Part shown: positions 1-64,000 of the stretch, one piece after another
Position numbering within the stretch: position 1 is the first letter of the stretch
How the letters are laid out: the number at the start of each line of letters is the position of its first letter
Source of the DNA: Chloroflexia bacterium
GTDB taxonomy: Bacteria; Chloroflexota; Chloroflexia; DTKN01
Assembly: GCA_036172265.1 (NCBI GenBank)
Contig: JASFBA010000084.1
Location: 18,169 to 82,168 of the forward strand
Direction of reading: 5' to 3'
Length of the DNA: 64,000 bases
Made by a program: the position numbers and the translations under genes
The notes under the pieces: generated by a model
Databases searched by the model: none
What the model saw: only the letters and a program-made list of their open reading frames with translations
What the model was told of the DNA's origin: nothing

Positions 1-44
1 CCGACGACTATGCCGCTGAGGAGATGTCGGCTCTTCCGTCGGAT

Positions 45-1196
45 TCACAGGAATTGCTCCTCCAACAACTGCCGGTACAAGTCGGCCGTCTCCCAGGCCA
101 TCTTCTCCCAGCGAAAACGACGGGCCTGTGCCAGACCACGCCGGCGCAGTTCCGCCCGCAGTTCTGCCTCCTCCAGCAGGCGTCGCATAGCCTCGGCCAT
201 CGCTTCCACATCCTCTGCCCCTACCTGCAACCCACCCGGGCCGACCACTTCAGGCAGGCTGGCCGCCGTCGAAACCACGACAGGCGTTCCGCAAGCCATC
301 GCCTCCAGCGGAGGCAGTCCAAAGCCTTCGTAGAGGGAAGGGTAGAAAAAGGCCTCGGCTCCATTATACCACAACGGCAGTTCCTCGCGGGGGACAAAGC
401 CCGGAAAGAGGACCCGGTCGGCCAGCCCTAGGACCTCGACTTCCCGGAAGATTTCGGCATAGCCCCAGCCCCGGGCACCGACCAGGATGAGGAAAACGCC
501 GGCCGGGCGCAGGCGGGCATAGGCCTGGACCAGCCGTAGCAGATTCTTGCGCGGTTCCAGGTTGCCCACGTAGAGAAAATAACGTTCGGGCAGGCCTCGC
601 CGCCGGCGGAAGTCCTCCACCTCTTCGAGCGGCAGCGGTCGGAAGTCGGCATCCACGCCGGGGTAGATCACCCGGATGCGCCCGGCCGGAACGCGGAGGA
701 GCGTTTCGACCTCCCGGCGGGTATAGTCGGAGATGGCGATGACGGCCCGCGCCCGCCGAACGCTCAGGCGGGTAAGGAGGCCCAGATACAGCCGCCGGCC
801 CCGGGGATGGACCTGGGGGCAACGCCAGAAAGCCAGATCCATTACCGTGACCACGATGGGGCAGGGGGTCCAGAGCGGGGCGACGTTCATCGTGGCGTGG
901 AGCAGGTGAATCCCGTCTTTCCAAAGATGCCAGGGAAAGGCCAGATGTTCCCAGAGGATGCGCACCGTCGGCTTCCGCAGGGGAAGGAGGCTCAGGCGGG
1001 TCTGGAGGTGGGGGGCAGAGGGGAAGGTTTCTAACGCCTCTGGGAAGGGGAGATAGACCAGGGCCTCAGCGGGCAGGGCAATGCCGGCCAGCCCTTGAAT
1101 CAGGTGGCGAATGTAACTGCTGACACCGCTTTGCCGGTACGTCCCGGCCTCCCCCCACAGGAACGCCTGGATGCCGATGCGCTTCTTTCCCTTCAC
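45..1196 (-). CDS. glycosyltransferase family 4 (GT1-type)
   Basis: ORF 45..1355 trimmed to GTG at 1196, which abuts the stop of the upstream gene at 1193. C-terminal EGFGLPPLEAMACGTPVV motif is typical of GT4/GT1 domains. Confidence 0.75.
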   Translation of the reverse strand: MKGKKRIGIQAFLWGEAGTYRQSGVSSYIRHLIQGLAGIALPAEALVYLPFPEALETFPSAPHLQTRLSLLPLRKPTVRILWEHLAFPWHLWKDGIHLLHATMNVAPLWTPCPIVVTVMDLAFWRCPQVHPRGRRLYLGLLTRLSVRRARAVIAISDYTRREVETLLRVPAGRIRVIYPGVDADFRPLPLEEVEDFRRRRGLPERYFLYVGNLEPRKNLLRLVQAYARLRPAGVFLILVGARGWGYAEIFREVEVLGLADRVLFPGFVPREELPLWYNGAEAFFYPSLYEGFGLPPLEAMACGTPVVVSTAASLPEVVGPGGLQVGAEDVEAMAEAMRRLLEEAELRAELRRRGLAQARRFRWEKMAWETADLYRQLLEEQFL

Positions 1197-2476
1197 GGCC
1201 GCCCCTCCACCTCGGCAGCGATATCCCTGCGCCAGGCACAACGGGGAAAGTGCACCTTCTCCGCTTCCCGGTAGGCTTTCTGACGGGCGGCGGCGAGGGT
1301 TGGCCCCATCCCGAGCACAAAAAGCGCCCTCCCGCCGGCCGTGACCACCCGGCATGTCAGCCCAACCGGACGGGCCGGGCGCAGCCAGGAGGCTAAGGGG
1401 TTGCTCTCCGCCAGGAGGCGGGTGGCGTGGTGAAAGACGAGTGTTTCGGCTTCATAGAGGCCGGAGAGCGGCTCCCCCTCGGGGCAGGGGCCGGGATAAT
1501 CCTCGGATACCAAGGCCAAAGCCACAGCGGCCTCCTCCCGCCAGGAAGGGGATGTCTCCGGCAGCCCTCCCTGGGCGGCGGCCTGGAGCAGAGGGGAAAT
1601 TTCTCCGGCCCAGCGGGGCAAGGACACGACGGCGTGCAGGTCGTCCAATCCCCAGGAAACCTCGCGCAGAAGGGGCCTCGGTTCGGCCAGGAGGATACGC
1701 AGTTGCAGGAAGGCCGGCCGCAACAGGCCGGCCTCCGCCAGGGCGGCCAAGGCCGGCCGGCCCACCTCGTCCATCAAGCGTTCCTCCAAAGCCCGGTCGC
1801 CGTAAGGAGCATAGGCTCCCATCCCTTCCGTCGGCGGGCCGGTTTCCCCCTCGTAACGGCGGTCATAAGGCCGGCTCACCCCAAGGGAGAGGGCCCGCCG
1901 CCCGTCGCTGAGCAGGGCCAGGGAAACCTCCACCCCAGGCCGGTCCTCCTCGATGCACACCTCGGCTCGGGGATCCAGCCTGAACAGCCGCTCCAGTTCG
2001 CAGAAAGCGACCAGACGGTCCTGCACCCGGACGGCCTCGGGAGGGACGGCCGCCTCTAGGCGCAACCAGAGGGGAAGGGGTCGGCTGGCCAGGTACCGTT
2101 CGGCTGCTTCTTTCTCGTGGAAGGCGCGGCCCTCCACACAGGGGACGCCGCCTTTGCGCAAGAGTGTCCGTGCTTCCTCGCGGTGACGCAGAGCCTGCCA
2201 GGCTCGTTTTCCCACCCCTACCACCGGCAAGCCCATATCGCCCAGGACCTCGACCCAATCCGGCATCCCCTGTGCCACCACCAGATTTACCTGCCGGGAA
2301 AAAGCCCACTGAGCCGCTTCGGCAGCATATTCTGGGGAAAAAGGGGGAGGTCCTACCAGGAGGGCCGTGCCAGCATTGCCGGGGGCGCAGAAAATCCGCT
2401 CGACGGAAGGTTCGGAAAAGAGTTTCCAGGCTAGGGCGTGGAGCGCCGCTCCGCTGCCCAGCAAAAGGACCTGCAT
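1193..2476 (-). CDS. purD: phosphoribosylamine--glycine ligase-like protein (PurD family, divergent motifs)
   Basis: Internal ATG at 2476, MQVLLLGSGAALHALAWKL... PurD-like N-terminus, GETGPPTEGMGAYAPY and C-terminal VHF..RRDI motifs. GGREHA is replaced by GAALHA and the K-ADGLAAGKGV region is absent. TAATG overlap with the upstream gene. Confidence 0.55.
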   Translation of the reverse strand: MQVLLLGSGAALHALAWKLFSEPSVERIFCAPGNAGTALLVGPPPFSPEYAAEAAQWAFSRQVNLVVAQGMPDWVEVLGDMGLPVVGVGKRAWQALRHREEARTLLRKGGVPCVEGRAFHEKEAAERYLASRPLPLWLRLEAAVPPEAVRVQDRLVAFCELERLFRLDPRAEVCIEEDRPGVEVSLALLSDGRRALSLGVSRPYDRRYEGETGPPTEGMGAYAPYGDRALEERLMDEVGRPALAALAEAGLLRPAFLQLRILLAEPRPLLREVSWGLDDLHAVVSLPRWAGEISPLLQAAAQGGLPETSPSWREEAAVALALVSEDYPGPCPEGEPLSGLYEAETLVFHHATRLLAESNPLASWLRPARPVGLTCRVVTAGGRALFVLGMGPTLAAARQKAYREAEKVHFPRCAWRRDIAAEVEGRP

Positions 2477-2682
2477 TATTTCTCCACCTCTTCCTCTCCA
2501 GGAAGCACGGTCCGCAACCGGCGGCGAAACTGTTCCCAACGGAGAAGAATCACCCGGCCGCAGGTCAGACAGCGCAGCCGGATGTCGCTCCCGATGCGAG
2601 TGACCTGCCAGGTATCCCCTCCACATGGATGCGGTTTGCGCAGGCGAACTCGGTCGCCGAGCGCCACCTCCGGGACGTTCAT
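2476..2682 (-). CDS. DUF951 family small protein
   Basis: MNVPEVALGDRVRLRKPHPCGGDTWQVTRIGSDIRLRCLTCGRVILL matches the DUF951 pattern (KHPCG..W.V.R.GADI...C..CG). ATGA overlap with pyrF stop. Confidence 0.65.
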   Translation of the reverse strand: MNVPEVALGDRVRLRKPHPCGGDTWQVTRIGSDIRLRCLTCGRVILLRWEQFRRRLRTVLPGEEEVEK

Positions 2683-3515
2683 GGCAACACCTTTTCGGCC
2701 GACCTCCGCGCCTGATGGATGGCCCGGCACAGGCCTCGGGCCACCTGGGCCGCGGCTTCGGCAAAGTCGGGCCCGTCCGAGGCGTAGAGAATGGACCGGG
2801 AGACGTTCACCAGGACACGCTCGCCGGCCGAATCCAGCCCGGCCTGGACGGCCTGGAGGAGGTCGCCCCCCTGCGGACCGATGCCGGGGATGAGGATGGG
2901 CAGTTCGGGACAGAGAGCCCGTACCCGGGCCAGTTCCTCCGGGGCGGTCGCACCGACCACCAGGCCACAGTTGCCGCGTTCGTTCCAGCGGCGCACTCGT
3001 TCGGCCACGGCCAGATAGAGCGGTCGGCCGTCCACCAGAAGGTCCTGGAGTTCACCGGCGCCGGGGTTGGAGGTGCGGCAGAGGATAAAGCAACCCCGCT
3101 CGGGGCGCTCCAGGAAGGGCATCAGGGCCTCGCCCCCCAGATAGGGGTTCAGGGTAACGGCATCGGCCTCCAGAAAATCGTAGAGGAAGCGGGCATAGAA
3201 GGCGGAGGAGTGGCCGATGTCGGCCCGCTTGGCATCGGCGATCACCAGGGCCGGGGTGTGCCGGTGGATGAAGGAGATCGTCCGGCGGAGGGTTTCCAGG
3301 CCGGCCGGGCCCAGTGCCTCGTAAAAGGCCAGGTTCGGCTTATAGGCGCAGGTCCAGGGGGCCGTGGCTTCCACGATGGACTGGATGAAGAAAAGGAGCG
3401 GGTCGGCACGATCCCGACATGCGGCCGGGAGACGCTCTGGCACCACATCCAGCCCCACACAAAGGAGGCTATCGCTCTGGCGACACCGTTCCAGAAGTCG
3501 CTCTGTAAAGTTCAT
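2679..3515 (-). CDS. pyrF: orotidine 5'-phosphate decarboxylase (type 2)
   Basis: MNFTERLL..LLCVGLDV..YKPNLAFYE..ADAKRADIG.. are type-2 OMPdecase motifs. Start chosen at internal Met (3515) of ORF 2679..3590. Confidence 0.8.
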   Translation of the reverse strand: MNFTERLLERCRQSDSLLCVGLDVVPERLPAACRDRADPLLFFIQSIVEATAPWTCAYKPNLAFYEALGPAGLETLRRTISFIHRHTPALVIADAKRADIGHSSAFYARFLYDFLEADAVTLNPYLGGEALMPFLERPERGCFILCRTSNPGAGELQDLLVDGRPLYLAVAERVRRWNERGNCGLVVGATAPEELARVRALCPELPILIPGIGPQGGDLLQAVQAGLDSAGERVLVNVSRSILYASDGPDFAEAAAQVARGLCRAIHQARRSAEKVLP

Positions 3516-3837
3516 CGGCCTTTTGCCCAACGCAATACCCACGCCGAAGGCTTTTAGCCCGGCCCAGGCCCAAAGGGCGCACCCGGACACGGACCATCCG
3601 GGCTTGCACCAAGTCAGGACGGGCTATTGGCCGCAGGCCCGAAGTAAGTCCAGTGGTCTTGCATTTCTACAAAATAACCAGGTAGAATAGGATGTTGCTG
3701 CCAGGTCGTTTCCCTGCACCTGGAGCACAGGCTGAAACCTGCGCTACAGAACGACGGGCGGAAATGCCCCAAGCATCGTTCGGCAGGGAGTTATCCCAAT
3801 TGTACTACACTCCGGGCCGGCACGCAACAGCACCTTG

Positions 3838-3866
3838 TTGCGAAAAGGCCATCGGAGTGTTATAAT
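3838..3866 (+). promoter_or_regulatory. near-consensus sigma70 promoter (TTGCGA-17bp-TATAAT) upstream of cupin gene
   Basis: TTGCGA at 3838-3843, 17-bp spacer, TATAAT at 3861-3866 in an AT-rich island within a GC-rich genome. Confidence 0.5.
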
Positions 3867-3905
3867 AAAAATGTCTTTTATGGACAACCACCAGGGAAAT
3901 GCCCG

Positions 3906-4277
3906 ATGACCTCGGAGGAGACGATGGGTAAAGTGAACCTTGCCGCATTGGGAACCAGGCTGGAAACCCCGTGGGTGCCCGTGGAGTTCGCTCAGGTGGA
4001 TGATTACCATGCTCTACTCGTCCTCTACCAGGGCAGTTACCCCCCTCACTACCACAATAAAGATGAATTCTTCCTGGTCCTCTCCGGCACAGTGGATATC
4101 GAGATCGAAGGCGGGGGCACCGTGACGCTCCATGAAAAGGAGGGGCTGGTCGTCCGGGCCGGCCTGCACCACCGTTCCATCGCCCGCACCCCCAGTGCCC
4201 TGGTGCTCCTCTTCGAGGCCAAGGACATTACCTACAACCCGGTAGTGATGGTGGGCCAGGTCCAGGAACAGGACTAG
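3906..4277 (+). CDS. cupin domain protein
   Basis: 123 aa; GSYPPHYHNKDEFFLVLSGTVDIEIEGGG..L..GLVVRAGLHH is a cupin_2-type metal-binding pattern. SD AGGGAAA upstream. Confidence 0.7.
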   Translation: MTSEETMGKVNLAALGTRLETPWVPVEFAQVDDYHALLVLYQGSYPPHYHNKDEFFLVLSGTVDIEIEGGGTVTLHEKEGLVVRAGLHHRSIARTPSALVLLFEAKDITYNPVVMVGQVQEQD

Positions 4278-4285
4278 GAGGTGAT

Positions 4286-5254
4286 ATGCTGGAAGATTTT
4301 CTCTCCCGGATGGGCGAACTGCGCCTGGAAATGGAACGGCTGGCCGGCCAGGCCCAGGAACTGGAGCGCGTGGTTCAGGAGCAGCAACTTCGCTTGGAGG
4401 AAATGGACCTCTTGGTGCGCCAGCGCGATGAACAACTGGCCGAACGTCAGGCCCGGGTGGAAGAACTAGAGGAAAGGCTTCGCCGGCGTGATCGGGAACT
4501 GGCCGAAATGCAGGCCCGCCTGGCCGAGGCCGAGGCGACATGTCTACGCCAGAAGGAGGAACTGGCGGAACTTCGGGTCCTGCTTTCCCAGCGCGAGGAG
4601 AGCGAGGTCGCATTGCGCGAGGAACTGGCCCTCCAGGAACGGCCGGCCGCGCTGGAGCCGGTAACGTTGCCGGTCCAGGCTCTCCTGGAGCGCCTTTCCG
4701 CACTCGAAGGACTGTCCCGTCAACAGGCGGCCGAACTGGCCGGCCTGCGCTCCACCTTCCAGGAGGAACTCTCTCGCCTGAACGGCCGGTTGGAGCGTCT
4801 GGAGGCCGGCCTGCGGGTTGCCCCGCTACCGGCCGCCCCGCCGGTGGAAGCGCCGGCCGTGGCCATCGCTCCTCCCCCGGTCGAACTGGTCGCCGACCCC
4901 GTCCAGGCCCTCCTCCAGGAAACGCTGGAAAGCCTTCCGAGGGCCCTTTGCATCGGCCTGGGGAGCCTGGACGGCTTGAACGTCGCCCTAGTTGCTCGCC
5001 AGGAATGGGCCGCGGAACCGCTGGAAGTGGAGTTGGCCGAGTTGACCGCCGAGGCCGGACGCATCGCTTCTGCCCTGGGCACCGGCCCTCTGCTGACCTT
5101 GGCCTTCCAGACCGGGGCCGAGCACTGCCTGATCTCCCCGATCAGCGAAGACCATTTTGCCTTCGTAGTCACTCCGGCTGCTTCGGCGGACGACTTCCGG
5201 CGCGCCCAGGCCGTGCTCCTGCAGGCCGCCAGCCGCCTGAACGAACTGTTCTGA
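4286..5254 (+). CDS. coiled-coil protein with C-terminal roadblock/LC7 (MglB-like) domain
   Basis: N-terminal 150 aa of heptad-rich E/R/L coiled coil, Pro/Ala linker, then a C-terminal ~110 aa matching the roadblock/LC7 pattern (LCIGLGSLDGLNVALVA...). SD TAGGAGGTG. Confidence 0.55.
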   Translation: MLEDFLSRMGELRLEMERLAGQAQELERVVQEQQLRLEEMDLLVRQRDEQLAERQARVEELEERLRRRDRELAEMQARLAEAEATCLRQKEELAELRVLLSQREESEVALREELALQERPAALEPVTLPVQALLERLSALEGLSRQQAAELAGLRSTFQEELSRLNGRLERLEAGLRVAPLPAAPPVEAPAVAIAPPPVELVADPVQALLQETLESLPRALCIGLGSLDGLNVALVARQEWAAEPLEVELAELTAEAGRIASALGTGPLLTLAFQTGAEHCLISPISEDHFAFVVTPAASADDFRRAQAVLLQAASRLNELF

Positions 5255-5263
5255 GGGTCGCCT

Positions 5264-5548
5264 ATGGCCATCGGGTACTGCCAGATCGAACTCCACCTTC
5301 CCGATCATCACTCCCTCAAGGAAAAACGGGGCGTGCTCCGCTCCATCATCGCCCGCCTCCGCCAGGAGTTCAACGTCTCCGTTGCCGAACTGGACCACCA
5401 GGACCTCTGGCAATCGGCCTGTCTGGGGGTGGTCTCGATCGCTAACGAGACCTCCCGGCTTCACCACCTCCTGGAGAAGGTGGTACACTGGTTGGAGCAG
5501 AACCGGCCCGACGTCGAAGTAACCGGCTACCAGATCGAAATTCTCTAG
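5264..5548 (+). CDS. DUF503 (YlxP-like) family protein
   Basis: MAIGYCQIELHLPDHHSLKEKRGVLRSII.. matches the conserved DUF503 N-terminus (..ELHLP..HSLKEKR). Confidence 0.75.
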   Translation: MAIGYCQIELHLPDHHSLKEKRGVLRSIIARLRQEFNVSVAELDHQDLWQSACLGVVSIANETSRLHHLLEKVVHWLEQNRPDVEVTGYQIEIL

Positions 5549-5589
5549 AGGACCCATCGGGCCGGGGAGACGGCTCCGGGAAAGCGCTG

Positions 5590-6975
5590 ATGGGTCTGGT
5601 ACGTTTTTCGGCTTTGTTCCTGGGCCGGGCTGCCGGTTTCCTGAGCCGCACGCTGGGCAGAGGAGGGGGCACGACGCTGCCCGGTTGGGTAGCCCAGTTC
5701 CTGGATCGAAATCTAGTCTCGGACCTCTGTGCCCGCCTGGAGCGGGGAACAATCCTCCTCACCGGAACCAACGGCAAGACGACTACCGCCCGGATGCTGG
5801 CCCTGGTGCTCCGCGAGGCCGGCTGGCGACCGATCCACAACCGCGCCGGGGCCAACTTGGTGGAGGGCATAGCCACCACCCTCCTCTATGCCAGCAACCT
5901 CCAGGGCCGGCCGGCCGGCGATAGCGGCCTTTTTGAAATGGATGAAGCCCACTTTCCTCGAGCCGTAGCCCTTTGCCGCCCCCGTCTAGTACTCCTCCAT
6001 AACCTCTTCCGCGACCAACTGGACCGCTACGGCGAGGTGGATACGGTGGCCGGCCGCTGGGGTGAGGCCCTCCGTACCCTCCCGGCCACTGCCACCGTCC
6101 TCCTCAACGCCGACGATCCGGCCGTGGCCGACCTGGGGGTCGGCCTGGCAGCCCGGGTGCTCTACTACGGGGTGGAGGCTCCGACCTTGGGCCGGCCAAC
6201 TCCCGACCACACCGCCGACGCCCGCTACTGCCGACACTGCGGCGCCCCCTACGCCTATGCCCCGGCTTACTACGGCCACATCGGCCTCTACCGCTGCCCC
6301 CGCTGCGGCCATGCCCGCCCTCGGCCGGACATCCTGCTGACGGTGACCAGGGTGGAGGAGGACGGCCGGCTGCAGGGGCACCTCCGCACCTCGGCCGGAG
6401 AGCGCGATTTCCGTCCCCCTCTCCCCGGTCTCTACAACGCCTACAACGCCCTGGCCGCCGTCGCCGCCGCTCTGGCCTTGGGGGTAAGCCTGGAGACCTG
6501 CCTGGAGTCCCTTTCTCACTTTCGGGCTGCCTTCGGCCGGCTGGAGCGCGCCTCGATCGGCGATCGGGAGATACTCCTGGCCTTGATCAAAAACCCGGTG
6601 GGTGTGGGACAGGTCCTGCAGATGCTCGCAACCGGCGGCCGGACCTTCCCCTGCCTGATCGTCATCAACGACCGCATTGCCGACGGCACCGATGTCTCCT
6701 GGCTGTGGGACGCCGACTTCGAGGCTCTGGCCGGCAAGGCGTCTTCCCTCGTCGTTTCCGGCACCCGGGCCCGGGATATGGCCGTCCGCCTCAAGTACGC
6801 CGGGATAAACGGGGAAATGGTGGTAGAAGAGGACCTGGAACAGGCCTTGGACATCGCCCTGTCTCGCACGCCGCCTGGGGCAACCCTCCACATCTTGCCC
6901 ACCTACACGGCCATGCTGGAGGTGCGGGCACTCTTGGCCCGAAGGGGTTATGTGACGCCGTTCTGGGAAGACTGA
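5590..6975 (+). CDS. murT: Mur ligase family protein MurT (lipid II isoglutaminyl synthase subunit), DUF1727 C-terminal domain
   Basis: TGTNGKTTT P-loop Mur ligase middle domain, Cys4 ribbon CRHCGAPY...YRCPRCGH, and a DUF1727-like C-terminus (DVSWLWD). Confidence 0.8.
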   Translation: MGLVRFSALFLGRAAGFLSRTLGRGGGTTLPGWVAQFLDRNLVSDLCARLERGTILLTGTNGKTTTARMLALVLREAGWRPIHNRAGANLVEGIATTLLYASNLQGRPAGDSGLFEMDEAHFPRAVALCRPRLVLLHNLFRDQLDRYGEVDTVAGRWGEALRTLPATATVLLNADDPAVADLGVGLAARVLYYGVEAPTLGRPTPDHTADARYCRHCGAPYAYAPAYYGHIGLYRCPRCGHARPRPDILLTVTRVEEDGRLQGHLRTSAGERDFRPPLPGLYNAYNALAAVAAALALGVSLETCLESLSHFRAAFGRLERASIGDREILLALIKNPVGVGQVLQMLATGGRTFPCLIVINDRIADGTDVSWLWDADFEALAGKASSLVVSGTRARDMAVRLKYAGINGEMVVEEDLEQALDIALSRTPPGATLHILPTYTAMLEVRALLARRGYVTPFWED

Positions 6976-6985
6976 GAGGGTAGAG

Positions 6986-9835
6986 ATGGAAGAGAAACAG
7001 CGTTCACTCGAGGAAAATGCCCGCCGCCTGCGTGCCCTTCTGGAGGCGATGAGGGATGTTGTCCTGGTCGTCGGACCCGATGGACGCTACCTGGACATCG
7101 TTCCCACTCGTCCCGATCTGCTCTACCGGCCGGCCGAGGAGATTCTGGGACGGACGATCCGCGAAATTTTTCCCCGGGAACAGGCCGAATTCTTCCAGGA
7201 AGCGATAGACCGCACCCTCCGCACCCGGCAGGTGGTGACGATCGAGTATGCCCTCCCCATCGAAGGACGCGAGGTCTGGTTCGAAGGCCGGCTTTCACCC
7301 ATGTTGGATGAGCGGGGAGAGGCCGTTGCCGCCCTCCTGGTAGCCCGTGACATCACCGAGGAGCGCTGCGCCCGGGAGGCCCTGCGGGAAAGCGAGGAAA
7401 AGTACCGCACCCTGGTAGAGCAGTCGAGCGAGGCCATCTACCTCCTTTTCAACCGGCGCTTCGAGCTCATCAACCGGCGCTTCAGCGAGATGTTCGGCAT
7501 TACCCAGGAGGAGGCCCGTGCTCCCGACTTTGATTTCATCCAACTCGTAGCCCCCCAGAGCCGGCCGCTGATCGAGGAACGCGCCGCCAGGATACGGCGC
7601 GGCGAGGCCGTCCCCCCGCGCTACGAATTCACCGCCTTGACCCGCGATGGCCGCGAAATCCTGGTGGAGACCTCGGTGGCCTATGTTCCTTACCGGGGAG
7701 GAATCGCCACCCAGGGGGTGGTACGGGATATCACCGCCCAGAAACAAGCCGAAGCGCAGATGCTCCGACGAGAGCGCTACTTGGCCTGCCTGGCCGATAC
7801 TGCCCAGAAGTTGCTCGGGGCAGCCGATCCCTTTGCTGTGTTGCCTGAGGTACTGGCTTGCCTGGGCGAGACGGCCGAGGCCGACCGAGTCTATATCTTC
7901 GAGGCCCACGAGGATGCCCAGGGGCGCCTGCTGGTCAGCCAGCGGATGGAGTGGTGCGCTCCCGGCATCACCCCCCAGATCGATAATCCGGCCATGCAGA
8001 ACCTCCCCTGTATCGAGGCCGGCTTCGGGCGCTGGGTAGAGGCGCTCAGCCACAACGAGGTGATCGCGGGGAAGGTGGCCGATTTCCCCCCTTCCGAACG
8101 GCCGCTTCTGGAGGCCCAGGGCATCCGTTCCATCCTGGTGTTTCCCCTCATGGTCGGGGGCATACCCTACGGCTTCATCGGCTTCGATTCTTGCCGGACG
8201 GAACGGGAGTGGGAACAGGCCGAAATTGACCTGCTCTCCGCCGCGGCCCGTAACATCGCCCAGGCCATCGAGAAGAGCCGGGCCCTGCGGGCGCTGCGAG
8301 AATCGGAGGAGCGCTACCGCCGCCTGATCGAACTTTTGCCCGATGCCGTAGCCGTCCACCAGGACGGCCGGATCCGCATGGTCAACTTGACCGGGGCGCG
8401 GATGCTCGGCTACGAGTCCCCAGAGGAGATAATCGGCCGGCCGGTGCTCGAGTTTGTGCACCCGGACGATCACGCCGTCGTCCAAGAACGGATTCGGGCC
8501 CAACAGGAACGCGGGGAACGCGTCCCCCCGCTGGAGGAACGTTTCCTACGACGGGACGGCTGTGTCATCCCGATGGAAGTTACGGCGGCTCCCTTTATGC
8601 TGGGAGGCCGGCCGGCCTCGCTGGTGGTGGCCCGCGACATCTCGGCCCGCAAGCGGCTGGAAGAACAACTGCGTCAGGCCCAGAAGATGGAGGCGCTGGG
8701 GCGGTTGGCCGGCGGGGTGGCCCACGATTTCAACAACCTCCTCACCGCGATCAACGGCTATGCCGAACTCCTGCTTTCCTCCCTCCGGCCCGACGATCCC
8801 TTGCGGGCCGAAGCCGAGGCCATCCTGAAGGCCGGACAACGGGCCACCATGCTCACGCAGCAACTCCTGGCCTTTGGCCGGCGCCAGGTGATGGAACTAC
8901 GGGTGGTGGACCTCAACCAGGTGCTCGAAGGGTTGGCCGGGATGCTCCGCCGGCTGATCCGCGAAGACATCGAACTGGTACTTTCCCTTTCCCCGGAACT
9001 GGGCCACGTCCGGGTGGATGTGGCCCAGATGGAGCAGGTCATCGTCAACCTGGTGGTGAACGCCCGCGACGCGATGCCGAACGGCGGCCGACTGACGCTG
9101 GAAACGGCCAACGTAGAATGGGACGAGGCATGGATCTTTCCCGATCTGACCCCTGGCCGGTATGTGCGGCTCACCGTCAGCGATACCGGAGAGGGCATCC
9201 CCGAAGAGGTGCGCGAACACCTCTTTGAACCGTTCTTCACCACAAAAGAGGTGGGGATAGGGTTAGGTCTGGCTACCGTCTATGGCATTGTCCGACAGTT
9301 CAATGGCCACATTCGGGTGGATTCCGAGCCCGGTCGGGGCAGCACGTTCTCCATCTACCTGCCGCGTGTGGAGGAGCCGCTGGAGGCACCGGCCGAACCC
9401 CCGGCCATCGAGAAATGGCCGCGAGGGAAGGAAACCGTCCTGGTGGTCGAGGACGATGAGATGGTCCGCGCCTTGGCCACGCGTGTCCTGCGCGGCCAGG
9501 GCTATCGCGTCCTGGAGGCCCGCCGAGGCGACGAGGCCCTCCAGATGGCCGCCGCCTTCCGAGAACCGATCCACCTTCTGCTCACCGATGTGCTCGTGCC
9601 CCATATGAGCAGCCGGGTGCTCCTGGAGCGCCTTCGGGAGAGCCACCCTGAAGTCCGGGTGCTCTATATGTCGGGCTACGCCGAAAACCTGATCGCCCGC
9701 CACGTCTCGCTGGAACCGACCACCCCGCTCCTCCGCAAACCGTTCACTCCCCAGACCTTGGCCCAAAAGGTACGGGCGGTTTTGGATGCTCGGAACTCCC
9801 CCGATAGCCCGCAGCGAGAAAGGGATTCTACATAA
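6986..9835 (+). CDS. hybrid sensor histidine kinase (multiple PAS, GAF, HisKA, HATPase_c, C-terminal receiver)
   Basis: 949 aa; repeated PAS signatures, a GAF segment, an H-box (AHDFNNLL), N/G boxes, and a C-terminal REC domain (VLVVEDDEMVR...LLLTDVLVPHMS). Confidence 0.85.
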   Translation: MEEKQRSLEENARRLRALLEAMRDVVLVVGPDGRYLDIVPTRPDLLYRPAEEILGRTIREIFPREQAEFFQEAIDRTLRTRQVVTIEYALPIEGREVWFEGRLSPMLDERGEAVAALLVARDITEERCAREALRESEEKYRTLVEQSSEAIYLLFNRRFELINRRFSEMFGITQEEARAPDFDFIQLVAPQSRPLIEERAARIRRGEAVPPRYEFTALTRDGREILVETSVAYVPYRGGIATQGVVRDITAQKQAEAQMLRRERYLACLADTAQKLLGAADPFAVLPEVLACLGETAEADRVYIFEAHEDAQGRLLVSQRMEWCAPGITPQIDNPAMQNLPCIEAGFGRWVEALSHNEVIAGKVADFPPSERPLLEAQGIRSILVFPLMVGGIPYGFIGFDSCRTEREWEQAEIDLLSAAARNIAQAIEKSRALRALRESEERYRRLIELLPDAVAVHQDGRIRMVNLTGARMLGYESPEEIIGRPVLEFVHPDDHAVVQERIRAQQERGERVPPLEERFLRRDGCVIPMEVTAAPFMLGGRPASLVVARDISARKRLEEQLRQAQKMEALGRLAGGVAHDFNNLLTAINGYAELLLSSLRPDDPLRAEAEAILKAGQRATMLTQQLLAFGRRQVMELRVVDLNQVLEGLAGMLRRLIREDIELVLSLSPELGHVRVDVAQMEQVIVNLVVNARDAMPNGGRLTLETANVEWDEAWIFPDLTPGRYVRLTVSDTGEGIPEEVREHLFEPFFTTKEVGIGLGLATVYGIVRQFNGHIRVDSEPGRGSTFSIYLPRVEEPLEAPAEPPAIEKWPRGKETVLVVEDDEMVRALATRVLRGQGYRVLEARRGDEALQMAAAFREPIHLLLTDVLVPHMSSRVLLERLRESHPEVRVLYMSGYAENLIARHVSLEPTTPLLRKPFTPQTLAQKVRAVLDARNSPDSPQRERDST

Positions 9836-9842
9836 TAAAAAC

Positions 9843-9871
9843 TTGACATGAAAGGGGTCTTGTGCTATAAT
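9843..9871 (+). promoter_or_regulatory. consensus sigma70 promoter (TTGACA-17bp-TATAAT) upstream of subtilase
   Basis: TTGACA 9843-9848, 17-bp spacer, TATAAT 9866-9871, preceded by an A-tract (UP-like). Leader of ~130 nt to the start codon. Confidence 0.55.
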
Positions 9872-10002
9872 AAAAGTACATCCCGGTCACAGGAGAAACC
9901 CATCGAAGCAACGGTAGAAACCCCAGAAAGGAGGTGATGTATAGGACCGTTTGCGGCTACCGTTTCCGTCCCTTGTTGCTTAGCAGAAGAAAGGAGACAG
10001 CC

Positions 10003-13000
10003 GTGAAGCGAACGCTGGCTTTCGTGGGTACGCTGGTCCTCGTGGCCTCCTTGCTTCTCCCCCTTTCCGCTGGGGCAGACAGTGTGAGGCCGCAAAGCGC
10101 CGAGGTGGCTCCGGCCGCTCCTCCGGCGCAACCTCCTCGCCCCTACGCCGGCCAGGTAACCACCGCCACCGACCGGGCCCTGGCCAAAATCCATCCCAAC
10201 TTGCGGGAAACGGCCCGGGCCGGCGGCGATTCCCTCGTCTCCGTCAACGTCTTCCTCCGCCCCGGGGCCGACGTTCAGGGGCTTGTCGCCCTCTTCGACC
10301 GCCCCATCGTCCGCACCATCCTGGGCACCACCTCCATCATCGGCCGGGTGCCGGCCCATAACCTCCTGAAACTGGCGGCGAACGAGGGTGTGGATGTGGT
10401 CCTGGATCCCATGCCCTATGTCCCACCGCCCCGCACTCCCGACCCGGATATGCCTCAGCGCATCGCCCGCGCTCAGGAAAAGATCCGCGCCCGGCTGGAA
10501 GGCTCTATCTCCCACCCCGCTAGGGGAGCCGGCACCGAGGGTTGGTGGGATGTCGGCGAGGGGCACCGCTCCTCCTATGCCTGGGCCAACGGCTACACCG
10601 GCCAGGGCGTGAAGGTGGCCGTCATTGACACCGGTGTGGACTTTGCCCACCCCGACCTCCAGGGCACCTGGGCCGTCTACCCGCTCACCAGCACCACCAT
10701 CCCGCCCACCTATACCCAGGCCTACGGCGGTTGGCCCATCGCCTTCGACGACCTCTCGATGATGGACTATGCCCTCACCGGCGGCCCGGCTCCAGGTACT
10801 TGGTACGCCGACACCTCATACACCGTTTCCGTCACGCCCACCATCACCACCACGATCATCTTTGACGGCAAGACCTTCACCGTGGCCGGCAGCCTGAGCG
10901 GCATCTACCATATCGGCTACCACCCGGATACTTCCCTGGTCGCCTGGTGGTACGGTGAGCCGGTCGCCGTCCTGGTCGTGGATAAGAACGATGCGGGCAT
11001 CTATAACACCGTTTATGTGGACCTGGACGACGACTATGACTTTACCAACGAAAAGCCGGTCACCCGCGACGATCCCATCGCCTGGAAGGACTTTGGCGAT
11101 GGCTATGCCGATGTCTCCGGCGGCATGATCTACTTCATCGCCGACGGCCAGCACCATCCGCCCGGTTTCGACTGGCTCTGGCAACCTTCCGTCCCACCCT
11201 TCGATCCACCCGCAGCGGGCAACATGGTGGCCTTTATGCTCAACGACGCTCAACTGGCCGGCGGTGACCACGGCACCCTCTGCGCCTCCAACGTGGCCGG
11301 CCAGGGGGTCATTGACGGCGGCGCTCCTCCCTATAAGCCGATCGGCGTCGGTGGGATGGTCCAAGGCGGCGGCAGGGAGGCCAAGGTCTGGGCCATGGGA
11401 TGCTTCTACTGCGGCGGCTACGAGACCGACTACTACTATATGACCGCCCTGGGCTATGACGGCCTCCCCGAAACCGGCGACGAGGCGGAGATCGTCAGCA
11501 TGTCCTATGGCTCTACCGCCACCGATAACGATGGTTGGGACTGGACCAGCCGCTTCCTAACCTGGCTCAACCTGGGGTATGCTCCCCACACCTCCTACGT
11601 AGGCTCCTCCGGCAACGGCGCCCCGGCCTACGGCACCGTCAACTCGCCCAACCCGGTTACGGGGGTGAGTGTGGGGGCTTCCACGCAGTACGATTCCTGT
11701 GGCGGCGTCTTTGACCCCATCACTTCCACCGCACAACTCCTCTGGGGCGACCTCCAGTCCTGGTCGGACGTCGGCCCGGGGGCTGATGGCAGCGTTGGCG
11801 TCTCCGTCCTGGCCAACGGAGCCTGGGGAGCCGGCGACCTGGCGCTGAACGAGTGGGGCGACGGCTGGACGGCCTGGGAGTGCTGGGGCGGCACCAGCCG
11901 CTCCGCCCCGGTGGCCGCCGGCAACCTGGCCCTTATCTACGACGCCTACCGCCAGGCCCACGGCGAATACCCCACCTGGGATGTGGCCCGGGCCATCCTG
12001 ATGTCCGGCGCCAACGACGCCCTGCATGACCCGCTGCGTCAGGGGGCCGGTACCGTCAATGCCGAGCGCGCCACCTGGGTAGCCGGCGGCGATTACGGCT
12101 TCTACGTTCTCCCCGACTCCTGGAGCGCGGGCGACTACCGGGGCGAAAACTACCTCTCCTTCGCCAACATCGTCCATCCGGGCGACTCCTCCTCCCAGGC
12201 CTTCACCCTGGTCAACGACTCGGCCTTCCCCATCACCGTCACCCTGAGCGACGGCTACTTCACCCTGCTGGGCGAGGTAGAGTGGACCTTTGTTACCAGC
12301 AACACTCTCGAGCAGCGCATCTGGGCTCAGCCCGATTACCTCTTCACCGCCACCCAGTGGGTGGAAAGCGGCGGCCCTTACGAGGGTGCCGACCTGATGA
12401 TCGCCAAACTGGCCTTCCCCTATCGCCAGTTCAGCCTGGACGATCCGGCTACCCCGCCGCAGGTCTATCGCAGCCGCTGGCGCGTGCTCATCTACGACTG
12501 GACCGACATAAACGGCGACGGCAACCTCTGGACCGACCTGAACGGCGACGGGGTGGTGCAGACCGGCGAGATCGACACCTATGAGTACAACCGCTACGGC
12601 TACGGCTATAGCAGCGGCACCACCATGCAGCAGTCAGCCCGCGACCCATCGAACCGCTACCACGACGGCCTCTATATCGGCGTGGAGCACCGCACGGCCT
12701 ACGCGGCCATCCCCACCACGACCATCGAACTCCGCGTCTCCTTCTACAAGCGGGTGGACTGGCCCTGGCTGGAGACGAACGTCTCCTCCCTCACCATTCC
12801 GGCCGGCGGCACGGCCACCTTCACCGCCACGCTGAGTGTGCCGGTGACGGCGCCGCTGGGCCTCTATCAGGGCGAAATCCTGGTCCAGGACCCCGGCTAC
12901 ATGACCTATACCGCCCACACCCCAGTGGTACCGGTGGTGGTCAGCGTAGCCGCGGATGGGCCGAACTTCTCCTTCGGCGGCATAGACCAGGACCTCCCTT

Positions 13001-14379
13001 ATGACAACGGCACCGTCGGCGGCTTCTTCGACTGGGCCTGGCGGGCCGAAAGCGGCGACTGGCGCTTCTTCTTCACCGACGTCCCCGACGACCATGGCCT
13101 GCCCGAAGGCACCTATTTCCTGGTGCACACCATTTGGAGCAACTACCCCACCGACCTGGATACCTTGGTCTTTGGGCCGACCTGGGATGAATTCTCCGCT
13201 TCTATGCCCGACACCTTCGGCCCCTACGCCCTCTATAAGGTCGGCGGAAGCGAGAACACCTACCAGGGCAGCGGCCGGTGGCTCTTCCGCACCAACACCG
13301 GGACGACTGAGGAGTGGGTCGCGGCGCCGCTGCAGGCCGGATTGCACCTCTTTGCCCTCCATAACGTCCTCTTCAACCCGGAGGACGAGGCCGGCCAACT
13401 CCACAAGGACATCCCCTTCAGCGGCACTGTCGGCACGCTTTCGGTCAGCCCCAGCCCGGTGGAAATCTGGACCACTTCCTTCACCGGCGACGTGCTGATG
13501 GAGGCGCTCTCCTCGATGTCCCTGCCCGGCATCACGGCGACGGCCTACGGCCTGAGCCAGCCGCTCTTCTGGACCTACGAACCGATCACCCCGGCCGCCG
13601 GCCTGTGCGACTGGTCCTACATCTTCACCGTCACGAACGCCGCCTATATCGAGGCCGAAACCTCCAGCCCCGATGTGAGCGACAATGACCTCTACCTCTA
13701 TTGGTGGGATGGGGCCACCTGGGTACAGATCGCTGCTTCCACCGGCCCAACGGCCGAAGAGTACATCCGCGTGCTCCTGCCGGCGGACGGCCAGTATCGC
13801 CTCTGCCTGGACGACTGGGCCGGGGTGACAGGCCACTTCGACCTCGTGCTCTTTGCCCCGGCCGGGACAGGCCTCTGGACGACCGACGTGCCCACCGGAA
13901 CGCTCGAACCGGGGGTGCCGGTCCACTTCACCCTGAACTATAGCGCTACCATGACCCCGGGCGACTGGTACGGCGTCATCCTGGCCGGCCCGCCGGTCGC
14001 CCCCTCGGCCATCCTGGTTCCGGTCATCATCCATTACGCCGAGTGCTGGCCGATCGAGACGGCCGACTTCGCCTGGTCGCCGATGACACCGACGGTGGGG
14101 CAGGCAACGCTCTTCACGGCAACGGTTACGCCGCCCACGGCGACGACGCCCATCACCTACACCTGGGACTTTGGCGACGGCCATACGGCGGTATCCACCG
14201 TCCCGACGGTGACCCACGCCTACACCGCTACGGACACCTACACCGTCACCTTGACGGTGCGGAACGCCTGCACGCCGGAGCCTGTCCGCTGGAAGCACGT
14301 CTTGACCGTGGAGGCGGCTCCGCCGCCTGTATACAAGATTTACCTGCCGCTCGTCTTCAAGGGATACACCGCGCCCTAA
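10003..14379 (+). CDS. secreted S8 family peptidase (subtilase) with C-terminal PKD domain and YLPLVFK tail
   Basis: D/H/S catalytic motifs (VAVIDTGVDFAHPDL; HGTLCASNVAG; GGTSRSAPVAAGN) and a PKD signature (YTWDFGDGHTA). Signal peptide after GTG at 10003 (SD AAGGAGA). Alternative ATG at 9934. Confidence 0.85.
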   Translation: MKRTLAFVGTLVLVASLLLPLSAGADSVRPQSAEVAPAAPPAQPPRPYAGQVTTATDRALAKIHPNLRETARAGGDSLVSVNVFLRPGADVQGLVALFDRPIVRTILGTTSIIGRVPAHNLLKLAANEGVDVVLDPMPYVPPPRTPDPDMPQRIARAQEKIRARLEGSISHPARGAGTEGWWDVGEGHRSSYAWANGYTGQGVKVAVIDTGVDFAHPDLQGTWAVYPLTSTTIPPTYTQAYGGWPIAFDDLSMMDYALTGGPAPGTWYADTSYTVSVTPTITTTIIFDGKTFTVAGSLSGIYHIGYHPDTSLVAWWYGEPVAVLVVDKNDAGIYNTVYVDLDDDYDFTNEKPVTRDDPIAWKDFGDGYADVSGGMIYFIADGQHHPPGFDWLWQPSVPPFDPPAAGNMVAFMLNDAQLAGGDHGTLCASNVAGQGVIDGGAPPYKPIGVGGMVQGGGREAKVWAMGCFYCGGYETDYYYMTALGYDGLPETGDEAEIVSMSYGSTATDNDGWDWTSRFLTWLNLGYAPHTSYVGSSGNGAPAYGTVNSPNPVTGVSVGASTQYDSCGGVFDPITSTAQLLWGDLQSWSDVGPGADGSVGVSVLANGAWGAGDLALNEWGDGWTAWECWGGTSRSAPVAAGNLALIYDAYRQAHGEYPTWDVARAILMSGANDALHDPLRQGAGTVNAERATWVAGGDYGFYVLPDSWSAGDYRGENYLSFANIVHPGDSSSQAFTLVNDSAFPITVTLSDGYFTLLGEVEWTFVTSNTLEQRIWAQPDYLFTATQWVESGGPYEGADLMIAKLAFPYRQFSLDDPATPPQVYRSRWRVLIYDWTDINGDGNLWTDLNGDGVVQTGEIDTYEYNRYGYGYSSGTTMQQSARDPSNRYHDGLYIGVEHRTAYAAIPTTTIELRVSFYKRVDWPWLETNVSSLTIPAGGTATFTATLSVPVTAPLGLYQGEILVQDPGYMTYTAHTPVVPVVVSVAADGPNFSFGGIDQDLPYDNGTVGGFFDWAWRAESGDWRFFFTDVPDDHGLPEGTYFLVHTIWSNYPTDLDTLVFGPTWDEFSASMPDTFGPYALYKVGGSENTYQGSGRWLFRTNTGTTEEWVAAPLQAGLHLFALHNVLFNPEDEAGQLHKDIPFSGTVGTLSVSPSPVEIWTTSFTGDVLMEALSSMSLPGITATAYGLSQPLFWTYEPITPAAGLCDWSYIFTVTNAAYIEAETSSPDVSDNDLYLYWWDGATWVQIAASTGPTAEEYIRVLLPADGQYRLCLDDWAGVTGHFDLVLFAPAGTGLWTTDVPTGTLEPGVPVHFTLNYSATMTPGDWYGVILAGPPVAPSAILVPVIIHYAECWPIETADFAWSPMTPTVGQATLFTATVTPPTATTPITYTWDFGDGHTAVSTVPTVTHAYTATDTYTVTLTVRNACTPEPVRWKHVLTVEAAPPPVYKIYLPLVFKGYTAP

Positions 14380-14406
14380 GGCGGCAGCAGGAAGCGCACC
14401 GAATCA

Positions 14407-14448
14407 GGGGGCCGGCCGGGGGATGTCCGGCCGGCCCCTTATATTTCA
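14407..14448. terminator. bidirectional intrinsic terminator (12-bp GC stem + T-rich tail)
   Basis: GGGGCCGGCCGG-gggatgt-CCGGCCGGCCCC followed by TTATATTT, between convergent genes. Confidence 0.6.
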
Positions 14449-14554
14449 CGGCGTTGGGTTATGGGTTGGACGGCCCATCCGACTAAAGAGCCTACCCCAA
14501 AACTCGTGGATGAGGCGCTTGCAGGTAGGCAAAGACGGTGCCTTCGCCTAGTTC

Positions 14555-15352
14555 CTAAAGAGCCTCCAGAAGAAGGGCCCGGGCCCATTCTGGAATGGGA
14601 GCCGGGCGAAGGTCCTTCTGCACAAAAGTCTGGACCGTTCGGCCGACAGCGACGGCGCGCCCGCCTTCGCCGCTAAGGCGATAGCCCAGGACGAAGGAAC
14701 GCTGCCGCACCTCTTCCACCCAGACGGCGATCTTTAGTTCCTGGTCAAAGCGCACCGGAGAAAGGTAGCGACAGCCTACCCAGGCGATAACAAAGGGGCT
14801 GCCGTCCACCTCCATTTGGGCGTAGTCGAGGCCGAGACGGTGCAGAAAGGCGATGCGTCCGACCTCGAACCAGCCCAGGTAGCGGGAGAAGTGGGCCCCC
14901 CGAGTGGGCTCGCTTTCGGCGTAGCGCACTCGCAAGGGAAAACCTTCCTGGCGGCCGCGCGGGGAGAGGTGTTCCCATCCCACCAGCCGCTCCGCAGGCG
15001 ATTGAACCGGGGTGGGATAGAGGCTTCCGACACCTTCCAAGAGCGTCGTTCCCCGCGCCCGTGCTTCTCCCTGCCCCAGAATTTCGTGGGTGATCCAGAG
15101 GTGGCCCTCCTCTGCGCCGAGGGCCCGGCTGCGTACGGTCACCGTTTCCCCGTAGCGGATGGGGGCCAGGTAGCGGCATACGGCCTCCAGGACAAAAGGA
15201 CGCTCCTCTCCCAGAGGGCGACCCAGGGCGGTGAAGAGGGCCTCATAGCCCAGTTCAAACCAGGCCACGTGGTTGGCGTAATAGACCACATGTTGGGCAT
15301 CGGTCTCGGCATAGCGAACAGGAAAGGAGATTTCGGCCAACATCTCAAGCAT
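14555..15352 (-). CDS. tandem hotdog-fold acyl-CoA thioesterase (4HBT/YbgC-like, two domains)
   Basis: Two repeats of the V.Y.ETD..HV.Y..Y pattern (VRYAETDAQHVVYYANH and VRYAESEPTRGAHFSRY). Start at internal ATG 15352 is uncertain. Confidence 0.65.
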   Translation of the reverse strand: MLEMLAEISFPVRYAETDAQHVVYYANHVAWFELGYEALFTALGRPLGEERPFVLEAVCRYLAPIRYGETVTVRSRALGAEEGHLWITHEILGQGEARARGTTLLEGVGSLYPTPVQSPAERLVGWEHLSPRGRQEGFPLRVRYAESEPTRGAHFSRYLGWFEVGRIAFLHRLGLDYAQMEVDGSPFVIAWVGCRYLSPVRFDQELKIAVWVEEVRQRSFVLGYRLSGEGGRAVAVGRTVQTFVQKDLRPAPIPEWARALLLEAL

Positions 15353-15368
15353 GCAAACGTGCAGACGG

Positions 15369-16415
15369 TCATGGTGCCCACGAAGGGCGGGAGGTCGCAT
15401 CCACCTGGGCGCCATAGGTCAGGCGTTCCTCGCCAGCCGGCCGGGGGAAGCCGTCCGAAGACACTTTCAGAGTGAGTAACCACAGCTCAAAGCAGCCATC
15501 CTGCACAGCGATAAAGGCAATCTGCTTCCCGTCGGGCGACCAAGCCGGGCTGCGCGCCGCTTTCTGCGATGAAAGGGGCTGGGGAGACCACTCTTCCTGG
15601 TAAAGCGGATTGGCCGGAGAGGGCATCACCCAGATGTGGGTTTCGCCGGCCTGCCGGGCGGCGTAGGCAATCCATTGCCCATCGGGAGACCAGGCCGGGT
15701 CGTAGCGTTCAATGCCCTCTACCTCTTCCCCCAGATGCACCACATTACCGGTATCGAGATCCAGGTAACGCAACTGCGCCCCGTGGTTATAGGGGAAAAA
15801 GGTAAAGGCCATATACCTCCCGTCGGGCGACCAGACCGGGCTTTCGATGAATCCGCCCAGGGAGAGGTAGGGCTGTTCCCCGCTTCCGTCCGGGCGGATA
15901 CGCCAGACCGATAGGACGTTGGAAAGTTGGCGAGGCTCAGAGTGGGAGATATAGCCGATCCAGTCGCCCTCGGGGGGAATCCAGTGGGGTTGAAAGGCCC
16001 AGTAGGAGGCATGGGCGGCTTCACGGCTCTGTGCGGGGTAGGTGGAACGGTTGACCGTGACCGGATGAGGGTTAGAGCCGTCGGCCTCCATCACCCAGAT
16101 ATCGGAGTAGCCCTCGCCCCGGACGACAAAGGCGATCCGCTTCCCGTCGGGCGACCAGGCCGGTTGAGTGGCCGGTGTCGGCCCGGTCAGGCGACGGGCG
16201 GTGGTGCCGGTATACAGCCAGATGTGTCCTTGGCCGGCATAGAGCAGCCGGCCTGAAACCGACGGCCCTCGAGGTTGTTCCCGGGTTTCAGGCGGCATGG
16301 CCGTAGGAGAGGGAGAGCGGGACGTAATCGGCCTTCCCCCCGGCTGGCAACCGGCGGCGAGGTTGAGCACCAGCAGTACCAGAAGGATTCCTATTCTGCC
16401 CGTCTTTTTCATCAT
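15369..16415 (-). CDS. TolB-like beta-propeller lipoprotein (PD40/WD40-like repeats)
   Basis: Lipobox LAAGC after the signal peptide. Repeated SPDG(K/R)..A(F/Y) and W..SPDG motifs. Confidence 0.75.
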   Translation of the reverse strand: MMKKTGRIGILLVLLVLNLAAGCQPGGRPITSRSPSPTAMPPETREQPRGPSVSGRLLYAGQGHIWLYTGTTARRLTGPTPATQPAWSPDGKRIAFVVRGEGYSDIWVMEADGSNPHPVTVNRSTYPAQSREAAHASYWAFQPHWIPPEGDWIGYISHSEPRQLSNVLSVWRIRPDGSGEQPYLSLGGFIESPVWSPDGRYMAFTFFPYNHGAQLRYLDLDTGNVVHLGEEVEGIERYDPAWSPDGQWIAYAARQAGETHIWVMPSPANPLYQEEWSPQPLSSQKAARSPAWSPDGKQIAFIAVQDGCFELWLLTLKVSSDGFPRPAGEERLTYGAQVDATSRPSWAP

Positions 16416-16421
16416 CCGCTC

Positions 16422-17933
16422 CTAGGCCGCCTGGCCGAAAAGGCCGGGCGGGATGTTTCGAGGAAGCAACACCCGAAGAGACCGGGGGATGGCCCGGAAG
16501 GTCATCGGCGTCTGCCCGATCGGTTCCCCGTCTACCTGAACGTAGAGAGGCGTCCGCGAGGAAATCACTACCTCCCGCGCCCGGCGATACTCTACCCCGC
16601 CGATCCATTTCTGACGCTGCAGGAGCGTCAACAGGGCAAAGAGGGAGATCTGGGGCAGCCCCCCCTTGCCCCGCAGGATGCAGACGTCCAGGAGGCCGTC
16701 GTCCACCGTGGCCTGGGGCGTGACCTGGGCAAATCCCCCGTAGAGCCGGGTGTTGCCGATGATCGCCACCACCGTCTCACCGGCGATCTGCTGGTCGTCC
16801 AAGATGATCACCGCCTCTTCTCCGGCGTAATGGATGGCCGAGGCGATGCCTCGGAGGATGTAACTCCAAGGCCAGAAGAGTTGCCGGGTATCGCCGGTCA
16901 TGGTCTGCACTACGGCAGCGTCGTAGCCGACGCCGGCCATCAGGAGGAAGTAGCGCGAACCGGCCAATCCCAGGTCCATAGAGCGAATCTGGCCCTGGAG
17001 GAGGACCTGGGCCGCTTCCAGAGGCTCTGTAGGCAGGCCCTGCTCGCGGGCCCAGATGTTGCCCGTGCCCAGCGGCAGGACGGCGAGAGCCGTAGTCGTG
17101 CCGGCCAGGCCGTTGACCACCTCGTTGACGGTGCCATCGCCGCCGACGGCGACGACGACATCCAGCCCGGCTGCGGCCGCCTCGCGGGCCAGTTCCATTG
17201 CGCCCCCGGGTTTGCGGGTCTCCCGCAGGCTCACTTCCCAACCTTGGCGCACCAGATAACCGAGGACTTCTTCCAGGTCGGCCAGACGGTAGGCCTGGCC
17301 GGCGGCCGGATTCAGAATCAGGCGCACCCGGGGGTGAGGGGGTAGGGGAGCGGGAAGGCCTTCCAGGTAACGGGCGATCTCCTCCACCGCCTCCGAGATA
17401 TCACCGCCGGTATCCACCACCCGGTGCGGCCGGCGGACCGGCTCCATCTTCCCGGCGTAATCCAGGTAGACCGACCAGTCGGCCTCCGATCCATAGTCCG
17501 GCAGGAGGCCCTCCCCCCGTTCCTGCAGCCGCTGGCGCACCACTTCGGGCGCGGCCGTGGTCTGCAATACCATCAGGGCTGCCCCTTTCTCCTCGGCCAG
17601 GGTATAGTAGCGCCGGCGGTGGCGGCGAAGGAGGTTGGTGGCATCGAAAATGACGCTGTGGCCTTCCTCCAGAAGGCCGGCCACTACCTCCAGACAGGTG
17701 CTGTGGACGATATGATGCTCCTCAGGCGCGTAAGTGGGGCGAGGGAAAAGGAGCCGCCGCACCTGGTCGCTGGCGACGATGACCAGGGGCAGGCGATCGG
17801 CCAGACGCTGGGCCAGGTACGATTTGCCTGTCCCCGGCAGGCCGCACAGGAGGATCAGGGCCGGCCGAAGCAGCCGGCCCGAAGGGAGGCGAAGCGCCGC
17901 CCGAATGCGACACGCATCCTGTCCCTGAGGCAT
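16422..17933 (-). CDS. fusion protein: N-terminal P-loop kinase (AAA_33-like) + C-terminal DAGK-catalytic-domain lipid kinase (YegS/BmrU family)
   Basis: GLPGTGKSYLA Walker A in the N-terminal ~170 aa, then LILNPAAGQ...VAVGGDGTVNEVVNGL...LPLGTGN DAGK_cat motifs. Confidence 0.7.
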   Translation of the reverse strand: MPQGQDACRIRAALRLPSGRLLRPALILLCGLPGTGKSYLAQRLADRLPLVIVASDQVRRLLFPRPTYAPEEHHIVHSTCLEVVAGLLEEGHSVIFDATNLLRRHRRRYYTLAEEKGAALMVLQTTAAPEVVRQRLQERGEGLLPDYGSEADWSVYLDYAGKMEPVRRPHRVVDTGGDISEAVEEIARYLEGLPAPLPPHPRVRLILNPAAGQAYRLADLEEVLGYLVRQGWEVSLRETRKPGGAMELAREAAAAGLDVVVAVGGDGTVNEVVNGLAGTTTALAVLPLGTGNIWAREQGLPTEPLEAAQVLLQGQIRSMDLGLAGSRYFLLMAGVGYDAAVVQTMTGDTRQLFWPWSYILRGIASAIHYAGEEAVIILDDQQIAGETVVAIIGNTRLYGGFAQVTPQATVDDGLLDVCILRGKGGLPQISLFALLTLLQRQKWIGGVEYRRAREVVISSRTPLYVQVDGEPIGQTPMTFRAIPRSLRVLLPRNIPPGLFGQAA

Positions 17934-18494
17934 CCGCCTTTCACCGAATCGCCCCGAGCATCTTGCTCGGGGCTACCCTGTTTCCTGCCGAAAGCGACCT
18001 TACCGATCGCGCCCCAAATATTATACCCCACCTTGGAGGGGCAAGCAAATTCTGCATCCACTTATAGCCGGCCGGGCCGGATTGACAAGCCGACCTACCG
18101 AATGATGAGCGGATGTCAGTCCATCAGGTAGGAGCAAGGGAGTAAGGGGGAGTTCCGACAAACCTGGGTCCCACCCCGCCGGTGTAAAAGTAGGGGCGGT
18201 TTCACTCCACCCATAGGTATCAAGCCAACGGAAGTTCCCCCCGGTGGAGAGGCTAGGGGGAAGAGCGACGCCGGCAGCCCTTCTCCCCCTCCTGACCTCC
18301 CCCATCCAGGGGGAGGGACTCCGCTCTCCTGCCTTCGGGCAGGATGGTCATCGGGCGAGATAGGTGAAGGAAAAGGGGAAACGGAACCGGTTCGCCGGGG
18401 AGTACCATCGCTGCGCTCTACTTGTCCCGCTTGATAGGTATAGGGCGTAGCGGTGCTACGCCCCTGTTGCTATGCAAGGGGAAACAACAGTCCC

Positions 18495-18968
18495 CTATCG
18501 TACCAGGCCTCCGCAGTAATGCATTCGGAAGAGTTCTTCCTGCTGGTAGAAAACCTGCGTCTCCCCCTCAAAGAGGGCCAAATCCCCTTCGTTGCGGTCC
18601 TCGTAGCGCAGGTTGCGCTCCTGAAAACGGTGTGGTCCCAGCAGGCGACGCTCCCGGTAGCGTTCCAACTGGGCCCGCTGGAGGAAGGCAGCCAGTTCTT
18701 CGCCGGGCAGGGGCAGGTCACGGATAAGGATCAGGTAATTCATTCCCCAGACAACCGTTCCAGCCCGCCGGACAACTTCCTGACCGATGAGGCGGCTCTG
18801 GCCAAAGTAACTATCCCGGTAGGAAAGGGCGCCTTCGCGATAGACAATTTCCACCGCTCCGGGACGTTCGGGCGGCAGGCGCCGGCTGCGTCCCAGACAA
18901 GTGTGCTCCCGGGCCAGGATGATAAAGCGCTCCAGTTCGCGCAAGTCCATGGCCGTCCTCCCGTTCAT
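18495..18968 (-). CDS. hypothetical protein
   Basis: 157-aa ORF with coding-like composition and no recognisable motif. Flanked by long non-coding regions. Confidence 0.4.
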   Translation of the reverse strand: MNGRTAMDLRELERFIILAREHTCLGRSRRLPPERPGAVEIVYREGALSYRDSYFGQSRLIGQEVVRRAGTVVWGMNYLILIRDLPLPGEELAAFLQRAQLERYRERRLLGPHRFQERNLRYEDRNEGDLALFEGETQVFYQQEELFRMHYCGGLVR

Positions 18969-19057
18969 CGTTCAGCACCGCTATGTTTTTTACTGGACAC
19001 CGGCGAAATCACCCTATGTCGCCCTTGCCTTCGTGCTTCACCGGGATGCCACTTAGT

Positions 19058-19105
19058 CTATCCGAACCCCCCGCCGGGTAGGCGAAGGCACTGCCTTTCT
19101 ACCCA
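19058..19105. repeat. REP-like palindromic repeat copy A (GGGTAGGCGAAGGCA-n-TGCCTTtCtACCC, degenerate right arm)
   Basis: Shares ~45 nt with copy B, including the CTATCCGAA...CCGCCGGGTAGGCGAAGGCA core. Confidence 0.6.
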
Positions 19106-19236
19106 CGAACATCTCCCCCGAGGGGCGGGTTCAGAACCCTTACCGGGTCGAGTTCACCAGAGTCTAGTTTTTTTATTCTAGCAAAAGGGCCGGCCTCCGT
19201 CAAGGCGGGACTTTATAAAATTTCGATAGTAAAAAC

Positions 19237-19265
19237 TTGACAAAATTACCAAAGTGTGGTACAAT
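19237..19265 (+). promoter_or_regulatory. perfect consensus sigma70 promoter (TTGACA-17bp-TACAAT) for regulator operon
   Basis: TTGACA 19237-19242, 17-bp spacer, TACAAT 19260-19265, with an A-tract upstream (aaaaacTTGACA, same as at 9837). Confidence 0.55.
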
Positions 19266-19335
19266 ATATGGGGCATCTTGGAATCTGCCGGTGCACGGCG
19301 AGGTACCTGGCCAAGGCTGGGCCAAGGAGAGGACG

Positions 19336-20001
19336 ATGTCGGCAGCCAGCACGCGAGAACAGATTCTCTTTCTTCTGCGGACCGAGGGCCCGTTGACGGC
19401 CGCGCGTCTGGGAGAGCGCCTGGGCATCGGCATCACCGCCGTGCGCCAACATCTGGAGCGACTACGGGCTGAGGGGTGCGTCGAGGTGGCCGGCCTGAAG
19501 CGCGGGCGAGGCCGGCCCTGTCAACTCTTTTCCCTGACCCCGGCCGCCGACCGCCTTCTGCCCCAGGGCTATGAGGCTCTGGCCCTGGACCTTCTGGAGG
19601 CAATCCTGCGTTTGCCCCAGGGAAATATGCTGGTCCGGCAGATCCTTTCTGCCCGACGGAAACTGTGGCTCGAACGCTACAGTTCACGCCTGGCCGGCTT
19701 CCCCCTGAACGAACGGCTCGCCCAGATTACCGAGATTTTCAACGAAAAGGGGGGACTGGCTCATTACGCAGCCCAGGCCGACGGCTCCTATCTCTTGACC
19801 AAGCATCACTGCAATATCTCGGCCGTGGCCCTGCGTCACCCGATCTTTTGCCAGGAGGAACAGGCCTGGCTGCAGGAAGCCCTGGAGTCCCAGGTAGAGG
19901 TACTGCGACTTCGGGCTCGTGGAGACCCATTCTGTCAGTTCCGTATCATCCCTCGCCCAGCAGTTGCCGCATCTGTTGGGCCAAGGGGAGGAGGAAGATA
20001 A
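19336..20001 (+). CDS. winged helix-turn-helix transcriptional regulator
   Basis: Start at internal Met of ORF 19237..20001. REQILFLLRTEGPLTAARLGERLGIGITAVRQHLERLRAEGCV is a wHTH, and the C-terminal region carries conserved His/Cys. TAATG overlap with the downstream crp-like gene. Confidence 0.6.
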   Translation: MSAASTREQILFLLRTEGPLTAARLGERLGIGITAVRQHLERLRAEGCVEVAGLKRGRGRPCQLFSLTPAADRLLPQGYEALALDLLEAILRLPQGNMLVRQILSARRKLWLERYSSRLAGFPLNERLAQITEIFNEKGGLAHYAAQADGSYLLTKHHCNISAVALRHPIFCQEEQAWLQEALESQVEVLRLRARGDPFCQFRIIPRPAVAASVGPRGGGR

Positions 20002-20672
20002 TGCAACGGGGACCGTTCCCTCATCTAGCCGCCGTCCGGCCGGATCCTTGGTGGAGGTTGAAGCAAGCAGCCCGCCGGAGGACGTTCCACAGAGGAGAAG
20101 TGCTCTTTCAGGCCGGCAGGCCGGCCGACGAACTGTACCTGCTGGAACGGGGTCGGATTCGGCTTTTCAGCCGCTCTCCCCAAGGCCGGAGACTGACCCT
20201 GAGCGTCGTGGAGCCAGGGGACATCTTCGGCGAACAGGCCCTTTTCCCCCGGGGGGCCCGGACCAGCCACGCCCAGGCCCTGACCGATGGGGTACTCTAT
20301 GCCCTGTCCCGCCAGAGGTTGGAGGAACTCCTGTGGGAGGACCCCACCCTGGTCTTGCAGGTCCTGGAGAACCTGGGGAAGCGGCTCCGTTCCGTGGAGC
20401 GCCGTTTGGGCGACCTGGTCTTCAAGTCGGCTCCGGAACGGCTGGCGGCGTTGCTCCTGGACATGGTCGATCCGAGAGTCCGACAGAGTTCTGGGCCGAC
20501 CTGGTTGCCTTTCCGCTACACCCACCAGCAGTTTGCCGAAATGATCAACACCCATCGGGAAACGGTGACCAAGATCTTCAGCCGCTTCCGCGACGACCGT
20601 CTGCTGGATTTTGACCGGGATCAGATCGTCCTGCTGGATATGGAACGCCTGCGGGAGATGAGCCTGCGCTGA
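20001..20672 (+). CDS. Crp/Fnr family transcriptional regulator
   Basis: cNMP-binding domain (GEVLFQAGRPADELYLLERGRIRL...GDIFGEQAL) plus a C-terminal HTH (HQQFAEMINTHRETVTKIFSRF). SD AAGGGGAGGAGG. Confidence 0.8.
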   Translation: MQRGPFPHLAAVRPDPWWRLKQAARRRTFHRGEVLFQAGRPADELYLLERGRIRLFSRSPQGRRLTLSVVEPGDIFGEQALFPRGARTSHAQALTDGVLYALSRQRLEELLWEDPTLVLQVLENLGKRLRSVERRLGDLVFKSAPERLAALLLDMVDPRVRQSSGPTWLPFRYTHQQFAEMINTHRETVTKIFSRFRDDRLLDFDRDQIVLLDMERLREMSLR

Positions 20673-20716
20673 TGGGCCGCCGGCAAAGTGGCCGACGGAC
20701 GCCCAGGAGTGGGAAA

Positions 20717-20869
20717 ATGGCGAAGAGTTTACAAGAAGCCCTTCTGGAGGTCGAGGAAGACCTAAAGCGAATCGGCCTGCGGGTCCGAACGGGCAGGAAG
20801 CGTCGGCGTGTCCGCCGCAAGGAGCCACCTGCTTCTTCCCAGGAATCCTCGGCTCGGCCGTCCCGCTAG
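20717..20869 (+). CDS. possible small basic protein (50 aa)
   Basis: AGGAG SD 7 nt upstream of ATG, Lys/Arg-rich. Weak call. Confidence 0.2.
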   Translation: MAKSLQEALLEVEEDLKRIGLRVRTGRKRRRVRRKEPPASSQESSARPSR

Positions 20870-22299
20870 ATGTCCCCGATGGTCTCGTTCGCCTCTCCCG
20901 GCACGGTACAGTCGAGCGATTCCCGGGGAGGAACCCCGAAGTATTCCTCCACCCGCACCAACCTCAGCGCTCCGGTCGGGCAGGCTGCCAGGCAGGCCAG
21001 TTCGGGGTAGCCCCGGCAGAGGTCGCACTTTTCGGCCCGCGGAACCCCCTTTTCCTTCATCGGCCGGCCTAAGAGCCCGGCGAACAGCCGTTCCCAGAGC
21101 CCGCCGGCCGGCTCCGGGGTGATCTGCACCATCTCGATGGCCCCGTAAGGACAGGCCGGAACGCAGCGGCCGCAGCCGTTACAACGTTCGTTCACAAAGA
21201 GGCGGCCGGCCTCGTCCCATTCCAGAGCCTCCATCGGGCAGGCCGGGATGCACTCCGGATAGAGGCAGTGCCGGCAGGCCGCAGGGAGAGTCACATATCC
21301 TACCACCAGGCCGTCCAGGTGCAGCCGGGAGTGTCCGAAGCGCCGCTGACAGGCTTCCTCGCAACGGCGACAACCCCGCGGACAGCGCATCCGCTCCCTT
21401 ACCAGGAGACGCTCGGCTACGGCCGCTTCCCCACGGACTACCTGATTGAGCACCTGGGCCCGCCGCAAATCGCTTTGGATTTCCAGCGTGCGTTGCAGCC
21501 GTTTCCGTACGATCCCTTCAACCGCCCGACGCAGCACCGGCTGCTCCTCCAGAAGGCTGCGGAAAGTGGTCTCGGGAAGTTCCAACACCTCCAGGCGGGT
21601 AAGCGCCCAGACGGTGGCCGAACGGGGTTGCCGGAGCACCAGCGCCATCTCGCCGAAAAAATCGCCGGCGGCCAGGACGGCCAGGGCCTGCTCTCGCTCC
21701 GTGCCATAGTTCCGGGCGACGACCGCCTGTCCCCAGGCGATGAGAAACAGGGAGCGGTCGGGTTCGCCTTCGCGAATGACCACCTCGTGGCGAGCGTAAG
21801 ACCGTGGGGTCAAGCAGGCCGCTATGGCCTGGCGTTCCTGACGGGAAAGGGGGCTGAAGAGCGGCACCCGGCTGAGGGCGGTGACGGTCTGGCGTTCTTC
21901 GTGGGCCCGGTAGAGGGCGGCGCGCAGGGTCGGAGCCTGCTCCAGATGGTGGGACAGGGACTCGCGGGAGACCTGAAGGGTGAGACAGGGGGTGAGGGCC
22001 TGGACGGTGGCCGAGCGCGGCTGTCCGGTAAAGAGACTGCCCTCGCCGAAAAAGTCGCCCCGTTCCAGGACGGCCAGGAGGACGGGCCGGCCGGCCAGAT
22101 CTACGGTGGTAACACGTACCTGGCCCTGAAGGAGAAAGTAAAGGTGCTGACCCTCTTCCCCTTCGGCCAGGATGCACTGGTCGGGAGAAAAGGCTCGCAG
22201 CGCCATCCACGGCACCAAGGGAGCGATTTCTTCCTCCGGGATGCCGGAGAAGCAGGGAAGTTGTCGCAATTCGGCCAAAGCCTCGGACGGGACAACCAT
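20866..22299 (-). CDS. tandem cyclic-nucleotide-binding domain protein fused to a 4Fe-4S ferredoxin-type di-cluster domain
   Basis: Two cNMP-binding signatures (GDFFGEGSLF..PRSATV and GDFFGEMALV..PRSATV). C-terminal Cys clusters CPRGCRRCEEAC, C..C..C...CP, CNGCGRCVPACP, CDLC....C..ACP. Start at ATG 22299 with SD AAGGAGAAGG. Confidence 0.75.
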   Translation of the reverse strand: MVVPSEALAELRQLPCFSGIPEEEIAPLVPWMALRAFSPDQCILAEGEEGQHLYFLLQGQVRVTTVDLAGRPVLLAVLERGDFFGEGSLFTGQPRSATVQALTPCLTLQVSRESLSHHLEQAPTLRAALYRAHEERQTVTALSRVPLFSPLSRQERQAIAACLTPRSYARHEVVIREGEPDRSLFLIAWGQAVVARNYGTEREQALAVLAAGDFFGEMALVLRQPRSATVWALTRLEVLELPETTFRSLLEEQPVLRRAVEGIVRKRLQRTLEIQSDLRRAQVLNQVVRGEAAVAERLLVRERMRCPRGCRRCEEACQRRFGHSRLHLDGLVVGYVTLPAACRHCLYPECIPACPMEALEWDEAGRLFVNERCNGCGRCVPACPYGAIEMVQITPEPAGGLWERLFAGLLGRPMKEKGVPRAEKCDLCRGYPELACLAACPTGALRLVRVEEYFGVPPRESLDCTVPGEANETIGDI

Positions 22300-22388
22300 C
22301 GTTTCCTTCTCCTTGCAGGGCCACCGTGAGAAACGCAACCCGAGTTGCCCTACATTATAACAAATCGGCGCGCCCGTTTCAATTGGAA

Positions 22389-23477
22389 TCAGTACTCCGC
22401 CCCCAGGAGGTGTCGGTTGCCGAGGCGTACGTTTCGCAATCCGGCCGCTCGGGCAGCCTCCAGGCACGATTCGGCGTGCCGGAGGGAAGTGGTCGGCAGA
22501 TCGCCCAGGAAAAAGGCCGGCCCAAAGGCCAGCAGGGCATAGGGGATGTCCAGGCTGAAGGAGGCGATGTAGCGGGCCAGCGCTCCCACCTCCTCCGCAT
22601 CTACGTAGCCGGGGACGAGGAGCGTGGCCGCCACCACCAGCGGCGGTTCCGGCCGTTCGGCAAAACGCCGCGCCGCCCGGGCAAAGTTCTCCAGCGTGCG
22701 CCGGTTGGTCACCCCGGTCAGGGCCAGGTGGAGCGGCTCATTCCATGCCTTCAGGTCGAACTTGACGATGCCCCCGCTCTCCAGCGAAAGTTGCACCGCC
22801 CGGTCCAGAAGTTGGGGAGCCATCGTCCCGTTGGTCTCCCAGCAGATGCGGAGGCCTCGCTCGGCCAGGATGTGGGCAGCGGCCAGGGCGTGGGGCATCT
22901 GCGGGGAAGGGTCGCCGCCAAAGTAGCAGATACACTCGGTGCGGGCGTGGGCCGCTCTTGCCAGTTCCTCTGCACTGAGGAGGTCATCCGGAGGATGCAG
23001 GTGGCGGTAATGCCAGTTCTGACAGCCCAGACAGTCAAAGGTGCATGCCCCGTAGAAGACGGCCAGGTTGACCCGGCCGCGCAGGTGGCGGGCCGGGCAG
23101 ACCCAATCGGCGACGCAGTTGGTGGGAAGAGGATCGTCGTACCAGTGAAGCAACCCCCGCCTCGGAGTGCCGGCGTGGTGCAGGAGCCGGCCTCCTCTGT
23201 TTTCCCGCAATCCGCAGTAGCCTCGCTCGCCCTCGGCCATCCGGCAGCGGTGCAGGCAAAGGCCGCAAGAAATACCCCCAGGGGTATCCGGGGGACGTTC
23301 TGGCAGGCCGAACTCCCGCCGGGCGCGGGCATGGGCGGCCGTAGCCAGCAGCAACGCCTCTTCCGGGCGCTCGCGCAAGCAGTCTCCACACACTCCCAGG
23401 AAAGCGGCCACCGGCGGCCGGGTGCGGCCGCAGATCCGGCATGCCCCGCCTTCGAGCCAGCGAAATGTCCTGCTCAT
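22389..23477 (-). CDS. radical SAM enzyme, AmmeMemoRadiSam/PflA-activase-like family, with extra N-terminal Cys4 ribbon
   Basis: CGLCLHRCRMAEGERGYCGLRENRGG matches the N-terminus of AmmeMemoRadiSam-type rSAM proteins. CX3CX2C (CTFDCLGC) is present. An N-terminal C..C...C..C extension is also present. Confidence 0.7.
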   Translation of the reverse strand: MSRTFRWLEGGACRICGRTRPPVAAFLGVCGDCLRERPEEALLLATAAHARARREFGLPERPPDTPGGISCGLCLHRCRMAEGERGYCGLRENRGGRLLHHAGTPRRGLLHWYDDPLPTNCVADWVCPARHLRGRVNLAVFYGACTFDCLGCQNWHYRHLHPPDDLLSAEELARAAHARTECICYFGGDPSPQMPHALAAAHILAERGLRICWETNGTMAPQLLDRAVQLSLESGGIVKFDLKAWNEPLHLALTGVTNRRTLENFARAARRFAERPEPPLVVAATLLVPGYVDAEEVGALARYIASFSLDIPYALLAFGPAFFLGDLPTTSLRHAESCLEAARAAGLRNVRLGNRHLLGAEY

Positions 23478-23484
23478 CGCCCAC

Positions 23485-24984
23485 CTACTGTCCTGGCGCG
23501 GGGTCAGACCGACCCAACTTTCCCAGAGCCACCGTCAGCCCCTTTTGGGTGAGGAGCAGGGCGAAGGTGCTGCGCAACGGCGACATCCGGGCCATCTCCT
23601 CCGCCGCTGCTGCGGCAATGGCTGCCAGCACGTCTTCCCGGGCCCTGGCCAGCCAGCCGGCCGTGTCGCGCAACCGACGGGCGTATCGGAGGCAGACCTC
23701 CGGGGGAAATTCGCTCTGCACCAGGGCAACGATGGCCAGGGCAATTTGCTGTTCCTCCGGATGGGGAAGGTTTGCTCGAAAGAGATTCTGTGCTGTGGCC
23801 TCCACCCTTTCGCTTTCCAGAAACCAGGAGGCCAAGTACGGATGGGCCAGGAAGAGGGAAACGGCCTCGTAGGAGAGGATGCCCGGAATATGGGGCAGGG
23901 TCGGCGGCTCTTCTTCCTCCGTATAACCCCAGATGCGCCCGCAGAAGAAGCGGTACTCCAGGGGATAGGGCAGGCCACAGGCCTCGTTCCAAGCCAGGGC
24001 CTCGCGCAGAAGGTGCTGAGCATAGGCCCAGGAGGCCTCCAGGAGGTAAAGACCGGTCCAGGGATGGGGAGCAGGATACACACTTCCTCTGGGGCCGGCC
24101 GGGGGCAGTTCAGCCGGTCGGTAGGCCATCTCGTAGGCCCCCTCGATGCCCCGCCCGTCGTTCAGGAAGAGGTGCAGGACACGCGGGGTTTCCTCGCTCA
24201 GGAAAAGGAGCAGGCGGTTTCCGCCCCCATCCGGCGGGCTGATCAGGATACGTTTCTCCGGCGGCGGAGGGGGGAGAGGCCGGTCGGGGACACCGCTCAG
24301 GAGAAGTTTGCGTTGTATTCGCTCGACCCAGGGCTGGCGAACAGGGGGGAGGTTGGGCCGGATGATCTGCAGGGCCTGCAGGGCTTCCGGTCGGCGGATT
24401 TTCCCCAACGCCTCCAGCGCCGGCCGAGCGATGCTTTCTCGTTCATCCAGAGCGAAGAAGCGCAAGGCTTCGATGGCCGGCGGACTGGCCGCTTCCCGAA
24501 AGCGGCGGATGGCGTAGAGAATCTCGGAGGGGGGCTGGGCGTGGATGATCGAGAGATAGTCCATCCGGAGCGAATAGGCTTCCTCCGGGGTATCCTCCAG
24601 GAGAGCATTGACAGCCACTTCGGTGGGATTGCCCAGGGCGTTGAAGAGGGCTTCGTCCGTCGGTTCCCCCAGGAACTGGTCCAAAAGGACCAGGGCTACG
24701 ATGCGCCGACGGGCCGAACTTTCCGGGGAGAGGATGGCTCGGCGCAATGCTTCGACCACCTGCCCGCGTTCCGGAATCTGGGCCAAGGTGCGCCCCAGGG
24801 CGCGCACCATCCAAGGGTCCGGTGTATCGAGATAGCGCAGAGCGATGGGCAGGGCGGCCAAGCCGTGTTCCTCCAGAGCACCCAGGAAGGAACGGCTTTC
24901 TTCCTCCGTGCGTGCCTGCGCTAGCCCCTCAAGGGCACTTTGGATTTCCCGACGGCGCTGGAGGGTAGTCAGAACCCGGCCCAT
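23485..24984 (-). CDS. HEAT-repeat (PBS-lyase-type) protein
   Basis: Repeated ALG.IG/RR..A...L motifs. Start taken at ATG 24984 (MGRVLTTLQRR); the upstream part of ORF 23485..25359 overlaps the E1 gene in another frame. Confidence 0.55.
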   Translation of the reverse strand: MGRVLTTLQRRREIQSALEGLAQARTEEESRSFLGALEEHGLAALPIALRYLDTPDPWMVRALGRTLAQIPERGQVVEALRRAILSPESSARRRIVALVLLDQFLGEPTDEALFNALGNPTEVAVNALLEDTPEEAYSLRMDYLSIIHAQPPSEILYAIRRFREAASPPAIEALRFFALDERESIARPALEALGKIRRPEALQALQIIRPNLPPVRQPWVERIQRKLLLSGVPDRPLPPPPPEKRILISPPDGGGNRLLLFLSEETPRVLHLFLNDGRGIEGAYEMAYRPAELPPAGPRGSVYPAPHPWTGLYLLEASWAYAQHLLREALAWNEACGLPYPLEYRFFCGRIWGYTEEEEPPTLPHIPGILSYEAVSLFLAHPYLASWFLESERVEATAQNLFRANLPHPEEQQIALAIVALVQSEFPPEVCLRYARRLRDTAGWLARAREDVLAAIAAAAAEEMARMSPLRSTFALLLTQKGLTVALGKLGRSDPAPGQ

Positions 24985-25855
24985 CTCCGGCTTGCTCCCC
25001 GCTTTCGCCGATGGAGAAGATTTCCACCGTGCCTGCTTCCAGGTCCACAAAGAGGAGGCGGCGGCGCAGCAACTCGCCCCGGCCCAGGAGGATTTTGAGC
25101 ACCTCGGCCACCTGGAAGGCGGCCACCAGTGCCGGTGTGGGGGCCGGCGTGCCCAGGAAAAATTCGGCCCCGTATGCCGGCCCCTGGCCGCCGCCGTAAA
25201 GCCGGGAAAGCGTCTCCTCGCCGGGGAAGACGGTGGAGACCTGGCCGATGAAGCCGGCGATGGCCCCGTGGACCAGGGGCAGGCCCAGTTGGGCGGCGGC
25301 CACTTGAAGCAGGAGTCGGTCGCGGGGCGTATCCAGGGCGTCCACGACCACATCGGCACCGGCTAAAAGTTCTGGCAGGTTTTCCGCCGTGGCCAAGGCA
25401 ACCCTAACCGTTACTTCCACCGCCGGGTTCACCCTCGCTACACGCTCGGCGGCCACCTCGGCCTTGAGCCGGCCCAGGCCGTCCAGCGTGCCGAGGGTCT
25501 GCCGGTTCAGGTTATGAGGGACAAAACGGTCTCCGTTTATAACGATCAGCCGGCCGACCCCGCTGCGGGCCAACCCCTCGATGACGTGGCCGCCCAGCCC
25601 GCCGCAGCCGACCACGGCCACGCATCGCTCCAGCAGCCGGCGCTGCCCCTCCCAGCCAAAGAGGCCCAGGTTACGGAGGTAACGTTCGGGAAGCAGCCCT
25701 TCGTCCAGGGCCCGGAGTTCGATCTGTCGGAGCGGCTGGCCGGACTGCCGGGCCGCTTCCGCTAATGCTTCCGGTGGAAGGGTGGGGACTGCCTCTCCGC
25801 CGGGGCCGGGCAATAGCCGGACCTTTCCTCGCAATTCTCGCAGCCATTCTTCCAT
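24929..25855 (-). CDS. ThiF/MoeB/HesA family E1-like adenylyltransferase (no CxxC zinc motif, no obvious catalytic Cys)
   Basis: VAVVGCGGLGGHVIEGLARSGVGRLIVINGDRFVPHNLNRQ nucleotide-binding motif. Only a C-terminal NPKCP cysteine. Confidence 0.8.
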   Translation of the reverse strand: MEEWLRELRGKVRLLPGPGGEAVPTLPPEALAEAARQSGQPLRQIELRALDEGLLPERYLRNLGLFGWEGQRRLLERCVAVVGCGGLGGHVIEGLARSGVGRLIVINGDRFVPHNLNRQTLGTLDGLGRLKAEVAAERVARVNPAVEVTVRVALATAENLPELLAGADVVVDALDTPRDRLLLQVAAAQLGLPLVHGAIAGFIGQVSTVFPGEETLSRLYGGGQGPAYGAEFFLGTPAPTPALVAAFQVAEVLKILLGRGELLRRRLLFVDLEAGTVEIFSIGESGEQAGDGPGSDYPPAPSGNPKCP

Positions 25856-25860
25856 CGAGA

Positions 25861-26103
25861 CTACCCACCCGCCACGGCCGGGAAGAGGTCCACTCGGTCC
25901 CCATCCTGCAGGACGGCCTCGCGGGATAGAGCCCGTCGGTTGACGAAGACGGTCTGCACTTCGGCCGAGGGGATACCCAATCCGGCCAGAAGGTCCAGCA
26001 CCGTGCTCCCGGCCGGGAGGAGCACCTTTTCACCCTCGCCTAAGGATCCGGCCGGCCGATAGCGCCGCAGACTGGCATAGAGGCGAATTTCCACCTCGAT
26101 CAT
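25861..26103 (-). CDS. ThiS/MoaD-family ubiquitin-like sulfur-carrier/modifier protein ending in Gly-Gly
   Basis: 80 aa, MIEVEIRLYASLRRY...VNRRAL...LQDGDRVDLFPAVAGG*. SD GGAGGTG. Confidence 0.7.
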   Translation of the reverse strand: MIEVEIRLYASLRRYRPAGSLGEGEKVLLPAGSTVLDLLAGLGIPSAEVQTVFVNRRALSREAVLQDGDRVDLFPAVAGG

Positions 26104-26120
26104 GGCCACCTCCAGGCCCA

Positions 26121-26149
26121 ATTATACATGGGGAAAGGACGAGAGGCAA
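26121..26149 (-). promoter_or_regulatory. consensus-like sigma70 promoter (TTGCCT-17bp-TATAAT) for the Ubl–E1 operon
   Basis: On the minus strand, TATAAT maps to plus 26121-26126 and TTGCCT to plus 26144-26149. Two CAACGAAC direct repeats abut the -35 element. Confidence 0.5.
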
Positions 26150-26357
26150 ATTGTTCGTTGATCGTTCGTTGTTGGTCATTTGTCTGTGGTCGTCAGGAAG
26201 CCCCAGGTCACTGGCGAGGACGGCCGCTTTGCCTTCAAGGGAGTTCGCGACGGTTTCCGGACTCGTTCGGGCGGCAATAGAGCGAATCGGGTTCGCAACC
26301 GGCGCCCTCTAGTTGCAGGGTGGTGTGGGTGATATTGCCGCGGAGGCAGAGAACCTC

Positions 26358-26894
26358 CTACAAGGATAGAGGGCGGTCCATCCGCCGGGCGCAGTGGGGG
26401 CAGAAGTCGGCCCCCTTGAAATCGGTATCGGCCAAGGTGTTGGAGAAATGCATCACGCAGCGTCGGTCGGGGCAATGCCCCAGGCCTATGGTGTGTCCGA
26501 GTTCGTGCACCGCCTCCTTAAGGGCACGAAGGCGGAAACGTTCCCTATCCTCGGGTTGACCGTAAAAGGCGGGGTGCAAGCGGGCCAACGCCACCAGTGC
26601 CTCCCGGCCGGAAATGGAGGCCTGGCCGAAGACAAAGTTCAGCCCCGGCGTATAGAGATCGGCCTCGGCCAGGCCCAGGAGTCGCCAGGCTTCGCCGGGG
26701 AGGGCGCGCAGCCGTTCCAACAAGTCGTCGCTGCGGTACTGCCTCCGGCTGGCGTCGTAGGCCTCGGCCGGCAGGGACATCGCCGGCCCGGAGGCCCAGG
26801 GCCGGCCGAAACGGACCTGGAGTTCTTCTCCCAGCCAGGGTAAGAGGCCGGGGGGAAGCGGCCCAATGGGAACAAGGAGAAGTTCGCCGGCCAT
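26358..26894 (-). CDS. archaemetzincin-like zinc metallopeptidase (peptidase M54 family)
   Basis: HELGHTIGLGHC (HExxHxxGxxH) followed by a Cys4 motif CPDRRC...CPHC. TGATG overlap with fbp stop. Confidence 0.7.
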   Translation of the reverse strand: MAGELLLVPIGPLPPGLLPWLGEELQVRFGRPWASGPAMSLPAEAYDASRRQYRSDDLLERLRALPGEAWRLLGLAEADLYTPGLNFVFGQASISGREALVALARLHPAFYGQPEDRERFRLRALKEAVHELGHTIGLGHCPDRRCVMHFSNTLADTDFKGADFCPHCARRMDRPLSL

Positions 26895-27991
26895 CACTCC
26901 TCCAGCGGCTCGAAGCGCTTCTGCAGCCGGGCCATCACCTCCGGCATGGTGGTATATTCCATCTCCTCCAGCGGCAGGCGGTGCGGCTCGAAGGGGCCGT
27001 GGCGGCGCAGATGCTCGGCAATTACGTTGCACATCCGGCGGGCTTCGTCAAAACTGGGGTCGTCGAACATATCGCGGGGGCCGATCAAACGGCCTTCGGC
27101 CAGTTGGAAGCCCAGGGCCACCACCCGGGGTGGGCCGTCGAATCGGCTGGGGTTGCTCCGCTCCACCGGAACCGGCATCAACGGGCCGTAGTGGGAACCG
27201 CGCATCCAGCCCTCGACGATATGGGGCATGGAGAACGGCTCCAGCACCTCCCCTACCGCCGGAAACTCGCCCTGGCAGCGGACGATGCAGACCGGGTCGT
27301 CTTTCCCCACGTAGTGGCCGGCGATGAGCGCCAGGCGCTGGGTTGAGGAGACGGCGGCCACCTTTCCCTCCCGCGTATAAACCGCTTTGACCATATAGCG
27401 GCCGGAAGCCCCGATAAAGACCAGGAGGTCGTAACTTTCCTCCGGGGTAAAGAAGGAGATGCGCCGATGCCCCTTGACGTCGTGTACCTCGAAGCGAAAG
27501 CCCGCATGCATGGAGGGGGAGATGACCAGGCCGGCCGTGTTGAAGGGGTCGGCGAAGATCCGGTAGAGCGGCATGTTCCAGGCCCCGGCCGAGGTCTTGT
27601 CGGCCATGAAGACAATGACCGGTTCGCTCGGGCGTTCCTCCAGTTCCATCTCGGCCACGCCGGGGCCCATCCCGCGCACGTTGCCGGAAAAGGCATCGGA
27701 GAGGAGGTCCTGGCCGGCCCCATAGAGTTTCATCTCCCGGGCCACCCGCGTGCATTCTTGGAACGTCTCCCAAGCCACCTGATGGACCTCCGCGTCGTTC
27801 GTCCCCCGGCGATGGGTCATCACGAGTTCCAGGTCGTCACCTACCCGGGTAACGTGGAAATCAAGGAGCAACCCACGGTGGCGGGCCTGGTCCAGACATT
27901 CGGCGGCCCGCTCCAGGAGTGCCGGATGGATGCTAGAGTGTCCCACATAGCCGCCGACATCGGCCTTGATGACGCTCAGCGTGACTTTCAT
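26894..27991 (-). CDS. fbp: fructose-1,6-bisphosphate aldolase/phosphatase (class V FBPase)
   Basis: The MKVTLSVIKADVGG N-terminus is diagnostic of the class V bifunctional FBP aldolase/phosphatase. Start at ATG 27991 with SD GGGGAGG. Confidence 0.85.
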   Translation of the reverse strand: MKVTLSVIKADVGGYVGHSSIHPALLERAAECLDQARHRGLLLDFHVTRVGDDLELVMTHRRGTNDAEVHQVAWETFQECTRVAREMKLYGAGQDLLSDAFSGNVRGMGPGVAEMELEERPSEPVIVFMADKTSAGAWNMPLYRIFADPFNTAGLVISPSMHAGFRFEVHDVKGHRRISFFTPEESYDLLVFIGASGRYMVKAVYTREGKVAAVSSTQRLALIAGHYVGKDDPVCIVRCQGEFPAVGEVLEPFSMPHIVEGWMRGSHYGPLMPVPVERSNPSRFDGPPRVVALGFQLAEGRLIGPRDMFDDPSFDEARRMCNVIAEHLRRHGPFEPHRLPLEEMEYTTMPEVMARLQKRFEPLEE

Positions 27992-28008
27992 GACAACCTC
28001 CCCACTCG

Positions 28009-29022
28009 CTACTCCTCCAGGCTTCTGAGCGCCAGGGCAATGGCCCCGACGACTACAGAGGCTTCGCCCAACGTCCCCTGGACGATCCGCACGGCGCTGC
28101 CGGGGACGGCCATCGCCAGGCGGGAGACCTCCTCCCGGAGCGGCTCCAGGAGGTCCTCGCCGGCCAGCCGGGCCACGATGCCTCCCAGGACGATCATCTC
28201 CGGGTTGAGGAGGTTCACCAGGTTGGAGACGGCGATGGCCAAGTAGTGGGCCGCCTCCGCAAGTGCCAGGCGGGAAGGGGCATGGCCCTGGCGGGCCGCC
28301 TCGACCACATCCTGGAAACGCAGCCCTCGCCCTTCTTCCTGCGCCCGGGCCTCCAGTGGGCCGGGGTCGTCGCGGGCCAGTTCGTGGGCCCGGGCAATGA
28401 GCGCCGGGGCCGAGACGAGGGCCTCCAGATGGCCCGGCCGGCCGCAACTGCACTCCGGCCCATCCTCCAGGACCAGGGTATGGCCGATCTCACCGGCCGT
28501 GGTGGTGGCTCCCCGGTAGAGTTGGCCCTCCACCACCATTCCCCCGCCGACGCCGCTGCTCAGGTGGATGTAGAAGAGGTTGCGTGCGCCGCGGCCGGCA
28601 CCATAGAGTGCCTCTCCCAGCGCCGTCACCCGGGCGTCGTTGTCCACCAGTGTGGCGGTAGAAAAGGCCTCCTCAAAGACCTGCCGCAACGGATAGTGTT
28701 CCCAGCCCGGCATCCGATGGGAGATAATGGTTACGCCCTGGTGCACATCCACCGGCCCCCCGAAGCCGATACCGATGCGCAGGAGTTGCTTCGGCTCCAG
28801 ACGGCTCTCCCGCAGAAGGGAACGGGCCATCCCCAAAGTGGACAACACCACCTGGGAGGCTTCCATCTCCCGCTCCAGCGGCTGCTGGAGCGTGCGTAGG
28901 AGTTTTCCCTGCCCATCGGCTAGGGCGACCTGCAAGCCGTATCCGCCGATGTCTATCCCCAGGAGGTATCCGCCTAACCCCAGCAGAGACCCGGTCCGTG
29001 GCTCAGAATGCGTCCGTGCCAA
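28009..29022 (-). CDS. ROK family sugar kinase (glucokinase-like)
   Basis: LGIDIGGYG..., ROK zinc motif CSCGRPGHLEA, GGGMV. Confidence 0.8.
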   Translation of the reverse strand: MARTHSEPRTGSLLGLGGYLLGIDIGGYGLQVALADGQGKLLRTLQQPLEREMEASQVVLSTLGMARSLLRESRLEPKQLLRIGIGFGGPVDVHQGVTIISHRMPGWEHYPLRQVFEEAFSTATLVDNDARVTALGEALYGAGRGARNLFYIHLSSGVGGGMVVEGQLYRGATTTAGEIGHTLVLEDGPECSCGRPGHLEALVSAPALIARAHELARDDPGPLEARAQEEGRGLRFQDVVEAARQGHAPSRLALAEAAHYLAIAVSNLVNLLNPEMIVLGGIVARLAGEDLLEPLREEVSRLAMAVPGSAVRIVQGTLGEASVVVGAIALALRSLEE

Positions 29023-29279
29023 CTCATCCTCCTCACTTTTCGTCTTTCTATCCTGATGTCATTCTACTACACTCCTCCCCCGTACGCAACAACGGGCATC
29101 GCTCATCATTCGGCAGGTCGGAATGTCAATCCGACCTACGGCTGGGGCTTTTGATATAAAAGCCGTGAGCAGGTTCAGAACCCGCCCTCACGGCGCCACG
29201 CGGTCTGTCAGGTAGGAGACCCAACCCAGGTCTCTCCGATATGTTGGAGCATTGAAAAGCCCTGCCTTACGGCCAGGGC

Positions 29280-29308
29280 TTGACAAAAAGGCCAAATCCG
29301 AGTATGCT
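29280..29308 (+). promoter_or_regulatory. sigma70-like promoter (TTGACA-17bp-TATGCT) upstream of cvpA
   Basis: TTGACA 29280-29285, 17-bp spacer, TATGCT 29303-29308. Several perfect hairpins lie upstream (29117-29192). Confidence 0.45.
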
Positions 29309-29334
29309 GGAGTAGCAAAAAGTGGAGGTAAACG

Positions 29335-29910
29335 ATGTCCTTTTTATACTTTATCCCCTGGCTGGACATCTTCCTGGCCCTTCTTTTCCTGGGCCTGGTG
29401 GTTCTGGGCTTCTGGCAGGGGATGCTCAAGGAGATCTGGCTTATCCTTTCCCTTTACCTGGGCACCATCGTGGCTTCCCTCTACGGGGACTATGTGGGAG
29501 GCCTGATACGGAAACAGGTCGGGAGCCAGGGGCCCGAGGCCGAACGCATCGCCAGCGCCTGGGGCTTTTTCATCGCCCTGATTCTCTCCACAGCCATCTT
29601 CTTCACCATCCTTTACCTCCTGGGCGGCCACCTGAAACTGCGGGCATCCTTGCTTGCCCTGGACAAGATCGGTGGGACTGCCCTGGGCCTGGTGAGCGCC
29701 TTTGCTATAACCGCCCTGAGCGCCTTCATCTTGAAAGCGCTTCTGGGGAGTGTCAGCGTGCCCGAATGGGCCTTTGTGGGCATGCTCCAGCGGCAGGCAC
29801 CGACCTCCCCCCTCCTCAACCTCTTCGATAGCACCCGCACGACCCTCCTTTCTACCTTCCGCTTCTGGCTGCCCGAACTGCCCGCCTTCCTGGCCCCGCC
29901 GGCCCCATAG
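29335..29910 (+). CDS. cvpA: CvpA family membrane protein
   Basis: 4-TM protein. The N-terminus (WLDIFLALLFLGLVVLGFWQG) matches the CvpA family. Confidence 0.7.
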   Translation: MSFLYFIPWLDIFLALLFLGLVVLGFWQGMLKEIWLILSLYLGTIVASLYGDYVGGLIRKQVGSQGPEAERIASAWGFFIALILSTAIFFTILYLLGGHLKLRASLLALDKIGGTALGLVSAFAITALSAFILKALLGSVSVPEWAFVGMLQRQAPTSPLLNLFDSTRTTLLSTFRFWLPELPAFLAPPAP

Positions 29911-29912
29911 CC

Positions 29913-32342
29913 ATGCACGAGCCTTCGCTTATCGCCCTGGAATATCCCAAAATCCTGGAACGGCTGGCCCGCCACACCTCCTTCTCCACCGGCCGCGAAA
30001 GGGCGCTCTCCCTCCGCCCCAGCGTAGATCTGGAGGAGGTCCGCCGCCGGCAGGCCGCCACCAGCGAGGCCGTCCGCCTGCTCCGGGCCGGTTCCCCCCT
30101 CGGCGTCGGCGGTGCCCGCGACGTCCGGCCGCTTGTGGAGAGGGCCGAGCGACAGGGGACTCTGGAAGCGCACCAGTTTCTGGACATCCTTTCCACCCTC
30201 CAGGCATCCGGCCAACTGCAGCGGGCCCTTCAGCGCCTGGATGGGACCTTCCCGATGCTGCGCAACCTGATTCCCGACCTCTACCCTCTGCCGGCCCTTC
30301 AGCAGGCCATCGCCCGCTGCATCGGCCCCCAGGGAGAGGTGCTCGACGGTGCCAGCCCCCGCCTGGGAGCCATCCGTGCCGAAATCCGCCTCCTCCAGAA
30401 CCGCCTCCAGGAGCGGATGCAAACTCTCCTCCAGCGCTACCGGTCCATCCTCCAGGAGCCCATCATCACCCAGCGCCAGGGCCGCTACGTGCTGGCGGTA
30501 CGGGCCGATAGCAAACGCCGGCTGCGCGGCCTGGTCCACGACCACTCCGCCAGCGGTGCCACCCTTTACATCGAGCCGCTGGAAGTGGTGGAGATGGGGA
30601 ACGAACTCCGGGAACTCCAACTGGCCGAGGAGGAAGAGGTCCGCCGCATCTTGACCGAACTCTCGGAACAAGTGGCCGGGGCGGGAGAAGCCATCCGCCG
30701 GACGGTGGAGACGCTGGCCGAGATGGACCTCATTTTAGCCCGGGCACGTTTCAGCCTGGAACTGGAAGCGGCCGAACCGGCCCTGGTCGTGCATCGGGAG
30801 GAACGTTACGACTTCCTGCCGCCGACCGAATCGGCCCCGGGAGAGTGGCCGGCCGCTTCTCCTCTGCCCTCCGGCGAACCGCCGCTCTTCCTGAAGCGGG
30901 CCCGCCACCCGCTTCTGAATCCGGCCACCGTCGTGCCGATCGACGTCTATGTCGGCGGGACTTTCCGCATCCTGGTCATCACCGGGCCGAACACCGGGGG
31001 CAAGACGGTGGCCCTGAAGACGGTAGGCCTCCTCAACCTCATGGCCCAGGCCGGGATGCACCTGCCGGTGGAAAGGGGCTCGCGCATCCCCCTAGTCAAC
31101 CAGGTCTTTGCCGATATCGGCGACGAACAATCCATCGAGCAGAACCTTTCCACCTTCTCCTCCCATATGACCCGCATCATCGAGGTGCTCCAGGGGGCCG
31201 GGGCCAACTCCCTGGTGTTGCTGGACGAACTGGGGGCAGGGACGGATCCGGTAGAGGGGTCGGCCCTGGCCCGGGCGCTCATCGAGGCGCTCCTGGAGCG
31301 GGGTTGCCTGACGCTGGTGACCACCCACCACTCCGAACTCAAGGCCTATGCCTACGCCACCCCCGGCGTGGAGAACGCCTGCGTGGAGTTCGACGTGGAG
31401 ACGCTTTCCCCTACCTACGTGCTGACCATCGGGTTACCCGGACGCTCCAACGCCCTGGCCATCGCCGGCCGGCTGGGGCTGAACCCGGCCATTATCGAGC
31501 GGGCACGTCGCTGGCTGCGTCCGGAAGACCTCCAGGTGGAAAGCCTCCTCCAGGAAATCCAGCGGCAGCGGGATGAGATGCGCGCCGCCCTGGAGGAAGC
31601 GGCTGCTGCCCGCGAGCACGCCCGCAACCTGGAAAAACGCCTGGAGCGGGAAATTTACGACCTGGAGCGCCGCCGGCACGAGATCCTTGCTCAGGCCCGG
31701 GCAGAGGCGGAAAAGGCCCTGGAGGAAGTGCGTGCCCGGGTGGAGGCGCTACAGCGCGAGATCGCCCGCGCCGGCCTCACCCGCGAGGAACTGGCCCAGG
31801 CCCGGAGACGCCTGGAGGAAGCGGAAGAGGCATTGCCGGAGGTTCCCCCTTTTCCGTCGGAGGAGGCTGTTCGGGAAGAAATTGGGACACAACCCCTGCG
31901 ACCCGGAGATGCCGTCTGGGTGGAAAGCCTGGGCACATCGGCCGAGGTGCTTTCCCCGCCCGATGCAGAGGGCCAGGTGGAACTCCTGGTGGGGCGCTTC
32001 AAGATGCGCCGGCCGATAGAGGACCTCCGCAGGACCGGCCGGCCGGAAATTCCCGCCCGGTCAGCCGTGCATCTGCCCACCCCACCCCGTTCCGTCCCCC
32101 TGGAACTGGAGATCCGCGGCTGGCGGGTCGCCGAGGCCGAGCAGACCTTGGACCGCTACCTGAACGATGCTTACCTTGCCGGCCTGCCCTTTGTCCGAAT
32201 CATCCACGGCAAAGGCACCGGAACGTTGCGCCGGGTGGTGCGGGAAATCCTGGCCTCCCATCCCCTGGTAGCCTCCTTCGAAGGTGCCCCCGAACGCGAC
32301 GGCGGCGAGGGGGTGACCATCGTCCGCCTGATCGCCCGCTAG
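29913..32342 (+). CDS. mutS2: endonuclease MutS2 (MutS domain V ATPase + C-terminal Smr domain)
   Basis: 809 aa. Walker A GPNTGGKTV, the MutS signature, and a C-terminal Smr (LELEIRGWRVAEA...IIHGKGTG). Confidence 0.9.
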   Translation: MHEPSLIALEYPKILERLARHTSFSTGRERALSLRPSVDLEEVRRRQAATSEAVRLLRAGSPLGVGGARDVRPLVERAERQGTLEAHQFLDILSTLQASGQLQRALQRLDGTFPMLRNLIPDLYPLPALQQAIARCIGPQGEVLDGASPRLGAIRAEIRLLQNRLQERMQTLLQRYRSILQEPIITQRQGRYVLAVRADSKRRLRGLVHDHSASGATLYIEPLEVVEMGNELRELQLAEEEEVRRILTELSEQVAGAGEAIRRTVETLAEMDLILARARFSLELEAAEPALVVHREERYDFLPPTESAPGEWPAASPLPSGEPPLFLKRARHPLLNPATVVPIDVYVGGTFRILVITGPNTGGKTVALKTVGLLNLMAQAGMHLPVERGSRIPLVNQVFADIGDEQSIEQNLSTFSSHMTRIIEVLQGAGANSLVLLDELGAGTDPVEGSALARALIEALLERGCLTLVTTHHSELKAYAYATPGVENACVEFDVETLSPTYVLTIGLPGRSNALAIAGRLGLNPAIIERARRWLRPEDLQVESLLQEIQRQRDEMRAALEEAAAAREHARNLEKRLEREIYDLERRRHEILAQARAEAEKALEEVRARVEALQREIARAGLTREELAQARRRLEEAEEALPEVPPFPSEEAVREEIGTQPLRPGDAVWVESLGTSAEVLSPPDAEGQVELLVGRFKMRRPIEDLRRTGRPEIPARSAVHLPTPPRSVPLELEIRGWRVAEAEQTLDRYLNDAYLAGLPFVRIIHGKGTGTLRRVVREILASHPLVASFEGAPERDGGEGVTIVRLIAR

Positions 32343-32349
32343 GCGAGCC

Positions 32350-33744
32350 TTATCGCACAGCCTGGGCGGCGCGCTCCTGTTCCGCTCGCTCCCGCATCTG
32401 CCGGCGCAGTACGGCAATATCCCGCGGCACCAGGAGAGTGGCGAAGATGAAGAAAAAGGCACACAGAACCCAGGCCGAGACGCAAATGAGGAGGATGGCG
32501 TTTTGCAGCGAGGATCTCACGGCGATCAGGCCGGCCAGGAGCGGCGCCGTCGCTGCCCCGGCCGACTCGATAAAGTACTGCACCGAAAGGGCCGTGCTTC
32601 GGACCTCCGGCAGGGTGATGTCGTAGATGGTGGAAACCACGTTGGGGGCGGCAAAGGGGATGAAGAATGCGGTCAGGCAGAGCATCACCAGGAAGACGGG
32701 CTTGATCCAGCCCGGCTCCGGGGGAACCGGATGGTCCAGGAAAAAGGCCCGCAGCCAGGAATCCTGGGCCTGCCGCTCCACCTGCCCTAGAAGGGCCGAC
32801 TCCGAAACAGGGATGGCCAGTACGGTAATGAGGAGGAGGATCGCTCCCACCAGCACGGCCACTGTGGGCACGATCAGCCGGCCTCGCGGCGTCCGGCGGA
32901 AAAGGCGATCTCCCAGCGCCCCGCCGACAAAATAACCCGAAGCCAGCACCAGCACCGCCGGGGCCATCGTCAGAAGCACGTCCTCGGGACCGTAGAAGCG
33001 TTCTGTCTCCAGGTAGCGGAAGAACCAGTAGGTGATGACCTGCCAGGGAAAGACGCCGAAAAAGCCCTGGATAAACATGAGGCGCAGCGTGGGCTTGCGA
33101 AACAGCCCCCGGGCCACCTTCCAGTCAAAGCGGTAGGTGCGAATCTGCTCCAGCCCCTCCATCTCCGGTTCGCTCCGGCCCCGGGCCGGCTCCCGGACCG
33201 CGAAGAAGATGGCCACGGCCAGGAGGATCCCCAGCGACCCGGTGAGGTAAAAGACGTTGCGCCAGCCGATCTTCGGAGCCAACATCGTGGCCACCACCGT
33301 TCCTCCCAGGTAGCCCAGCGGCATGGAAAGTTCCAGAAGGCCGATGATGCGGCCGCGCATCCGCGGCTCAAAGTAATCGGAGACCAGGCTGTAGAGGCCG
33401 GGGTAACTGGAGTCATCGATCCCCGTCGAGGCCCGGGTGGCGACAAAGGTCCCATAGGTCGGAGCCAGGGCGCTGAGCCAGGTGGTTGCGCCCCAGATAA
33501 AAGAGGCCAGGGCCAGGAGTTTGCTGCGCACAAAGCGGTCATAGAGGTAGCCCCAGAGGGGATAGCAGACCGCCCCGACGATCAGTGCTCCGGTAAAGAC
33601 GGCCCCCATCAGGTCTTCCTGGATGCCAAAGGTCTCCATAATGGGTGTGGTCAAGGGGCCGATCAGGAGTTTGTCCACCTGATGCAGGAACATGAAGACG
33701 AAGAAGAGGAGAACGACCACCCAGCGATAACGGGAAAGGACCAT
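32350..33744 (-). CDS. MFS transporter
   Basis: 12 predicted TM segments and MFS-type loops. Start at ATG 33744 with SD CAAGGAG. Confidence 0.8.
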   Translation of the reverse strand: MVLSRYRWVVVLLFFVFMFLHQVDKLLIGPLTTPIMETFGIQEDLMGAVFTGALIVGAVCYPLWGYLYDRFVRSKLLALASFIWGATTWLSALAPTYGTFVATRASTGIDDSSYPGLYSLVSDYFEPRMRGRIIGLLELSMPLGYLGGTVVATMLAPKIGWRNVFYLTGSLGILLAVAIFFAVREPARGRSEPEMEGLEQIRTYRFDWKVARGLFRKPTLRLMFIQGFFGVFPWQVITYWFFRYLETERFYGPEDVLLTMAPAVLVLASGYFVGGALGDRLFRRTPRGRLIVPTVAVLVGAILLLITVLAIPVSESALLGQVERQAQDSWLRAFFLDHPVPPEPGWIKPVFLVMLCLTAFFIPFAAPNVVSTIYDITLPEVRSTALSVQYFIESAGAATAPLLAGLIAVRSSLQNAILLICVSAWVLCAFFFIFATLLVPRDIAVLRRQMRERAEQERAAQAVR

Positions 33745-33775
33745 GGCACGCTCCTTGAAAACGTTTACTTTGCGC

Positions 33776-35857
<2,082 letters not shown>

Positions 35858-35876
35858 GCCGACCTCCCCTTTTATC

Positions 35877-37145
35877 TCAGTGTTCCAGGAGCGGCAGCGG
35901 GTCAATAAGGGCGCCGTTATGACGCACGGCAAAGTGCAGGTGCACCCCGGAGGCGTAGCCTCCCTTTCCGTAAGTGCGGCCCATCGAACCGATGCGCTGC
36001 CCTTTTTCCACCTTATCTCCCACCCCGACGAGGGGGCGTTCGGCCAGGTGGCCGTACTCGGTGCGGAAGCCGTTGCCGTGGTCAATGGCTACATACCATC
36101 CCAGGGAGCCCCATCCGGCCTCGACCACGGTGCCGGCAGCGGCCGCGTAAATCGGCGTACCCCAGCGGTTGGCGATGTCTATGCCCCGATGGTAGCCGCC
36201 GTAGGCCCGGCTCCAGCCGAAGGGAGCGGTGATGGTGCCCCAGGTGGGCCAGCGCAACTTTTCTCCGCCGGGCATCTGGACCAGAATCGGTTTCGGCCTT
36301 TCCCCTTTGGCCACGGGGTGCTTGGGTATTTCCACGACCCCTCCGGGCACAAAGATCTCCTGGCCAGGTTCCAGGTGGTAGGGGTAGCGGAGTCCATTCG
36401 GCGGATAGCCGACGATGTTTCCGGCCCGCACGCCGTACATGTTGGCGATCGACTCCAGCGTTTCCCCGGGCTGCACCAGGTGCGGTGCTCCGGAGAGGGG
36501 GGGGATGGTAAGCACCATGCCGGGGTGCAGGTCCTGCGGTGTGCGCAGTTTGTTGACCCAGAAGATGGTATAGGAGGCCACGCCGAAGCGTTCGGCCAGC
36601 GCCTCCAAGGAGTCTCCAGCAGCAACCGTATAGGTGATCACATCCTTCATCAGGGGCAGGCCCGCTTCCTTCTTGGGGGAAGCATCGGCCGGGTCGGGGG
36701 GATCGGAGTCCTCCGTCCGGGTGTTCCTCTGCACTACCGTCAGCGGACCGACGGCGAAGTCAAAGGCGCTTTCTGGGGGATGGACAGGTTGCCCATAGAG
36801 GGGGATGCGGCCGCCCTCGCTATCTTCTTGCGCGGAGGAATAGGCGACATAGGGGCCGAAACGGCCGACCAGGGTAGAGAGAAGGAGAAGGAGCACACCC
36901 AAAGTGGCCCAATGGCGAAGCGGAATGGACCATTTCCAGGAAGGAACGGAAATGGAAATTTTCGGAGCAACGACCGGGGGGACCTTCCCCAGCCGTTCCC
37001 ACAGGACGTCTCGAGCAGGCTCTTCCACCCCCGCTCGTCTTCTCAGCGCTTGACGTGCTTCCTCAATCGCTTCCCCAACCGGCCGTTTCTTTATCCTTGG
37101 CTCTCCGCTTTGCCCCTTGGGAGGTCGCAGAGAAGGATCTAACAT
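35877..37145 (-). CDS. peptidase M23 family protein with two LysM domains
   Basis: Two LysM motifs (YTVAAGDSLEALAERFGV; HLVQPGETLESIANMYGV). The M23 active-site region is HRGIDI...GHLA...H.H. Confidence 0.8.
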   Translation of the reverse strand: MLDPSLRPPKGQSGEPRIKKRPVGEAIEEARQALRRRAGVEEPARDVLWERLGKVPPVVAPKISISVPSWKWSIPLRHWATLGVLLLLLSTLVGRFGPYVAYSSAQEDSEGGRIPLYGQPVHPPESAFDFAVGPLTVVQRNTRTEDSDPPDPADASPKKEAGLPLMKDVITYTVAAGDSLEALAERFGVASYTIFWVNKLRTPQDLHPGMVLTIPPLSGAPHLVQPGETLESIANMYGVRAGNIVGYPPNGLRYPYHLEPGQEIFVPGGVVEIPKHPVAKGERPKPILVQMPGGEKLRWPTWGTITAPFGWSRAYGGYHRGIDIANRWGTPIYAAAAGTVVEAGWGSLGWYVAIDHGNGFRTEYGHLAERPLVGVGDKVEKGQRIGSMGRTYGKGGYASGVHLHFAVRHNGALIDPLPLLEH

Positions 37146-37238
37146 TTCCGCTCCTTACGCTGGCATTGGAGCAAATGGGATACTCAATATGACAATAGAT
37201 AGTATACTATACACTTTCCCCTCTGTCAAGTTGCATGC

Positions 37239-37268
37239 GGTGGGCGAAGGCAGTGCCTTCGCCTACCC
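37239..37268. repeat. REP-like palindromic repeat copy C (GGTgGGCGAAGGCA-g-TGCCTTCGCCTACCC)
   Basis: Near-perfect 14/15-bp inverted repeat just upstream of the pyrR promoter. Confidence 0.65.
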
Positions 37269-37293
37269 AGGCATCCTATAGATTTCTCTCCAG

Positions 37294-37322
37294 TTGCGCC
37301 GGCCGGCGGGTTCGGATATAAT
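37294..37322 (+). promoter_or_regulatory. sigma70-like promoter (TTGCGC-17bp-TATAAT) for pyrR–pyrB–pyrC
   Basis: TTGCGC 37294-37299, 17-bp spacer, TATAAT 37317-37322. Confidence 0.5.
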
Positions 37323-37350
37323 GGCGGCCGATGGTACGTCCTGGAGGTGA

Positions 37351-38857
<1,507 letters not shown>

Positions 38858-38858
<1 letters not shown>

Positions 38859-40312
38859 TGCGTTTGCTGATCAAGGATGGCTGCGTGATCGACCCTTCCC
38901 AGAACCTGGGGACGGTGGCCGATGTGCTGGTGATCGACGGCCGCATCGCCGAGGTCGCCACGGCCCTGAGCACGGCAACCATTGACCCCCGCATTCCGGG
39001 TACACAGGTCATTGATGCGGCCGGCTGCATCGTCGCGCCGGGCTTTGTAGACCTGCACTGCCATTTGCGCCAGCCGGGGGAAGAGGACAAGGAGACGATT
39101 GCCAGCGGCACCCAAGCGGCGGCCCGGGGCGGCTTCACCCTGCTCTGCGCCATGCCCAACACGACCCCGCCTCCGGACACGGCGGCCGGGGTGCGGCAGG
39201 TGCTGGAGATGGCCGCTCAGGAGGGGGTGGTGCGGGTCCTTCCCGTGGGGGCTTTGAGCAAAGGGCGGGCCGGCCGGGAACTCACCGAGATGGCCGAACT
39301 GGCCGAGGCCGGGGCGGTGGCCTTTTCCGATGACGGCGATCCGGTGGAGGACGGACAACTCATGCGCCACGCCCTGCTCTACAGCACCTTGGTCGGGCTG
39401 CCCATCCTGGCCCATTGCGAAGACCGCGCCCTGAGCCGGCAGGCCGATATGAACGAGGGGCCACTTTGCACCCTGCTGGGGCTGCGGCCCTATCCGGCGG
39501 CGGCGGAGGTGGCGGCGGTGGCCCGCGAGATCGCCCTGGCCGAACTGACCGGGGGCCGGCTGCACATCTGCCATGTGAGCACCGCCGGGGCGGTGGAACT
39601 CATCCGTCAGGCCAAGGCCCGGGGCGTCCGGGTGAGCGCCGAGACAACCCCGCACCACCTGGCGCTCACGGAGGCCTGGGTAGCGGGCTCCCTCTATCGA
39701 GCCGTCCCCCTTCCGGAAAGCGAGCCGCTCCTCATGCCGCCGGCCGATTTCCCGCCCTACCACCCCAACACCAAGGTCAACCCGCCGTTGCGCCGGCGGG
39801 CCGACCTGGAGGCCCTCTGGGAGGGCCTGCGCGATGGGACGATCGATGCCATTGCTACCGACCACGCCCCCCACACGTGGGTAGATAAGGAGTGCGAGTT
39901 TGCCCTGGCCCGCCCGGGTTTCTCCGGGCTGGAAACGGCGCTGTCGCTCCTCCTCGTCCTTTCTCACCAGAACCTGGTGGACCTTTCCACCGTGGTGGGG
40001 GCGCTCACCTGCAACCCGGCACGCCTGCTGGGGCTTCCCTACGGCACCCTTCAGGTGGGCCGGCCGGCCGACATCACCATCTTCGACCCGGAGGAGGAAT
40101 GGACCGTCCGGCCCGAGGACTTTGCCTCCCGGGGCAAAAACACCCCCCTGGCCGGCCTGACACTACGGGGCCGGGTGCGCTGGACCCTCCTGGAGGGGCG
40201 AACGGTCTGGGGCCCTCCCCCCATCCCCGGAGATCGGTACCAACCCCGACCTCAAGTCTCCCGCCTGGAGGGCCTCCTGGGGAAAACTGGGCTGCTTCCG
40301 CCCCGGGATTAG
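38858..40312 (+). CDS. pyrC: dihydroorotase (with ~50 aa C-terminal extension)
   Basis: MRLLIKDG..VDLHCHLRQPG.. metal-binding HxH and DHAPH motifs. TGATG overlap with pyrB. Confidence 0.85.
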
Positions 40313-40460
40313 CCGTCCCGGCTTTCCCTCCATCCCCCTTCTCTTCCGAAACAGGAAGGCGGCTGTTCCGCCGAGGTCGCCCGGTGCCCTCCTCGGGACC
40401 GCGCAGTGCCGCTCACGAATACACGATTCGTGCATTCGTATCCGCCCCCGGCATCAGCAC

Positions 40461-42036
40461 CTACGACGCACTCGAAAGCGCCGCCAGGACCAGAGCCAGG
40501 GCCTGACGGCCCGCTTCGTCCAGTCCCGACGATAGGCGCTCCAGATCGCGCTCCCCTTCCAGGATACGTTGCAGGGCCCGGGCCAGCGTTGTCCTATCCT
40601 CGGCCCGGGCCATCTGCTCCAGCGCCTCCCGGATAGGCCGGGCGGCCTCCCCCCGGATGTCCCCCCGCGCCACGGCCGCCACGCCCTGGAGGAGGGGAAG
40701 CATCCGGACCACCGCCGGAGGGAGCGAGACCGCTTCCACCGCCTGCCGGGCCTGCTCCGCCAGTTGCGGGAGGCCGATTCCGTCAAAGATTTCCGCCGCC
40801 TGCAGGAGGTAGGGGCGGGCCTCCTCCGTACGGCCCAGTTCCCGCAGGACCAGGCCGAAGTTATACAGGTCGGCGGCGACATCGTAGCGACTGCCGATTT
40901 CTTCATGCCGGCGAACGGCCTCCTGGAGCAACCGCCGGGCCTCCTCATCCCGGCCCTCCTTCAGCGCCAGGCGGCTCAGGGAGGCCAGGGTATTGGCCTC
41001 CCCCAGCCGGGAGCCTACGGCCCGATAGAGCCCCAGCGCCGCCTCATAGGAGGCCAGCGCCGCATCCATTTCCTTCCGAAAACTCTGCACGTCCCCGATG
41101 GCCTTCCGGGTGTTGGCCTCTCCCCAGCCGGTCGCCTACGGCCCGATAGAGCCCCAGCGCCGCCTCGTAGGAGGCCAGCGCCGCATCGTATTCATCCAGG
41201 TAGTACAGCGTAAGCCCCAGGGAGTGGAAAATGTGGGCTCGCTCGGTCTCCTGACGCCCCTCCGTCTCCACAATGGCCAGGGCCTGTTCCAGTTCCCGCC
41301 GGGATTCCTGCCAGAGATTCTCTTGCCGGAGCAGGTCCCCCAGTTCCCGGTGGAGACGGGCCGCCAGGATAGTATGACCCGCTCCTACTCTTGCCATGTC
41401 CCCCAGGAGTTGACGGAGTAAACCCATGCGGGCCTGGCGGTCTTCCGGAGTTCCCGCAGGAATGCTCGTCTCAGCCACTTTTTGCGAAACTTTCAGCAGC
41501 CACGGGGCAAAGAGACGGAACACAAAGACCTGGCGGCGAAAGGCCCAGAAGTCCGGGGCCAACTGGTGAACCCGTCTCTCTGTGTCATAGGGGAACCATA
41601 GGACCATCGGATAGGGAAGACGGCCTAAAACTTCCCGCCGGTAGTTCAGATAGCGGGCAACGGTGTCCACCGTTTCCGGGTCAATGATCAGAAAAACCGC
41701 ATCACCTCCCACCCCTTCTTCAGAAGCCAACCGGGGCAGAAAGTCCTGAGAGGCCTGGTTGATCTTGAAAACCCGTATTCTCCAATCCGGGAGGCGCGCG
41801 GCCACTTCAGCGATCAGGCGATCGCGCAGGAGGGGGGAATCGTAAAAGGCCAGGAAGAGAGCAGGGTGCCCGCGCAGGGAACCCAGTGCGACACAAAGCC
41901 GCTCCAGTTCCTGAAAGCCTTCCTCATCCAGGGCGAGGGGTTCGGCCAGCAACCCCGTGAGCGGCACAGGCCAGGAAGGGACCTCTTCCAGGGTTGCTAC
42001 AGGAGAGATTTCACGATCGGATGAACGTCCCACCAC
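40461..42036 (-). pseudogene. TPR-repeat protein gene split by a +1 frameshift (ORFs 41044..42036 and 40461..41090), with an internal ~120-bp tandem duplication
   Basis: Removing one T in the homopolymer at ~41121 (ggcctcTcccc) joins ...AVGDRLGEANT.. to ..QSFRKEMDAALASYEA of the downstream ORF. TPR motifs occur throughout. Confidence 0.5.
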
Positions 42037-43268
42037 GAATCCTCGTTAGAGTACTCTAAAATGCTCAGGTTATGGAGAAGTTCCAGCAAAGCCAATTCTG
42101 ATTCCTCTTCTTCAGGCCGCTGCCGAACACGATGAATTTCCCGCACCCGCTTATCCCGGTGGACCATTTGTAACTGTGGGTAATGTTCGGCCCGCAGGGA
42201 ACGCTGATACTCGTTTCGGATGGTAGAAACGGCCGTCTGGGCTATAAGAAGGTCTATACTTTCTTTCCCTCTTACACGGGCCTCGTTGCAGGCCATTTGC
42301 ATCAGCGTGGTCATCTCTCGCATAACCCCGCCGCTCATCTCAATAAGGAACTCCAGCGCGTCCGGGGTAATCAACCCAAGTTCCATCCGGCGGGCGACCA
42401 TCTTCCGCATAATGCTTCGCCCTTTTTCATCAGGAGTTCCATCACGGTTCTGTATCTTGATATTGGGAAGGACAAACCAGCCGCTGAAACTTCGGGCAAC
42501 CGAACGGAACTCCGCTGTGTACAGAAGGGCGAGGGGAATGGTGTAGATGATTTTGCAGGGGAGTTGTGTCAATGTTGTGGCATGACGATAAAATAATTCC
42601 TGGGCTGTAGCGATGTCCGGTTTATCCAGGTCATCAATGGCAACCAGGACGCTCCGTATTAACTGGGTACGAACCAAACTGGCAAGCCAGGCGATATGGG
42701 TGACCAGGTCAGAAACTCTATGGGCCAGCGCTTGACGCAAATATTCCCGGGTAACCGCTTCCAGACGGAGTTTCCCTTGAGGGCCGATAAGCCCTTCAAA
42801 CCAGAGGCTCAGCAACTCAATGGGCGAGACTTTCTCCGGTCGGAGGAAGCCGACAGGCTCGCTCTGAGGCAACCAGAATCGTTCCAGCAGGCTTATTAGC
42901 CCTTCGTCCATCTGCACCCCGGCCTGGCGGGCCGCGCGGTACAGGCCGGCTTCAATCGCTATCACCAAGTCCACGTACCTCAGGTCCAGCGGGTCCAACA
43001 CGTCGGCAAGGGAGAGAGGGACAACGAGGAAGGCCTCCTGAATTTGGGGGTCCGCCAGAAGGCGATTCAGTTCGGTGGATTTACCACACCCCCGGTGTCC
43101 GGTAAACAAGATTTTGTCCGGAGAATCCGGTGCTCTGAGCAGAATTGGACGGATGCGATCCACCGGATTGGGCTCCCGGCCCACATAATATAATTCTAAC
43201 TGGGGACCGCTGAGGGGTTTCAGCGGGTCAAAGGCCAGATAGGCATCGTCCAGATTGGTGGCGATCAT
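41997..43268 (-). CDS. P-loop NTPase (AAA/Arch_ATPase-like)
   Basis: Walker A GHRGCGKST and Walker B LVAIDDLD. 423 aa, no effector domain recognised. Confidence 0.6.
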   Translation of the reverse strand: MIATNLDDAYLAFDPLKPLSGPQLELYYVGREPNPVDRIRPILLRAPDSPDKILFTGHRGCGKSTELNRLLADPQIQEAFLVVPLSLADVLDPLDLRYVDLVIAIEAGLYRAARQAGVQMDEGLISLLERFWLPQSEPVGFLRPEKVSPIELLSLWFEGLIGPQGKLRLEAVTREYLRQALAHRVSDLVTHIAWLASLVRTQLIRSVLVAIDDLDKPDIATAQELFYRHATTLTQLPCKIIYTIPLALLYTAEFRSVARSFSGWFVLPNIKIQNRDGTPDEKGRSIMRKMVARRMELGLITPDALEFLIEMSGGVMREMTTLMQMACNEARVRGKESIDLLIAQTAVSTIRNEYQRSLRAEHYPQLQMVHRDKRVREIHRVRQRPEEEESELALLELLHNLSILEYSNEDSWWDVHPIVKSLL

Positions 43269-43361
43269 CTTTCTCTCCTTTCGTTATGGGCCCGGACGAT
43301 CTCCGCCGTCAGTGGGCTGCTGAGCAGGAAGAGGATATGGGGGTGGCCTGGCGCGGGCATC

Positions 43362-43985
43362 TCATTTCTCCATTGCTTTCAGCCGTTCCTGAAGGAAGTC
43401 GTAGCCGCCCTGGGTCAGGAGGTACGCGGCCAGGGCCAGGGCTCGCTCTCTTTCCTCCCGGCTGCGCAGTTTCTCCAGGTAGGCCTCCACCTGGTCGGGG
43501 GGATGGAGAGCAGAGGCGCGGGCAAAAAGGGAGACCTGATGCTCCAGTTCCTCCACGGGGAGGCGAGTTGCCTGTTCCAGAAGGCGGATGCGGCCGGGGA
43601 GGAGGCTCTGATTGATCTGCTCCCAGCAGAAGCGCTGAAGGCGGCCGTAGAGGTCGGCCAGGGAGAGGGAGACTGCCTCCCCTATCTCCGGGTTCAGGGG
43701 CTGGAGGAGATTGATGCGGGTACGGAGGAGGGCCTGCCATCCCAGCCCCGCCGCCAGAGCCAGGAGGTAGGGGTTGGCCGCAGGAAAGGCGAACCACACC
43801 AGGGCAAAGATCGGAAGGGCGAGGGCTCCGTTGATCGCTATCAGCAGCCCGCTCCATCCACTCCGTAGCGCCCGACGAACGTCGCTCGGGAAGGCCTGGA
43901 CCACCTCAGTCAGGGCCCAGAGGCCAGCCAGGACAGCCACCAGCAGGTAGGGACCCAGTGCGTTGACCACGTCGCTGGCTGTCAT
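43362..43985 (-). CDS. hypothetical membrane protein (3-4 N-terminal TM helices + soluble helical domain)
   Basis: ORF with hydrophobic N-terminal half. Confidence 0.45.
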   Translation of the reverse strand: MTASDVVNALGPYLLVAVLAGLWALTEVVQAFPSDVRRALRSGWSGLLIAINGALALPIFALVWFAFPAANPYLLALAAGLGWQALLRTRINLLQPLNPEIGEAVSLSLADLYGRLQRFCWEQINQSLLPGRIRLLEQATRLPVEELEHQVSLFARASALHPPDQVEAYLEKLRSREERERALALAAYLLTQGGYDFLQERLKAMEK

Positions 43986-44000
43986 TGGGGCGCCCGTCCT

Positions 44001-44441
44001 TTATGCGCTGCGGATGGCGTCTCGTCCCCGCGCCGTCAGGAAAACCACATCCCACCCTCGCAGGGTCTTGATTTCCACCAATCCCTCTTGCTTCATCTCC
44101 TGCAGGACGGGGCGGATTTCGTCCGGCAACGAAAGGGTGGCGGCGGCCAGTTCGGGGAAAAGGGCCGGGCCCCGCCGATGGAGGTTTTCCAGAATCACCT
44201 GCCGAAGACGGGTCGTTTCCCGGTCCGCCGTCTCCTTGTCCCTGGTTTCCTCTTCCAATTGTCGGGCCAGGTTCGCCAGCGCCTCCTGGCTGGCCTTCAG
44301 TTTTTCCGCCTCGGGGGAATTCTCCTCTGCGCGAGATGCCAGAATACCGCTGATCCGACTCAGTTCCCGGGCGACGTCCGCCAGCAGCCGGACGGTATCC
44401 GCTATCCTTTTTGGTTCTCCGCTACCGATCACGCCCATCAT
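44001..44441 (-). CDS. hypothetical coiled-coil protein with possible C-terminal winged-helix
   Basis: 146 aa. Charged coiled-coil centre, then C-terminal LQEMKQEGLVEIKTLRGWDVVFLTARGRDAI. Confidence 0.4.
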   Translation of the reverse strand: MMGVIGSGEPKRIADTVRLLADVARELSRISGILASRAEENSPEAEKLKASQEALANLARQLEEETRDKETADRETTRLRQVILENLHRRGPALFPELAAATLSLPDEIRPVLQEMKQEGLVEIKTLRGWDVVFLTARGRDAIRSA

Positions 44442-44707
44442 TGCCTCCAGAACCAGAAGCCGCTGGAATTCCAGTCAGAATCCCCCTGGCCCCCTTTCCG
44501 TCTGCGGGAGAGAAGAGAGCCGTCCCTGTTTCTCTCCCTCCCCTTTGGAGAGAAGGGGATTGGGGGGATGAAGGGGTCAATCACCGCCTGTTTCCGGGAC
44601 GGTGAATCCAGGCGCACGCGACTCATCTCTATTTTACACCGCCAGAAAAGAGTTGACAACTTCCTCCGGAACGTGGCTGCACTTCCAGAATGACCGGCAC
44701 GTCCGGA

Positions 44708-45469
44708 TTAATGGGCCAGAAGGACATCTCCGGCCCGAATTCGGTGCAGGTTTCCATCGGGAGTACGGAGCAGAAGCGCGCCGTCTTCGTCTACCCCTTC
44801 GGCGATTCCCCGCAGTTCCCGTTCCGCTGTGACCACCCGCACGGGTCGGCCCAGGGTGGCCAGACGGGTGGCCCATTCGGCCCCGGGGCGTTCCCCGGTC
44901 CTCCACCGTTCACAGCGGTCCTTCACCCCGTTCAGGAGGCGATCCAGCAGAGCATCCCGGTCAGTGGTCTGGCCTGTCTCGGCCAGAATACTGGTGGCAT
45001 CGGGGGCCAGGTCGGGCAGAGCCTCTGCCGGGACGTTCACGTTGATTCCTATGCCGACGATCACGAACTCCAGCCGGTTGCCGGAGAAGCCGGTTTCGGC
45101 CAGGAGTCCTCCCAGTTTCCGCCAGGATTCCCCCCGGGCGATGATGAGGTCATTGGGCCACTTGAGGGAGACCGGGAGGCCAGCGGTGGCCGCTACGGCG
45201 TCGGCGGCGGCCAGGGCGCAGATCATAATCAGGTCTGTGGCAGGAGCAAAGAGTCCCACACCGGTGGCAGGCCGAAAGAGGAGGGAGCAGAGCAGGGAGG
45301 TGCCGGGTGGCGCCAGCCAGCGCCTCCCCAGGCGGCCCCGTCCGGCGGTCTGGTAGTCGGCGGTGACCACTGTTCCCTCCGGTGCCCCTCGCGCGGCCAG
45401 GTCCCGGGCCACGTCGTTGGTAGAGGTTGTGGAGGGCAGATGGATGCGGGTAAAGGTAATATGGTTCAT
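44708..45469 (-). CDS. birA: biotin--[acetyl-CoA-carboxylase] ligase (group I, no DNA-binding domain)
   Basis: Start at ATG 45469. TADYQTAGRGRLGRRW and KWPNDL motifs. Confidence 0.8.
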   Translation of the reverse strand: MNHITFTRIHLPSTTSTNDVARDLAARGAPEGTVVTADYQTAGRGRLGRRWLAPPGTSLLCSLLFRPATGVGLFAPATDLIMICALAAADAVAATAGLPVSLKWPNDLIIARGESWRKLGGLLAETGFSGNRLEFVIVGIGINVNVPAEALPDLAPDATSILAETGQTTDRDALLDRLLNGVKDRCERWRTGERPGAEWATRLATLGRPVRVVTAERELRGIAEGVDEDGALLLRTPDGNLHRIRAGDVLLAH

Positions 45470-45590
45470 GGCTGGAAAAGCAACCGCGCAGAAAATGATA
45501 TACCGCCGGGCTATTTCCGTCAAGTGCTTGACTTTCCAAAGGATTGGGTTAAAATGCATCCCACCGCCGTTCCCTTGTTCTGGAGGACGG

Positions 45591-47819
45591 ATGAAACGCT
45601 CTTCCTTACCGGTCATCTTGTTGATAGTGGTATTTGTTGGACTTGGTCTGCTTTATGGGATAACCGTTCCCCCCTTTGAGAATCTGGATGAGATAGAGCA
45701 TTTCGGAGTTATTCGCTACATTGCTGAAACGGGTCGCCTCCCCGTCCATGGCACTCCTGAGGCAGAGGTGTACCACTACCGGCAGGAGGCCTCCCAGCCC
45801 CCGCTGTACCATCTGCTCTCCGCTGGACTGGTGCGCCTCCTGGGGCTGTGGGCCGGGGATATGGGGATGTATATCCGGTTTAACCCTCGCGTAGCCTGCG
45901 GCCCTAATGCTCCCTTCCTCTACGATAATCGGGCCATTTTCTACCATAACCCTCATCGGGAGCGCTTCCCCTGGCAAGGCACCCTCCTGATGCTTCACGT
46001 CCTGCGCATTGGGTGCACCTTTCTACAGGCCTTTACCGTCCTCGGCACCTGGGCGCTGGCAAGGCGCATCTTCCCCACCCGTCCGGGAATCGCTCCGCTG
46101 GCCACCGCGATCGTGGCCTTTAACCCCCAGTTCCTCTTCGTCGCCAGCGGCGTGAATAACGACAATTGGGTAACTCCCCTGGCGACATGGGGCCTCTACC
46201 TGCTGGTTTGCCTCTGGCAGGAAGGCCTCTCGGCCCAACGTACATTCGCGCTGGGTATTCTGATCGGACTGGCGGGGCTCTCTAAACTCAGCGGTTGGCT
46301 TTTACTCCCTCTTGCTCTGCCGGTTATTTTGACCGGGGCCTATCGTCTCAAACGAACTGCTTCCCGCTCGTGGATGGTTTCCCTTATCACTCATTGGTCA
46401 TTGGTCATTGCATTGCCCCTTGCCCTCTCCGGCTGGTGGTTTTGGCGCAACTGGTATCTCTATGGTGACCCCACTGCGCTGGCCCCTATGCTGAAACTGG
46501 TGGGCGTGCGGGGGTCGCCCATTTACCCCTGGACAGAGGCAAGTCTGGTATTTCGCTCCTTCTGGGGACAAATTCCCTGTTCCTTCTTCCCTGCCGGTTT
46601 TTATGTCCCCTACATCCTGATTACCGGTATCGGCATTTTCGGCCTGTTCGGGGGCCGGCGACAATTCCTCCCTCCAGAACGGAGGGCTGCTGTCCTCCTC
46701 GTGGCATGGTTCCTGCTGGTACTGGTCGGCTGGGCACGGTGGGATATGATCACTCCTGCACCGGGTGGCCGTCTTCTCTTTCCTGCTCTTCCCGCCGTTG
46801 GCCTTCTCCTCGCATTGGGTATTCACTCGCCGATCCTTCAGCCCTCTGGTATTCCGTCACCCATCCGGTCGTCGGTTGTTCCGTTGTTGGTTGTTCTTCT
46901 GTTCATTCTGGCCTTCTGGACGGTGGCCGTCATTTTGCCCGCCTTCTACGCTCCACCGCCCCGATATGCCAACCCTAACGCTGTGCGTCCCCAGCATCCC
47001 ACCCAGGTGCACTTCGGTGACTCCATCCGCCTCCTGGGTTACGACCTGCACGCCCGACCTGAGAAAGGTTTTCTGGACGTGACCCTTTACTGGCAGGCTG
47101 TTGTGCCGATGACGGACGATTCCGTCATGGCCCTGCAACTGGTCTCCCCAATCCCCGGCGACGACACTCTGCGCTGGACCTACGACTCCTGGCCCGGGCG
47201 CGGAAATTACCCCACCTCCGCCTGGAAGCCCGGCGAGGTGCTTCAGGACCGCTACCGGTTCTATCTACCGGCGGCGAATTTCCCCACCCAGGCCTGGGAC
47301 CTGCAAGTAGTTCTGTACCATCCGGAGAAGGGAGCCCTCCCTGTCTCGGTTGACGGGACATCAGCCGGAAGACGATGGCCTCTCGGACGGCTGCGGCTGC
47401 CGGGGACGACGCCGGCCTGCCCCGAATCCGACCGTCTGACAGCGGGGGTCCATCTGGGCGAGAGTGTGGCGTTAACCCATGCCGGTGTGATGACCGATGA
47501 GACGGGGACGCGGGTCACCCTGTGCTGGCAGAGTCTTGCTCCATTGGCAGAGGATTACCACGTTTTCGTCCACCTGTACGACCCCTCCGACACCCTGCTG
47601 GCGGCAGGGGACGGGCCGCCGATGGGGGGCGCGTTCCCTACCTCCTTCTGGAAGCCGGGGGATGTGGTTCTGGACATTCATCCCCTGCCTCCGCTGGTGG
47701 AAGGGGGCCGCGTTGCTGTGGGGCTCTACCGGCTGCAGGACGGCGTCCGCCTGCCGGTGACCATCGGGGGCACACCCGTCCCGAACGCGGCCATTCCCAT
47801 CTGGCCGGAGCGGCCATGA
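45591..47819 (+). CDS. PMT/ArnT-like (GT39-type, GT-C fold) membrane glycosyltransferase paralog A, with duplicated C-terminal soluble domain
   Basis: N-terminal loop LDEIEHFG (DExxH), multi-TM core, and two C-terminal repeats of (F/L)GDxI.LLGYDL...LYWQA...FPTSFWKPGDV. Confidence 0.65.
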   Translation: MKRSSLPVILLIVVFVGLGLLYGITVPPFENLDEIEHFGVIRYIAETGRLPVHGTPEAEVYHYRQEASQPPLYHLLSAGLVRLLGLWAGDMGMYIRFNPRVACGPNAPFLYDNRAIFYHNPHRERFPWQGTLLMLHVLRIGCTFLQAFTVLGTWALARRIFPTRPGIAPLATAIVAFNPQFLFVASGVNNDNWVTPLATWGLYLLVCLWQEGLSAQRTFALGILIGLAGLSKLSGWLLLPLALPVILTGAYRLKRTASRSWMVSLITHWSLVIALPLALSGWWFWRNWYLYGDPTALAPMLKLVGVRGSPIYPWTEASLVFRSFWGQIPCSFFPAGFYVPYILITGIGIFGLFGGRRQFLPPERRAAVLLVAWFLLVLVGWARWDMITPAPGGRLLFPALPAVGLLLALGIHSPILQPSGIPSPIRSSVVPLLVVLLFILAFWTVAVILPAFYAPPPRYANPNAVRPQHPTQVHFGDSIRLLGYDLHARPEKGFLDVTLYWQAVVPMTDDSVMALQLVSPIPGDDTLRWTYDSWPGRGNYPTSAWKPGEVLQDRYRFYLPAANFPTQAWDLQVVLYHPEKGALPVSVDGTSAGRRWPLGRLRLPGTTPACPESDRLTAGVHLGESVALTHAGVMTDETGTRVTLCWQSLAPLAEDYHVFVHLYDPSDTLLAAGDGPPMGGAFPTSFWKPGDVVLDIHPLPPLVEGGRVAVGLYRLQDGVRLPVTIGGTPVPNAAIPIWPERP

Positions 47820-50155
47820 AACCCGCTCATTTCTACTGGTTGGCTATCTCTCTGCTCCTGATTTTGTGGGCGCTGACTCTCTATGCGGCCCGCTCTACTT
47901 CTATGGTCATTGATGAAGGGATGCACTTGGCCAGCGGCTACAGTATCCTCCGGACCGGGGATTACCGCCTGGTAGAGGAACATCCGCCGTTGGTCAAACT
48001 GTGGGCTTCTCTTCCCCTATTTTTTGTGCCCGATATCTCTGACCCCAGAGGGCTTGCAGCGTGGGAAGAGGCTCTTCTGGATCCGACCGATAGCCTCTCT
48101 TTGCTGGCGGTGGCCCGGGAGACGATCACTTCATATCGGCCGATAGAGCGGCTGGTCTTTCCAGCGCGGGCAATGGTGGCGTTGCTTGGTCTTGTTCTGG
48201 GAGCCGTTGTCTGCCGATGGGCGGCAGACCTGGGAGGGGCGTGGGCTGGGGTCTTTGCTCTTTTTCTGGTGGCGCTGGACCCTAACATCCTGGCTCACGC
48301 GTCGGTGGCAGGAACTGACCTGGGAGCGGCTGTGACAGCGGCACTGGCTCTTTTCCTCTTCGCCCGTTGGCTCCGCCAACCAACGGTTACCAAATGGCTG
48401 GCAGCGGGCCTGGCATTGGGGTTGGCCCTGGGTACTAAAACGTCGGCCATCCTTCTGGTCCCGACGCTCTTCCTTTTAGGGTTGGGGGTTCGCCCCCGGT
48501 ATATCATTGCTCTGTTGGCGCTTTTCGGCCTGGCTGGCCTGACTCTATGGGCTCTCTATAGATTTGAATTCGGTCCAATTCCTGGCACCGGAGTTCTTGT
48601 TCCGGCCCCCAGCCATGCCATCCCTTCTCTCCGTCTGCGCCGCCATATAGCCGACGGCCACCCATCCTTTCTGTTGGGGGAGAACCGCACCCACGGCTGG
48701 TGGTACTACTTCCCCGTCGCTTTTGCTCTGAAGACTCCTTTGCCCACTCAACTGTTTCTCGCCCTTTCACTGGCTTCGGCTGCCCTCACTCTCCTCCGCC
48801 GTCCCGGGGAGATAGCCCGTCTTGTCGGCCGATGGGGTCCGGTGGCCCTCTTCCCCTTCCTCTATGGGATTAGCACGCTGGCAAGCCCCCTGAACATCGG
48901 TTATCGCCATTTGCTCCCGATGCTCCCATGTCTGTTTGTCCTGGCTGGTTACGAATTACGCAATATGCAATATGCAGTACGCCCATACTTCTTCCGTATC
49001 CCGTTTTTACTCCTCCTGGCCTGGCTGGCTCTTGGCACGCTGCGAGTTGCGCCCCACTATCTGGCCTATTTCCACGAACTGGCAGGCGGTCCGGATAACG
49101 GCTGGCGCTACCTGGCCGATTCCAACACCGATTGGGGTCAAGGCTACAAAGACCTGGCCCGTTTCCAGCGGGAGCGCGGGCTGGGAACAGTATATCTTTC
49201 GGCCTTTCTTCTCATCAACGATCCAGCCATCTACGGCGTGCGGTATGAACCGCTGACTCCGATGTGGGGGACAACCCCAGCGATTTTTCCTTCCCGATTC
49301 AACCCATCACCAGGCGATTATGTTATCAGTGCTACCACATTGGACGGAATCCCGCTGGTAGACCCGGAGATGTATGACTGGTTCCGTAAGCGGGAACCGG
49401 ATGCCCGGATTGCCCACGTGCTCTTCTACTACCATGTTCCGCCTCGGGAGCCGGCCCCGGAGTGGGTGGCTCAGTGTGCCGCGCCGATGGCTCCGCTGAC
49501 GCCAGAGGCCATCGCGGAGGGCTTTGGCCGGGATGACCTGCGGCAGGTGGATTTTGACTGCACTCAGGCCTGGCTGTATCCGGACGGAGGGATGTCTGCC
49601 GGATGGTATGTCCTGCATCGGGATTCATCTCTGGAGACGTGGTTTATTCGGAGTCATCTGGCTTCCTCTCGCCTTTCCTATGAGCAGAGACGGCGAGGAG
49701 CATTACCTCCCTTTCGCATCTACGAGTGGCCGGCCGGTACGCCTGTCCTGAGGCCTGCGACCCTGTTGCTTCCTGAAGGAGCATCCTCGTCTGTGCTTTT
49801 AGATGGTCCACTGATGTTTCTGGGAGCCCGCGCTTTATCCGAAGCCGATGGCCTGACCATAGAGACCTGGTGGCAGGTCACCGAAGGGCCGATTACCCGT
49901 CCGCTTTCCATTATAGGGCATCTCCTGAATGGGGCGGGCGAACTGATCGGGCAGGATGACGGCCTGGGAGTTTCGCCGGTACTCTGGCAGCCAAGGGACA
50001 TCATTGTCCAGCGCCACCGGTTTCCCCTCCCCCCTGCCGGTGAAGAACTCTGGCTGCGCACCGGGGCCTACTGGCTGGATACAATGGAGCGGTGGCCCGT
50101 TGCGGATTTTCCTCAGAGGGATATAATGCTGATACCGCTGAGGAAAGGAAAATAG
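47815..50155 (+). CDS. PMT/ArnT-like (GT39-type) membrane glycosyltransferase paralog B
   Basis: ATGA overlap with paralog A. VIDEGMHLASGY loop, multi-TM core, and a C-terminal domain ending WLDTMERW that is shared with paralogs C and D. Confidence 0.65.
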
Positions 50156-50157
50156 CG

Positions 50158-51300
50158 ATGGCGCGTGTCTCAGCCTTTACCAGTCTCGGTCTGTCTGCCC
50201 TGATTCTAATGATGGCGATTGCCGCAGTTGCTGGGGCGGAGCCTCCCCCGCCGGACACTAACCGTTTCTTCCCGACCCCTCCCCCGATGGGAGCAGAAGG
50301 TTGGCTGCCTGCTCCGCCTGTAACAGCGATGAGTGGCTCCAATCTGTTGGTGAACGGCAGCTTTGACGACCCTGCCTACCCTTTCTACTGGCGGTATCCC
50401 AACCACTTCGTCGCAGGGGGGTGGATCCGCTGGTGGATTCACGGGACCGTCCTGCCGGAATACGACGACGCCCGCACCCAGCGGCCGTACTATGATGGCG
50501 GCCACGCTCAGGTCTATTTCAAGTGGGGAGCCACGTATGAAGCCGGCATCTACCAGGTCGTCTCCGGCCTCACTCCCTGCACGCCCTACCGGTTCACGAT
50601 GTGGGCCCGCAACCACTCGCTGGAGGGTGTCTTGCCCCATGCCCGCATTGGGCTGGACCCGGAGGGGACTCAGTTGACGCCCAGCGATGACGACTGCGCG
50701 GTCAAAACCGGCCTGCCCCCCAAGACGGTCTGGTCCCGCGAGCAGACGGTTCTCTTCACCTGGGAGGAACTTGCGGTAGATGCAGAACCCTTGGGAACTC
50801 GGTTGACCGCCATCCTTTATGCCCACCCGGAGCCTCCCCCGGACGGGCGAACCTACTATTTTGACACCATCTGGGATGCCGGGCGGCTGATCACCGGTAC
50901 CTATCCAAATGGCAGGTTGCCGGTACCCGCTTCCTGGACGCCTTCAGGGTTTATCACCAATGTGGTTACCTCCACTGTGCTGAACAGCCTGGTGATAGAG
51001 TGGGATACTTGGGCTCCCGCCTCCACCCAGGTCTGGTACGACGTCATCAGTCCAACTGCGCCCATCTCTTTCACCGGGGCCTTTACAGTGTACCTCCCTC
51101 TAGTAACGAAGGCTCCCTACTATTCCTATGCTACGGCACCGGATATGACACCTGTGAACCACCATCGGGTGGCCATTGGTGGCCTGCAGAACGGTCAGAT
51201 CGTTCGTTTCGTTGCCCTCTCCCGCCGACTATATGATGGTTCATGTGTTACCGAGGTGTCAGCACCGATGGAGGTGATAGTCAGCGGGATTACCCCCTGA
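50158..51300 (+). CDS. secreted protein with CBM-like and FN3-like domains (paralog of 53685..54803)
   Basis: Signal peptide MARVSAFTSLGLSALILMMAIAAVAGA, LVNGSFDD CBM-like start, internal YLPLVTK motif. An out-of-frame YAYLPLVIKASGP lies immediately after the stop. Confidence 0.6.
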   Translation: MARVSAFTSLGLSALILMMAIAAVAGAEPPPPDTNRFFPTPPPMGAEGWLPAPPVTAMSGSNLLVNGSFDDPAYPFYWRYPNHFVAGGWIRWWIHGTVLPEYDDARTQRPYYDGGHAQVYFKWGATYEAGIYQVVSGLTPCTPYRFTMWARNHSLEGVLPHARIGLDPEGTQLTPSDDDCAVKTGLPPKTVWSREQTVLFTWEELAVDAEPLGTRLTAILYAHPEPPPDGRTYYFDTIWDAGRLITGTYPNGRLPVPASWTPSGFITNVVTSTVLNSLVIEWDTWAPASTQVWYDVISPTAPISFTGAFTVYLPLVTKAPYYSYATAPDMTPVNHHRVAIGGLQNGQIVRFVALSRRLYDGSCVTEVSAPMEVIVSGITP

Positions 51301-51340
51301 ACTATGCCTATCTGCCCCTGGTGATCAAAGCGAGCGGCCC

Positions 51341-53704
51341 GTGAGCAATCGTATGAAGATATGGGCCCTGTTCCTGCCATACACCCTGTTGGCTTGCTTT
51401 TTCGCGCAAGTCATCCTGGCTGGGCCGCACCTTTCCCTCACCGCCGACGAGCCTGTCCATATGGCCCAAGGCTATGTCTACTGGACGCGATGGGACTTCC
51501 GCTTCGCCTGGGCCATCGCCCAACCGCCCCTGCCCGATGCGCTGGCAGGCATTGGCCTGCTCCTTCAGCCTGGCCCGAATGTGGAGGAACTGGAAGGATG
51601 GGTGGACGGAGACCATTCCCACTTCGTCTCCGCCTTCCTTAACTGGTATGGGCCCGGTGCGGCCCTGGAAGCGGCCACTTTCGTTTCCCGCTTCCCGATC
51701 ACCCTGGTGGCGCTGATCGGCGCGGCTTTCGTCTACCGCTGGGCCCGGGAGCGGTTCGGACGGCAATGGGGATGGCTGGTCCTTTTTCTCTTTACCTTTG
51801 ACCCCAACTTCCTGGCCCACTCCGGCCTGGCGACCACTGATATTCTCCTGGCTGTCTGGGGATTCGTCGGCGTTTATGCCGCAACCCGATGGGCCGCCAC
51901 CCATTCCCGGAAATGGGGGCTTCTGAGCGGCGTCGCTCTGGGGCTGGCGCTGGGGTCCAAAACCTCCGGCTTTTTCCCCCTGGGGATTGTCGGCCTGATA
52001 GGGTTCACCTGGGCCCTGGAGGAGTTCCGCCGCCAGAGGAGAATCGGGGTATGGCTCCGGTGGGCCGGACGGCTGGCCGGCCTGCTGGGGCTTGCGGCCC
52101 TGATCCTCTGGGCCCTGTACGGTTTTGAACTCCGACCTCATCCATTCGCCACCCACCTGTTGCTGTGGCGGATGCTGCGGAGGCACATGGCCGAAGGACA
52201 TGCCGCCTTCCTGATGGGTCAGGTCGCGCATCACGGCTGGTGGTACTACTATCCGGTGGCCTTTCTCCTGAAAACCCCACTCCCCACGCTGGTTCTGTTG
52301 GCAGCGGCTCTGGCTCCACCGGGCTATGCTCTCCGGCGCTGGTGGCAGGATCGGGACCTCTGGCTGTATCCCCTGCTCTATGGGTTCGCAACATTGTTCA
52401 GCACCATCGCGATCGGCTACCGTTACCTGCTGCCAGCCTTGCCTTTTCTGTTTGTTCTCGCGGGCCGCGTCCTGCGGAGTACGGAGTACGGATTACGGAA
52501 TGCGTACCCCGTATTGCGTATTCCGTTATTGGTTTGGCTGGTTGCTGGCACCTTAAGGGTTGCTCCGAACTATCTGACCTTCTTCAACGAACTGGCTGGT
52601 GGGCCTTACCAGGGGCACCGGTATCTGGTGGATTCCAATCTGGATTGGGGGCAGTCCTTGAAGGCACTGAGGGAATGGCTGCGTAGCCAGGAGGATGTGG
52701 GTGTACCTTTTATCAGTTTCTACACGTATGCCAGCCCGGGCCTGTACCATATCCTTTATCATCCAATTCCGCCGGCCCCTTACACTCCCTTGACCCTTCC
52801 CGCCCGCTTTGACCCGGCGCCGGGCCTCTACGTGATCGGTGCGACAACCCTTCAGGGAGTTATGCTGAGCGACCCGGATGCCTACGACTGGTTCCGCCAC
52901 CGCGAGCCGATTGCCCGCCCAGGAATTGCTCTCTTTGTTTATCGGGTGTCTCCCCACGACTCTCCACCTACCTGGCTGGCCCAATGCACGGTGCCCGTCG
53001 CACCGCTGACCCTGGAGGCTGCTGTAGAGGGGTTCGGCCGCGATGACCTGCGGCTGGCCTACTTTGACTGCACCTCTGGCTGGCTCTACCCGACTGGCGG
53101 CGAGGACCCTGGCTGGTTCGCGCTGTTCCGCCAGACCGCTCTTTCCGATGACCCGTTTATCCGTCGGCAACTCTCCTCGGCGCGCCTCTCGTTTGAACAA
53201 CGACGACCCGGCACTCTGCCTCCCTTTGTCATCTATGAAGCGCCGGTCGGAAAGATAGGCCCGTGCTTCACCCCCGAATCCTCCGTCCAGGTGGGCACTC
53301 TGGTTTTCCTGGGAGAAGATTCTCCCGGTCCTCTTCCCGTTCGGCCAGGCACAACAGTGGAGATAGAGACCTGGTGGCGAGTGAAGGCAGTCCCCGCCCG
53401 CCCACTCTCCATTATGATGCACCTGGTCGGCCCGGAGGACCAGCCGGTCATCGTCAGCGATGGGCTGGCGGTGCCGGTGGACCAGTGGCGGCCCGGCGAC
53501 ATCATCGTCCAACGCCACCGGCTCTCCATCCCGGCGGATGCTCCCTCCGGCGAGTATCAGCCCTTCACTGGCGTTTACTGGCTGGATACAATGGAGCGGT
53601 GGTCGGTAGAGGTAGACGGGAAGCCGGCAGGGGATCGGGTCCCCCTGCCGGCCGTTCCAGTCTCCGGTGAACGCCACGGGACGGCTACGGGGTCGGCACC
53701 GTGA
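51341..53704 (+). CDS. PMT/ArnT-like (GT39-type) membrane glycosyltransferase paralog C
   Basis: LTADEPVHMAQGY loop, multi-TM core, C-terminal domain ending WLDTMERW. Start at GTG 51341 or ATG 51353. Confidence 0.65.
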   Translation: MSNRMKIWALFLPYTLLACFFAQVILAGPHLSLTADEPVHMAQGYVYWTRWDFRFAWAIAQPPLPDALAGIGLLLQPGPNVEELEGWVDGDHSHFVSAFLNWYGPGAALEAATFVSRFPITLVALIGAAFVYRWARERFGRQWGWLVLFLFTFDPNFLAHSGLATTDILLAVWGFVGVYAATRWAATHSRKWGLLSGVALGLALGSKTSGFFPLGIVGLIGFTWALEEFRRQRRIGVWLRWAGRLAGLLGLAALILWALYGFELRPHPFATHLLLWRMLRRHMAEGHAAFLMGQVAHHGWWYYYPVAFLLKTPLPTLVLLAAALAPPGYALRRWWQDRDLWLYPLLYGFATLFSTIAIGYRYLLPALPFLFVLAGRVLRSTEYGLRNAYPVLRIPLLVWLVAGTLRVAPNYLTFFNELAGGPYQGHRYLVDSNLDWGQSLKALREWLRSQEDVGVPFISFYTYASPGLYHILYHPIPPAPYTPLTLPARFDPAPGLYVIGATTLQGVMLSDPDAYDWFRHREPIARPGIALFVYRVSPHDSPPTWLAQCTVPVAPLTLEAAVEGFGRDDLRLAYFDCTSGWLYPTGGEDPGWFALFRQTALSDDPFIRRQLSSARLSFEQRRPGTLPPFVIYEAPVGKIGPCFTPESSVQVGTLVFLGEDSPGPLPVRPGTTVEIETWWRVKAVPARPLSIMMHLVGPEDQPVIVSDGLAVPVDQWRPGDIIVQRHRLSIPADAPSGEYQPFTGVYWLDTMERWSVEVDGKPAGDRVPLPAVPVSGERHGTATGSAP

Positions 53705-54803
53705 ACTGCCGAGCCTCCGACCGCCAGGTGACGCATTGACTGCCGGAGAGGCCCCGGGAGACGGCGATGAACTCGTACGTGCCACCCGGAACCAGCCCGG
53801 TCAGGACGGCCTGATGGCTGGTGGTGGGCGTCTTATTCAGCGGAGTGTACTGCCATCCGATCTGCCGCAGGACGATGGGGAGATAGACTTTATAGGGGTA
53901 CTCCGGCGGAGTGGGCCCGACGGGACCGGAGACCAGGCGATAGTATACCTGCCCCAGCGCCGCACCGGTTGTTGTCCAAGTCACCGTGGTTGTTGCTCCG
54001 GCGGTGATGACGGTCAGGTTGCTGATGCCGGATGGGGTGGGCAAATTGTTCGGGTCATGGATCATCGGCGGTGTGGCATCCCAGAAAGAGGCACTGTCCC
54101 AGAGGATGCGATGGGAACGGCCGCCGCTGGCATCGGCGTAGGTGAAAACCGTGATTTTGGTGCTCAAGGCCTCTGCCGTCACCGTCAACGGGCCATAGGC
54201 CCATTGGTATTTCTGGACAGGCCCCCAGATTGTAGAGGCAGGGAAGGAGACGTGGACCGCCGGGTCGGTGTACGAATTGGGATGCCAGCCCACCCGGTCA
54301 ATCCCGACCTGCAGCGCATAGAGCACATCGCCGCTTCCTTCCGGTCGGGACTGGGCATATATCTGGAAGCCGTAGACCAGACAGGGCGTAGCGTTGTAGA
54401 TGGGCTGGTAGATGCCGGCCAGGAATTTGCCTTCGCCGTAGGTGCGCATCTGCACGGCCTCCACGTTCAGCACATAGGTCCCCTCCGGGTCTGGTTCCAC
54501 GATGTCTGTCCCGTCCAGGAACCATAACCGCCAGTCCTGCCGGATGCTATCCGGGATATTATTGTTGACATTATTATCATCGTCCGGAAGCCAGGCACCT
54601 GAAGGGTATGTGCTCTGATACCGGAGGTGAAACTCGTACCAGTCGTGGTTATCAAATCCGGGGTTGTGGAGCGAGGCCGTCCCTGCAGCGATGACATTTG
54701 CCGGTGGAGTGGGGGTGTCCGCCTGGGAGATCCCGGAAACCAGAAGCATCGCCATAGCGGCCAGGATGGCTGGCCCGGCGAAAATGAGGAAATGTTTTCT
54801 CAT
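53685..54803 (-). CDS. secreted protein with CBM-like and FN3-like domains (paralog of 50158..51300)
   Basis: Signal peptide, SD TAGGAGG, KVYLPIVLR motif before a C-terminal FN3-like domain. Confidence 0.6.
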   Translation of the reverse strand: MRKHFLIFAGPAILAAMAMLLVSGISQADTPTPPANVIAAGTASLHNPGFDNHDWYEFHLRYQSTYPSGAWLPDDDNNVNNNIPDSIRQDWRLWFLDGTDIVEPDPEGTYVLNVEAVQMRTYGEGKFLAGIYQPIYNATPCLVYGFQIYAQSRPEGSGDVLYALQVGIDRVGWHPNSYTDPAVHVSFPASTIWGPVQKYQWAYGPLTVTAEALSTKITVFTYADASGGRSHRILWDSASFWDATPPMIHDPNNLPTPSGISNLTVITAGATTTVTWTTTGAALGQVYYRLVSGPVGPTPPEYPYKVYLPIVLRQIGWQYTPLNKTPTTSHQAVLTGLVPGGTYEFIAVSRGLSGSQCVTWRSEARQFTVPTP

Positions 54804-54927
54804 CGTTGACCTCCTATAGTGAGTGGGCTATCCCTTCCCTGGAACCGAGCAGGTCCCGAATATAAGATAAGTGTACCAGAAATCATAGGGGCGTCAAGAT
54901 TGACGCGGACGCGTTGGAGAACACTGG

Positions 54928-57216
54928 ATGCGAAACCATAACGTTTTGCTTCTGTTTCCCCTTATCGCGGTGGTTCTTTTCGCTCAATTAATGCTTCACT
55001 CCTGCCACGCCTCCCTCACCTTTGACGAAGGCCCCCACATCGCGGCGGGATATGCTTACCTCCGCACCGGCGACCTGCGGCTACAACCGGTCCACATCCA
55101 TCCGCCGCTGGCCAATATCCTGGCCGCCGCGCCGCTCCTGCTTCAGCCCGATCTCCCCGACCCCCGCCGGATTGACGGCTGGGAGATCGCCAGCCTCTCC
55201 GCTGTCACCGACGGGGTGGTCTGGCAGTACCCCTATCCGGCCCGGATGGCACTGGTAACCCGATTCCCCATCATCGGGATGACCCTCCTGCTGGCCGCCG
55301 TCGTCGGCCGCTGGGCCACTGACCTCTGGGGGCCGCGCGGTGGCCTGCTGGCCCTTTCCCTGCTGGCCTTTGACCCCCATATCATTGCTCACGGCTCGCT
55401 GGTGACTACCGATATGGCGGTGACCCTCTGGGGGACGGCCGCGCTCTTCCTGGCTTCCCGCGCTCTCCGCCACCCCCGTGCCGGGTCCGCAGCGGGCGCC
55501 GGCATCGCCCTGGGGCTGGCCCTGGCCTCCAAAGTCTCTGCCCTTTCCCTTGTCCCGGCCCTGCTGGTTCTGGCCCTGCTGGCCCCCGTCCGCCTCCGCC
55601 ATCGGCTGACTGCCATCCCGGGCGGGCTGGCCCTGGCTGCGCTGGCCCTCTGGGCCGTCTACAGGTTTGAGGTTCGCCCTGTCGCTGGCTTCCCGCTCCC
55701 CCTGCCCGCCGCCACTCACCTGGAGATTTACCGTTCCCTCCAGGAGCACTACCGCCAGGGCCACCCGGCCTTCCTGATGGGCCGGAATAGCCAGCACGGT
55801 TGGTGGTACTATTTCCCCGTCGCCTTTGCCCTGAAGACCCCGCTACCTACCCTCTTGCTGGCGCTGGCCGGCCTTATTGGGAGACCCGCCCTAAGGGCTT
55901 GTCTGATGGGCCAAAACGGCACTCCACCTCGTTTCGTGCTTGACTACGAATGGCGCCGCTGGGCGCCTCTCACGGTTTTCCCGCTGATCTACCTGGCCTC
56001 CACTCCCTTCAGCAGCGTCAACATTGGCTACCGCCACCTCCTGCCGGTTCTGCCCTTTCTGTTCATCCTCGCAGGCCGCATCCCACGGAGTACGGAGTGC
56101 GGATTACGGAATGTGTACTCCGTATTGCATATTCCGTTATTGGTTTGGCTGGTTGCTGGCACTTTAAGGGTTGCTCCCAACTATCTGGCCTTCTTCAACG
56201 AACTGGCGGGCGGACCGGCGGGGGGATACCGCTACCTGGTGGACTCCAACCTGGATTGGGGGCAGAACCTCTGGCAACTGCGGGATTGGATGCGGAAAAA
56301 CGGCGTGGGGCGGGTCTTCTACGCCCATTACAGCCCCGCGCGGCCGGAAGTCTATGGGGTTTCTGTGGACTTTTTACCGCCGGACTGGCGCGCCATTCCC
56401 TTCACACCGCTGGACCCGGCCCCCGGGGTCTATGCCATCGGCGCGACAGTCCTGCAGGGTATCTACACGCCGGACGTCAACACGTACGTCTGGTTCCGGG
56501 CCCGCTCGCCCTGGGCCCGGCTGGGGTACGCGCTCTTTCTGTACCGGGTGGAGCCCCGCCCCGCGCCCCGCTGGGCCGTCCTCTGCACCGACGCGGCCAC
56601 CGCGCTCTCGCCCGACGCCCTGCGCACTGGCCTGGGCCGTCCCGACCTCCGGGTGGCCTATGTGGACTGTTCTCAGACGTGGGTATTCCCCGCTCCCGGG
56701 CCGCCCGGCGTCCTGGTCCTGCCGCCGGAGGCCGGGCCCCCGCCCGGCGCGATGCTGGACGTCCCGGCCCGCCGGGCCGACGGCCGTCCCCTATACAACC
56801 TCTACTGGCTGGAGACGGCCCCGGCGTCGGAGCACCCGCTGACGGCTACCCTAGATGGCCCGCTGGATTTTGTGGGGCACTCCGTGTTCCGGACCGGTGG
56901 AACGGTGGAGTTGTGGACGTTCTGGCGGGTCAAAGAGATACCGGCCCGGCCTCTATCGCTGATGGGTCACCTTCTGGGGCCAGATGGGATCCCCGTGGCA
57001 GTGGCGGATGGGATGGGATTCCCGCCGGAATTCTGGCAGCCTGGCGACCTCATCGTCCAGCAGCAGCGGTTCTCCATCCCGGCCGGTGCGCCGTCGGGGG
57101 AGTACACCCTGGCTACCGGCGCCTACTGGCTGGATACGATGGAGCGATGGGAGGTCACTGTTGACGGGAAACCGGCGGGGGACCAGATTTTCTTATCCGC
57201 TATCCTCTGGGAATGA
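54928..57216 (+). CDS. PMT/ArnT-like (GT39-type) membrane glycosyltransferase paralog D
   Basis: LTFDEGPHIAAGY loop. Shares a ~160-bp near-identical tract with paralog C. C-terminus ends WLDTMERW. Confidence 0.65.
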   Translation: MRNHNVLLLFPLIAVVLFAQLMLHSCHASLTFDEGPHIAAGYAYLRTGDLRLQPVHIHPPLANILAAAPLLLQPDLPDPRRIDGWEIASLSAVTDGVVWQYPYPARMALVTRFPIIGMTLLLAAVVGRWATDLWGPRGGLLALSLLAFDPHIIAHGSLVTTDMAVTLWGTAALFLASRALRHPRAGSAAGAGIALGLALASKVSALSLVPALLVLALLAPVRLRHRLTAIPGGLALAALALWAVYRFEVRPVAGFPLPLPAATHLEIYRSLQEHYRQGHPAFLMGRNSQHGWWYYFPVAFALKTPLPTLLLALAGLIGRPALRACLMGQNGTPPRFVLDYEWRRWAPLTVFPLIYLASTPFSSVNIGYRHLLPVLPFLFILAGRIPRSTECGLRNVYSVLHIPLLVWLVAGTLRVAPNYLAFFNELAGGPAGGYRYLVDSNLDWGQNLWQLRDWMRKNGVGRVFYAHYSPARPEVYGVSVDFLPPDWRAIPFTPLDPAPGVYAIGATVLQGIYTPDVNTYVWFRARSPWARLGYALFLYRVEPRPAPRWAVLCTDAATALSPDALRTGLGRPDLRVAYVDCSQTWVFPAPGPPGVLVLPPEAGPPPGAMLDVPARRADGRPLYNLYWLETAPASEHPLTATLDGPLDFVGHSVFRTGGTVELWTFWRVKEIPARPLSLMGHLLGPDGIPVAVADGMGFPPEFWQPGDLIVQQQRFSIPAGAPSGEYTLATGAYWLDTMERWEVTVDGKPAGDQIFLSAILWE

Positions 57217-57232
57217 GAGCAGGGCGGGAACC

Positions 57233-57781
57233 TCACCCGCCCTTCAGGTTCAGCGGAATCCCCGCCACCATCAGGATCACCTGGTCGGCCCGGGCGGCCA
57301 GCCATTGATGGACCCGCCCCAGCGCGTCCCGGTAGACCCGTCCCATCGGGTACGGGGGGACCAATCCCATCCCCACTTCATTGGAGACGACGATGAGAGA
57401 AACCCCTCGCGCGGCGCAGACTTCCAGCACGGCCTCCAATTCGTCCACAACTCGCGCTTCCAGCCGGTCTTCCGTCACCCCATCGCCTTCGTCCATCAGC
57501 AGATTGGAGACCAGCAGGGTCAGGCAATCCATCAGCACGACTTCGCCCCCGGCGACCGCCGCCTCCAGTGCCTGTCCGATATGCATCGGGGCCTCCAGCG
57601 TGCGCCAGTGGGACGGGCGCGCGGCCCGATGGCGGGTAATCCGTTCGGCCATCTCAGCATCCCCTGTGGTCGCCGTCGCGACGTAGAGGACCGGCCGACC
57701 GGATTCCACTGCCAGCCGCTGGGCATATGCGCTTTTCCCGCTTCGGGCACCGCCCAGAATCAGAGTCACCCGGGCTCTCAT
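57233..57781 (-). CDS. cobU: bifunctional adenosylcobinamide kinase / adenosylcobinamide-phosphate guanylyltransferase
   Basis: MRARVTLILGGARSGKSAYAQ P-loop. 182 aa. Confidence 0.85.
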   Translation of the reverse strand: MRARVTLILGGARSGKSAYAQRLAVESGRPVLYVATATTGDAEMAERITRHRAARPSHWRTLEAPMHIGQALEAAVAGGEVVLMDCLTLLVSNLLMDEGDGVTEDRLEARVVDELEAVLEVCAARGVSLIVVSNEVGMGLVPPYPMGRVYRDALGRVHQWLAARADQVILMVAGIPLNLKGG

Positions 57782-58064
57782 TATTCCGTTTCCTCCAGCA
57801 GTCGGTAGAAGGTCCGCCGGATAGACGTAGGAGGTGGAGCCTATACGGAAGGTAACTATTCAGCCCGATGGAGATCGCCCTCTTGGCGCCGATGGGGAAT
57901 CGGCTTCCCCCGCAGACCACAGACCATAGACCACAGACCATAGACGACAGTGGTCGGTGGTCTGTTGTCCGTCGTCCATCCGGAACGGATGGCGCAGGCC
58001 GTCCAGAGGCCGCAGGCCCAGGGAGGCTGACTTTCCGTCAGCGCTGAATAGTTGCTACGGCCGT
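57782..58064 (-). promoter_or_regulatory. structured intergenic region between cobS and cobU (hairpins, heptamer repeats, B12-box-like CCACUG + GGGAAGCC on minus strand)
   Basis: Several perfect 6-7 bp hairpins. On the minus strand CCACUG is followed by four TGGTCTR heptads and then GGGGGAAGCC. Identity as a riboswitch is not established. Confidence 0.2.
57913..57947. repeat. heptanucleotide tandem repeat (CAGACCA/TAGACCA x5)
   Basis: cagacca cagacca tagacca cagacca tagacga read directly from the sequence. Confidence 0.8.
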
Positions 58065-58823
58065 TCATCCTCCCCTCCCGGCCACCAGAGTCAGGAGGAC
58101 GATCACTTCTACGGACTCGCAGAGGGCGCCGTAGACATCGCCGGTGAAGCCGGGGATACGCCGCAGGACCCAGTGGGCGAAGAGGACGGTGAACAGCCAG
58201 GCCAGCGCCAGGGCGATCAGGCCCTCCAGCGGGCGCGCCGGGAGGGGAAGCAGGGCCAGCATCGTGGCCCCCAGCAGGGCCCGCCCGCTAACGAACTCCC
58301 GTACCGTCTTCCCCATGCCGGCCGCCCGGGCGGCGGGGTAGCAGGCCATCGCGTAGACCATTGCCCATCGTCCCAGCAATGGCGCCAGGAGCAGGGCGGT
58401 CCAGGTCCCGGAAGAGAGGCCCGTCGCCAGCGCCGCGAATTTGACCAGCAGCAGTATAACGGCCCCGACTACTCCAAAAGCGCCCACATGAGTATCCCGC
58501 AGAATCTCCAGTCGGACCTCGGGAGAGCGGGCGGCCAGCAGCGCATCGCAGCAGTCCACGAATCCGTCCAGGTGGAGCGCGCCGGTCAGGGCCACCCACA
58601 GGGCCAGCACCAGCGCGGCTCTCAGGACGGGCGGGAACAGGTAGCCCAGCAGCGCGTCGGAGCCGACCAGCAGCAGGCCGATCAGCGCCCCGACCGCCGG
58701 AAACGCCCATGCTGACCGCCCCACCTCTTCCAGCGAAACCTCCCGCGAAGGCAACGGCAGGCGGGTCAGGAAATGCAACGCCACAAGAAGCGAGCGCAAG
58801 ATTACGCTACAGACGTTCCGCAA
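58065..58823 (-). CDS. cobS: adenosylcobinamide-GDP ribazoletransferase (cobalamin synthase)
   Basis: Polytopic membrane protein with the CobS family pattern (LTRLP...DG..D..DAL). Confidence 0.85.
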   Translation of the reverse strand: MRNVCSVILRSLLVALHFLTRLPLPSREVSLEEVGRSAWAFPAVGALIGLLLVGSDALLGYLFPPVLRAALVLALWVALTGALHLDGFVDCCDALLAARSPEVRLEILRDTHVGAFGVVGAVILLLVKFAALATGLSSGTWTALLLAPLLGRWAMVYAMACYPAARAAGMGKTVREFVSGRALLGATMLALLPLPARPLEGLIALALAWLFTVLFAHWVLRRIPGFTGDVYGALCESVEVIVLLTLVAGRGG

Positions 58824-59862
58824 CTCCGGCCTCGGTGAAGGTCGCCATCTCGTTCAGGATTTTACAGGCCGCCTCCACCAGTCCCATCGCCAGGACGGCG
58901 CCCGTGCCTTCGCCCAGCCGCATGTTCAGGTCCAGGAGCGGCACAAGTCCCAGGTGGTTCAGCATCGCTCGGTGGCCTCGTTCCACCGAGTTGTGCCCGG
59001 CGATGCAATAGGCCGTCACAGCGGGAGCGACGGCCGCCGCCACTAACGCCCCGGCGGTACAGATGAACCCGTCCAGTATCACCGGAATGCGGTGGGCCGC
59101 CGCGCCCAGGACGATCCCCGCGATGACCCCGATTTCAAACCCGCCGACCTTCGCCAGCAGGTCCACGCCATCCTTCGGGTCCGGTCGGTTAACCCGCAGC
59201 GCCTGCTCCACCACGGCGATCTTGCGGGCCAGCCCTTCGTCGTCAACGCCCGTGCCTCGGCCGGTCACCTCTGCCGGGGGCAGGCCGGTGACGGCAGCGG
59301 TGATGGCTGCCGCTGGGGTCGTGTTGGCGATCCCCATATCCCCCGGCGCGACGATGTCCAGTCCCTGGGCCAATTCCTCCTCCACCAGCGCGATGCCGGT
59401 CTCCAGTGCCCGGATGGCCTGCTCGCGGGTCATCACCGGGCCCCGGGCAATGTTCTGGGTCCCGTAGCCAATTTTACGGATTTTCAGCGCAGGGTGGGGC
59501 TCCAAGTCGGCGGCGACGCCTGCGTCCACCACCACGACCCGCGCACCGACGTGGCGGGCCAGGACGTTGATGGCCGCGCCGCCCCGCAGGAAATTGTAGA
59601 CCATTTGGGCGGTGACCTCCTGGGGGTACGCGCTCACGCCCTCCGCCGCCACACCATGGTCTCCTGCCACGACGATGACCGCCTTGTGGCGGATGACGGG
59701 CCGGGGATTGCCGGTGATCCCGGCAATCTGGACCGAGAGGTCCTCCAGCCGCCCCAGGCTTCCCTGGGGCTTGGTCAATCGGTCCTGGCGGGCCCTCGCG
59801 GCCTCCATCGCGGCTGCCGCTAGCGGCCCAATACGAGCGACAGCCTCTGGCAAAGATATCAT
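58807..59862 (-). CDS. cobT: nicotinate-nucleotide--dimethylbenzimidazole phosphoribosyltransferase
   Basis: MISLPEAVARIGPL...TKPQGSLGRLE...GDMGIANTT are CobT motifs. Confidence 0.85.
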   Translation of the reverse strand: MISLPEAVARIGPLAAAAMEAARARQDRLTKPQGSLGRLEDLSVQIAGITGNPRPVIRHKAVIVVAGDHGVAAEGVSAYPQEVTAQMVYNFLRGGAAINVLARHVGARVVVVDAGVAADLEPHPALKIRKIGYGTQNIARGPVMTREQAIRALETGIALVEEELAQGLDIVAPGDMGIANTTPAAAITAAVTGLPPAEVTGRGTGVDDEGLARKIAVVEQALRVNRPDPKDGVDLLAKVGGFEIGVIAGIVLGAAAHRIPVILDGFICTAGALVAAAVAPAVTAYCIAGHNSVERGHRAMLNHLGLVPLLDLNMRLGEGTGAVLAMGLVEAACKILNEMATFTEAGVAERL

Positions 59863-59882
59863 ATCAACCTCCTAAGGTAGGT

Positions 59883-61025
59883 TTAGAGATGGCAGTCCTT
59901 TGGGCCTCCGCAGACCCCCTCATCCTTCAGCCGTGACATAACCTCCACCAGTTGCCGGTTCTCCTCCAATCGGCGAGTCCCGATGCGGATATGGGCCAAC
60001 AGGCCGAAGGAGCGGCAACTGCGAACCAGAATCCGCTGGCGCATCAGCAACTCCCGCGTCCTCTCCCCAGCTCCCGTCCGCACCAGGAAGAAATTCACAG
60101 TGGTGGGGAGGACAGGGTATCCCAACTCCGCAACAGCGGTCTGCAAGTCCTCCGCGAGGCGGCGCAGCCGGCGCCACATCTCCCGGTATTCCTCCAGGTG
60201 GTCCAGAGCGGCCAATCCTGCCGCCTGGGCGGCCGCGTTGACGCTCCATGGCGGCTGTGCCCGGCGCAGGGCCCGAATTCCCTCTTCGGCTCCCAGCACA
60301 TATCCCAGCCGCAATCCTGCCAGGGCGAAGTCTTTGGTCATGGAACGTAGAATGAGCAGATGCCCGCTTTCCAGAAAAGGGACGGAATCCCACGGTGCGC
60401 TTGCGAAATTCACATACGCCTCATCCACAACCAGCAGACTTCCCACCGTCTGGCAGGCCGTTAGAATGGAGAGAACGGCCTCCCTGCTCAGGTAGACCCC
60501 GGTGGGGTTGTTGGGGTTGCAGAGCCAGACCAGGCGGGGATAGTGAGCGCAAATCCATTCGGCGATTTCCCCTGCGTCGGGGTGGAACCGCTGCTCCTCC
60601 GGGGCGGAGAGGACATAAACCCCCGCCCCCATCAGCATGGAGGCCACCCGGTACTCCCCGAATGTCGGGCCGACGATCAGGACGGCATCGCCGGGGTCCA
60701 GATAGGCCAGGGCGACCAGCCAGATCGCTTGCGCGGTGCCGTTGGTCACCAGGACCTGGGCCGGGGGAAGGCCGCAGAGTGCGGCCAATCGCTCCCGGAG
60801 AAGGCCCGCTTCCGGGTCGGGATACCGGGAGATGTTCACGCGCGTCAGCGCTTCCTGCACTGCCGGGTGGGGGCCGAAGGGGTTGGAATTGACGCTGAAA
60901 TCCAGCACTTCGTCCGGGGTGATCCCTTCGGCCCGCAAGCGGGCGTAATCCAGGCCACCGTGCTCATCTGGGAGCAGTTCACGAACAACCGGACGGGGTA
61001 AGAGGGGTGGATCGTTTATGTTCAA
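59883..61025 (-). CDS. cobD: threonine-phosphate decarboxylase / class II aminotransferase (CobD-HisC family)
   Basis: PLP aminotransferase fold (SMTKDFALAGLRLGY Lys motif) in a cobalamin operon context. TTG start. Confidence 0.7.
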   Translation of the reverse strand: MNINDPPLLPRPVVRELLPDEHGGLDYARLRAEGITPDEVLDFSVNSNPFGPHPAVQEALTRVNISRYPDPEAGLLRERLAALCGLPPAQVLVTNGTAQAIWLVALAYLDPGDAVLIVGPTFGEYRVASMLMGAGVYVLSAPEEQRFHPDAGEIAEWICAHYPRLVWLCNPNNPTGVYLSREAVLSILTACQTVGSLLVVDEAYVNFASAPWDSVPFLESGHLLILRSMTKDFALAGLRLGYVLGAEEGIRALRRAQPPWSVNAAAQAAGLAALDHLEEYREMWRRLRRLAEDLQTAVAELGYPVLPTTVNFFLVRTGAGERTRELLMRQRILVRSCRSFGLLAHIRIGTRRLEENRQLVEVMSRLKDEGVCGGPKDCHL

Positions 61026-61145
61026 ATTATCCTCCCGGACCGTTCGTAGTGAGCGACGCAGCGAAGCGGAGTCGCGTCTAACGGCACTCCGCTGCGCTTC
61101 GTGCCTGACTACGAACGGTGCCCTGAGTACGAACGGCGGGCCTGA

Positions 61146-62066
61146 CTACGAACCGAGGATCCATACCAGCAGGAGAATGCCCCCCACCACTAACACCGTT
61201 GTCCATCGGACCACCCGGAGCGCGCGCCGGATAGTCTGCGTATCTCGCGGGCCATCCCCTCCTTCCAGCCGGTAGTGCCCCACCTTCTCCAGGGTGACGC
61301 CCAATGCGCCGGCCATCGCGGCCATCGTCCAGCCGGCGTTGGGGCTCGCGGTCCGGGGGTGCTGGCCCCACATCGCGCGCCAGGCCCCGCGCGGGTCTTC
61401 TCCGGCCAGCGCCGCCCCGACAACGATGAGCAGGGCGGTCAGCCGGGCGGGGAGCCAGTTCAGGGCATCGTCAGCCCGGGCCGCAAATTTGCCGAGGTAC
61501 TCCTTCTCTGGCGTGCGGTGGCCCCACAGAGAGTCGGCGGTATTGCAGAACCGGTAGGCCCACGCGCCGGGAAGCCCCAGAAGGGCAAAGTAGAAGAGGG
61601 GCCCCGTCAGCCCGTCGGTGAGGTTCTCCGCCAGCGACTCCACCGTTGCGGAGACGACCAGCGGCGCCGGAAGGTCCGCCGTCTCCCGCCCGACCAGGTG
61701 CCAGCGGACTACTCGGCGGGCCTCCGGCAGGTCTCCTCGTTCCAGTGCTTCCTGCACCTCCGCCCCGGCCCACAGGAGGGCGCGGATGGCGAAGGTCACC
61801 TTCAGTAGGGGGATGCTCCAGAGCCAGAACAGGGGGAGCGAAGCGCGGGAGAGGAACCACATCGGGAGCGCAAAGAGGGCCGCGCCCAGCAGGACGGCGG
61901 CCATCCCGAAGAGGAACTGCCAGGCCCGGCCCGCTCGGGGCCGCCACCGCCACCACCCATCCAGCCAGCGGCCCATCCAGGTGACCGGGTGGAAGGTACC
62001 CTGCGGCTCCCCCAGCGCAAAGTCCAGGGCGACTGCTCCCAGAAGTGTCAGGATTGCCTCAGCCAA
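61146..62066 (-). CDS. cbiB: adenosylcobinamide-phosphate synthase (CbiB/CobD membrane protein)
   Basis: AVALDFALGEPQGTFHPVTWMGRW... CbiB N-terminal motif. TTG start. Confidence 0.85.
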   Translation of the reverse strand: MAEAILTLLGAVALDFALGEPQGTFHPVTWMGRWLDGWWRWRPRAGRAWQFLFGMAAVLLGAALFALPMWFLSRASLPLFWLWSIPLLKVTFAIRALLWAGAEVQEALERGDLPEARRVVRWHLVGRETADLPAPLVVSATVESLAENLTDGLTGPLFYFALLGLPGAWAYRFCNTADSLWGHRTPEKEYLGKFAARADDALNWLPARLTALLIVVGAALAGEDPRGAWRAMWGQHPRTASPNAGWTMAAMAGALGVTLEKVGHYRLEGGDGPRDTQTIRRALRVVRWTTVLVVGGILLLVWILGS

Positions 62067-62727
62067 CCCTGCCCTCCAGCCGCGCCGTGAGGTTCAGGAA
62101 CCAGACGCCGTCGTGCTCGCGGACGGCCGGAGCGCCCGGGGGGATTTCCACCCGCAGCGGACGCCGGAAAAGGGGCCCGTCGGTGACCAGGGTGTGATAC
62201 TCGCCTTGCTCTCCGCAGGGATGAGCCCCGCGCGCCACCATCTCGGCGACCAGTTCCCGGCCCAGGGGACGCCCCAGGAAGGCGGGGTCCAGCCGGGTCG
62301 CGACGACCAGGGCCTGAAAGCCAGCCCCCCAGAACTCCTCCAGCAGGGCCCAGGGGTCGGCCTTCCAGAGGGGGAGGAGGGGCTGCAGGCCCACTTCTCC
62401 ACAGACCCGCTCCACCCACTCCCGGTGTCCCTCCAGGTCCATATCCCCGAAGACGCCGCCTTCTATCTCCGAAGCCTTCAGCGTTCGCAGCGCGTCTTTG
62501 AAGTGGGCCTCATACTCCTCCCAGGAGGTGTAGACCTGGGCCAGGGGAAGGCCCATCGCGCGGGCCTGGAGGGCGACAACCTCAGCAGGGAACCCGTGGG
62601 AGCGGACGCGGCTTCCGTCCTCGGCGGCGCAGTTGAGCAGGCAGACCAGTCGGTGGCCCTGCCGCTGGGCCCGGTAGGCTGCCAGCGCGCTATCTTTTCC
62701 ACCGCTCCAGGAGATGAGGAGGTTCAA
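62059..62727 (-). CDS. PP-loop ATP pyrophosphatase, Dph6/MJ0570-like (diphthine-ammonia-ligase-related)
   Basis: ISWSGGKDSALAAY PP-loop (SGGKDS) at the N-terminus. 222 aa. Confidence 0.55.
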   Translation of the reverse strand: MNLLISWSGGKDSALAAYRAQRQGHRLVCLLNCAAEDGSRVRSHGFPAEVVALQARAMGLPLAQVYTSWEEYEAHFKDALRTLKASEIEGGVFGDMDLEGHREWVERVCGEVGLQPLLPLWKADPWALLEEFWGAGFQALVVATRLDPAFLGRPLGRELVAEMVARGAHPCGEQGEYHTLVTDGPLFRRPLRVEIPPGAPAVREHDGVWFLNLTARLEGRVG

Positions 62728-62787
62728 GGAAAATCCACGTTCATCTGCGTTTATCTACGTCCTATTCCAAAGATAACCACAACGCCT

Positions 62788-63618
62788 TCAAGATGTTCTC
62801 CATGCCGTCCGTCCTCCGGGTGATTCACCCTGGCCGATTCTGGGCAGGATGGCCGGACGTCCCTCATCGTCGGGTCGGGGGAAAACTGCGATGGCGTCCC
62901 CATAGATCGCGGTCAGCCGCTCCCGGCGCAACACCTCCTTCGGGTCGCCCAGGGCCGCCAGGAACCCGTCCACCAGCAACGCCAGCCGGTCGGCGAAGGT
63001 CGCTGCCAGGTTCATATCGTGCAGGACGACCAGGACGGCGATGCCGCGCTCCATTGCCATCCGGCGGATCAGGGAGAGGACCGCGACCTGGTGGTGGATG
63101 TCCAGATGGGTCGTCGGCTCGTCCAGAAAGAGACAGCGGGGTTCCTGGGCCAGGGCGCGGGCCAGGAGGACCCGTTGTCGCTCCCCGCCGGAGAGTTCGC
63201 CGATCAGCCGCTCCGAAAGATCCGCCATACCCACCCATTCCAGCGCGCGGCGGACGGCGGCCCGATCTCCCTGACGGGGGACTCCCAGAAAGCCCAGATA
63301 CGGCGTCCGTCCCAGCATTACGCTCTCCCAGACGGTGAAGGTAGATGGGATGGAGGCGCCCTGGGGCACCAGCGCGACCCATCGGGCCAGTTCACGCGAG
63401 GGCCAACGGGCCGGCGGACGCCCAAAGAGCCGCACCGTCCCTCTATCGGGCCGGAGGAATCCCGCTGCCAGCCGGATCAGTGTGGATTTCCCGGCCCCGT
63501 TGGGACCGATGAGCCCCAGTACCTCCCCGGGCATCAACCGGAACGACACCCCCTGCAGAACGGCCCGCCCGTCATAAGCAAAGGTCAGATTCTCTATTTC
63601 CAGTGGTATCATACTCAC
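62788..63618 (-). CDS. btuD: ABC transporter ATP-binding protein (FecE/BtuD-like, iron-siderophore/cobalamin type)
   Basis: GPNGAGKST Walker A, LSGGERQR signature, LLDEPT Walker B. Confidence 0.85.
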   Translation of the reverse strand: MSMIPLEIENLTFAYDGRAVLQGVSFRLMPGEVLGLIGPNGAGKSTLIRLAAGFLRPDRGTVRLFGRPPARWPSRELARWVALVPQGASIPSTFTVWESVMLGRTPYLGFLGVPRQGDRAAVRRALEWVGMADLSERLIGELSGGERQRVLLARALAQEPRCLFLDEPTTHLDIHHQVAVLSLIRRMAMERGIAVLVVLHDMNLAATFADRLALLVDGFLAALGDPKEVLRRERLTAIYGDAIAVFPRPDDEGRPAILPRIGQGESPGGRTAWRTS

Positions 63619-63644
63619 CTCCGGGTTGCAGGGAGCAGGGCGCG

Positions 63645-64000
63645 CTAAAACACCTCCCGCTTCTGCCGCCGTAGCAGATACAGGAAGAACGGCGCGCCGG
63701 CAACGGCTGTCACCACCCCCAGGGGCAATTCCCGGGGGGAGAAGAGGGTGCGGGCCGCACTGTCGGCCAGGATGACCCCCACCGCGCCCAGGATGCCGCT
63801 CATCGGGAGCAGGAATCGGTGGTCCGGCCCCCAGATGAGCCGGACGATGTGGGGGATAATCAGCCCCACGAAGCCGACCGTCCCGCTGACCGAGACGGCG
63901 GCGGCGGTAGCGAGGGAGACCGCCAGAATGAGGAGCCCCTTGGTCCGCTCCACTGCCACCCCCAGCGACTGGGCCTGCTCCTCGTCCAGTTGGAGCACGT
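63645..64000 (-). CDS. btuC: FecCD/BtuC-family ABC permease, partial (5' end beyond window)
   Basis: C-terminal TM segments of the FecCD family (GPDHRFLLPMSGILGAVGVILAD...GVVTAVAGAPFFLYLL). Truncated by the window edge. Confidence 0.7.
   Translation of the reverse strand, partial: VLQLDEEQAQSLGVAVERTKGLLILAVSLATAAAVSVSGTVGFVGLIIPHIVRLIWGPDHRFLLPMSGILGAVGVILADSAARTLFSPRELPLGVVTAVAGAPFFLYLLRRQKREVF

What the first reader, a model, noticed from the sequence alone, without database searches (positions are those of the whole stretch)
22389..26894. Ubiquitin-like (ThiS/MoaD-GG) + cysteine-less E1 + HEAT-repeat + AmmeMemoRadiSam-type radical SAM operon, next to an archaemetzincin
Four tightly spaced minus-strand genes run downstream of their own consensus promoter (26121-26149).
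- an 80-aa beta-grasp protein ending directly in Gly-Gly, so no C-terminal processing is needed
- a ThiF/MoeB-like E1 with the adenylation motif but no CxxC zinc site and no catalytic Cys
- a ~500-aa HEAT-repeat protein whose start overlaps the E1 stop by ~56 nt
- a PflA-like radical SAM whose N-terminus (C.LC.RC...EG.RG.CG.REN) matches the AmmeMemoRadiSam class, plus an extra Cys4 ribbon

The usual partners of this radical SAM class (AMMECR1, Memo) are absent. So are thiamine and molybdopterin partners (ThiG/ThiH/MoaA/MoaE). Immediately upstream, translationally coupled to fbp, is an archaemetzincin (HExxHxxGxxH + Cys4) of unknown function. The combination looks like an uncharacterised sulfur-transfer or Ubl-conjugation/modification pathway rather than a textbook one.
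Basis: partly seen in the sequence, partly recalled or inferred. Interest (0 to 1): 0.7.

Follow-up and report, generated by a model that had tools for sequence, protein, structure and literature searches.

The report
Ubiquitin-like carrier operon with radical SAM
A small ubiquitin-like protein, its activating enzyme and a 500-residue helical-repeat protein form a gene module found only in one narrow group of Chloroflexota, usually followed by a very widespread but uncharacterised radical-SAM enzyme. It is most likely an unusual sulfur-carrier system, but nothing yet shows that all four genes work as one pathway.

Summary
The four minus-strand genes are real and tightly packed. They are an 80-aa ThiS-family protein ending in GG, a ThiF-family adenylyltransferase with an intact ATP site but no zinc or catalytic cysteines, a 499-aa protein and a PflA-fold radical SAM enzyme. 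A sigma-70-like site precedes them and another follows them.

Two labels need correcting. The radical SAM scores 65 bits against TIGR04337 (cut-off 220). It belongs to a separate sister family, called rSAM-X here, with more than 6,000 homologs in Bacteria and Archaea. The "HEAT" protein is a solenoid only over residues 1-229. The rest is a beta domain plus helices with no structural match.

Comparative genomics splits the cluster.
- Ubl plus the HEAT-like protein are together in every locus of a narrow Chloroflexota clade; E1 is with them in all but one locus type.
- rSAM-X follows in about 11 of 14 loci.
- Outside the clade each family stands alone: 0 of 80 rSAM-X loci and 0 of 29 HEAT-family loci carry the partners.
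- E1 orthologs elsewhere sit beside NifS-NifU-MOSC-ThiS or an Fe-S assembly protein.

Best reading: a lineage-specific sulfur-carrier module, with a facultatively attached radical SAM. This is a new variant of a known kind and of moderate interest.

The parts
26121..26149 (-). Sigma-70-like promoter site (TTGCCT-17-TATAAT) upstream of the Ubl gene
   Evidence: 10/12 match; 3 sites found in 8.8 kb against 1.0 +/- 1.0 in shuffles. This is a consensus match only. The 254-nt leader has no Rfam hit and no unusual folding (z = 0.59).
25861..26103 (-). 80-aa ThiS/MoaD-family beta-grasp protein ending in Gly-Gly (a stand-alone relative of the Ub-Mut7C domain)
   Evidence: PF02597 45.3 bits and PF14451 36.1 bits; full-length alignment to PDB 6jbz_B, a MoaD/ThiS family protein (E 6.8e-5); orthologs in seven loci are all 80 aa and end in A(I/V)AGG. 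A GGAGG lies 5 nt before the ATG.
24929..25855 (-). ThiF/MoeB-type adenylyltransferase (E1-like) with a ~55-aa N-terminal extension and no zinc-site or crossover-loop cysteines
   Evidence: PF00899 166.7 bits; closest solved relatives are E. coli ThiF (E 4.5e-23) and MoeB, with ATP-site residues kept and the cysteines replaced; below every equivalog cut-off; orthologs of ~280 aa at 53-70% identity are common in Chloroflexota.
23485..24984 (-). 499-aa protein with an N-terminal HEAT-like solenoid (1-229), a central beta domain (244-317) and a C-terminal helical domain (319-492). It is the clade-specific partner of the Ubl.
22389..23477 (-). Radical SAM enzyme of an uncharacterised PflA-fold family (rSAM-X). 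It has an N-terminal CxxC...CxxC ribbon, a second conserved Cys group (C71, C74, C78, C88, C121, C127) and the CX3CX2C SAM cluster motif (C145, C149, C152).
   Evidence: PF04055 61.2 bits. TIGR04337 65.3 bits against a cut-off of 220; the cysteines are invariant in 23 sequences; model pLDDT 90.5; best fold match is PflA 3c8f/3cb8 (E 9e-12, target TM 0.74-0.77); more than 6,000 homologs, at 50-67% identity across bacterial phyla and archaea.
22354..22382 (-). Second promoter-like site (TTGAAA-17-TG-TATAAT) directly after the radical SAM stop. It marks the start of the next transcription unit.
   Evidence: 11/12 match with an extended -10 TG. The next gene starts at 22299.
26358..26894 (-). Archaemetzincin (HELGHTIGLGH plus Cys4), translationally coupled to fbp. 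It is a separate upstream unit and not part of the operon, but its family recurs next to rSAM-X elsewhere.
   Evidence: NF033823 171 bits (cut-off 145). TGATG overlap with the fbp stop codon; archaemetzincin genes lie beside rSAM-X in L045, L075 and L084, with a weak case in L060.

Best explanation
The conserved unit is a three-gene module: the Ubl-GG protein, a cysteine-less E1-like adenylyltransferase and the HEAT/beta-domain protein. It arose in one narrow Chloroflexota lineage.

**Proposed mechanism**
1. The E1 uses ATP to adenylate the C-terminal glycine of the 80-aa protein. This is inferred from the intact ThiF/MoeB ATP site.
2. The E1 has no cysteine, so it cannot form a thioester or an acyl-persulfide itself.
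3. The acyl-adenylate is therefore most likely resolved by a persulfide from a separate sulfurtransferase or cysteine desulfurase encoded elsewhere. This would give a Ubl thiocarboxylate, as with MoaD/MoeB.
4. The 499-aa protein has no invariant Cys or His across its wider family, so it is more likely a binding or adaptor protein than an enzyme. It would be the lineage-specific partner that receives or positions the charged Ubl.

**The radical SAM**
The downstream radical SAM is a member of an independent, very widespread family. It has been placed behind the module and is probably co-transcribed in most, but not all, members of the clade. It may be a client, for example through sulfur or Fe-S supply to a multi-cluster enzyme. 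It does not depend on the module in general.

**What is shown and what is inferred**
Domain identities, active-site residues, gene order and the conservation pattern are shown. Adenylation, thiocarboxylate formation, the adaptor role and any link to the radical SAM are inferred.
For: **Family assignments and residues**

**The trio recurs with different flanks**
- L002, L085/L086, L087/L088, L093, L094 and a JGI contig.
- In L089/L090, Ubl and the HEAT-like protein stay adjacent even though the E1 is absent.
- The Ubl-linked HEAT subfamily carries its own conserved residues, including a single Cys (C431). These are absent from the wider family, which fits the acquisition of a new partner.

**E1 orthologs outside the clade**
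- They share 54-59% identity and the same N-terminal extension.
- In L092 the E1 sits in NifS-NifU-small HEAT-MOSC-E1-ThiS(GG), with MnmA further upstream.
- In L091 it lies next to an FeS_assembly_P protein.
- Sulfur-relay clusters of this composition are described around Thi4 in PMC13325395.

**No conjugation or defence machinery**
- PADLOC matches only the Rossmann part of Cap2 E1-E2 fusions. The operon has no E2 or JAB gene.

**The radical SAM is facultative**
- It is absent in 3 loci that share the same downstream synteny of GT4, PNPase and S15.
Against: - No sulfurtransferase, cysteine desulfurase or sulfur-accepting enzyme is encoded in or next to the operon.
- The sulfur-mobilisation context of E1 orthologs rests on two loci. 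A third locus type (L124/L125) shows two unannotated genes instead.
- The wider HEAT-like family occurs without any Ubl or E1, so the role of this protein need not involve a Ubl at all.
- The HEAT/beta protein has no recognisable Ubl-binding or catalytic domain.
- In the window clade the gaps and overlaps among all four genes are as tight as in a true operon. That argues that the radical SAM is more than a passenger.
Confidence: 0.45

Rival explanations
1. All four genes form one pathway. The radical SAM enzyme would use the Ubl thiocarboxylate as sulfur donor, or act directly on the Ubl or the HEAT-like protein. The HEAT-like protein would serve as scaffold.
For: - Spacing is very tight, including a 7-nt gap before the radical SAM. 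Promoter-like sites lie only before the Ubl and after the radical SAM.
- The radical SAM follows the HEAT gene in about 11 of 14 clade loci (plus matching contig lengths).
- Beta-grasp genes lie directly beside this radical SAM family in two unrelated loci. L037 has a Ub-Mut7C/Mut7-C gene. L047 has ThiS-like, SAMP2-like, MoaE and ThiS-like genes. About 0.16 such adjacencies would be expected by chance; this is my rough estimate.
- L032 has a further Ub-Mut7C gene about 2 kb away from the radical SAM.
- The fold is PflA-like, and PflA acts on a protein glycine.
Against: - None of 80 species-level loci of the radical SAM family has an E1 or the HEAT protein within 10 kb.
- Three clade loci lack the radical SAM, with otherwise identical synteny.
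- The family is 50-67% identical from Chloroflexota to Asgard archaea. Its function must therefore be independent of this narrow module.
- Its invariant residues are the same in linked and unlinked members.
Confidence: 0.2
2. The module is a minimal Ubl-conjugation system, like sampylation, urmylation or TtuB conjugation. The E1 would adenylate the Ubl, which is then attached to lysines. The HEAT-like protein would be the target or a specificity adaptor.
For: - The Gly-Gly end is exposed without processing.
- No sulfur-relay or sulfur-using gene is in the operon.
- The partner protein looks like a protein-binding solenoid.
- K226 is conserved family-wide, and K481 is specific to the clade.
- A metalloprotease gene lies immediately upstream.
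Against: - The E1 has no cysteine in or near the crossover loop. Known conjugating E1s, including UbaA and Uba4, use one.
- The score against the UbaA equivalog is 126 against a cut-off of 450.
- There is no E2, RING or JAB gene.
- The archaemetzincin belongs to the fbp transcription unit. It is absent from the other trio loci.
Confidence: 0.15
3. The Ubl and E1 are the organism's ordinary sulfur carrier for molybdopterin, thiamine or tRNA thiolation. They would simply be unlinked from MoaE, ThiG or TtuA. The neighbouring genes would be unrelated.
For: - The closest solved relatives are E. coli ThiF and MoeB and MoaD/ThiS proteins.
- MoeB does not need its cysteine for MoaD adenylation; this is established knowledge, summarised in PMC12596934.
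- An E1 ortholog in L092 has MnmA a few genes upstream.
Against: - Every equivalog cut-off is missed by a wide margin.
- No TPP or Moco riboswitch is present.
- The Ubl is of the Ub-Mut7C type, not a MoaD or ThiS ortholog.
- The strict Ubl-HEAT adjacency across loci with different flanks is not explained.
Confidence: 0.1
4. The cluster has no joint function. It would be a lineage-specific juxtaposition of independently acting genes, kept by synteny.
For: - Each of the three larger families is widespread without the others.
- None of them has a conserved neighbourhood of its own.
Against: - The trio moves as a block between at least three genomic contexts: next to fbp-amz in the window, next to GT4-PNPase-S15 in several loci, and next to rpsB-tsf in L089.
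- Start/stop overlaps or gaps of a few nucleotides are kept.
- The Ubl-linked HEAT subfamily has its own conserved residues.
Confidence: 0.1

Closest known systems
ThiS-ThiF and MoaD-MoeB sulfur-carrier pairs (E. coli; PDB 1zud, 1jw9)
   Same: - A small beta-grasp protein ending in Gly-Gly, paired with a ~250-300-aa ThiF-family adenylyltransferase.
- The ATP-binding glycine loop, arginine, lysine and catalytic aspartate are conserved.
- The genes are adjacent.
   Different: - Both CxxC zinc motifs and the ThiF Cys184 equivalent are missing.
- The E1 carries a ~55-aa N-terminal extension.
- Scores fall far below the thiS, moaD, ThiF and MoeB equivalog cut-offs.
- No ThiG, ThiH, MoaE or MoaA gene is nearby, and there is no riboswitch.
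- The fixed partner is a 499-aa HEAT/beta-domain protein.
Dual-function Ubl systems: TtuB-TtuC (Thermus), SAMP-UbaA (Haloferax), Urm1-Uba4 (eukaryotes)
   Same: - A ThiS/MoaD-type Ubl with a free GG end, activated by a single E1-like enzyme without an E2.
- The UbaA model is among the best E1 hits (126 bits).
   Different: - Those E1s keep a cysteine, and often a rhodanese domain.
- The UbaA cut-off (450 bits) is not reached.
- No PP-loop thiolase (TtuA or Ncs6) and no JAMM protease lies in the neighbourhood.
AmmeMemoRadiSam system radical SAM enzyme (NCBIfam TIGR04337)
   Same: - It is the best-scoring curated family for the radical SAM.
- Both share a Cys-rich segment before the CX3CX2C motif and a PflA-type core.
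- True members lie next to rSAM-X in L038, L045, L075, L078, L083 and L089.
   Different: - 65 bits against a cut-off of 220, where true members score 253-290 bits.
- Only 23-27% identity to those members.
- rSAM-X has an extra N-terminal CxxC...CxxC ribbon, and the motif DPLPTNCVADWVCP in place of NPIEKKP.
- No AMMECR1 or Memo gene was seen nearby.
Pyruvate formate-lyase activating enzyme PflA (PDB 3c8f, 3cb8)
   Same: - It is the closest solved structure by sequence (E 1.6e-6).
- It is also the closest by fold (E 9e-12, target TM 0.74-0.77).
   Different: - rSAM-X has about 120 extra N-terminal residues carrying eight conserved cysteines.
- PFLA model score is 37 against a cut-off of 232.
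- No glycyl-radical enzyme gene is nearby.
Sulfur-relay gene clusters with ThiF, ThiS, NifS, NifU, MOSC (YiiM) and MnmA, described around prokaryotic Thi4 (Oliveira-Filho et al. 2026, PMC13325395)
   Same: - An E1 ortholog (56% identical) lies in exactly this kind of cluster in L092.
- That paper also notes archaemetzincin-fold proteins in such neighbourhoods.
   Different: - The window operon has none of the relay genes and no Thi4.
- Its archaemetzincin is a canonical HExxHxxGxxH member, not DUF6775.

Membership tests
ThiS/MoaD beta-grasp sulfur carriers (Pfam PF02597) | Profile match above the Pfam gathering score | tested here: met
   45.3 bits against 22.5. There is also a full-length alignment to the solved MoaD/ThiS protein 6jbz_B.
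ThiS/MoaD beta-grasp sulfur carriers (Pfam PF02597) | C-terminal Gly-Gly available for adenylation | tested here: met
   The sequence ends ...FPAVAGG followed by the stop codon. All seven orthologs end in AGG.
ThiS (TIGR01683), MoaD (TIGR01682) and SAMP1 (NF041918) equivalogs | Score at or above the NCBIfam curated cut-off | tested here: not met
   thiS 19.2 vs 37.45; moaD 17.3 vs 66.15; SAMP1 22.1 vs 60; moaD_arch 24.7 vs 49.5.
ThiF/MoeB E1-like adenylyltransferases (Pfam PF00899) | Profile match, plus the ATP-binding glycine loop, NLxRQ arginine, lysine and catalytic aspartate | tested here: met
   166.7 bits. In the alignment to E. coli ThiF, GCGGLGG, NLNRQ, K and VVVDALD align with their counterparts.
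Canonical ThiF/MoeB/UbaA enzymes | Two CxxC zinc motifs and a cysteine in or after the crossover loop | tested here: not met
   ThiF GCYRC corresponds to TLSRL here, and Cys184 to Ala. The only cysteines are C78, C83 and C307. Orthologs outside the clade have one Cys (GCPTATP), which is Thr here.
Canonical ThiF/MoeB/UbaA enzymes | Score at or above the equivalog cut-offs | tested here: not met
   ThiF 119.5 vs 275; MoeB 130.1 vs 449; UbaA 126 vs 450; TcdA 68.5 vs 304.
AmmeMemoRadiSam radical SAM (TIGR04337) | Score at or above the curated cut-off (220 bits) | tested here: not met
   65.3 bits. Six true members found next to this family score 253-290 bits.
AmmeMemoRadiSam radical SAM (TIGR04337) | Co-occurrence with AMMECR1 and Memo genes | tested here: inconclusive
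   Neither family appeared among the 18 neighbouring proteins scanned in the window. Only 64 kb of the genome is available.
Radical SAM superfamily (PF04055) | CX3CX2C cluster motif and profile match | tested here: met
   61.2 bits. C145, C149 and C152 are invariant in 23 sequences.
Glycyl-radical enzyme activases (PflA, TIGR02493) | Equivalog score and a partner glycyl-radical enzyme | tested here: not met
   37.4 against 231.75. No glycyl-radical enzyme gene is near. Only the fold is shared.
HEAT-repeat proteins (PF13646) | Tandem helical hairpin repeats forming a solenoid | tested here: met
   Met for residues 1-229 only. HEAT_2 scores 31.1 against 27.7 at residues 150-207. The helices are in the model, with alphaRep, AP-1 and deoxyhypusine hydroxylase matches. 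Residues 240-499 are not HEAT.
Archaemetzincins (NF033823, PF07998) | HExxHxxGxxH plus the Cys4 site and a score above cut-off | tested here: met
   171 against 145. HELGHTIGLGH and CPDRRC...CPHC are read directly from the sequence.
Bacterial Ubl defence or conjugation systems (CBASS Cap2, Bil, 6A-MBL) | An E2 domain or gene, a JAB/DUB gene, and a full-length match to the system's models | tested here: not met
   PADLOC matches only residues ~70-200 of the E1 to the Rossmann part of E1-E2 fusions. Ubl, HEAT and the radical SAM have no hits. 6A-MBL cap2_3 scores 65 against 320.

The most novel reading that the evidence does not exclude
The Ubl-GG/E1/HEAT-beta module would be a dedicated service system for the multi-cluster PflA-fold radical SAM. 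Two versions remain open:
- It supplies sulfur as a protein thiocarboxylate for cluster assembly or for a radical sulfur insertion.
- It presents the flexible Gly-Gly tail of the Ubl as the substrate of a PflA-like hydrogen abstraction.

Either would be the first functional link between a ubiquitin-like carrier and this large uncharacterised radical SAM family. By extension it would touch the family's recurrent neighbours, the AmmeMemoRadiSam enzymes and archaemetzincins.
Probability: 0.12. Interest if true: 0.8.

Novelty: new variant of a known kind. Interest (0 to 1): 0.45.

Why it matters
If the core reading is right, this adds a variant to the ThiS/MoaD-E1 sulfur-carrier theme. It has an E1 stripped of all cysteines and a fixed, non-enzymatic-looking HEAT/beta partner. 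That bears on how Ubl specificity adaptors arose before eukaryotic E2/E3 enzymes.

The more useful by-product is the radical SAM family itself. It has more than 6,000 members and is 50-67% identical from Chloroflexota to Asgard and Thermoproteota archaea. It has no curated model and is repeatedly found beside true AmmeMemoRadiSam enzymes and archaemetzincins. The literature search found no functional study of the AmmeMemoRadiSam enzymes and no paper linking archaemetzincins to radical SAM enzymes. The Chloroflexota operon offers one concrete set of candidate partners, Ubl and the HEAT-like protein, to test in vitro.

Tried and rejected
- **Wider HEAT family loci.** A five-sequence subset worked.
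- **Short contig.** The contig for the distant HEAT homolog P0272 was only 2.6 kb and uninformative.
- **Literature.** Searches for AmmeMemoRadiSam, for archaemetzincin plus radical SAM, and for ThiS/ThiF/HEAT/radical SAM found no functional study.
- **Riboswitch.** This idea was tested and rejected: no Rfam hit at E <= 1 between 20500 and 29300, and the leader folds no better than shuffles.
- **Anti-phage defence.** Rejected.
- **TcdA-like role.** TsaD lies near the Ubl in several loci: directly upstream in L094, and a few kilobases upstream at the edge of L085 and of the JGI contig. This suggested a tRNA ct6A dehydratase role. It was rejected because the TcdA model scores 68 against 304 and TcdA has no Ubl partner.
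- **Conserved neighbours.** Unbiased clustering of neighbours around the radical SAM and around the wider HEAT family found no strongly conserved partner.
- **Second TIGR04337 gene.** A search of the window found none.

Full report
**1. What is in the sequence**

On the minus strand the order is as follows.

| Gene | Coordinates | Note |
|---|---|---|
| ROK kinase | 28009-29022 | |
| fbp | 26894-27991 | class V aldolase/phosphatase, 592 bits |
| Archaemetzincin | 26358-26894 | |
| Intergenic region | 26104-26357 | 254 nt |
| Ubl | 25861-26103 | 80 aa |
| E1 | 24929-25855 | 308 aa |
| HEAT-like protein | 23485-24984 | 499 aa |
| Radical SAM | 22389-23477 | 362 aa |
| Double cNMP-binding / 4Fe-4S protein | 20866-22299 | |

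- Ubl to E1 is a 5-nt gap.
- E1 and the HEAT-like gene overlap by 56 nt.
- HEAT to the radical SAM is a 7-nt gap.
- The archaemetzincin ATG shares its A with the fbp TGA (TGATG), with GGAGG upstream.
- The promoter scan found three sites in 8.8 kb, against 1.0 expected. Another is a better one (22382-22354, 11/12 with TG), directly after the radical SAM stop.
- The four genes therefore look like one transcription unit, bounded on both sides. The archaemetzincin belongs to the fbp unit.
- The leader has no Rfam match at E <= 1 and folds no better than shuffles. No TPP, Moco or SAM riboswitch gives the function away.

**2. The four proteins**

*Ubl*
- ThiS family, 45.3 bits, and Ub-Mut7C, 36.1 bits.
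- It aligns over its full length to a solved MoaD/ThiS protein, and at the C-terminus to MoaD, ThiS and SAMP2.
- It ends in AGG.
- It misses every NCBIfam equivalog cut-off: thiS 19 vs 37, moaD 17 vs 66, SAMP1 22 vs 60.

*E1*
- ThiF family, 166.7 bits. The closest solved relatives are E. coli ThiF and MoeB.
- The glycine loop, NLNRQ, the lysine and the DALD aspartate align with the ThiF ATP-site residues.
- ThiF's GCYRC is TLSRL here, and Cys184 is Ala. There is no second CxxC pair.
- Scores against ThiF, MoeB, UbaA and TcdA equivalogs are 119-130 and 68 bits, against cut-offs of 275-450 and 304.
- The enzyme should adenylate, but it cannot form a thioester or an acyl-persulfide.

*HEAT-like protein*
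- One HEAT_2 hit, at residues 150-207.
- A confident model (pLDDT 89.7) shows a solenoid (1-229), a six-stranded beta domain (244-317) and a helical domain (319-492).
- Across the wider family no Cys or His is conserved. It looks like a binding protein rather than an enzyme.

*Radical SAM*
- PF04055, 61 bits. The best NCBIfam hit is TIGR04337, but at 65.3 bits against a cut-off of 220.
- Invariant cysteines form an N-terminal CxxC...CxxC ribbon, a second group (C71, C74, C78, C88, C121, C127) and the CX3CX2C motif.
- The model (pLDDT 90.5) is closest to PflA (Foldseek E 9e-12, target TM 0.74-0.77).

**3. Is the cluster conserved?**

*The radical SAM family*
- It is very large: 6,358 of 8,000 scored candidates hit.
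- In the species-level genome collection at least 576 loci encode it. Identity is 50-67% in Chloroflexota, Acidobacteriota, Planctomycetota, Nitrospirota, Armatimonadota, Thermoproteota, Baldrarchaeota and Asgard archaea.
- None of the 80 loci fetched has an E1 or the HEAT-like protein within 10 kb (tblastn E <= 1e-5).
- Unbiased clustering of neighbours found no strong partner. The best cluster occurs in 7 loci.
- Weaker links do recur.
  - A 23-27% identical paralog lies alongside in 8 loci. Five of them, plus one in L089, were tested and are true TIGR04337 members at 253-290 bits.
  - Some of these form tight operons: L045 is rSAM-X, archaemetzincin, TIGR04337; in L078 the TIGR04337 gene overlaps rSAM-X.
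  - Archaemetzincin lies alongside in L045, L075 and L084, and weakly in L060.
  - In L082, fbp lies just upstream of the radical SAM, as in the window but without the inserted genes.

*The HEAT-like protein*
- It has only 31 close homologs, from MAGs labelled Chloroflexia.
- Loci seen directly:

| Locus | Gene order |
|---|---|
| L002 | Ubl-E1-HEAT-rSAM |
| L093 | Ubl-E1-HEAT-rSAM |
| JGI contig | Ubl-E1-HEAT-rSAM |
| L089/L090 | TIGR04337 rSAM-Ubl-HEAT-rSAM, no E1 |
| L085/L086 | Ubl-E1-HEAT only |
| L087/L088 | Ubl-E1-HEAT only |
| L094 | Ubl-E1-HEAT only |

- In the three loci without the radical SAM, the downstream genes are the same GT4-PNPase-S15 block that follows the radical SAM in L002.
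- In total the radical SAM is present in about 11 of 14 loci. Ubl and HEAT are adjacent in all, and E1 is present in all but one locus type.
- A full HMM search shows that the HEAT/beta protein belongs to a wider family: 754 representatives at E <= 1e-3 and 106 at E <= 1e-30, with full-length matches at ~24-33% identity.
- In 29 loci of that wider family, no Ubl, E1 or rSAM-X was found. About 14 of these have at least 1.2 kb upstream and about 20 have at least 1.1 kb downstream. No conserved neighbour emerged either.
- The Ubl-linked subfamily has its own conserved residues, which the wider family lacks: W58, R61, R93, H148, H271, W309, C431 and K481.

*The E1 subfamily*
- It also extends beyond the clade: ~280-aa proteins at 53-62% identity with the same N-terminal extension.
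- Three contexts were seen.
  - L092: NifS-NifU-small HEAT (106 aa)-MOSC-E1-ThiS-family protein (94 aa, ends DAGG), with MnmA and two unrelated genes further upstream.
  - L091: FeS_assembly_P-E1.
  - L124/L125: two unannotated genes, then the E1.
- The first is the kind of sulfur-relay cluster described around prokaryotic Thi4 genes (PMC13325395).

**4. Interpretation**

- The data separate a conserved core from a facultative member. The core is Ubl plus the HEAT/beta protein, nearly always with the E1. The facultative member is the radical SAM.
- The E1's chemistry can be inferred with fair confidence: adenylation only. Without a cysteine, the adenylate must be resolved by an external nucleophile.
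- Two of the three contexts of E1 orthologs point to persulfide chemistry, giving a thiocarboxylate. I rate this as the most likely outcome (0.45 for the overall model).
- The role of the HEAT/beta protein is inferred only from its constant adjacency, its fold and its clade-specific residues.
- A single four-gene pathway remains possible (0.2). In its favour are the tight spacing and the presence of beta-grasp genes directly beside rSAM-X in two unrelated loci: L037 (Ub-Mut7C/Mut7-C) and L047 (ThiS-like, SAMP2-like, MoaE, ThiS-like). L032 has a further Ub-Mut7C gene about 2 kb away. The numbers are small.
- Conjugation (0.15) is disfavoured by the cysteine-less E1 and the lack of any E2 or JAB gene.
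- An ordinary Moco or thiamine carrier (0.1) is disfavoured by the failed equivalog tests and the fixed HEAT partner.
- Pure juxtaposition (0.1) is disfavoured because the trio moves as a block between three different genomic contexts.

**5. Novelty and score**

- The Ubl-E1 pair is a known kind of system. The cysteine-less E1 with a fixed HEAT/beta partner, in a narrow lineage, is a new variant.
- The radical SAM is not an AmmeMemoRadiSam member. It belongs to an unrecognised sister family of wide distribution, linked loosely to true AmmeMemoRadiSam enzymes and archaemetzincins. This is the most reusable observation.
- No paper in the searchable library addresses either point.
- Interest is 0.45: a real, non-textbook module, but with no demonstrated joint function, and each part is individually common.

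Noticed in passing
window 22389-23477; loci L005-L084: The radical SAM belongs to a large uncharacterised family with no curated model. It has more than 6,000 homologs, at 50-67% identity from Chloroflexota to Asgard and Thermoproteota archaea. True TIGR04337 AmmeMemoRadiSam enzymes (253-290 bits) lie next to it in L038, L045, L075, L078, L083 and L089.
   Followed up: partly
L045 9953-12581; L075 9974-12940; L084 9423-11915: Archaemetzincin genes recur beside this radical SAM family. In L045 the order is rSAM-X, archaemetzincin, TIGR04337 rSAM, with 4-nt overlaps, which looks like a three-gene operon.
   Followed up: partly
L047 9971-12333 (Thermoprotei MAG): rSAM-X is followed on the opposite strand by a ThiS-like protein (81 aa, ends GG), a SAMP2-like protein (91 aa, GG), MoaE and another ThiS-family protein (95 aa, GG).
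   Followed up: partly
L037 9134-9883; L032 about 1950-2711: A full-length Ub-Mut7C plus Mut7-C nuclease gene lies divergently next to rSAM-X in L037, and about 2 kb from it in L032. The window's 80-aa Ubl is a stand-alone relative of that Ub-Mut7C domain.
   Followed up: partly
L092 2510-8150: An E1 ortholog (56% identical) sits in NifS-NifU-small HEAT (106 aa)-MOSC-E1-ThiS(GG), with MnmA and two unrelated genes further upstream. This sulfur-relay cluster resembles those reported around Thi4 genes (PMC13325395).
   Followed up: partly
L089 6653-10611 (= L090): In one member of the clade the E1 gene is missing. A true TIGR04337 radical SAM sits upstream of the Ubl instead, giving TIGR04337 rSAM-Ubl-HEAT-rSAM-X.
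   Followed up: partly
L075 12941-14688: Two PAC2-family (proteasome assembly chaperone-like) genes lie in line with the archaemetzincin and the TIGR04337 radical SAM.
   Followed up: no
L038 7938-8783; L059 7958-8761: A SagB-type dehydrogenase gene lies next to the TIGR04337 radical SAM, which is itself divergent from rSAM-X, in Acidobacteriota loci.
   Followed up: no
window 20866-22299 and 19665-20672: A protein with two cNMP-binding domains fused to a 4Fe-4S dicluster domain has its own strong promoter-like site (22382-22354). It lies next to a divergent Crp-type regulator. The cNMP domains give PADLOC hits to Pycsar effector models.
   Followed up: no
window 23485-24984 (protein residues 58, 61, 93, 148, 271, 309, 431, 481): The Ubl-linked subfamily of the HEAT/beta protein conserves W58, R61, R93, H148, H271, W309, C431 and K481. 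The wider family, which is not linked to a Ubl, does not.
   Followed up: partly
L082 8441-11041: In an Anaerolineae MAG, fbp lies about 470 nt upstream of rSAM-X with no Ubl, E1 or HEAT genes between them. The Ubl-E1-HEAT block may therefore have been inserted into an older fbp...rSAM-X neighbourhood in the window's lineage.
   Followed up: no
window 16422-17933: A fusion of an AAA_33/KTI12-like kinase domain with a diacylglycerol-kinase/YegS-type catalytic domain (503 aa as called from the longest ORF).
   Followed up: no

Follow-up and report, generated by a model that had tools for sequence, protein, structure and literature searches.

A gene pair for an NTPase and a TPR protein in Chloroflexota and methane-cycling archaea: a possible split sensor switch

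Genes and flanks of the locus

The window, by which we mean the whole 64,000-nt stretch of Chloroflexia DNA analysed here, carries four consecutive minus-strand genes (Table 1), encoding in order a 146-aa protein, a 207-aa membrane protein, a 423-aa P-loop NTPase and a protein with a TPR array, hereafter the partner. Gaps of 15 and 93 nt separate the first three, and the NTPase and partner genes overlap by 40 nt; a Shine-Dalgarno-like purine run can be read 5′ of every start. Sizes, gaps, Walker motifs, the overlap (given as ∼40 nt) and the housekeeping flanks pyrC and birA are as the initial annotation had them, with pyrR-pyrB-pyrC (Pfam Pribosyltran, OTCace and Amidohydro_1/DHOase) on one side and a biotin protein ligase gene (birA) on the other. 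Because orthologues of all four genes occur in other Anaerolineae contigs at 57–83% identity, the ORFs are true genes and not chance ones. A sigma-70-like promoter match precedes the cluster, two such sites being found in the region against 0.8 expected; a terminator-like hairpin lies where the pyrC and partner genes converge, and the count of such sites in the region is not above that of shuffled sequence. Taken as a whole, the observations of the initial annotation were confirmed in part and its interpretation is partly supported.

Table 1. Features of the four-gene region, in window coordinates
Feature	Coordinates	Strand	Basis
Promoter match, sigma-70-like, TTGTCA-17-TAAAAT	44631..44659	-	birA/146-aa-gene spacer; consensus match only
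146-aa accessory gene	44001..44441	-	ORF list
207-aa accessory membrane gene	43362..43985	-	ORF list, hydropathy
423-aa P-loop NTPase gene, core component	41997..43268	-	ORF list, AF2 model, Foldseek
Walker A, GHRGCGKST, residues 57-65	43074..43100	-	sequence, alignment A1
Walker B, LVAIDDLDK, residues 208-216	42621..42647	-	sequence, alignment A1
C-terminal winged helix of NTPase, residues ∼362-420	42009..42185	-	AF2 model, alignment
TPR partner gene, both ORFs together	42036-40461	-	ORF list
Partner gene 5′ part, in frame until frameshift	41122..42036	-	ORF 42036-41044
Partner N-domain, residues ∼38-190	41467..41925	-	alignment A2, AF2 model, Foldseek
Frameshift, one extra A within TPR array	41121..41121 (about)	-	span length, repair, repeat spacing
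Direct repeat pair, 66 nt, 95% identity, neighbouring TPR units	41001..41187	.	repeat family D2
Partner gene 3′ part, shifted frame	40461..41120	-	ORF 41090-40461
Terminator-like hairpin GGCGG-AACAG-CCGCC with T-rich tail	40358..40372	-	3′ of partner gene

The partner had been annotated as a single TPR protein of ∼525 aa. It is instead divided between two ORFs in different frames, of 330 and 209 aa, whose joint span of 1576 nt is no multiple of 3. The insertion reads CTGGGG-A-GAGGCC, where the following repeat unit has CTGGGGGAGGCC, and the 66-nt TPR-unit copies that bracket it are spaced by 121 nt rather than 120. Deleting the extra A gives a 524-aa protein, collinear with the intact orthologues of loci L001, L007 and L008. 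Since the public protein collection includes the 329-aa product of the 5′ ORF (P0121), the frameshift is already in the deposited assembly; it reflects either recent pseudogene formation or an error of assembly. In the partner gene, the 5′ part encodes the conserved N-domain, preceded by a disordered N-terminus and followed by the first TPRs, and the 3′ part more TPRs and then a ∼100-aa C-terminal helical extension, partially matched in L008 and missing from L001.

Fold of the NTPase and anatomy of its partner

The Walker motifs, an SGGVxRE lid motif and the C-terminal winged helix are all intact in the NTPase. Across 28 homologues 37 residues are invariant, among them K63, D212/D215 and H416-P417. 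In alignment A1 Walker A is invariant at G57, H58, R59, G60, G62 and K63, and Walker B at L208 and D215, with I211, D212 and K216 nearly so. The winged-helix motif (LLHNLSILEY.N..W.DVHP) has N400, E405, Y406, W412, H416 and P417 as its invariants. The AF2 model (pLDDT 90.2) consists of an AAA+ core whose two Walker motifs are separated by a helical insert of ∼100 residues, a lid, and the winged helix, of H-H-E-E secondary structure. Its best Foldseek matches are Cdc6/Orc1, TnsC, RuvB and CED-4 (best structures 1fnn, 2qby, 1w5t and 8vcj, E about 2e-6), at an identity of about 11–15% for Cdc6/Orc1/TnsC.

At the sequence level the family gave nothing above threshold in Pfam, NCBIfam, PADLOC or PDB-sequence searches, nor did the Cdc6/ORC, DnaA and RFC families match it, and no STAND Pfam model passed threshold on the window NTPase. 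Some members have faint precomputed or sub-threshold matches to ATPase_2 (PF01637), ORC-CDC6-like (PF24389) and KAP (PF07693), none reaching the gathering score, and the lid weakly matches PHROG families for a ‘DNA transposition protein’ and a clamp loader. The NTPase does not belong to a housekeeping family and, as the initial annotation had it, matches no named system. The further description ‘split STAND-like’ holds for the look of the protein (nucleotide-binding domain, lid and winged helix, hhhhDDxD Walker B, His-Pro end) without establishing membership, as no STAND Pfam model passes threshold and the best structural matches are ORC/Cdc6-type AAA+ proteins. Among the top 150 NTPase representatives almost every one is ∼400–470 aa long and so has no large fused domain (shorter entries look like fragments; P0163, P0228 and P0264 are longer), and the annotated lack of a fused effector extends to all NTPases examined.

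Calling the partner a TPR-repeat protein captured the array and missed the conserved α/β domain that precedes it. Pfam TPR_12/TPR_2 match residues 225-299 of the 5′ part and TPR_12 matches the 3′ part (E 1.4e-15), with weak TPR_MalT and AfsR-type matches among the partners. Across the family the array ranges from about 300 to 1,179 aa; the ten longest partners contain TPRs alone, save for a ParB_N+HTH_ParB fusion in L028, which also occurs in the 1,179-aa partner of L047. The N-domain (∼170 aa across the family) is five-stranded, with motifs LNYRRE, VLWF and APDFWAFR; by alignment and model it has neither Walker A nor a conserved acidic Walker B. Foldseek relates its AF2 model (mean pLDDT 79) to the AAA+ cores of ORC4, RFC, Cdc6, DnaA, Hda and clamp-loader δ, with E values of 1e-4 to 3e-3 and low TM-scores (0.25–0.37), and a profile-profile comparison with the NTPase found nothing. 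The N-domain resembles a P-loop-less α/β domain of AAA+ type.

A two-gene module with lineage-specific additions

Wherever a related locus leaves space 3′ of the NTPase gene (81 of 81 cases), the next gene encodes an N-domain and TPR array protein, over NTPase identities from 84% down to about 30% and in both Bacteria and Archaea. The two genes mostly overlap by a few bases (with starts called as longest ORF), and in at least one representative protein, P0264, the NTPase is fused to TPR repeats, which bears out the annotated NTPase-plus-TPR pairing. The NTPase family comprises at least 1,628 clusters at 50% identity (E≤1e-30) and occurs in at least 525 of 185,579 species genomes, mostly Chloroflexota and ANME/Methanosarcinales (methane-cycling archaea), with a patchy distribution over phyla and domains; a search of viral contigs found no homologues. 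In the window and four relatives the NTPase has a GC3 of 0.62–0.72, as against 0.78–0.90 in neighbouring genes. NTPase paralogues stand in tandem in L005, and pseudogenes recur: besides the window partner gene there are split NTPase genes in L009/L092/L093, L035, L061 and L068. The pair is an uncharacterised and very widespread module, of accessory and apparently horizontally spread character.

The 146-aa and 207-aa genes are lineage-specific additions to this module, confined to the closest Anaerolineae relatives (window, L006, L008 and L086-L090), so that the annotated four-gene unit reduces to a conserved pair. In the 146-aa protein the N-half is helical and variable, and the C-terminal 55 aa (GPALFPELAAATLSLPDEIRPVLQ.M..EGLVEI.T.RGW) are highly conserved and resemble a winged helix. 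Its matches to SelB-wing and DUF6293_C in Pfam and to MarR, GntR and Crp chains (E 0.04–0.5) are sub-threshold, and those to designed coiled coils are compositional and add little weight, which leaves the winged helix and coiled coil of the initial annotation weakly supported. Orthologues (58–61% identity) occupy the equivalent position in L086-L090, and none was found in any more distant locus. The 207-aa protein does have the N-terminal TM helices ascribed to it, two to three by hydropathy (residues about 10–31 and 45–66, and a weaker segment at 70–87), followed by a conserved helical cytoplasmic portion (RTRINLLQPL.PE.GEAVSLSL.DLYGR). It matches no family in Pfam, NCBIfam, PADLOC, PHROGs or PDB; its orthologues (65–80% identity) adjoin the NTPase upstream in L006, L008 and L086-L090.

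The two genes might even be mere neighbours of the pair in one Anaerolineae subclade, so that the four would not form one unit. Both are missing from L001 (despite 75% NTPase identity), L009/L091-L093, the rest of L002-L085 except L006 and L008, and all more distant loci; their GC3 is host-like (0.72–0.89), unlike that of the NTPase, and the membrane gene and the NTPase are 93 nt apart in the window. Against this, window and L086-L090 keep all four genes in one order and strand although the flanks differ (pyrC/birA versus NicX/sucCD, the upstream gene changing from birA to NicX), the called membrane and NTPase genes overlap by 4 nt in L088, L089 and L090, and the membrane gene adjoins the NTPase in L006 and L008 too. 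We regard mere adjacency as doubtful.

Possible function and known systems

In the Anaerolineales, a sister branch, histidine-kinase and response-regulator genes, a MraZ-like gene and ParB domains accompany the pair. Of the 71 loci there whose upstream sequence reaches 700 nt or more, 29 have a MraZ-like gene upstream; a 7TM-PAS-GAF histidine kinase is upstream in 19/47, a LuxR-type response regulator in 15/60 and a second N-domain/TPR protein in 16/41, and 8 loci have a fused or adjacent ParB domain. The wHTH-like and membrane proteins hold the equivalent upstream positions in the window's clade. This signalling context, confined to one order-level branch and absent from archaeal and window-clade loci, may reflect inherited synteny and not a functional link. 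Most annotated neighbours are housekeeping genes (POR, PEPCK, ackA, sucCD, PGM, PRPP synthase and pyr genes), and in two archaeal contigs the pair lies within a pyruvate:ferredoxin oxidoreductase operon, with alpha and beta subunit genes on either side. Toxin-antitoxin genes (MNT/HEPN or HicB-like) adjoin or lie near the pair in L002, L005 and L092/L093, as do an orphan NTP_transf_2 (MNT-like) gene in L001 and Mrr and IS200 in L069. The genomic position of the pair is not conserved among close relatives.

From this anatomy and context we tentatively prefer to read the pair as a split sensor switch that depends on nucleotide and acts through regulation or DNA binding. The first gene would supply an AAA+ NTPase of ORC/Cdc6-STAND type (nucleotide-binding core, lid and C-terminal winged helix), and the overlapping or abutting second gene a P-loop-less, AAA+-like N-domain that would dock a variable TPR sensor or scaffold on the NTPase. 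A ligand or protein bound to the array may then change the nucleotide state or oligomerisation of the NTPase, the output presumably being non-enzymatic, by DNA binding or regulation through its winged helix and lineage-specific DNA-binding partners. The whole would amount to a MalT/AfsR-like ATP-dependent sensor-regulator divided between two polypeptides, to which the Anaerolineae lineage of the window may have recruited the small wHTH-like and membrane proteins as operon accessories. In STAND and ORC proteins the role of the winged helix is often control of the nucleotide state and not DNA binding, which speaks against such an output; pseudogenisation, TPR length variation and nearby toxin-antitoxin genes would fit a conflict system equally well.

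A split STAND/Avs-type anti-phage or abortive-infection system is the weaker rival and, in our view, unlikely. The partner would sense a phage protein and the NTPase oligomerise, with the small membrane protein killing in the window's lineage and an unrecognised or trans-acting effector elsewhere. The STAND-like nucleotide-binding domain, lid and winged helix, the DDxD Walker B, the His-Pro end and the CED-4 match agree with this, as do the patchy distribution suggestive of horizontal transfer, the atypical NTPase GC3, tandem paralogues, recurrent pseudogenes, the range of array lengths, and the MNT/HEPN, HicB-like, MNT-like, Mrr and IS200 genes near some pairs. The family is moreover enriched in filamentous or aggregate-forming lineages, as are other NTPase conflict systems (PMC7159879). 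The initial annotation, which called the cluster a candidate signalling or defence module, proposed to run it through PADLOC; no PADLOC model gives any of the proteins a meaningful E-value. The partners and NTPases examined carry no fused effector domain (nuclease, protease, TIR, SIR2 or other), and with viral contigs also negative the proposal of defence has no positive evidence. The membrane protein is limited to a small clade, most annotated neighbours are housekeeping genes, and MNT/HEPN pairs abound in these taxa in any case.

A chaperone or assembly machine, in which the ATPase and a TPR adaptor remodel or assemble a client complex in the manner of MoxR-vWA pairs or TPR co-chaperones, would account for a two-gene module without effector, for TPR arrays as typical protein-protein adaptors and for the pair inside the oxidoreductase operon. 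We consider it improbable: the fold matches fall on the initiator/clamp-loader/STAND side of AAA+ and not among classical unfoldase or MoxR clades, a conserved C-terminal winged helix is unusual among remodelling AAA+ proteins, and no consistent client gene recurs across contexts. Slightly more improbable still is a housekeeping or cell-cycle DNA-handling factor, an ORC/Cdc6-like loader or chromosome organiser working with MraZ- and ParB-type proteins. Its appeal lies in the initiators Cdc6/Orc1 and loaders TnsC and RFC among the best structural matches, in the MraZ-like genes and ParB domains and in the frequent housekeeping neighbours; patchy occurrence, tandem duplication, frameshifted copies, foreign-looking codon usage, shifting genomic position and the lack of a threshold-passing sequence match to Cdc6/ORC, DnaA or RFC tell against it.

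Among known systems, STAND proteins with TPR sensors (NB-ARC/NACHT/AAA_16; Avs; MalT, AfsR/SARP, LAL) share the P-loop core, helical lid and winged helix, the hhhhDDxD Walker B, an invariant His near the winged-helix end, TPR_MalT/AfsR-type repeats (weak matches), a variable array as presumed sensor and a patchy, horizontally spread distribution. They differ in that the sensor here is a separate polypeptide opening with its own conserved α/β domain, that the module has neither N-terminal effector nor LuxR/SARP DNA-binding domain, and that the window NTPase passes no STAND Pfam threshold; its GGVxRE lid motif is closer to an AAA+ sensor-2 arginine than to the STAND GxP motif. ORC/Cdc6 initiators and TnsC are the best structural matches and have the same three-part layout with terminal winged helix, and the PHROG matches of the lid point the same way. 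The NTPase family differs from them by the low identity and missing profile match, by being neither single-copy nor origin-linked, by its constant TPR partner and by its helical insert.

Like ATPase_2, ORC-CDC6-like and KAP proteins, to which some members are faintly matched, the NTPase is a standalone ∼400–450-aa ATPase of unknown function, and its IDDLDK Walker B is similar to the KAP motif. It reaches no gathering score of these models and lacks the transmembrane inserts of KAP proteins, and we know of no obligate TPR partner described for the three families. Active/inactive AAA+ hetero-oligomers (clamp loader γ/δ/δ′, ORC) likewise join an active ATPase to an AAA+-like protein without P-loop, and ORC4, RFC, Hda and clamp-loader δ are among the Foldseek matches of the N-domain; with weak structural similarity and a negative profile comparison, this is an analogy only. 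Although no MoxR or vWA genes occur in any annotated context examined and effector/EAD domains are absent, the module shares with the iSTAND/MoxR-vWA ternary conflict systems (Kaur et al. 2020, PMC7159879) the concept that, in lineages of multicellular habit, a STAND-like domain that is inactive works together with an AAA+ ATPase that is active.

Pairing of the NTPase with a TPR partner

In every locus with room downstream of the NTPase gene (81 of 81), the next gene on the same strand encodes a protein with the same ∼170-aa N-terminal domain (N-domain), directly 3′ of the NTPase gene. The count comes from ORFs called in 85 loci and searched with iteratively built HMMs: among 90 NTPase ORFs or fragments, 81 have the partner directly 3′, four have no room for it, and five are split fragments or a tandem upstream copy. 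When starts are taken from the longest ORF, NTPase and partner genes usually share a few bases, a 40-nt overlap being common to the clade of the window. In all 81 loci the sensor repeats are carried by the separate downstream gene rather than fused C-terminally on one polypeptide as in STAND proteins; the only fused NTPase–TPR representative seen was the homologue P0264. Nearly all NTPase representatives are ∼400–470 aa long, without a large fused domain. Two rare longer variants were noted, P0228 (857 aa), with a C-terminal AAA_21/AAA_15 (ABC/OLD-type) ATPase region, and P0163 (593 aa), with a 185-aa N-terminal extension that has no Pfam match; these may be fusions or gene-calling artefacts.

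The NTPase has hundreds of full-length homologues (∼405–430 aa). Searched against 1.84 billion cluster representatives, an NTPase profile matched at least 1,628 of them at E ≤ 1e-30, and 5,301 when the limit was relaxed to E ≤ 1e-3. With one genome scanned per GTDB species, the family is encoded at 525 loci or more. The 80 loci fetched broke down into ∼50 from Chloroflexota, mostly Anaerolineae; 17 archaeal (ANME-1/-2, Methanoperedens, Methanophagales and other Methanosarcinales); and ∼12 loci from other phyla of bacteria, among them Desulfobacterales, Brocadiaceae, Acidobacteriota, Trueperaceae, Chthonomonadaceae, Gallionella and Desantisbacteria. The same profile found no relative in the 2.9 million viral contigs of IMG/VR, and a BFVD fold search returned generic AAA+/KAP/RFC matches only. 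Partner diversity is drawn from the fetched loci, where total partner length runs from ∼300 to 1,179 aa; word-index homologue searches with the N-domain gave 6 and 19 proteins. The pair should be annotated as one system, and the partner not merely as a 'tetratricopeptide repeat protein'.

The initial annotation had proposed a candidate signalling or defence module of split STAND-like form, and had named two findings that would speak against it: loss of co-conservation of the NTPase and TPR genes in related genomes, or membership of the NTPase in a housekeeping family. The pair is co-conserved and no housekeeping family was matched; both objections therefore fail.

Fold and family relationships of the two proteins

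An AlphaFold model of the NTPase, made from an alignment of 28 sequences (mean pLDDT 90.2, pTM 0.89), shows an α/β P-loop core, a helical lid and a C-terminal winged helix, with an insert of ∼100 residues between Walker A and Walker B modelled as soluble helices. The predicted architecture thus has the three parts of the STAND layout (nucleotide-binding domain, helical domain, winged helix). The STAND P-loop pattern, GxxxxGK[ST] with hhhhD[DG]xD, appears as GHRGCGKST and LVAIDDLDK, and its key residues (among them K63 and D212/D215) are invariant or nearly so in the 28 homologues. Conservation extends to the motifs GHRGxGKS[TS]EL, hhhhIDDLDK, SGGVxRE in the lid and LLHNLSILEY.N..W.DVHP in the winged helix, whose C-terminal end carries an invariant His-Pro (H416-P417, DVHP), a candidate for the MHD-like histidine that touches the bound nucleotide in STAND proteins. 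A DDxD Walker B and a terminal His recall STAND proteins, and a GG.xR lid motif recalls AAA+ sensor 2.

Structural comparison places the NTPase nearest to the ORC/Cdc6 proteins. In a Foldseek search of the PDB, archaeal Cdc6/Orc1 (1fnn, 2qby, 1w5t, 2v1u) and Tn7 TnsC ranked first at E ∼2e-6, the four Cdc6/Orc1 matches having E 1.6e-6 to 6e-6 and TM 0.40–0.56; RuvB, eukaryotic ORC/Cdc6, RFC and CED-4 followed (CED-4, 2a5y, E 4e-5). Sequence-level searches detected no relationship. The Cdc6/ORC models of Pfam and NCBIfam did not match, the best PDB hit of a profile built from the 28 homologues was the RFC small subunit at E 0.13, and the NTPase alone found no significant relative in the PDB. No curated STAND model (NACHT, NB-ARC, AAA_16, nSTAND) passed threshold on the window NTPase, whose Pfam matches (AAA_assoc_2, DUF5137, AAA_22) all lie far under cut-offs; some homologues give faint AAA_16 or NACHT matches, the best tested reaching 25.1 bits against the AAA_16 cut-off of 32.6. 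When all five ORFs were scanned with Pfam, NCBIfam, PADLOC and PHROGs, TPR models were the only matches over threshold.

Two other families were considered. KAP NTPases combine TM helices in the P-loop domain with PF07693, a combination lacking here; the window NTPase never matched PF07693, and among the homologues the model is recorded faintly in P0062 and P0119, at 17.1 bits in P0228, and marginally over its 20-bit cut-off in P0281 (20.6 bits). The iSTAND ternary system requires an adjacent MoxR ATPase and vWA protein (PMC7159879); it was rejected, as neither occurs in any annotated neighbourhood.

The partner consists of the N-domain followed by the TPR array, and its alignment is marked by the motifs LNxxRExF, hVFWL and APDFWAFR. 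A model of residues 1–305 (pLDDT 79) has a five-stranded α/β domain and then TPR helices; its PDB matches are TPR proteins and AAA+ cores (ORC4, RFC, Cdc6, DnaA, Hda, clamp-loader δ), at E 1e-4 to 3e-3 with low TM-scores. In the alignment a Walker A is missing and no acidic Walker B is conserved, and hhalign of the NTPase profile against the N-domain profile was negative, so that the N-domain is not supported at the sequence level as a recognisable paralogue of the NTPase. We therefore describe it only tentatively as a P-loop-less AAA+-like domain.

The window copy and its accessory genes

The four consecutive minus-strand genes of the initial annotation were borne out by ORF calls (see table); along the cluster, 15 nt and then 93 nt separate the first three, and the last two overlap by 40 nt. 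Each of the four starts is preceded in our reading of the sequence by a Shine-Dalgarno-like purine run. The flanks are a plus-strand pyrR-pyrB-pyrC operon and a minus-strand gene for biotin protein ligase. The 266-nt spacer 5′ of the first gene holds a sigma-70-like promoter match, and a hairpin with a T-rich tail lies beyond the last gene; neither is more than a match to a consensus.

Features of the window. Coordinates of the four minus-strand genes and the Walker motifs run from 5′ to 3′ of the feature
Feature	Position	Strand	Basis
146-aa gene	44441–44001	-	ORF call
207-aa gene	43985–43362	-	ORF call
NTPase gene, 423 aa	43268–41997	-	ORF call
TPR partner gene	42036–40461	-	ORF call (start)
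Walker A GHRGCGKST	43100–43074	-	sequence
Walker B LVAIDDLDK	42647–42621	-	sequence
Frame break in partner gene	∼41121	-	sequence
C-terminal extension of partner	40461–40760	-	
Inverted block, left copy	40306–40344		
Inverted block, right copy	44549–44609		
Moco/tungsten riboswitch match	44475–44578	-	Rfam scan
Two long consecutive ORFs (818 and 877 aa)	45363–50155	+	
M23 peptidase with LysM domains	35877–37145		

The partner gene is frameshifted. Its span of 1576 nt reads as a 330-aa and a 209-aa ORF in different frames, and the break falls between two copies of a 66-nt TPR unit that are 95% identical and spaced by 121 nt instead of 120. The sequence at the break is CTGGGG-A-GAGGCC, and its counterpart in the next unit is CTGGGGGAGGCC; removing the extra A gives a 524-aa protein that is collinear with the intact orthologues of loci L001, L007 and L008 (...AVGDRLGEANT.KAIGDV.SFRKEMD...). 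A public protein collection contains a 329-aa product matching the 5′ ORF, and the frameshift is therefore present in the deposited assembly. A programmed frameshift was considered and dropped: the shift follows a run of G between repeat units that are almost the same, and in the orthologues the gene stays in one frame. The gene is either a true pseudogene or the product of an assembly error, and the window copy of the module may be inactive; its genome annotation should carry a frameshift flag. After the TPRs the window partner has a helical C-terminal extension of ∼100 aa (...LQRILEGERDLERLSSGLDEAGRQALALVLAAL...), which is missing in the L001 orthologue, is partly matched in L008, and in Pfam finds a weak FIMAH match only.

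The 146-aa and 207-aa genes have a narrow distribution. In a tblastn search of the first 85 loci, the membrane protein was found only in L006 and L008 and the 146-aa protein in none. All four genes occur in the same order in L086/L087, L088/L089 and L090, with identities to the window of 58–61% for the 146-aa protein, 65–77% for the membrane protein, 77–83% for the NTPase and 57–66% for the partner; in L088, L089 and L090 the membrane gene, as called, ends 4 nt inside the NTPase gene. There the block is preceded by sucCD, S-Me-THD and NicX genes instead of birA, and has therefore been kept together through a change of context. Both accessory genes are absent from L001 (75% identity), with ackA upstream on the opposite strand, from the lineage of L009, L092 and L093, with ruvB upstream, and from L091, with FHA-domain and SDR genes upstream; no more distant locus has either. 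The 146-aa protein has an almost invariant C-terminal stretch of 55 residues with sub-threshold matches to winged-helix regulators, and the membrane protein has two or three hydrophobic helices and no detectable relatives; PDB searches with both profiles found no significant relative. Their retention as a block argues for a role with the pair, but the narrow distribution argues against a core role.

Some further features of the region were recorded. Short inverted blocks (GGATTnnCCGTCCCGG and TCCCyCCAwTCCCCTTCTCT) bracket the four-gene cluster and occur nowhere else in the 64-kb window, where the 20-mer is matched twice and 0.05 matches would be expected. The left copy shares bases with the pyrC stop codon, and the right one falls in the spacer that separates birA from the 146-aa gene. 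The blocks may mark where an inserted cassette ends on either side, may stem from duplication of an intergenic element, or may be fortuitous. The loci compared lack the motif, and the contigs of relatives with the four-gene block end early downstream. An Rfam scan of 39800–45200 gave no match near any gathering score; a very weak Moco/tungsten riboswitch match in the spacer 5′ of the 146-aa gene (E 0.79; 18.6 bits, where the gathering score is 36) is most likely due to chance. The two long plus-strand ORFs, whose lengths are those of the longest ORFs, look TM-rich from their translations, the first having no Pfam match and the second a weak match to PMT_2 (glycosyltransferase family 39-like).

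Genomic context and candidate function

Several traits point to an accessory, mobile module. Base composition sets the NTPase gene apart, with a GC content of 0.545 against 0.62–0.70 in its surroundings. Its GC3 is 0.62–0.72 in the window and in L086, L088, L090 and L001, against 0.78–0.90 for the neighbours, while the accessory wHTH-like and membrane genes have host-like GC3. Gene contexts differ among close relatives, and the distribution is patchy, not the near-universal, stable and intact occurrence of an ORC/Cdc6 housekeeping protein. Split NTPase genes were found in L035, L061 and L068, and again in L009 (8074–9269), L092 (7783–8972) and L093 (5775–7039), where the break lies at about residue 95–100 in three independent assemblies of one Chloroflexia lineage, which suggests a real, fixed disruption and not random assembly error. 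Comparison of the relatives' flanking genes (sucCD, NicX, PEPCK and others) with the window, in search of an empty site or shared synteny, gave no match.

Annotated neighbours are mostly housekeeping genes. In the archaeal-type loci L002 (5986–12800) and L005 (2761–10486) the pair is inserted into a pyruvate:ferredoxin oxidoreductase operon, where it separates the alpha subunit gene from the beta subunit gene, all on one strand; in L005 a single partner comes after two NTPase paralogues in tandem. Toxin–antitoxin genes are adjacent or near in a few cases: an NTP_transf_2 gene and a UPF0150 (HicB-like) gene follow the pair in L002, a HEPN gene follows it in L005, and MNT/HEPN genes lie within 2 kb in L092/L093. 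An orphan NTP_transf_2 gene is ∼1.3 kb upstream of the pair in L001, and Mrr and IS200 are nearby in L069.

In an Anaerolineales branch (∼31–35% identity to the window) the pair forms part of a larger conserved cluster. Counting loci with enough sequence, a MraZ-like gene lies upstream in 29 of 71, a 7TM-PAS-GAF histidine kinase in 19 of 47, a LuxR-type response regulator in 15 of 60, and a second N-domain/TPR protein in 16 of 41. ParB_N+HTH_ParB domains occur in eight loci, a count not limited by room, fused to the partner in L028 and L047 and otherwise in the next TPR protein. The order observed in this branch (L028–L084), for example in L047 (2371–15556), is N-domain/TPR protein, 7TM-PAS-GAF histidine kinase, LuxR-type response regulator, MraZ-like protein, NTPase and N-domain/TPR protein. 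L066, a contig binned as Gallionella, has the same arrangement; provided that this binning is correct, movement between phyla extends to the larger cluster.

We consider it possible, at a little short of even chances, that the NTPase is a nucleotide-dependent switch whose TPR sensor would be supplied in trans, docking through the N-domain, and whose output would be regulatory or DNA-binding. We favour this split switch because the ATPase is paired with a sensor-like partner, there is no enzymatic effector, the ATPase carries a winged helix (the only DNA-binding candidate in it), and DNA-binding or membrane/signalling partners accompany the pair in particular lineages. The main rival, a split Avs-like defence system whose local effector would be the membrane protein, seems to us unlikely: mobility, pseudogenisation and variable TPR arrays would favour it, but no defence model is positively matched (the best PADLOC-DB v2 matches being JetC, LmuB, VakA and PbeC fragments at E 0.007–0.04) and no effector is found across the family, neither in the partners, which consist of the N-domain and TPRs with ParB in a few, nor in the NTPases, and the membrane protein is clade-restricted. 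Housekeeping or cell-cycle roles, for which the ORC/Cdc6-like fold could speak, and a chaperone role are less likely.

A more inclusive proposal is tentative and rather doubtful when all its parts are taken jointly. The NTPase and partner would form an undescribed two-component nucleotide switch, made of an active ORC/Cdc6-STAND-like ATPase and a P-loop-less AAA+-like sensor carrier, which filamentous Chloroflexota and consortium-forming ANME/Methanosarcinales would share through horizontal transfer, and which would serve as an effector-less immune or kin/partner-sensing regulator. Its outputs would differ by lineage: in Anaerolineales they would be MraZ, ParB and a two-component system, and in the window's lineage the wHTH and membrane proteins. 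The family is concentrated in Anaerolineae and in methane-oxidising or methanogenic archaea, poorly studied organisms that live as filaments and consortia, and this makes it a candidate for phage, partner or environment sensing there. If the reading is true, no curated model or described function exists for a large family that reaches into two domains of life, with at least 525 species and, at 50% identity, at least 1,600 clusters.

AAA+/STAND NTPases that have a TPR sensor are well known as a general kind; for this pair we found no curated family, and no description in the literature searched, including PMC7159879 and PMC13581612. MalT/LAL/AfsR-type regulators join the NTPase, a TPR-like sensor and a LuxR or SARP DNA-binding domain in one protein, whereas the present system is split over two genes, and the partners match TPR_MalT and AfsR-type models only in part and under the cut-offs. 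The split switch would be an analogue of these regulators in two pieces. If so, STAND/ORC-like switches can work with a sensor in trans, via a degenerate AAA+-like domain, which would extend the design space of NLR-like and MalT-like machines.

Follow-up and report, generated by a model that had tools for sequence, protein, structure and literature searches.

A conserved Chloroflexota gene array encoding GT-C membrane glycosyltransferases interleaved with secreted YLP-motif proteins

Layout of the array

The array was studied within a window of 64,000 nucleotides from a Chloroflexia bacterium, this window being the whole stretch of DNA analysed. On the plus strand, gene A (45591-47819; 742 aa) encodes a GT-C membrane glycosyltransferase that is a distant member of the PMT_2 clan. 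It is followed on the same strand by gene B (47816-50155; 779 aa), encoding a PMT_2 GT-C glycosyltransferase, by gene S1 (50158-51300; 380 aa), encoding a secreted protein with CBM-like and FN3-like domains, and by gene C (51341-53704), encoding a PMT/PMT_2 GT-C enzyme of 787 aa, or of 783 aa if read from the ATG at 51353. Gene S2 (53685-54803, minus strand; 372 aa) encodes a secreted protein in which a signal peptide precedes a CBM4/22-like jelly roll and an FN3-like domain, and gene D (54928-57216, plus strand; 762 aa) encodes a PMT_2/PMT GT-C glycosyltransferase. All six genes of the preliminary description were present at these positions, and the enzymes had the lengths of 740-790 aa given there. 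The wording 'tandem array' used there needs qualification, since S2 is antisense. The flanks of the array are formed by BirA and cobalamin genes; elsewhere the window consists of housekeeping genes.

The genes are closely packed. A GGAGGA sequence lies 4 nt upstream of the ATG of A, and the start and stop codons of A and B overlap in an ATGA (47816-47819, plus strand) that was read directly from the sequence; this overlap, located where the preliminary description had placed it, indicates a predicted translational coupling of the two genes. Only 2 nt separate the stop codon of B from the start codon of S1. C and S2 are convergent with a 20-nt overlap of their 3' ends, and S2 and D are divergent, being separated by a spacer of 124 bp (54804-54927) which is a candidate bidirectional promoter region. 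A sigma-70-like sequence in this spacer (54897-54870, minus strand) is a consensus match only, and the promoter-like matches were given no weight as their number was barely above the shuffle expectation (6 versus 3.2).

A gene-conversion tract of 300 nt is shared by C (52370-52669, plus strand) and D (55981-56280) at 79% identity. In the core of the tract the nucleotide identity was 0.86-0.89 and the third-position identity 0.78-0.86; for the orthologs at the related locus L001, the same alignment columns gave 0.62-0.68 and 0.44-0.46, respectively. Terminator-like hairpins within C and D were discarded as regulatory elements, being coding sequence of this tract. The GC content of the array was 0.60-0.63, compared with 0.66-0.68 in the flanks, and its AT skew was strongly negative, which fits the T-rich codons of membrane proteins. 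Horizontal transfer of the array is not indicated, because the synteny with BirA and the cob genes is kept in a relative.

GT-C membrane glycosyltransferases of the PMT/ArnT clan

B, C and D are paralogous over their full length, with blastp E-values of 1e-141 to 1e-180 and pairwise identities of 43% (B-C), 42% (B-D) and 46% (C-D). With BLAST, A matched these three proteins only in a C-terminal domain of approximately 110 aa and weakly in the core, and the homology of the A family to the B/C/D family extended over 553 columns in hhalign (99.5%, E 4e-22). The earlier claim of four paralogs was therefore retained for B, C and D, but A is only a distant relative. B, C and D scored above the PF13231 (PMT_2) gathering score of 26.1, with 30.3, 36.9 and 37.7 bits, respectively, and C (44.2 bits) and D (23.6 bits) also exceeded the PF02366 (PMT) gathering score of 22.7. 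The Pfam profile search gave no PF02366 match for A or B and no direct match of any kind for A itself, and PF13231 matches were obtained for 31 of 50 A-family members (best E 6e-14). The HMM searches that the preliminary description had proposed thus assigned B, C and D to the PMT/ArnT clan rather than to an unrelated GT-C family. In sequence searches of the PDB, the B/C/D profile matched only yeast Pmt1/Pmt2, and weakly (E about 2e-3), and there was no match for C alone, A alone or the A-family profile. The only NCBIfam match of C, to Agl23, was disregarded, being far below threshold (29 bits versus a cutoff of 126).

The DExxH motif described for the first loop was present in all four enzymes, directly after the first transmembrane segment (residues 33-40), as LDEIEH in A, IDEGMH in B (33), ADEPVH in C and FDEGPH in D (33). 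The Asp and Glu were invariant in 52 B/C/D-family and 50 A-family sequences, and the His was invariant in the A family only. This Asp-Glu pair in the first outside loop is of the catalytic type in each of A-D. In C, the family alignment showed D36, E37, a PPL motif and K207 to be invariant, and the D36-E37/PPL segment aligned with the D92-E93/HPPL region of Pmt2. Further features of C are a GWWYYYP hairpin, conserved and located in an outside loop, a DSNLDWGQ motif at residues 431-438, and conserved Cys549 and Cys577. The common domain of B, C and D ending in WLDTMERW was found in all three (residues 753, 747 and 734, respectively), and the duplicated domain reported within A was recovered as a repeat of residues 473-590 and 620-728 (34% identity, E 4e-13), corresponding to two C-terminal beta-sandwich repeats in tandem (approximately residues 473-590 and 620-740).

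Fold evidence was taken from an AF2 model of C (pLDDT 91.9), the sole enzyme modelled. The best Foldseek match in the PDB was ArnT (5f15/5ezm; E 6e-8), with further matches to AglB, Pmt4, ALG12/9, STT3, Pmt1-2 and Emb, all with a probability of at least 0.97. The large outside C-terminal domain attributed to the enzymes was borne out, the model of C having one of about 380 aa (about residues 410-787) in which an alpha/beta part is followed by a beta-sandwich (about residues 650-775) that contains WLDTMERW and resembles the carbohydrate-binding domain of Wzt (2r5o and 6o14; Foldseek). Taken together, all four enzymes belong to the PMT/ArnT clan of GT-C membrane glycosyltransferases, and each has a large outside C-terminal domain.

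Comparison with characterised members of the clan showed both shared and distinct features. The array enzymes have in common with the GT39 PMTs (yeast Pmt1/2/4 and Mycobacterium tuberculosis PMT) the DE and PPL motifs of loop 1, and the heterodimerising PMT paralogs are a precedent for the coupling of A and B. In contrast to PMTs, however, they lack the loop-5 MIR domain and possess a large C-terminal outside domain, and A and B are below the PF02366 threshold. The PMT architecture, with a large outside domain in loop 5 and none at the C-terminus, was absent in the C model. The 'GT39-type' label used previously is therefore too narrow, given the C-terminal outside domain of C, the lack of a loop-5 domain and the best fold match, C being more ArnT/STT3/Emb-like. 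ArnT (GT83), the undecaprenyl-phosphate-Ara4N:lipid A transferase of the PMT_2 clan, likewise combines acidic residues in the first outside loop with a periplasmic domain at its C-terminus, but its sequence identity to C is only 13%, and C has an extra beta-sandwich in its C-terminal domain. The context of an arn operon (ArnA/B/C/D/E/F) was absent around the array and in the window, and Chloroflexota are not known to make lipid A.

The secreted proteins and the YLP motif

The paralogs S1 and S2 share 29% identity over 351 aa (E 1e-22 to 1e-26), and each has a single N-terminal hydrophobic segment (residues 6-24 in S1). The AF2 model of S2 (pLDDT 88.7) matched CBM22, CBM4, CBM16 and CBM61 in the N-domain and FN3/Ig folds in the other domain (Foldseek), so that structure prediction and fold search upheld the account of secreted paralogs with a CBM-like N-domain and an FN3-like C-domain.

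Both proteins carry an internal YLP motif. In S1 it is FTVYLPLVTK (YLPLV at 51091-51105, plus strand), which matched NF053834, and in S2 it is KVYLPIVLRQ (YLPIV at 53871-53885, minus strand), in a Pro/Thr-rich loop of residues 293-322. This loop was modelled as an exposed coil with a pLDDT of 73-80. A reading of the YLP strand as a core beta-strand of the FN3 domain was rejected, because AF2 gives a coil with a confidence below that of the rest of the domain. The motif was found in 111 of 118 full-length S2 homologs, in which the Pro was conserved at 100%, the Tyr at 92% and the Leu at 94%; for the residues of S2 itself, Leu308 and Pro309 were recorded as invariant and Tyr307 as at least 90% conserved. 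The 12 residues preceding YLP contain 25% Pro and 32% Ser plus Thr, versus 7% and 18% elsewhere in the protein. A near-invariant YLP[LI]V thus ends a Pro/Thr-rich surface loop in the S family. No hydroxyl residue is strictly invariant, since at the position two residues ahead of the Tyr only about 60% of the family have Thr (most others have Lys) and the Tyr is replaced by Phe in about 8%.

The motif agrees with the 'YLP-box putative sorting motif' of NCBIfam (NF050076, NF053834). The S1 loop, scored as a fragment, reached 17.8 and 17.3 bits, above both cutoffs; the full S1 protein scored 14.1 and 13.8 bits, the latter against the NF053834 cutoff of 10, and the S2 loop scored 14.7 bits against the NF050076 cutoff of 15. 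The NCBIfam YLP-box is a C-terminal motif, whereas the sites in S1 and S2 are internal, in an FN3 loop. An unrelated S8 protease encoded 31 kb away also ends in a YLP-box, its C-terminus reaching one or both of the curated cutoffs, and some related arrays also encode FGE-like proteins with a YLP-box. Literature searches returned nothing describing the YLP-box, YLPLV in Chloroflexi or an enzyme processing it, and nothing relevant on sorting signals of Chloroflexota.

As read from the sequence, the encoded S1 is without the second, C-terminal YLP-box that its orthologs keep, because of a one-base frameshift at a run of five C residues (51293-51297, plus strand). An out-of-frame remnant of the box (NYAYLPLVIKASGP) follows in the interval 51293-51344, with its stop codon at 51342-51344. 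One added C at this run would give an S1 ending like that of the orthologs, which end in RVYLPLVARGR (L001/L005), HVYLPLVMR (L002) or LNQVYLPTVLKEDSDP (L004). The C-terminus of the L001 ortholog passed both YLP-box models (NF050076, 19.2 versus 15; NF053834, 16.7 versus 10), and the restored tail of S1 gave no match to them.

Conservation of the array and its candidate function

Exact-sequence look-ups of D and of a C cluster representative with 100% identity gave no recorded contig, so gene context was drawn from a relative with a C protein of 80% identity and from a genome scan, and 38 species-level Chloroflexota loci were collected with the S profile. The relative has the exact order BirA-A-B-S1-C-S2-D-CobU. 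In about 30 of the 38 loci, S2 lies between GT-C genes with the same convergent/divergent pattern, down to an S2 identity of 42%, and microsynteny was found in about 30 of the 38 species-level genomes at 42-85% protein identity. S1-type genes recur within the arrays, and related loci contain up to eight tandem GT-C paralogs. The array is kept together across a group of filamentous Chloroflexota (Thermoflexales/Anaerolineae). Comparative genomics, suggested as a check in the preliminary description, thus found the interleaved arrangement kept and the secreted paralogs co-conserved with the enzymes. Many clusters of C homologs and S2 homologs sit on contigs of the same size. With more than 1700 clusters, the GT-C family greatly exceeds the S family (122 clusters), and therefore most of the relatives work without S proteins.

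In nine related loci, wecB is located between S1 and a C-type gene (TIGR00236, 320 bits versus a cutoff of 210), beside a GT2 gene for a protein of 240-255 aa with PpgS, ArnC, dolichyl-P-hexose transferase and PgfS as its best NCBIfam matches. The presence in relatives of wecB and of a GT2 resembling polyprenyl-phosphate-sugar synthases points to a lipid-linked HexNAc donor. In these relatives, the WecB epimerase and the PpgS/ArnC-like GT2 probably make a carrier-sugar, yielding a lipid-linked N-acetylhexosamine, possibly ManNAc. No GT2 gene (tblastn) or epimerase gene was found in the window, no flippase gene was noticed there or at any related locus, and in this genome wecB and the GT2 would have to lie outside the window. 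A polyprenyl-phosphate-linked donor for A-D is putative, as suggested by the GT2 and wecB genes in the nine related arrays, and the HexNAc-type donor genes would argue against mannose as the sugar transferred, unlike in the PMTs.

The array is very probably a cell-surface glycosylation machine, and the earlier proposal of a locus dedicated to protein or cell-envelope glycosylation is supported by the family placement of the enzymes and the co-conservation of the S proteins; neither of the two outcomes named there as refuting it was observed. The leading interpretation, to which we assign a probability of roughly 0.45, is that of a dedicated, Pgf-like system that glycosylates the S proteins. 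The S proteins would be the most likely acceptors, with the YLP loop and the S1-type C-terminal YLP-box being recognised and glycosylated, and the several GT-C paralogs might form hetero-oligomers, as the A-B coupling may reflect, or add successive or different sugars. This arrangement would be analogous to the Pgf cluster of Streptococcus mutans, which co-encodes acceptor adhesins, a GT2, an epimerase and two GT-C enzymes (bioRxiv 10.1101/2024.05.05.592596). The gene set of the related loci corresponds to that of the Pgf cluster (PgfS GT2, PgfE epimerase and PgfM1/PgfM2 GT-C, with Cnm/CnaB/CbpA); common to both are GT-C enzymes with catalytic residues facing the outside, secreted surface proteins encoded within the cluster, a donor that is likely HexNAc and acceptors with Ser/Thr-rich segments. 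The systems differ in that the Pgf GT-C enzymes are of the YfhO family rather than PMT_2, and PgfE is a 4-epimerase whereas the related loci have WecB. Pgf acceptors carry LPXTG anchors and long, disordered Ser/Thr repeats, where the S proteins have a single short Pro/Thr loop that ends in YLP[LI]V within an FN3 domain, and the present arrays have four to eight GT-C paralogs with large C-terminal domains, the locus in the window being without a GT2 and an epimerase. A further precedent is the PMT of M. tuberculosis, in which a hairpin of an outside loop, together with an aromatic cradle, serves to select Ser/Thr sites that are rich in Pro (PMC12331936); the conserved GWWYYYP hairpin of C lies in the equivalent loop. 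Several points count against this interpretation: the lack of a strictly invariant hydroxyl residue, the many GT-C relatives that work without S proteins, the absence of GT2, epimerase and flippase genes from the window, and the fact that ArnT, to which the model of C is structurally closest, modifies a lipid. The CBM-like jelly roll and the Wzt-like sandwich fit a polysaccharide acceptor at least as well, because both folds usually bind glycans.

The main rival, which is possible though tentative, is a role in the synthesis or decoration of an envelope glycan, in which each GT-C paralog would transfer a sugar from a polyprenyl-phosphate donor onto a polysaccharide of the cell wall or sheath, following the models of Emb/Aft, PpgS-Rv3779, GacI-GacL and the GT136 systems. 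On this view the glycan would be gripped by the terminal beta-sandwich of the enzymes and bound by S1, S2 and the FGE-like proteins of other arrays, acting in a lectin-like way at the surface, and the YLP-box would be a sorting or retention signal instead of a glycosylation site. This reading agrees with the number of tandem GT-C paralogs (up to eight per locus), with the Wzt-like sandwich of C, with the CBM matches of the S N-domain and with the S8 protease, whose terminal YLP-box is what a general sorting tag predicts. The best NCBIfam match of the GT2 is PpgS, the product of which modifies a mycobacterial cell-wall glycan. In GT136, EmbC and AftD, moreover, a C-terminal CBM of a GT-C enzyme binds the glycan acceptor (PMC11127046), a precedent for such a use of the C-terminal CBM-type beta-sandwich that GT136, Emb and AftD have in common with the array enzymes. 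Three-component systems of this kind (Gtr, GacI/L, CsbB/YfhO, PpgS/Rv3779 and GT136) combine a GT2 or PRPP-type synthase, a flippase and a GT-C enzyme, and, as is predicted for the related loci, a small GT2 makes a lipid-monophosphate sugar donor and the GT-C transferase acts outside the membrane. They have one GT-C enzyme, however, instead of several paralogs, and the known glycan-building GT-C clusters have no obligate antisense gene for a secreted protein, unlike the obligate secreted CBM-FN3 partner genes observed here. An envelope-glycan role would also leave unexplained both the Pro/Thr richness of the YLP loop and the position of YLP inside an FN3 loop, some 65 residues from the C-terminus in nearly all S proteins.

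Two other explanations were considered for the S genes. It is rather improbable that the S proteins serve the GT-C enzymes not as substrates but as subunits or specificity adaptors, presenting or selecting some other acceptor while the YLP loop docks on the outside domains of these enzymes. A short conserved linear motif in a variable loop is typical of a docking peptide, and the strictly conserved placement of S2 beside two GT-C genes, in a fixed orientation, and the tight B-S1 coupling, with 2 nt from stop to start, would suit such a partnership, but the signal peptides of the S proteins look cleavable, a membrane anchor is absent, and most members of the GT-C family have no S partner. That the genes are chance neighbours with no common function is very hard to sustain. 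The opposite strand of S2 and the unrelated housekeeping nature of the flanking BirA gene and cob operon would be in keeping with chance, but this explanation is effectively refuted by the synteny data described above, and the recurrence of S1-type, GT2/wecB and YLP-box FGE-like genes in the same arrays also speaks against it.

A further reading, considered unlikely, is that the YLP-box is not a classical sorting signal, but a recognition tag of the GT-C enzymes, the PMT_2-type paralogs binding YLP[LI]V peptides. Such peptides would be bound at protein C-termini or on the FN3 loop of the S proteins, and the enzymes would then either glycosylate the adjoining Pro/Thr/Tyr residues or join the protein that bears the tag to an envelope glycan. 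If true, the enzymes would be the missing 'sorting enzymes' of a surface-protein display system specific to Chloroflexota, and this would amount to sequon-directed O-glycosylation by a bacterial GT-C enzyme.

Chloroflexota genomes contain very many PMT_2/'family 39' GT-C genes, and the envelope chemistry of filamentous Anaerolineae/Thermoflexales is poorly known. The literature searched contained no report of a tested function for any Chloroflexota gene of this type, and nothing relevant on GT39 in Chloroflexi. The locus represents a compact, conserved and testable unit, with defined enzymes, a probable donor pathway and two small secreted proteins, S1 and S2, that offer one sharply conserved exposed motif accessible to mass spectrometry. 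With a glycan as acceptor, the locus would mark genes for an envelope polysaccharide and for the proteins that bind it. Should the S proteins instead be the acceptors, the array would constitute a GT-C system dedicated to protein glycosylation whose recognition motif can be identified, and would provide the first functional handle on the YLP-box, which is now represented only by an unpublished NCBIfam model.

Organisation of the array and its surroundings

Four GT-C membrane glycosyltransferase genes (A to D) and the genes of two secreted CBM-like/FN3-like proteins (S1 and S2) are flanked by a biotin-protein ligase gene (BirA; 44708-45616, minus strand) on the A side and by a cobalamin operon on the D side, the first gene of which is cobU (57233-57781, minus). 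On the plus strand lie A (45591-47819, 742 aa), B (47816-50155, 779 aa), S1 (50158-51300, 380 aa), C (51341-53704, 787 aa, or 783 aa when counted from the ATG at 51353, as in the identical database protein) and D (54928-57216, 762 aa). The ATGA overlap reported for A and B was located at 47816-47819, and 2 nt separate the B stop from the S1 start. S2 (53685-54803, 372 aa) was found between the enzymes, as previously described, but on the minus strand, antisense to the array; it overlaps the convergent C by 20 nt and is separated by 124 bp from the divergent D.

The window as a whole has a GC content of ~65%, and the rest of it is filled by housekeeping genes (pyrimidine and purine synthesis, MutS2, FBPase, MurT, peptidases, a sensor kinase). 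The nearest relatives of the window proteins came from Chloroflexota metagenome-assembled genomes, under the names Thermoflexus, Thermoflexales, Thermoflexia or Anaerolineae. The GC of 44001-57000 was 0.60-0.63, compared with 0.66-0.68 in the flanks, and the AT skew was strongly negative (to -0.27). As the BirA/cob synteny is kept in a relative, this composition is probably due to codons for membrane proteins being T-rich. Upstream of BirA, three ORFs (423, 207 and 146 aa; 41997-44441, minus) had no Pfam match and were unlike the genes at the same position in the syntenic relative L001.

Classification and structure of the enzymes

The preliminary description had treated all four enzymes as paralogs. 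This was upheld for B, C and D, which were mutually 42-46% identical over their full length and end in the shared WLDTMERW. A was a distant relative, matched by BLAST to the other three only in a C-terminal module of ~110 aa and, weakly, in the core. This module is the predicted internal duplication of A, where its two copies are 34% identical (E 4e-13). Comparison by hhalign of the A family (50 sequences) with the B/C/D family (52 sequences) gave a probability of 99.5% over 553 columns, covering the membrane core and the C-terminal module. The DExxH expected in the first loop was present in all four proteins, directly after the first transmembrane helix. B, C and D exceeded the threshold of Pfam PMT_2, and C and, marginally, D that of PMT; A had no direct Pfam match, and PMT_2 was matched by 31/50 A-family members. 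Homologs were annotated at source as 'glycosyltransferase family 39 protein', 'ArnT family glycosyltransferase' or 'phospholipid carrier-dependent glycosyltransferase'. Yeast Pmt1/Pmt2 were the sole matches in a PDB search with the B/C/D profile (E ~2e-3), the invariant Asp-Glu aligning with D92-E93 of Pmt2 and PPL with HPPL.

The AlphaFold2 model of C, built from a 52-sequence alignment, was confident (pLDDT 91.9, pTM 0.88), and its best Foldseek match in the PDB was ArnT (E 6e-8), with AglB, Pmt4, ALG12, ALG9, STT3, Pmt1-Pmt2 and EmbA/B/C ranked lower. The large C-terminal outside domain described for the enzymes was seen in this model of C (residues ~410-787). It comprises an alpha/beta part, with an invariant DSNLDWGQ (431-438) and a conserved Cys549/Cys577 pair, followed by a beta-sandwich whose matches include the carbohydrate-binding domains of the O-antigen transporter Wzt (2r5o, 6o14), NPC2 and RbmA. 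Taken together, the Pfam and profile evidence and the model with its fold matches identify these proteins as PMT/ArnT-clan GT-C enzymes of ArnT/STT3/Emb-like predicted architecture. The proposed GT39-type placement was thus retained at the level of the clan (Pfam, Foldseek), and canonical GT39 PMT identity was rejected on the basis of that architecture.

A gene-conversion tract was observed between C (52370-52669) and D (55981-56280), with core identities of 86-89% (nucleotide) and 78-86% (third position), compared with 62-68% and 44-46% in the matching columns of the L001 orthologous pair. Terminator-like hairpins inside C and D fall within this tract.

The secreted proteins and the YLP motif

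S1 and S2 were 29% identical over 351 residues, with one N-terminal hydrophobic segment apiece, in line with their description as secreted paralogs. The S2 structure model was confident (pLDDT 88.7) except for the signal peptide, the linker and one loop, and Foldseek agreed with the suggested domains, matching the N-domain to jelly rolls of CBM22, CBM4, CBM16 and CBM61 and the C-domain to FN3/Ig modules. At the sequence level the S-family profile reached titin FN3 domains, and Pfam gave sub-threshold Pur_ac_phosph_N matches. With 122 clusters at 90% identity, the family is a narrow one; among the 150 matches listed in a representative-library search (50%-identity representatives), a few dozen were of full-length type and the others were generic FN3 repeats.

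A loop excursion in the S2 FN3 domain (residues 293-322; predicted coil, pLDDT 73-80) is variable across the family save for the motif [VI]-Y-L-P-[LI]-[VI], the Leu and Pro of which were invariant in a 55-sequence alignment. The motif was present in 111/118 full-length homologs (Pro 100%, Leu 94%, Tyr 92%) and as near-variants in the remaining seven. The 12 preceding residues were 25% Pro and 32% Ser+Thr, compared with 7% and 18% in the rest of the proteins. Two NCBIfam models cover the motif (NF050076 and NF053834, each named 'YLP-box putative sorting motif-containing protein'); taken as a fragment, the S1 loop passes both, and the S2 loop was 0.3 bits short of the cutoff in one. A literature search found no publication on the YLP-box motif.

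A second, C-terminal YLP-box is canonical in S1-type proteins. The window encodes this tail, NYAYLPLVIKASGP, but in another frame: the S1 stop TGA (51298-51300) abuts a C5 run (51293-51297), and the +1 frame past the stop contains 14 codons, NYAYLPLVIKASGP-stop, corresponding to the C-terminal YLP-box of S1 orthologs (51293-51344). One added C in this run would restore the tail; the disruption may be a one-base frameshift, an assembly error or a phase-variable site. A secreted subtilase (Peptidase_S8, 1501 aa) with a PKD domain, encoded 31 kb from the array (9874-14379, plus), ends in ...VYKIYLPLVFKGYTAP, also a C-terminal YLP-box (NF053834, 15.3 bits; cutoff 10).

Conservation and possible function of the array

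Lack of co-conservation of the secreted proteins with the enzymes had been named beforehand as a refutation. The S-profile scan (one genome per species) gave 38 loci, 37 from Chloroflexota and one from a bin labelled Syntrophobacteraceae. By six-frame profile mapping, the pattern [GT-C, minus] [S2, plus] [C-type GT-C, minus] was found in ~30/38 loci, down to 42% S2 identity, and that objection therefore does not apply. In a contig with 80% identity to C, the order was exactly BirA-A-B-S1-C-S2(antisense)-D-CobU. Related loci contained up to eight GT-C genes, and S1-type genes recurred on the same strand as the enzymes. Loci departing from the pattern were mostly short contigs or had longer (~960-aa) S-like proteins with a terminal YLP-box. 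Such proteins were seen without flanking GT-C genes at L011 9917-12817, L032 3077-5998 and L033 7339-10200, and their C-terminal extension had no Pfam match. The locus binned as 'uncultured Syntrophobacteraceae' (L018, CAZIEW010000111.1) carries a typical S2/GT-C array; as every other locus is from Chloroflexota, the contig was probably misbinned.

In nine loci (L017, L018, L021, L024, L025, L029, L031, L038, L040; e.g. L040 13693-15562), two genes separate the S1-type gene from the C-type GT-C. One is wecB, a non-hydrolysing UDP-GlcNAc 2-epimerase (WecB equivalog, 320 bits; cutoff 210), and the other a GT2 of 240-255 aa, whose best NCBIfam matches, all below equivalog cutoffs, were polyprenyl-phosphate sugar synthases (PpgS, ArnC, dolichyl-phosphate hexose transferase, PgfS, AglJ). 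Neither gene is in the window. Judged by these matches, the pair would be the donor half of a classical lipid-monophosphate-sugar/GT-C pathway and points to an N-acetylhexosamine donor sugar, possibly ManNAc. Seven loci of more distant Anaerolineae (L013, L017, L024, L029, L036, L038, L041; e.g. L038 5993-7330, minus) contain, inside the array, an FGE-sulfatase-fold protein of ~450 aa ending in a YLP-box (...GLYG.LGQT.R.YLPLV.RR). VTC-domain and DUF4956 genes adjoin arrays in two unrelated metagenome contigs (L041 205-3154, L042 1790-9348), with CotH also beside the L042 array.

The PMT/ArnT-clan enzymes have an acidic pair and C-terminal domains facing outside, and they are accompanied by secreted CBM-FN3 S proteins, which bear an exposed conserved motif and whose linkage is kept across loci; in relatives, the donor is probably made by the products of the synthesis genes found there (wecB, GT2). 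The S proteins themselves may be the acceptor (probability about 0.45). This is favoured because the enzymes are tightly linked to one small protein family in particular, and because the conserved surface loop is rich in Pro and Thr, as bacterial O-glycosylation sites typically are. In the PMT of M. tuberculosis, an outside-loop hairpin and an aromatic cradle select Ser/Thr sites that are rich in Pro (PMC12331936), and the conserved GWWYYYP hairpin of C, in the equivalent loop, is a further reason. The Streptococcus mutans Pgf cluster is a direct precedent, encoding a GT2, an epimerase and GT-C enzymes together with their surface-protein substrates. A reading in which the array enzymes recognise the YLP-box as their tag seems unlikely.

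As the main alternative, the array might build or decorate an envelope glycan, the S and FGE-like proteins being lectin-like surface proteins retained by the YLP-box. The enzymes' beta-sandwich would then hold glycan, as shown for GT136, EmbC and AftD (PMC11127046), and the CBM folds, the multiplicity of GT-C paralogs and the YLP-box on the unrelated S8 protease all agree with this tentative possibility, which leaves the internal, loop-displayed YLP copy unexplained. A role of the S proteins as docking subunits or adaptors was considered improbable.

Both the family to which the enzymes belong and the overall logic of the pathway are already known. No earlier description appears to exist of the conserved array with S2 in antisense orientation, of the S1 architecture with two YLP-boxes, of the YLP motif displayed on a loop, or of YLP-box proteins associated with arrays of PMT_2-type GT-C genes.
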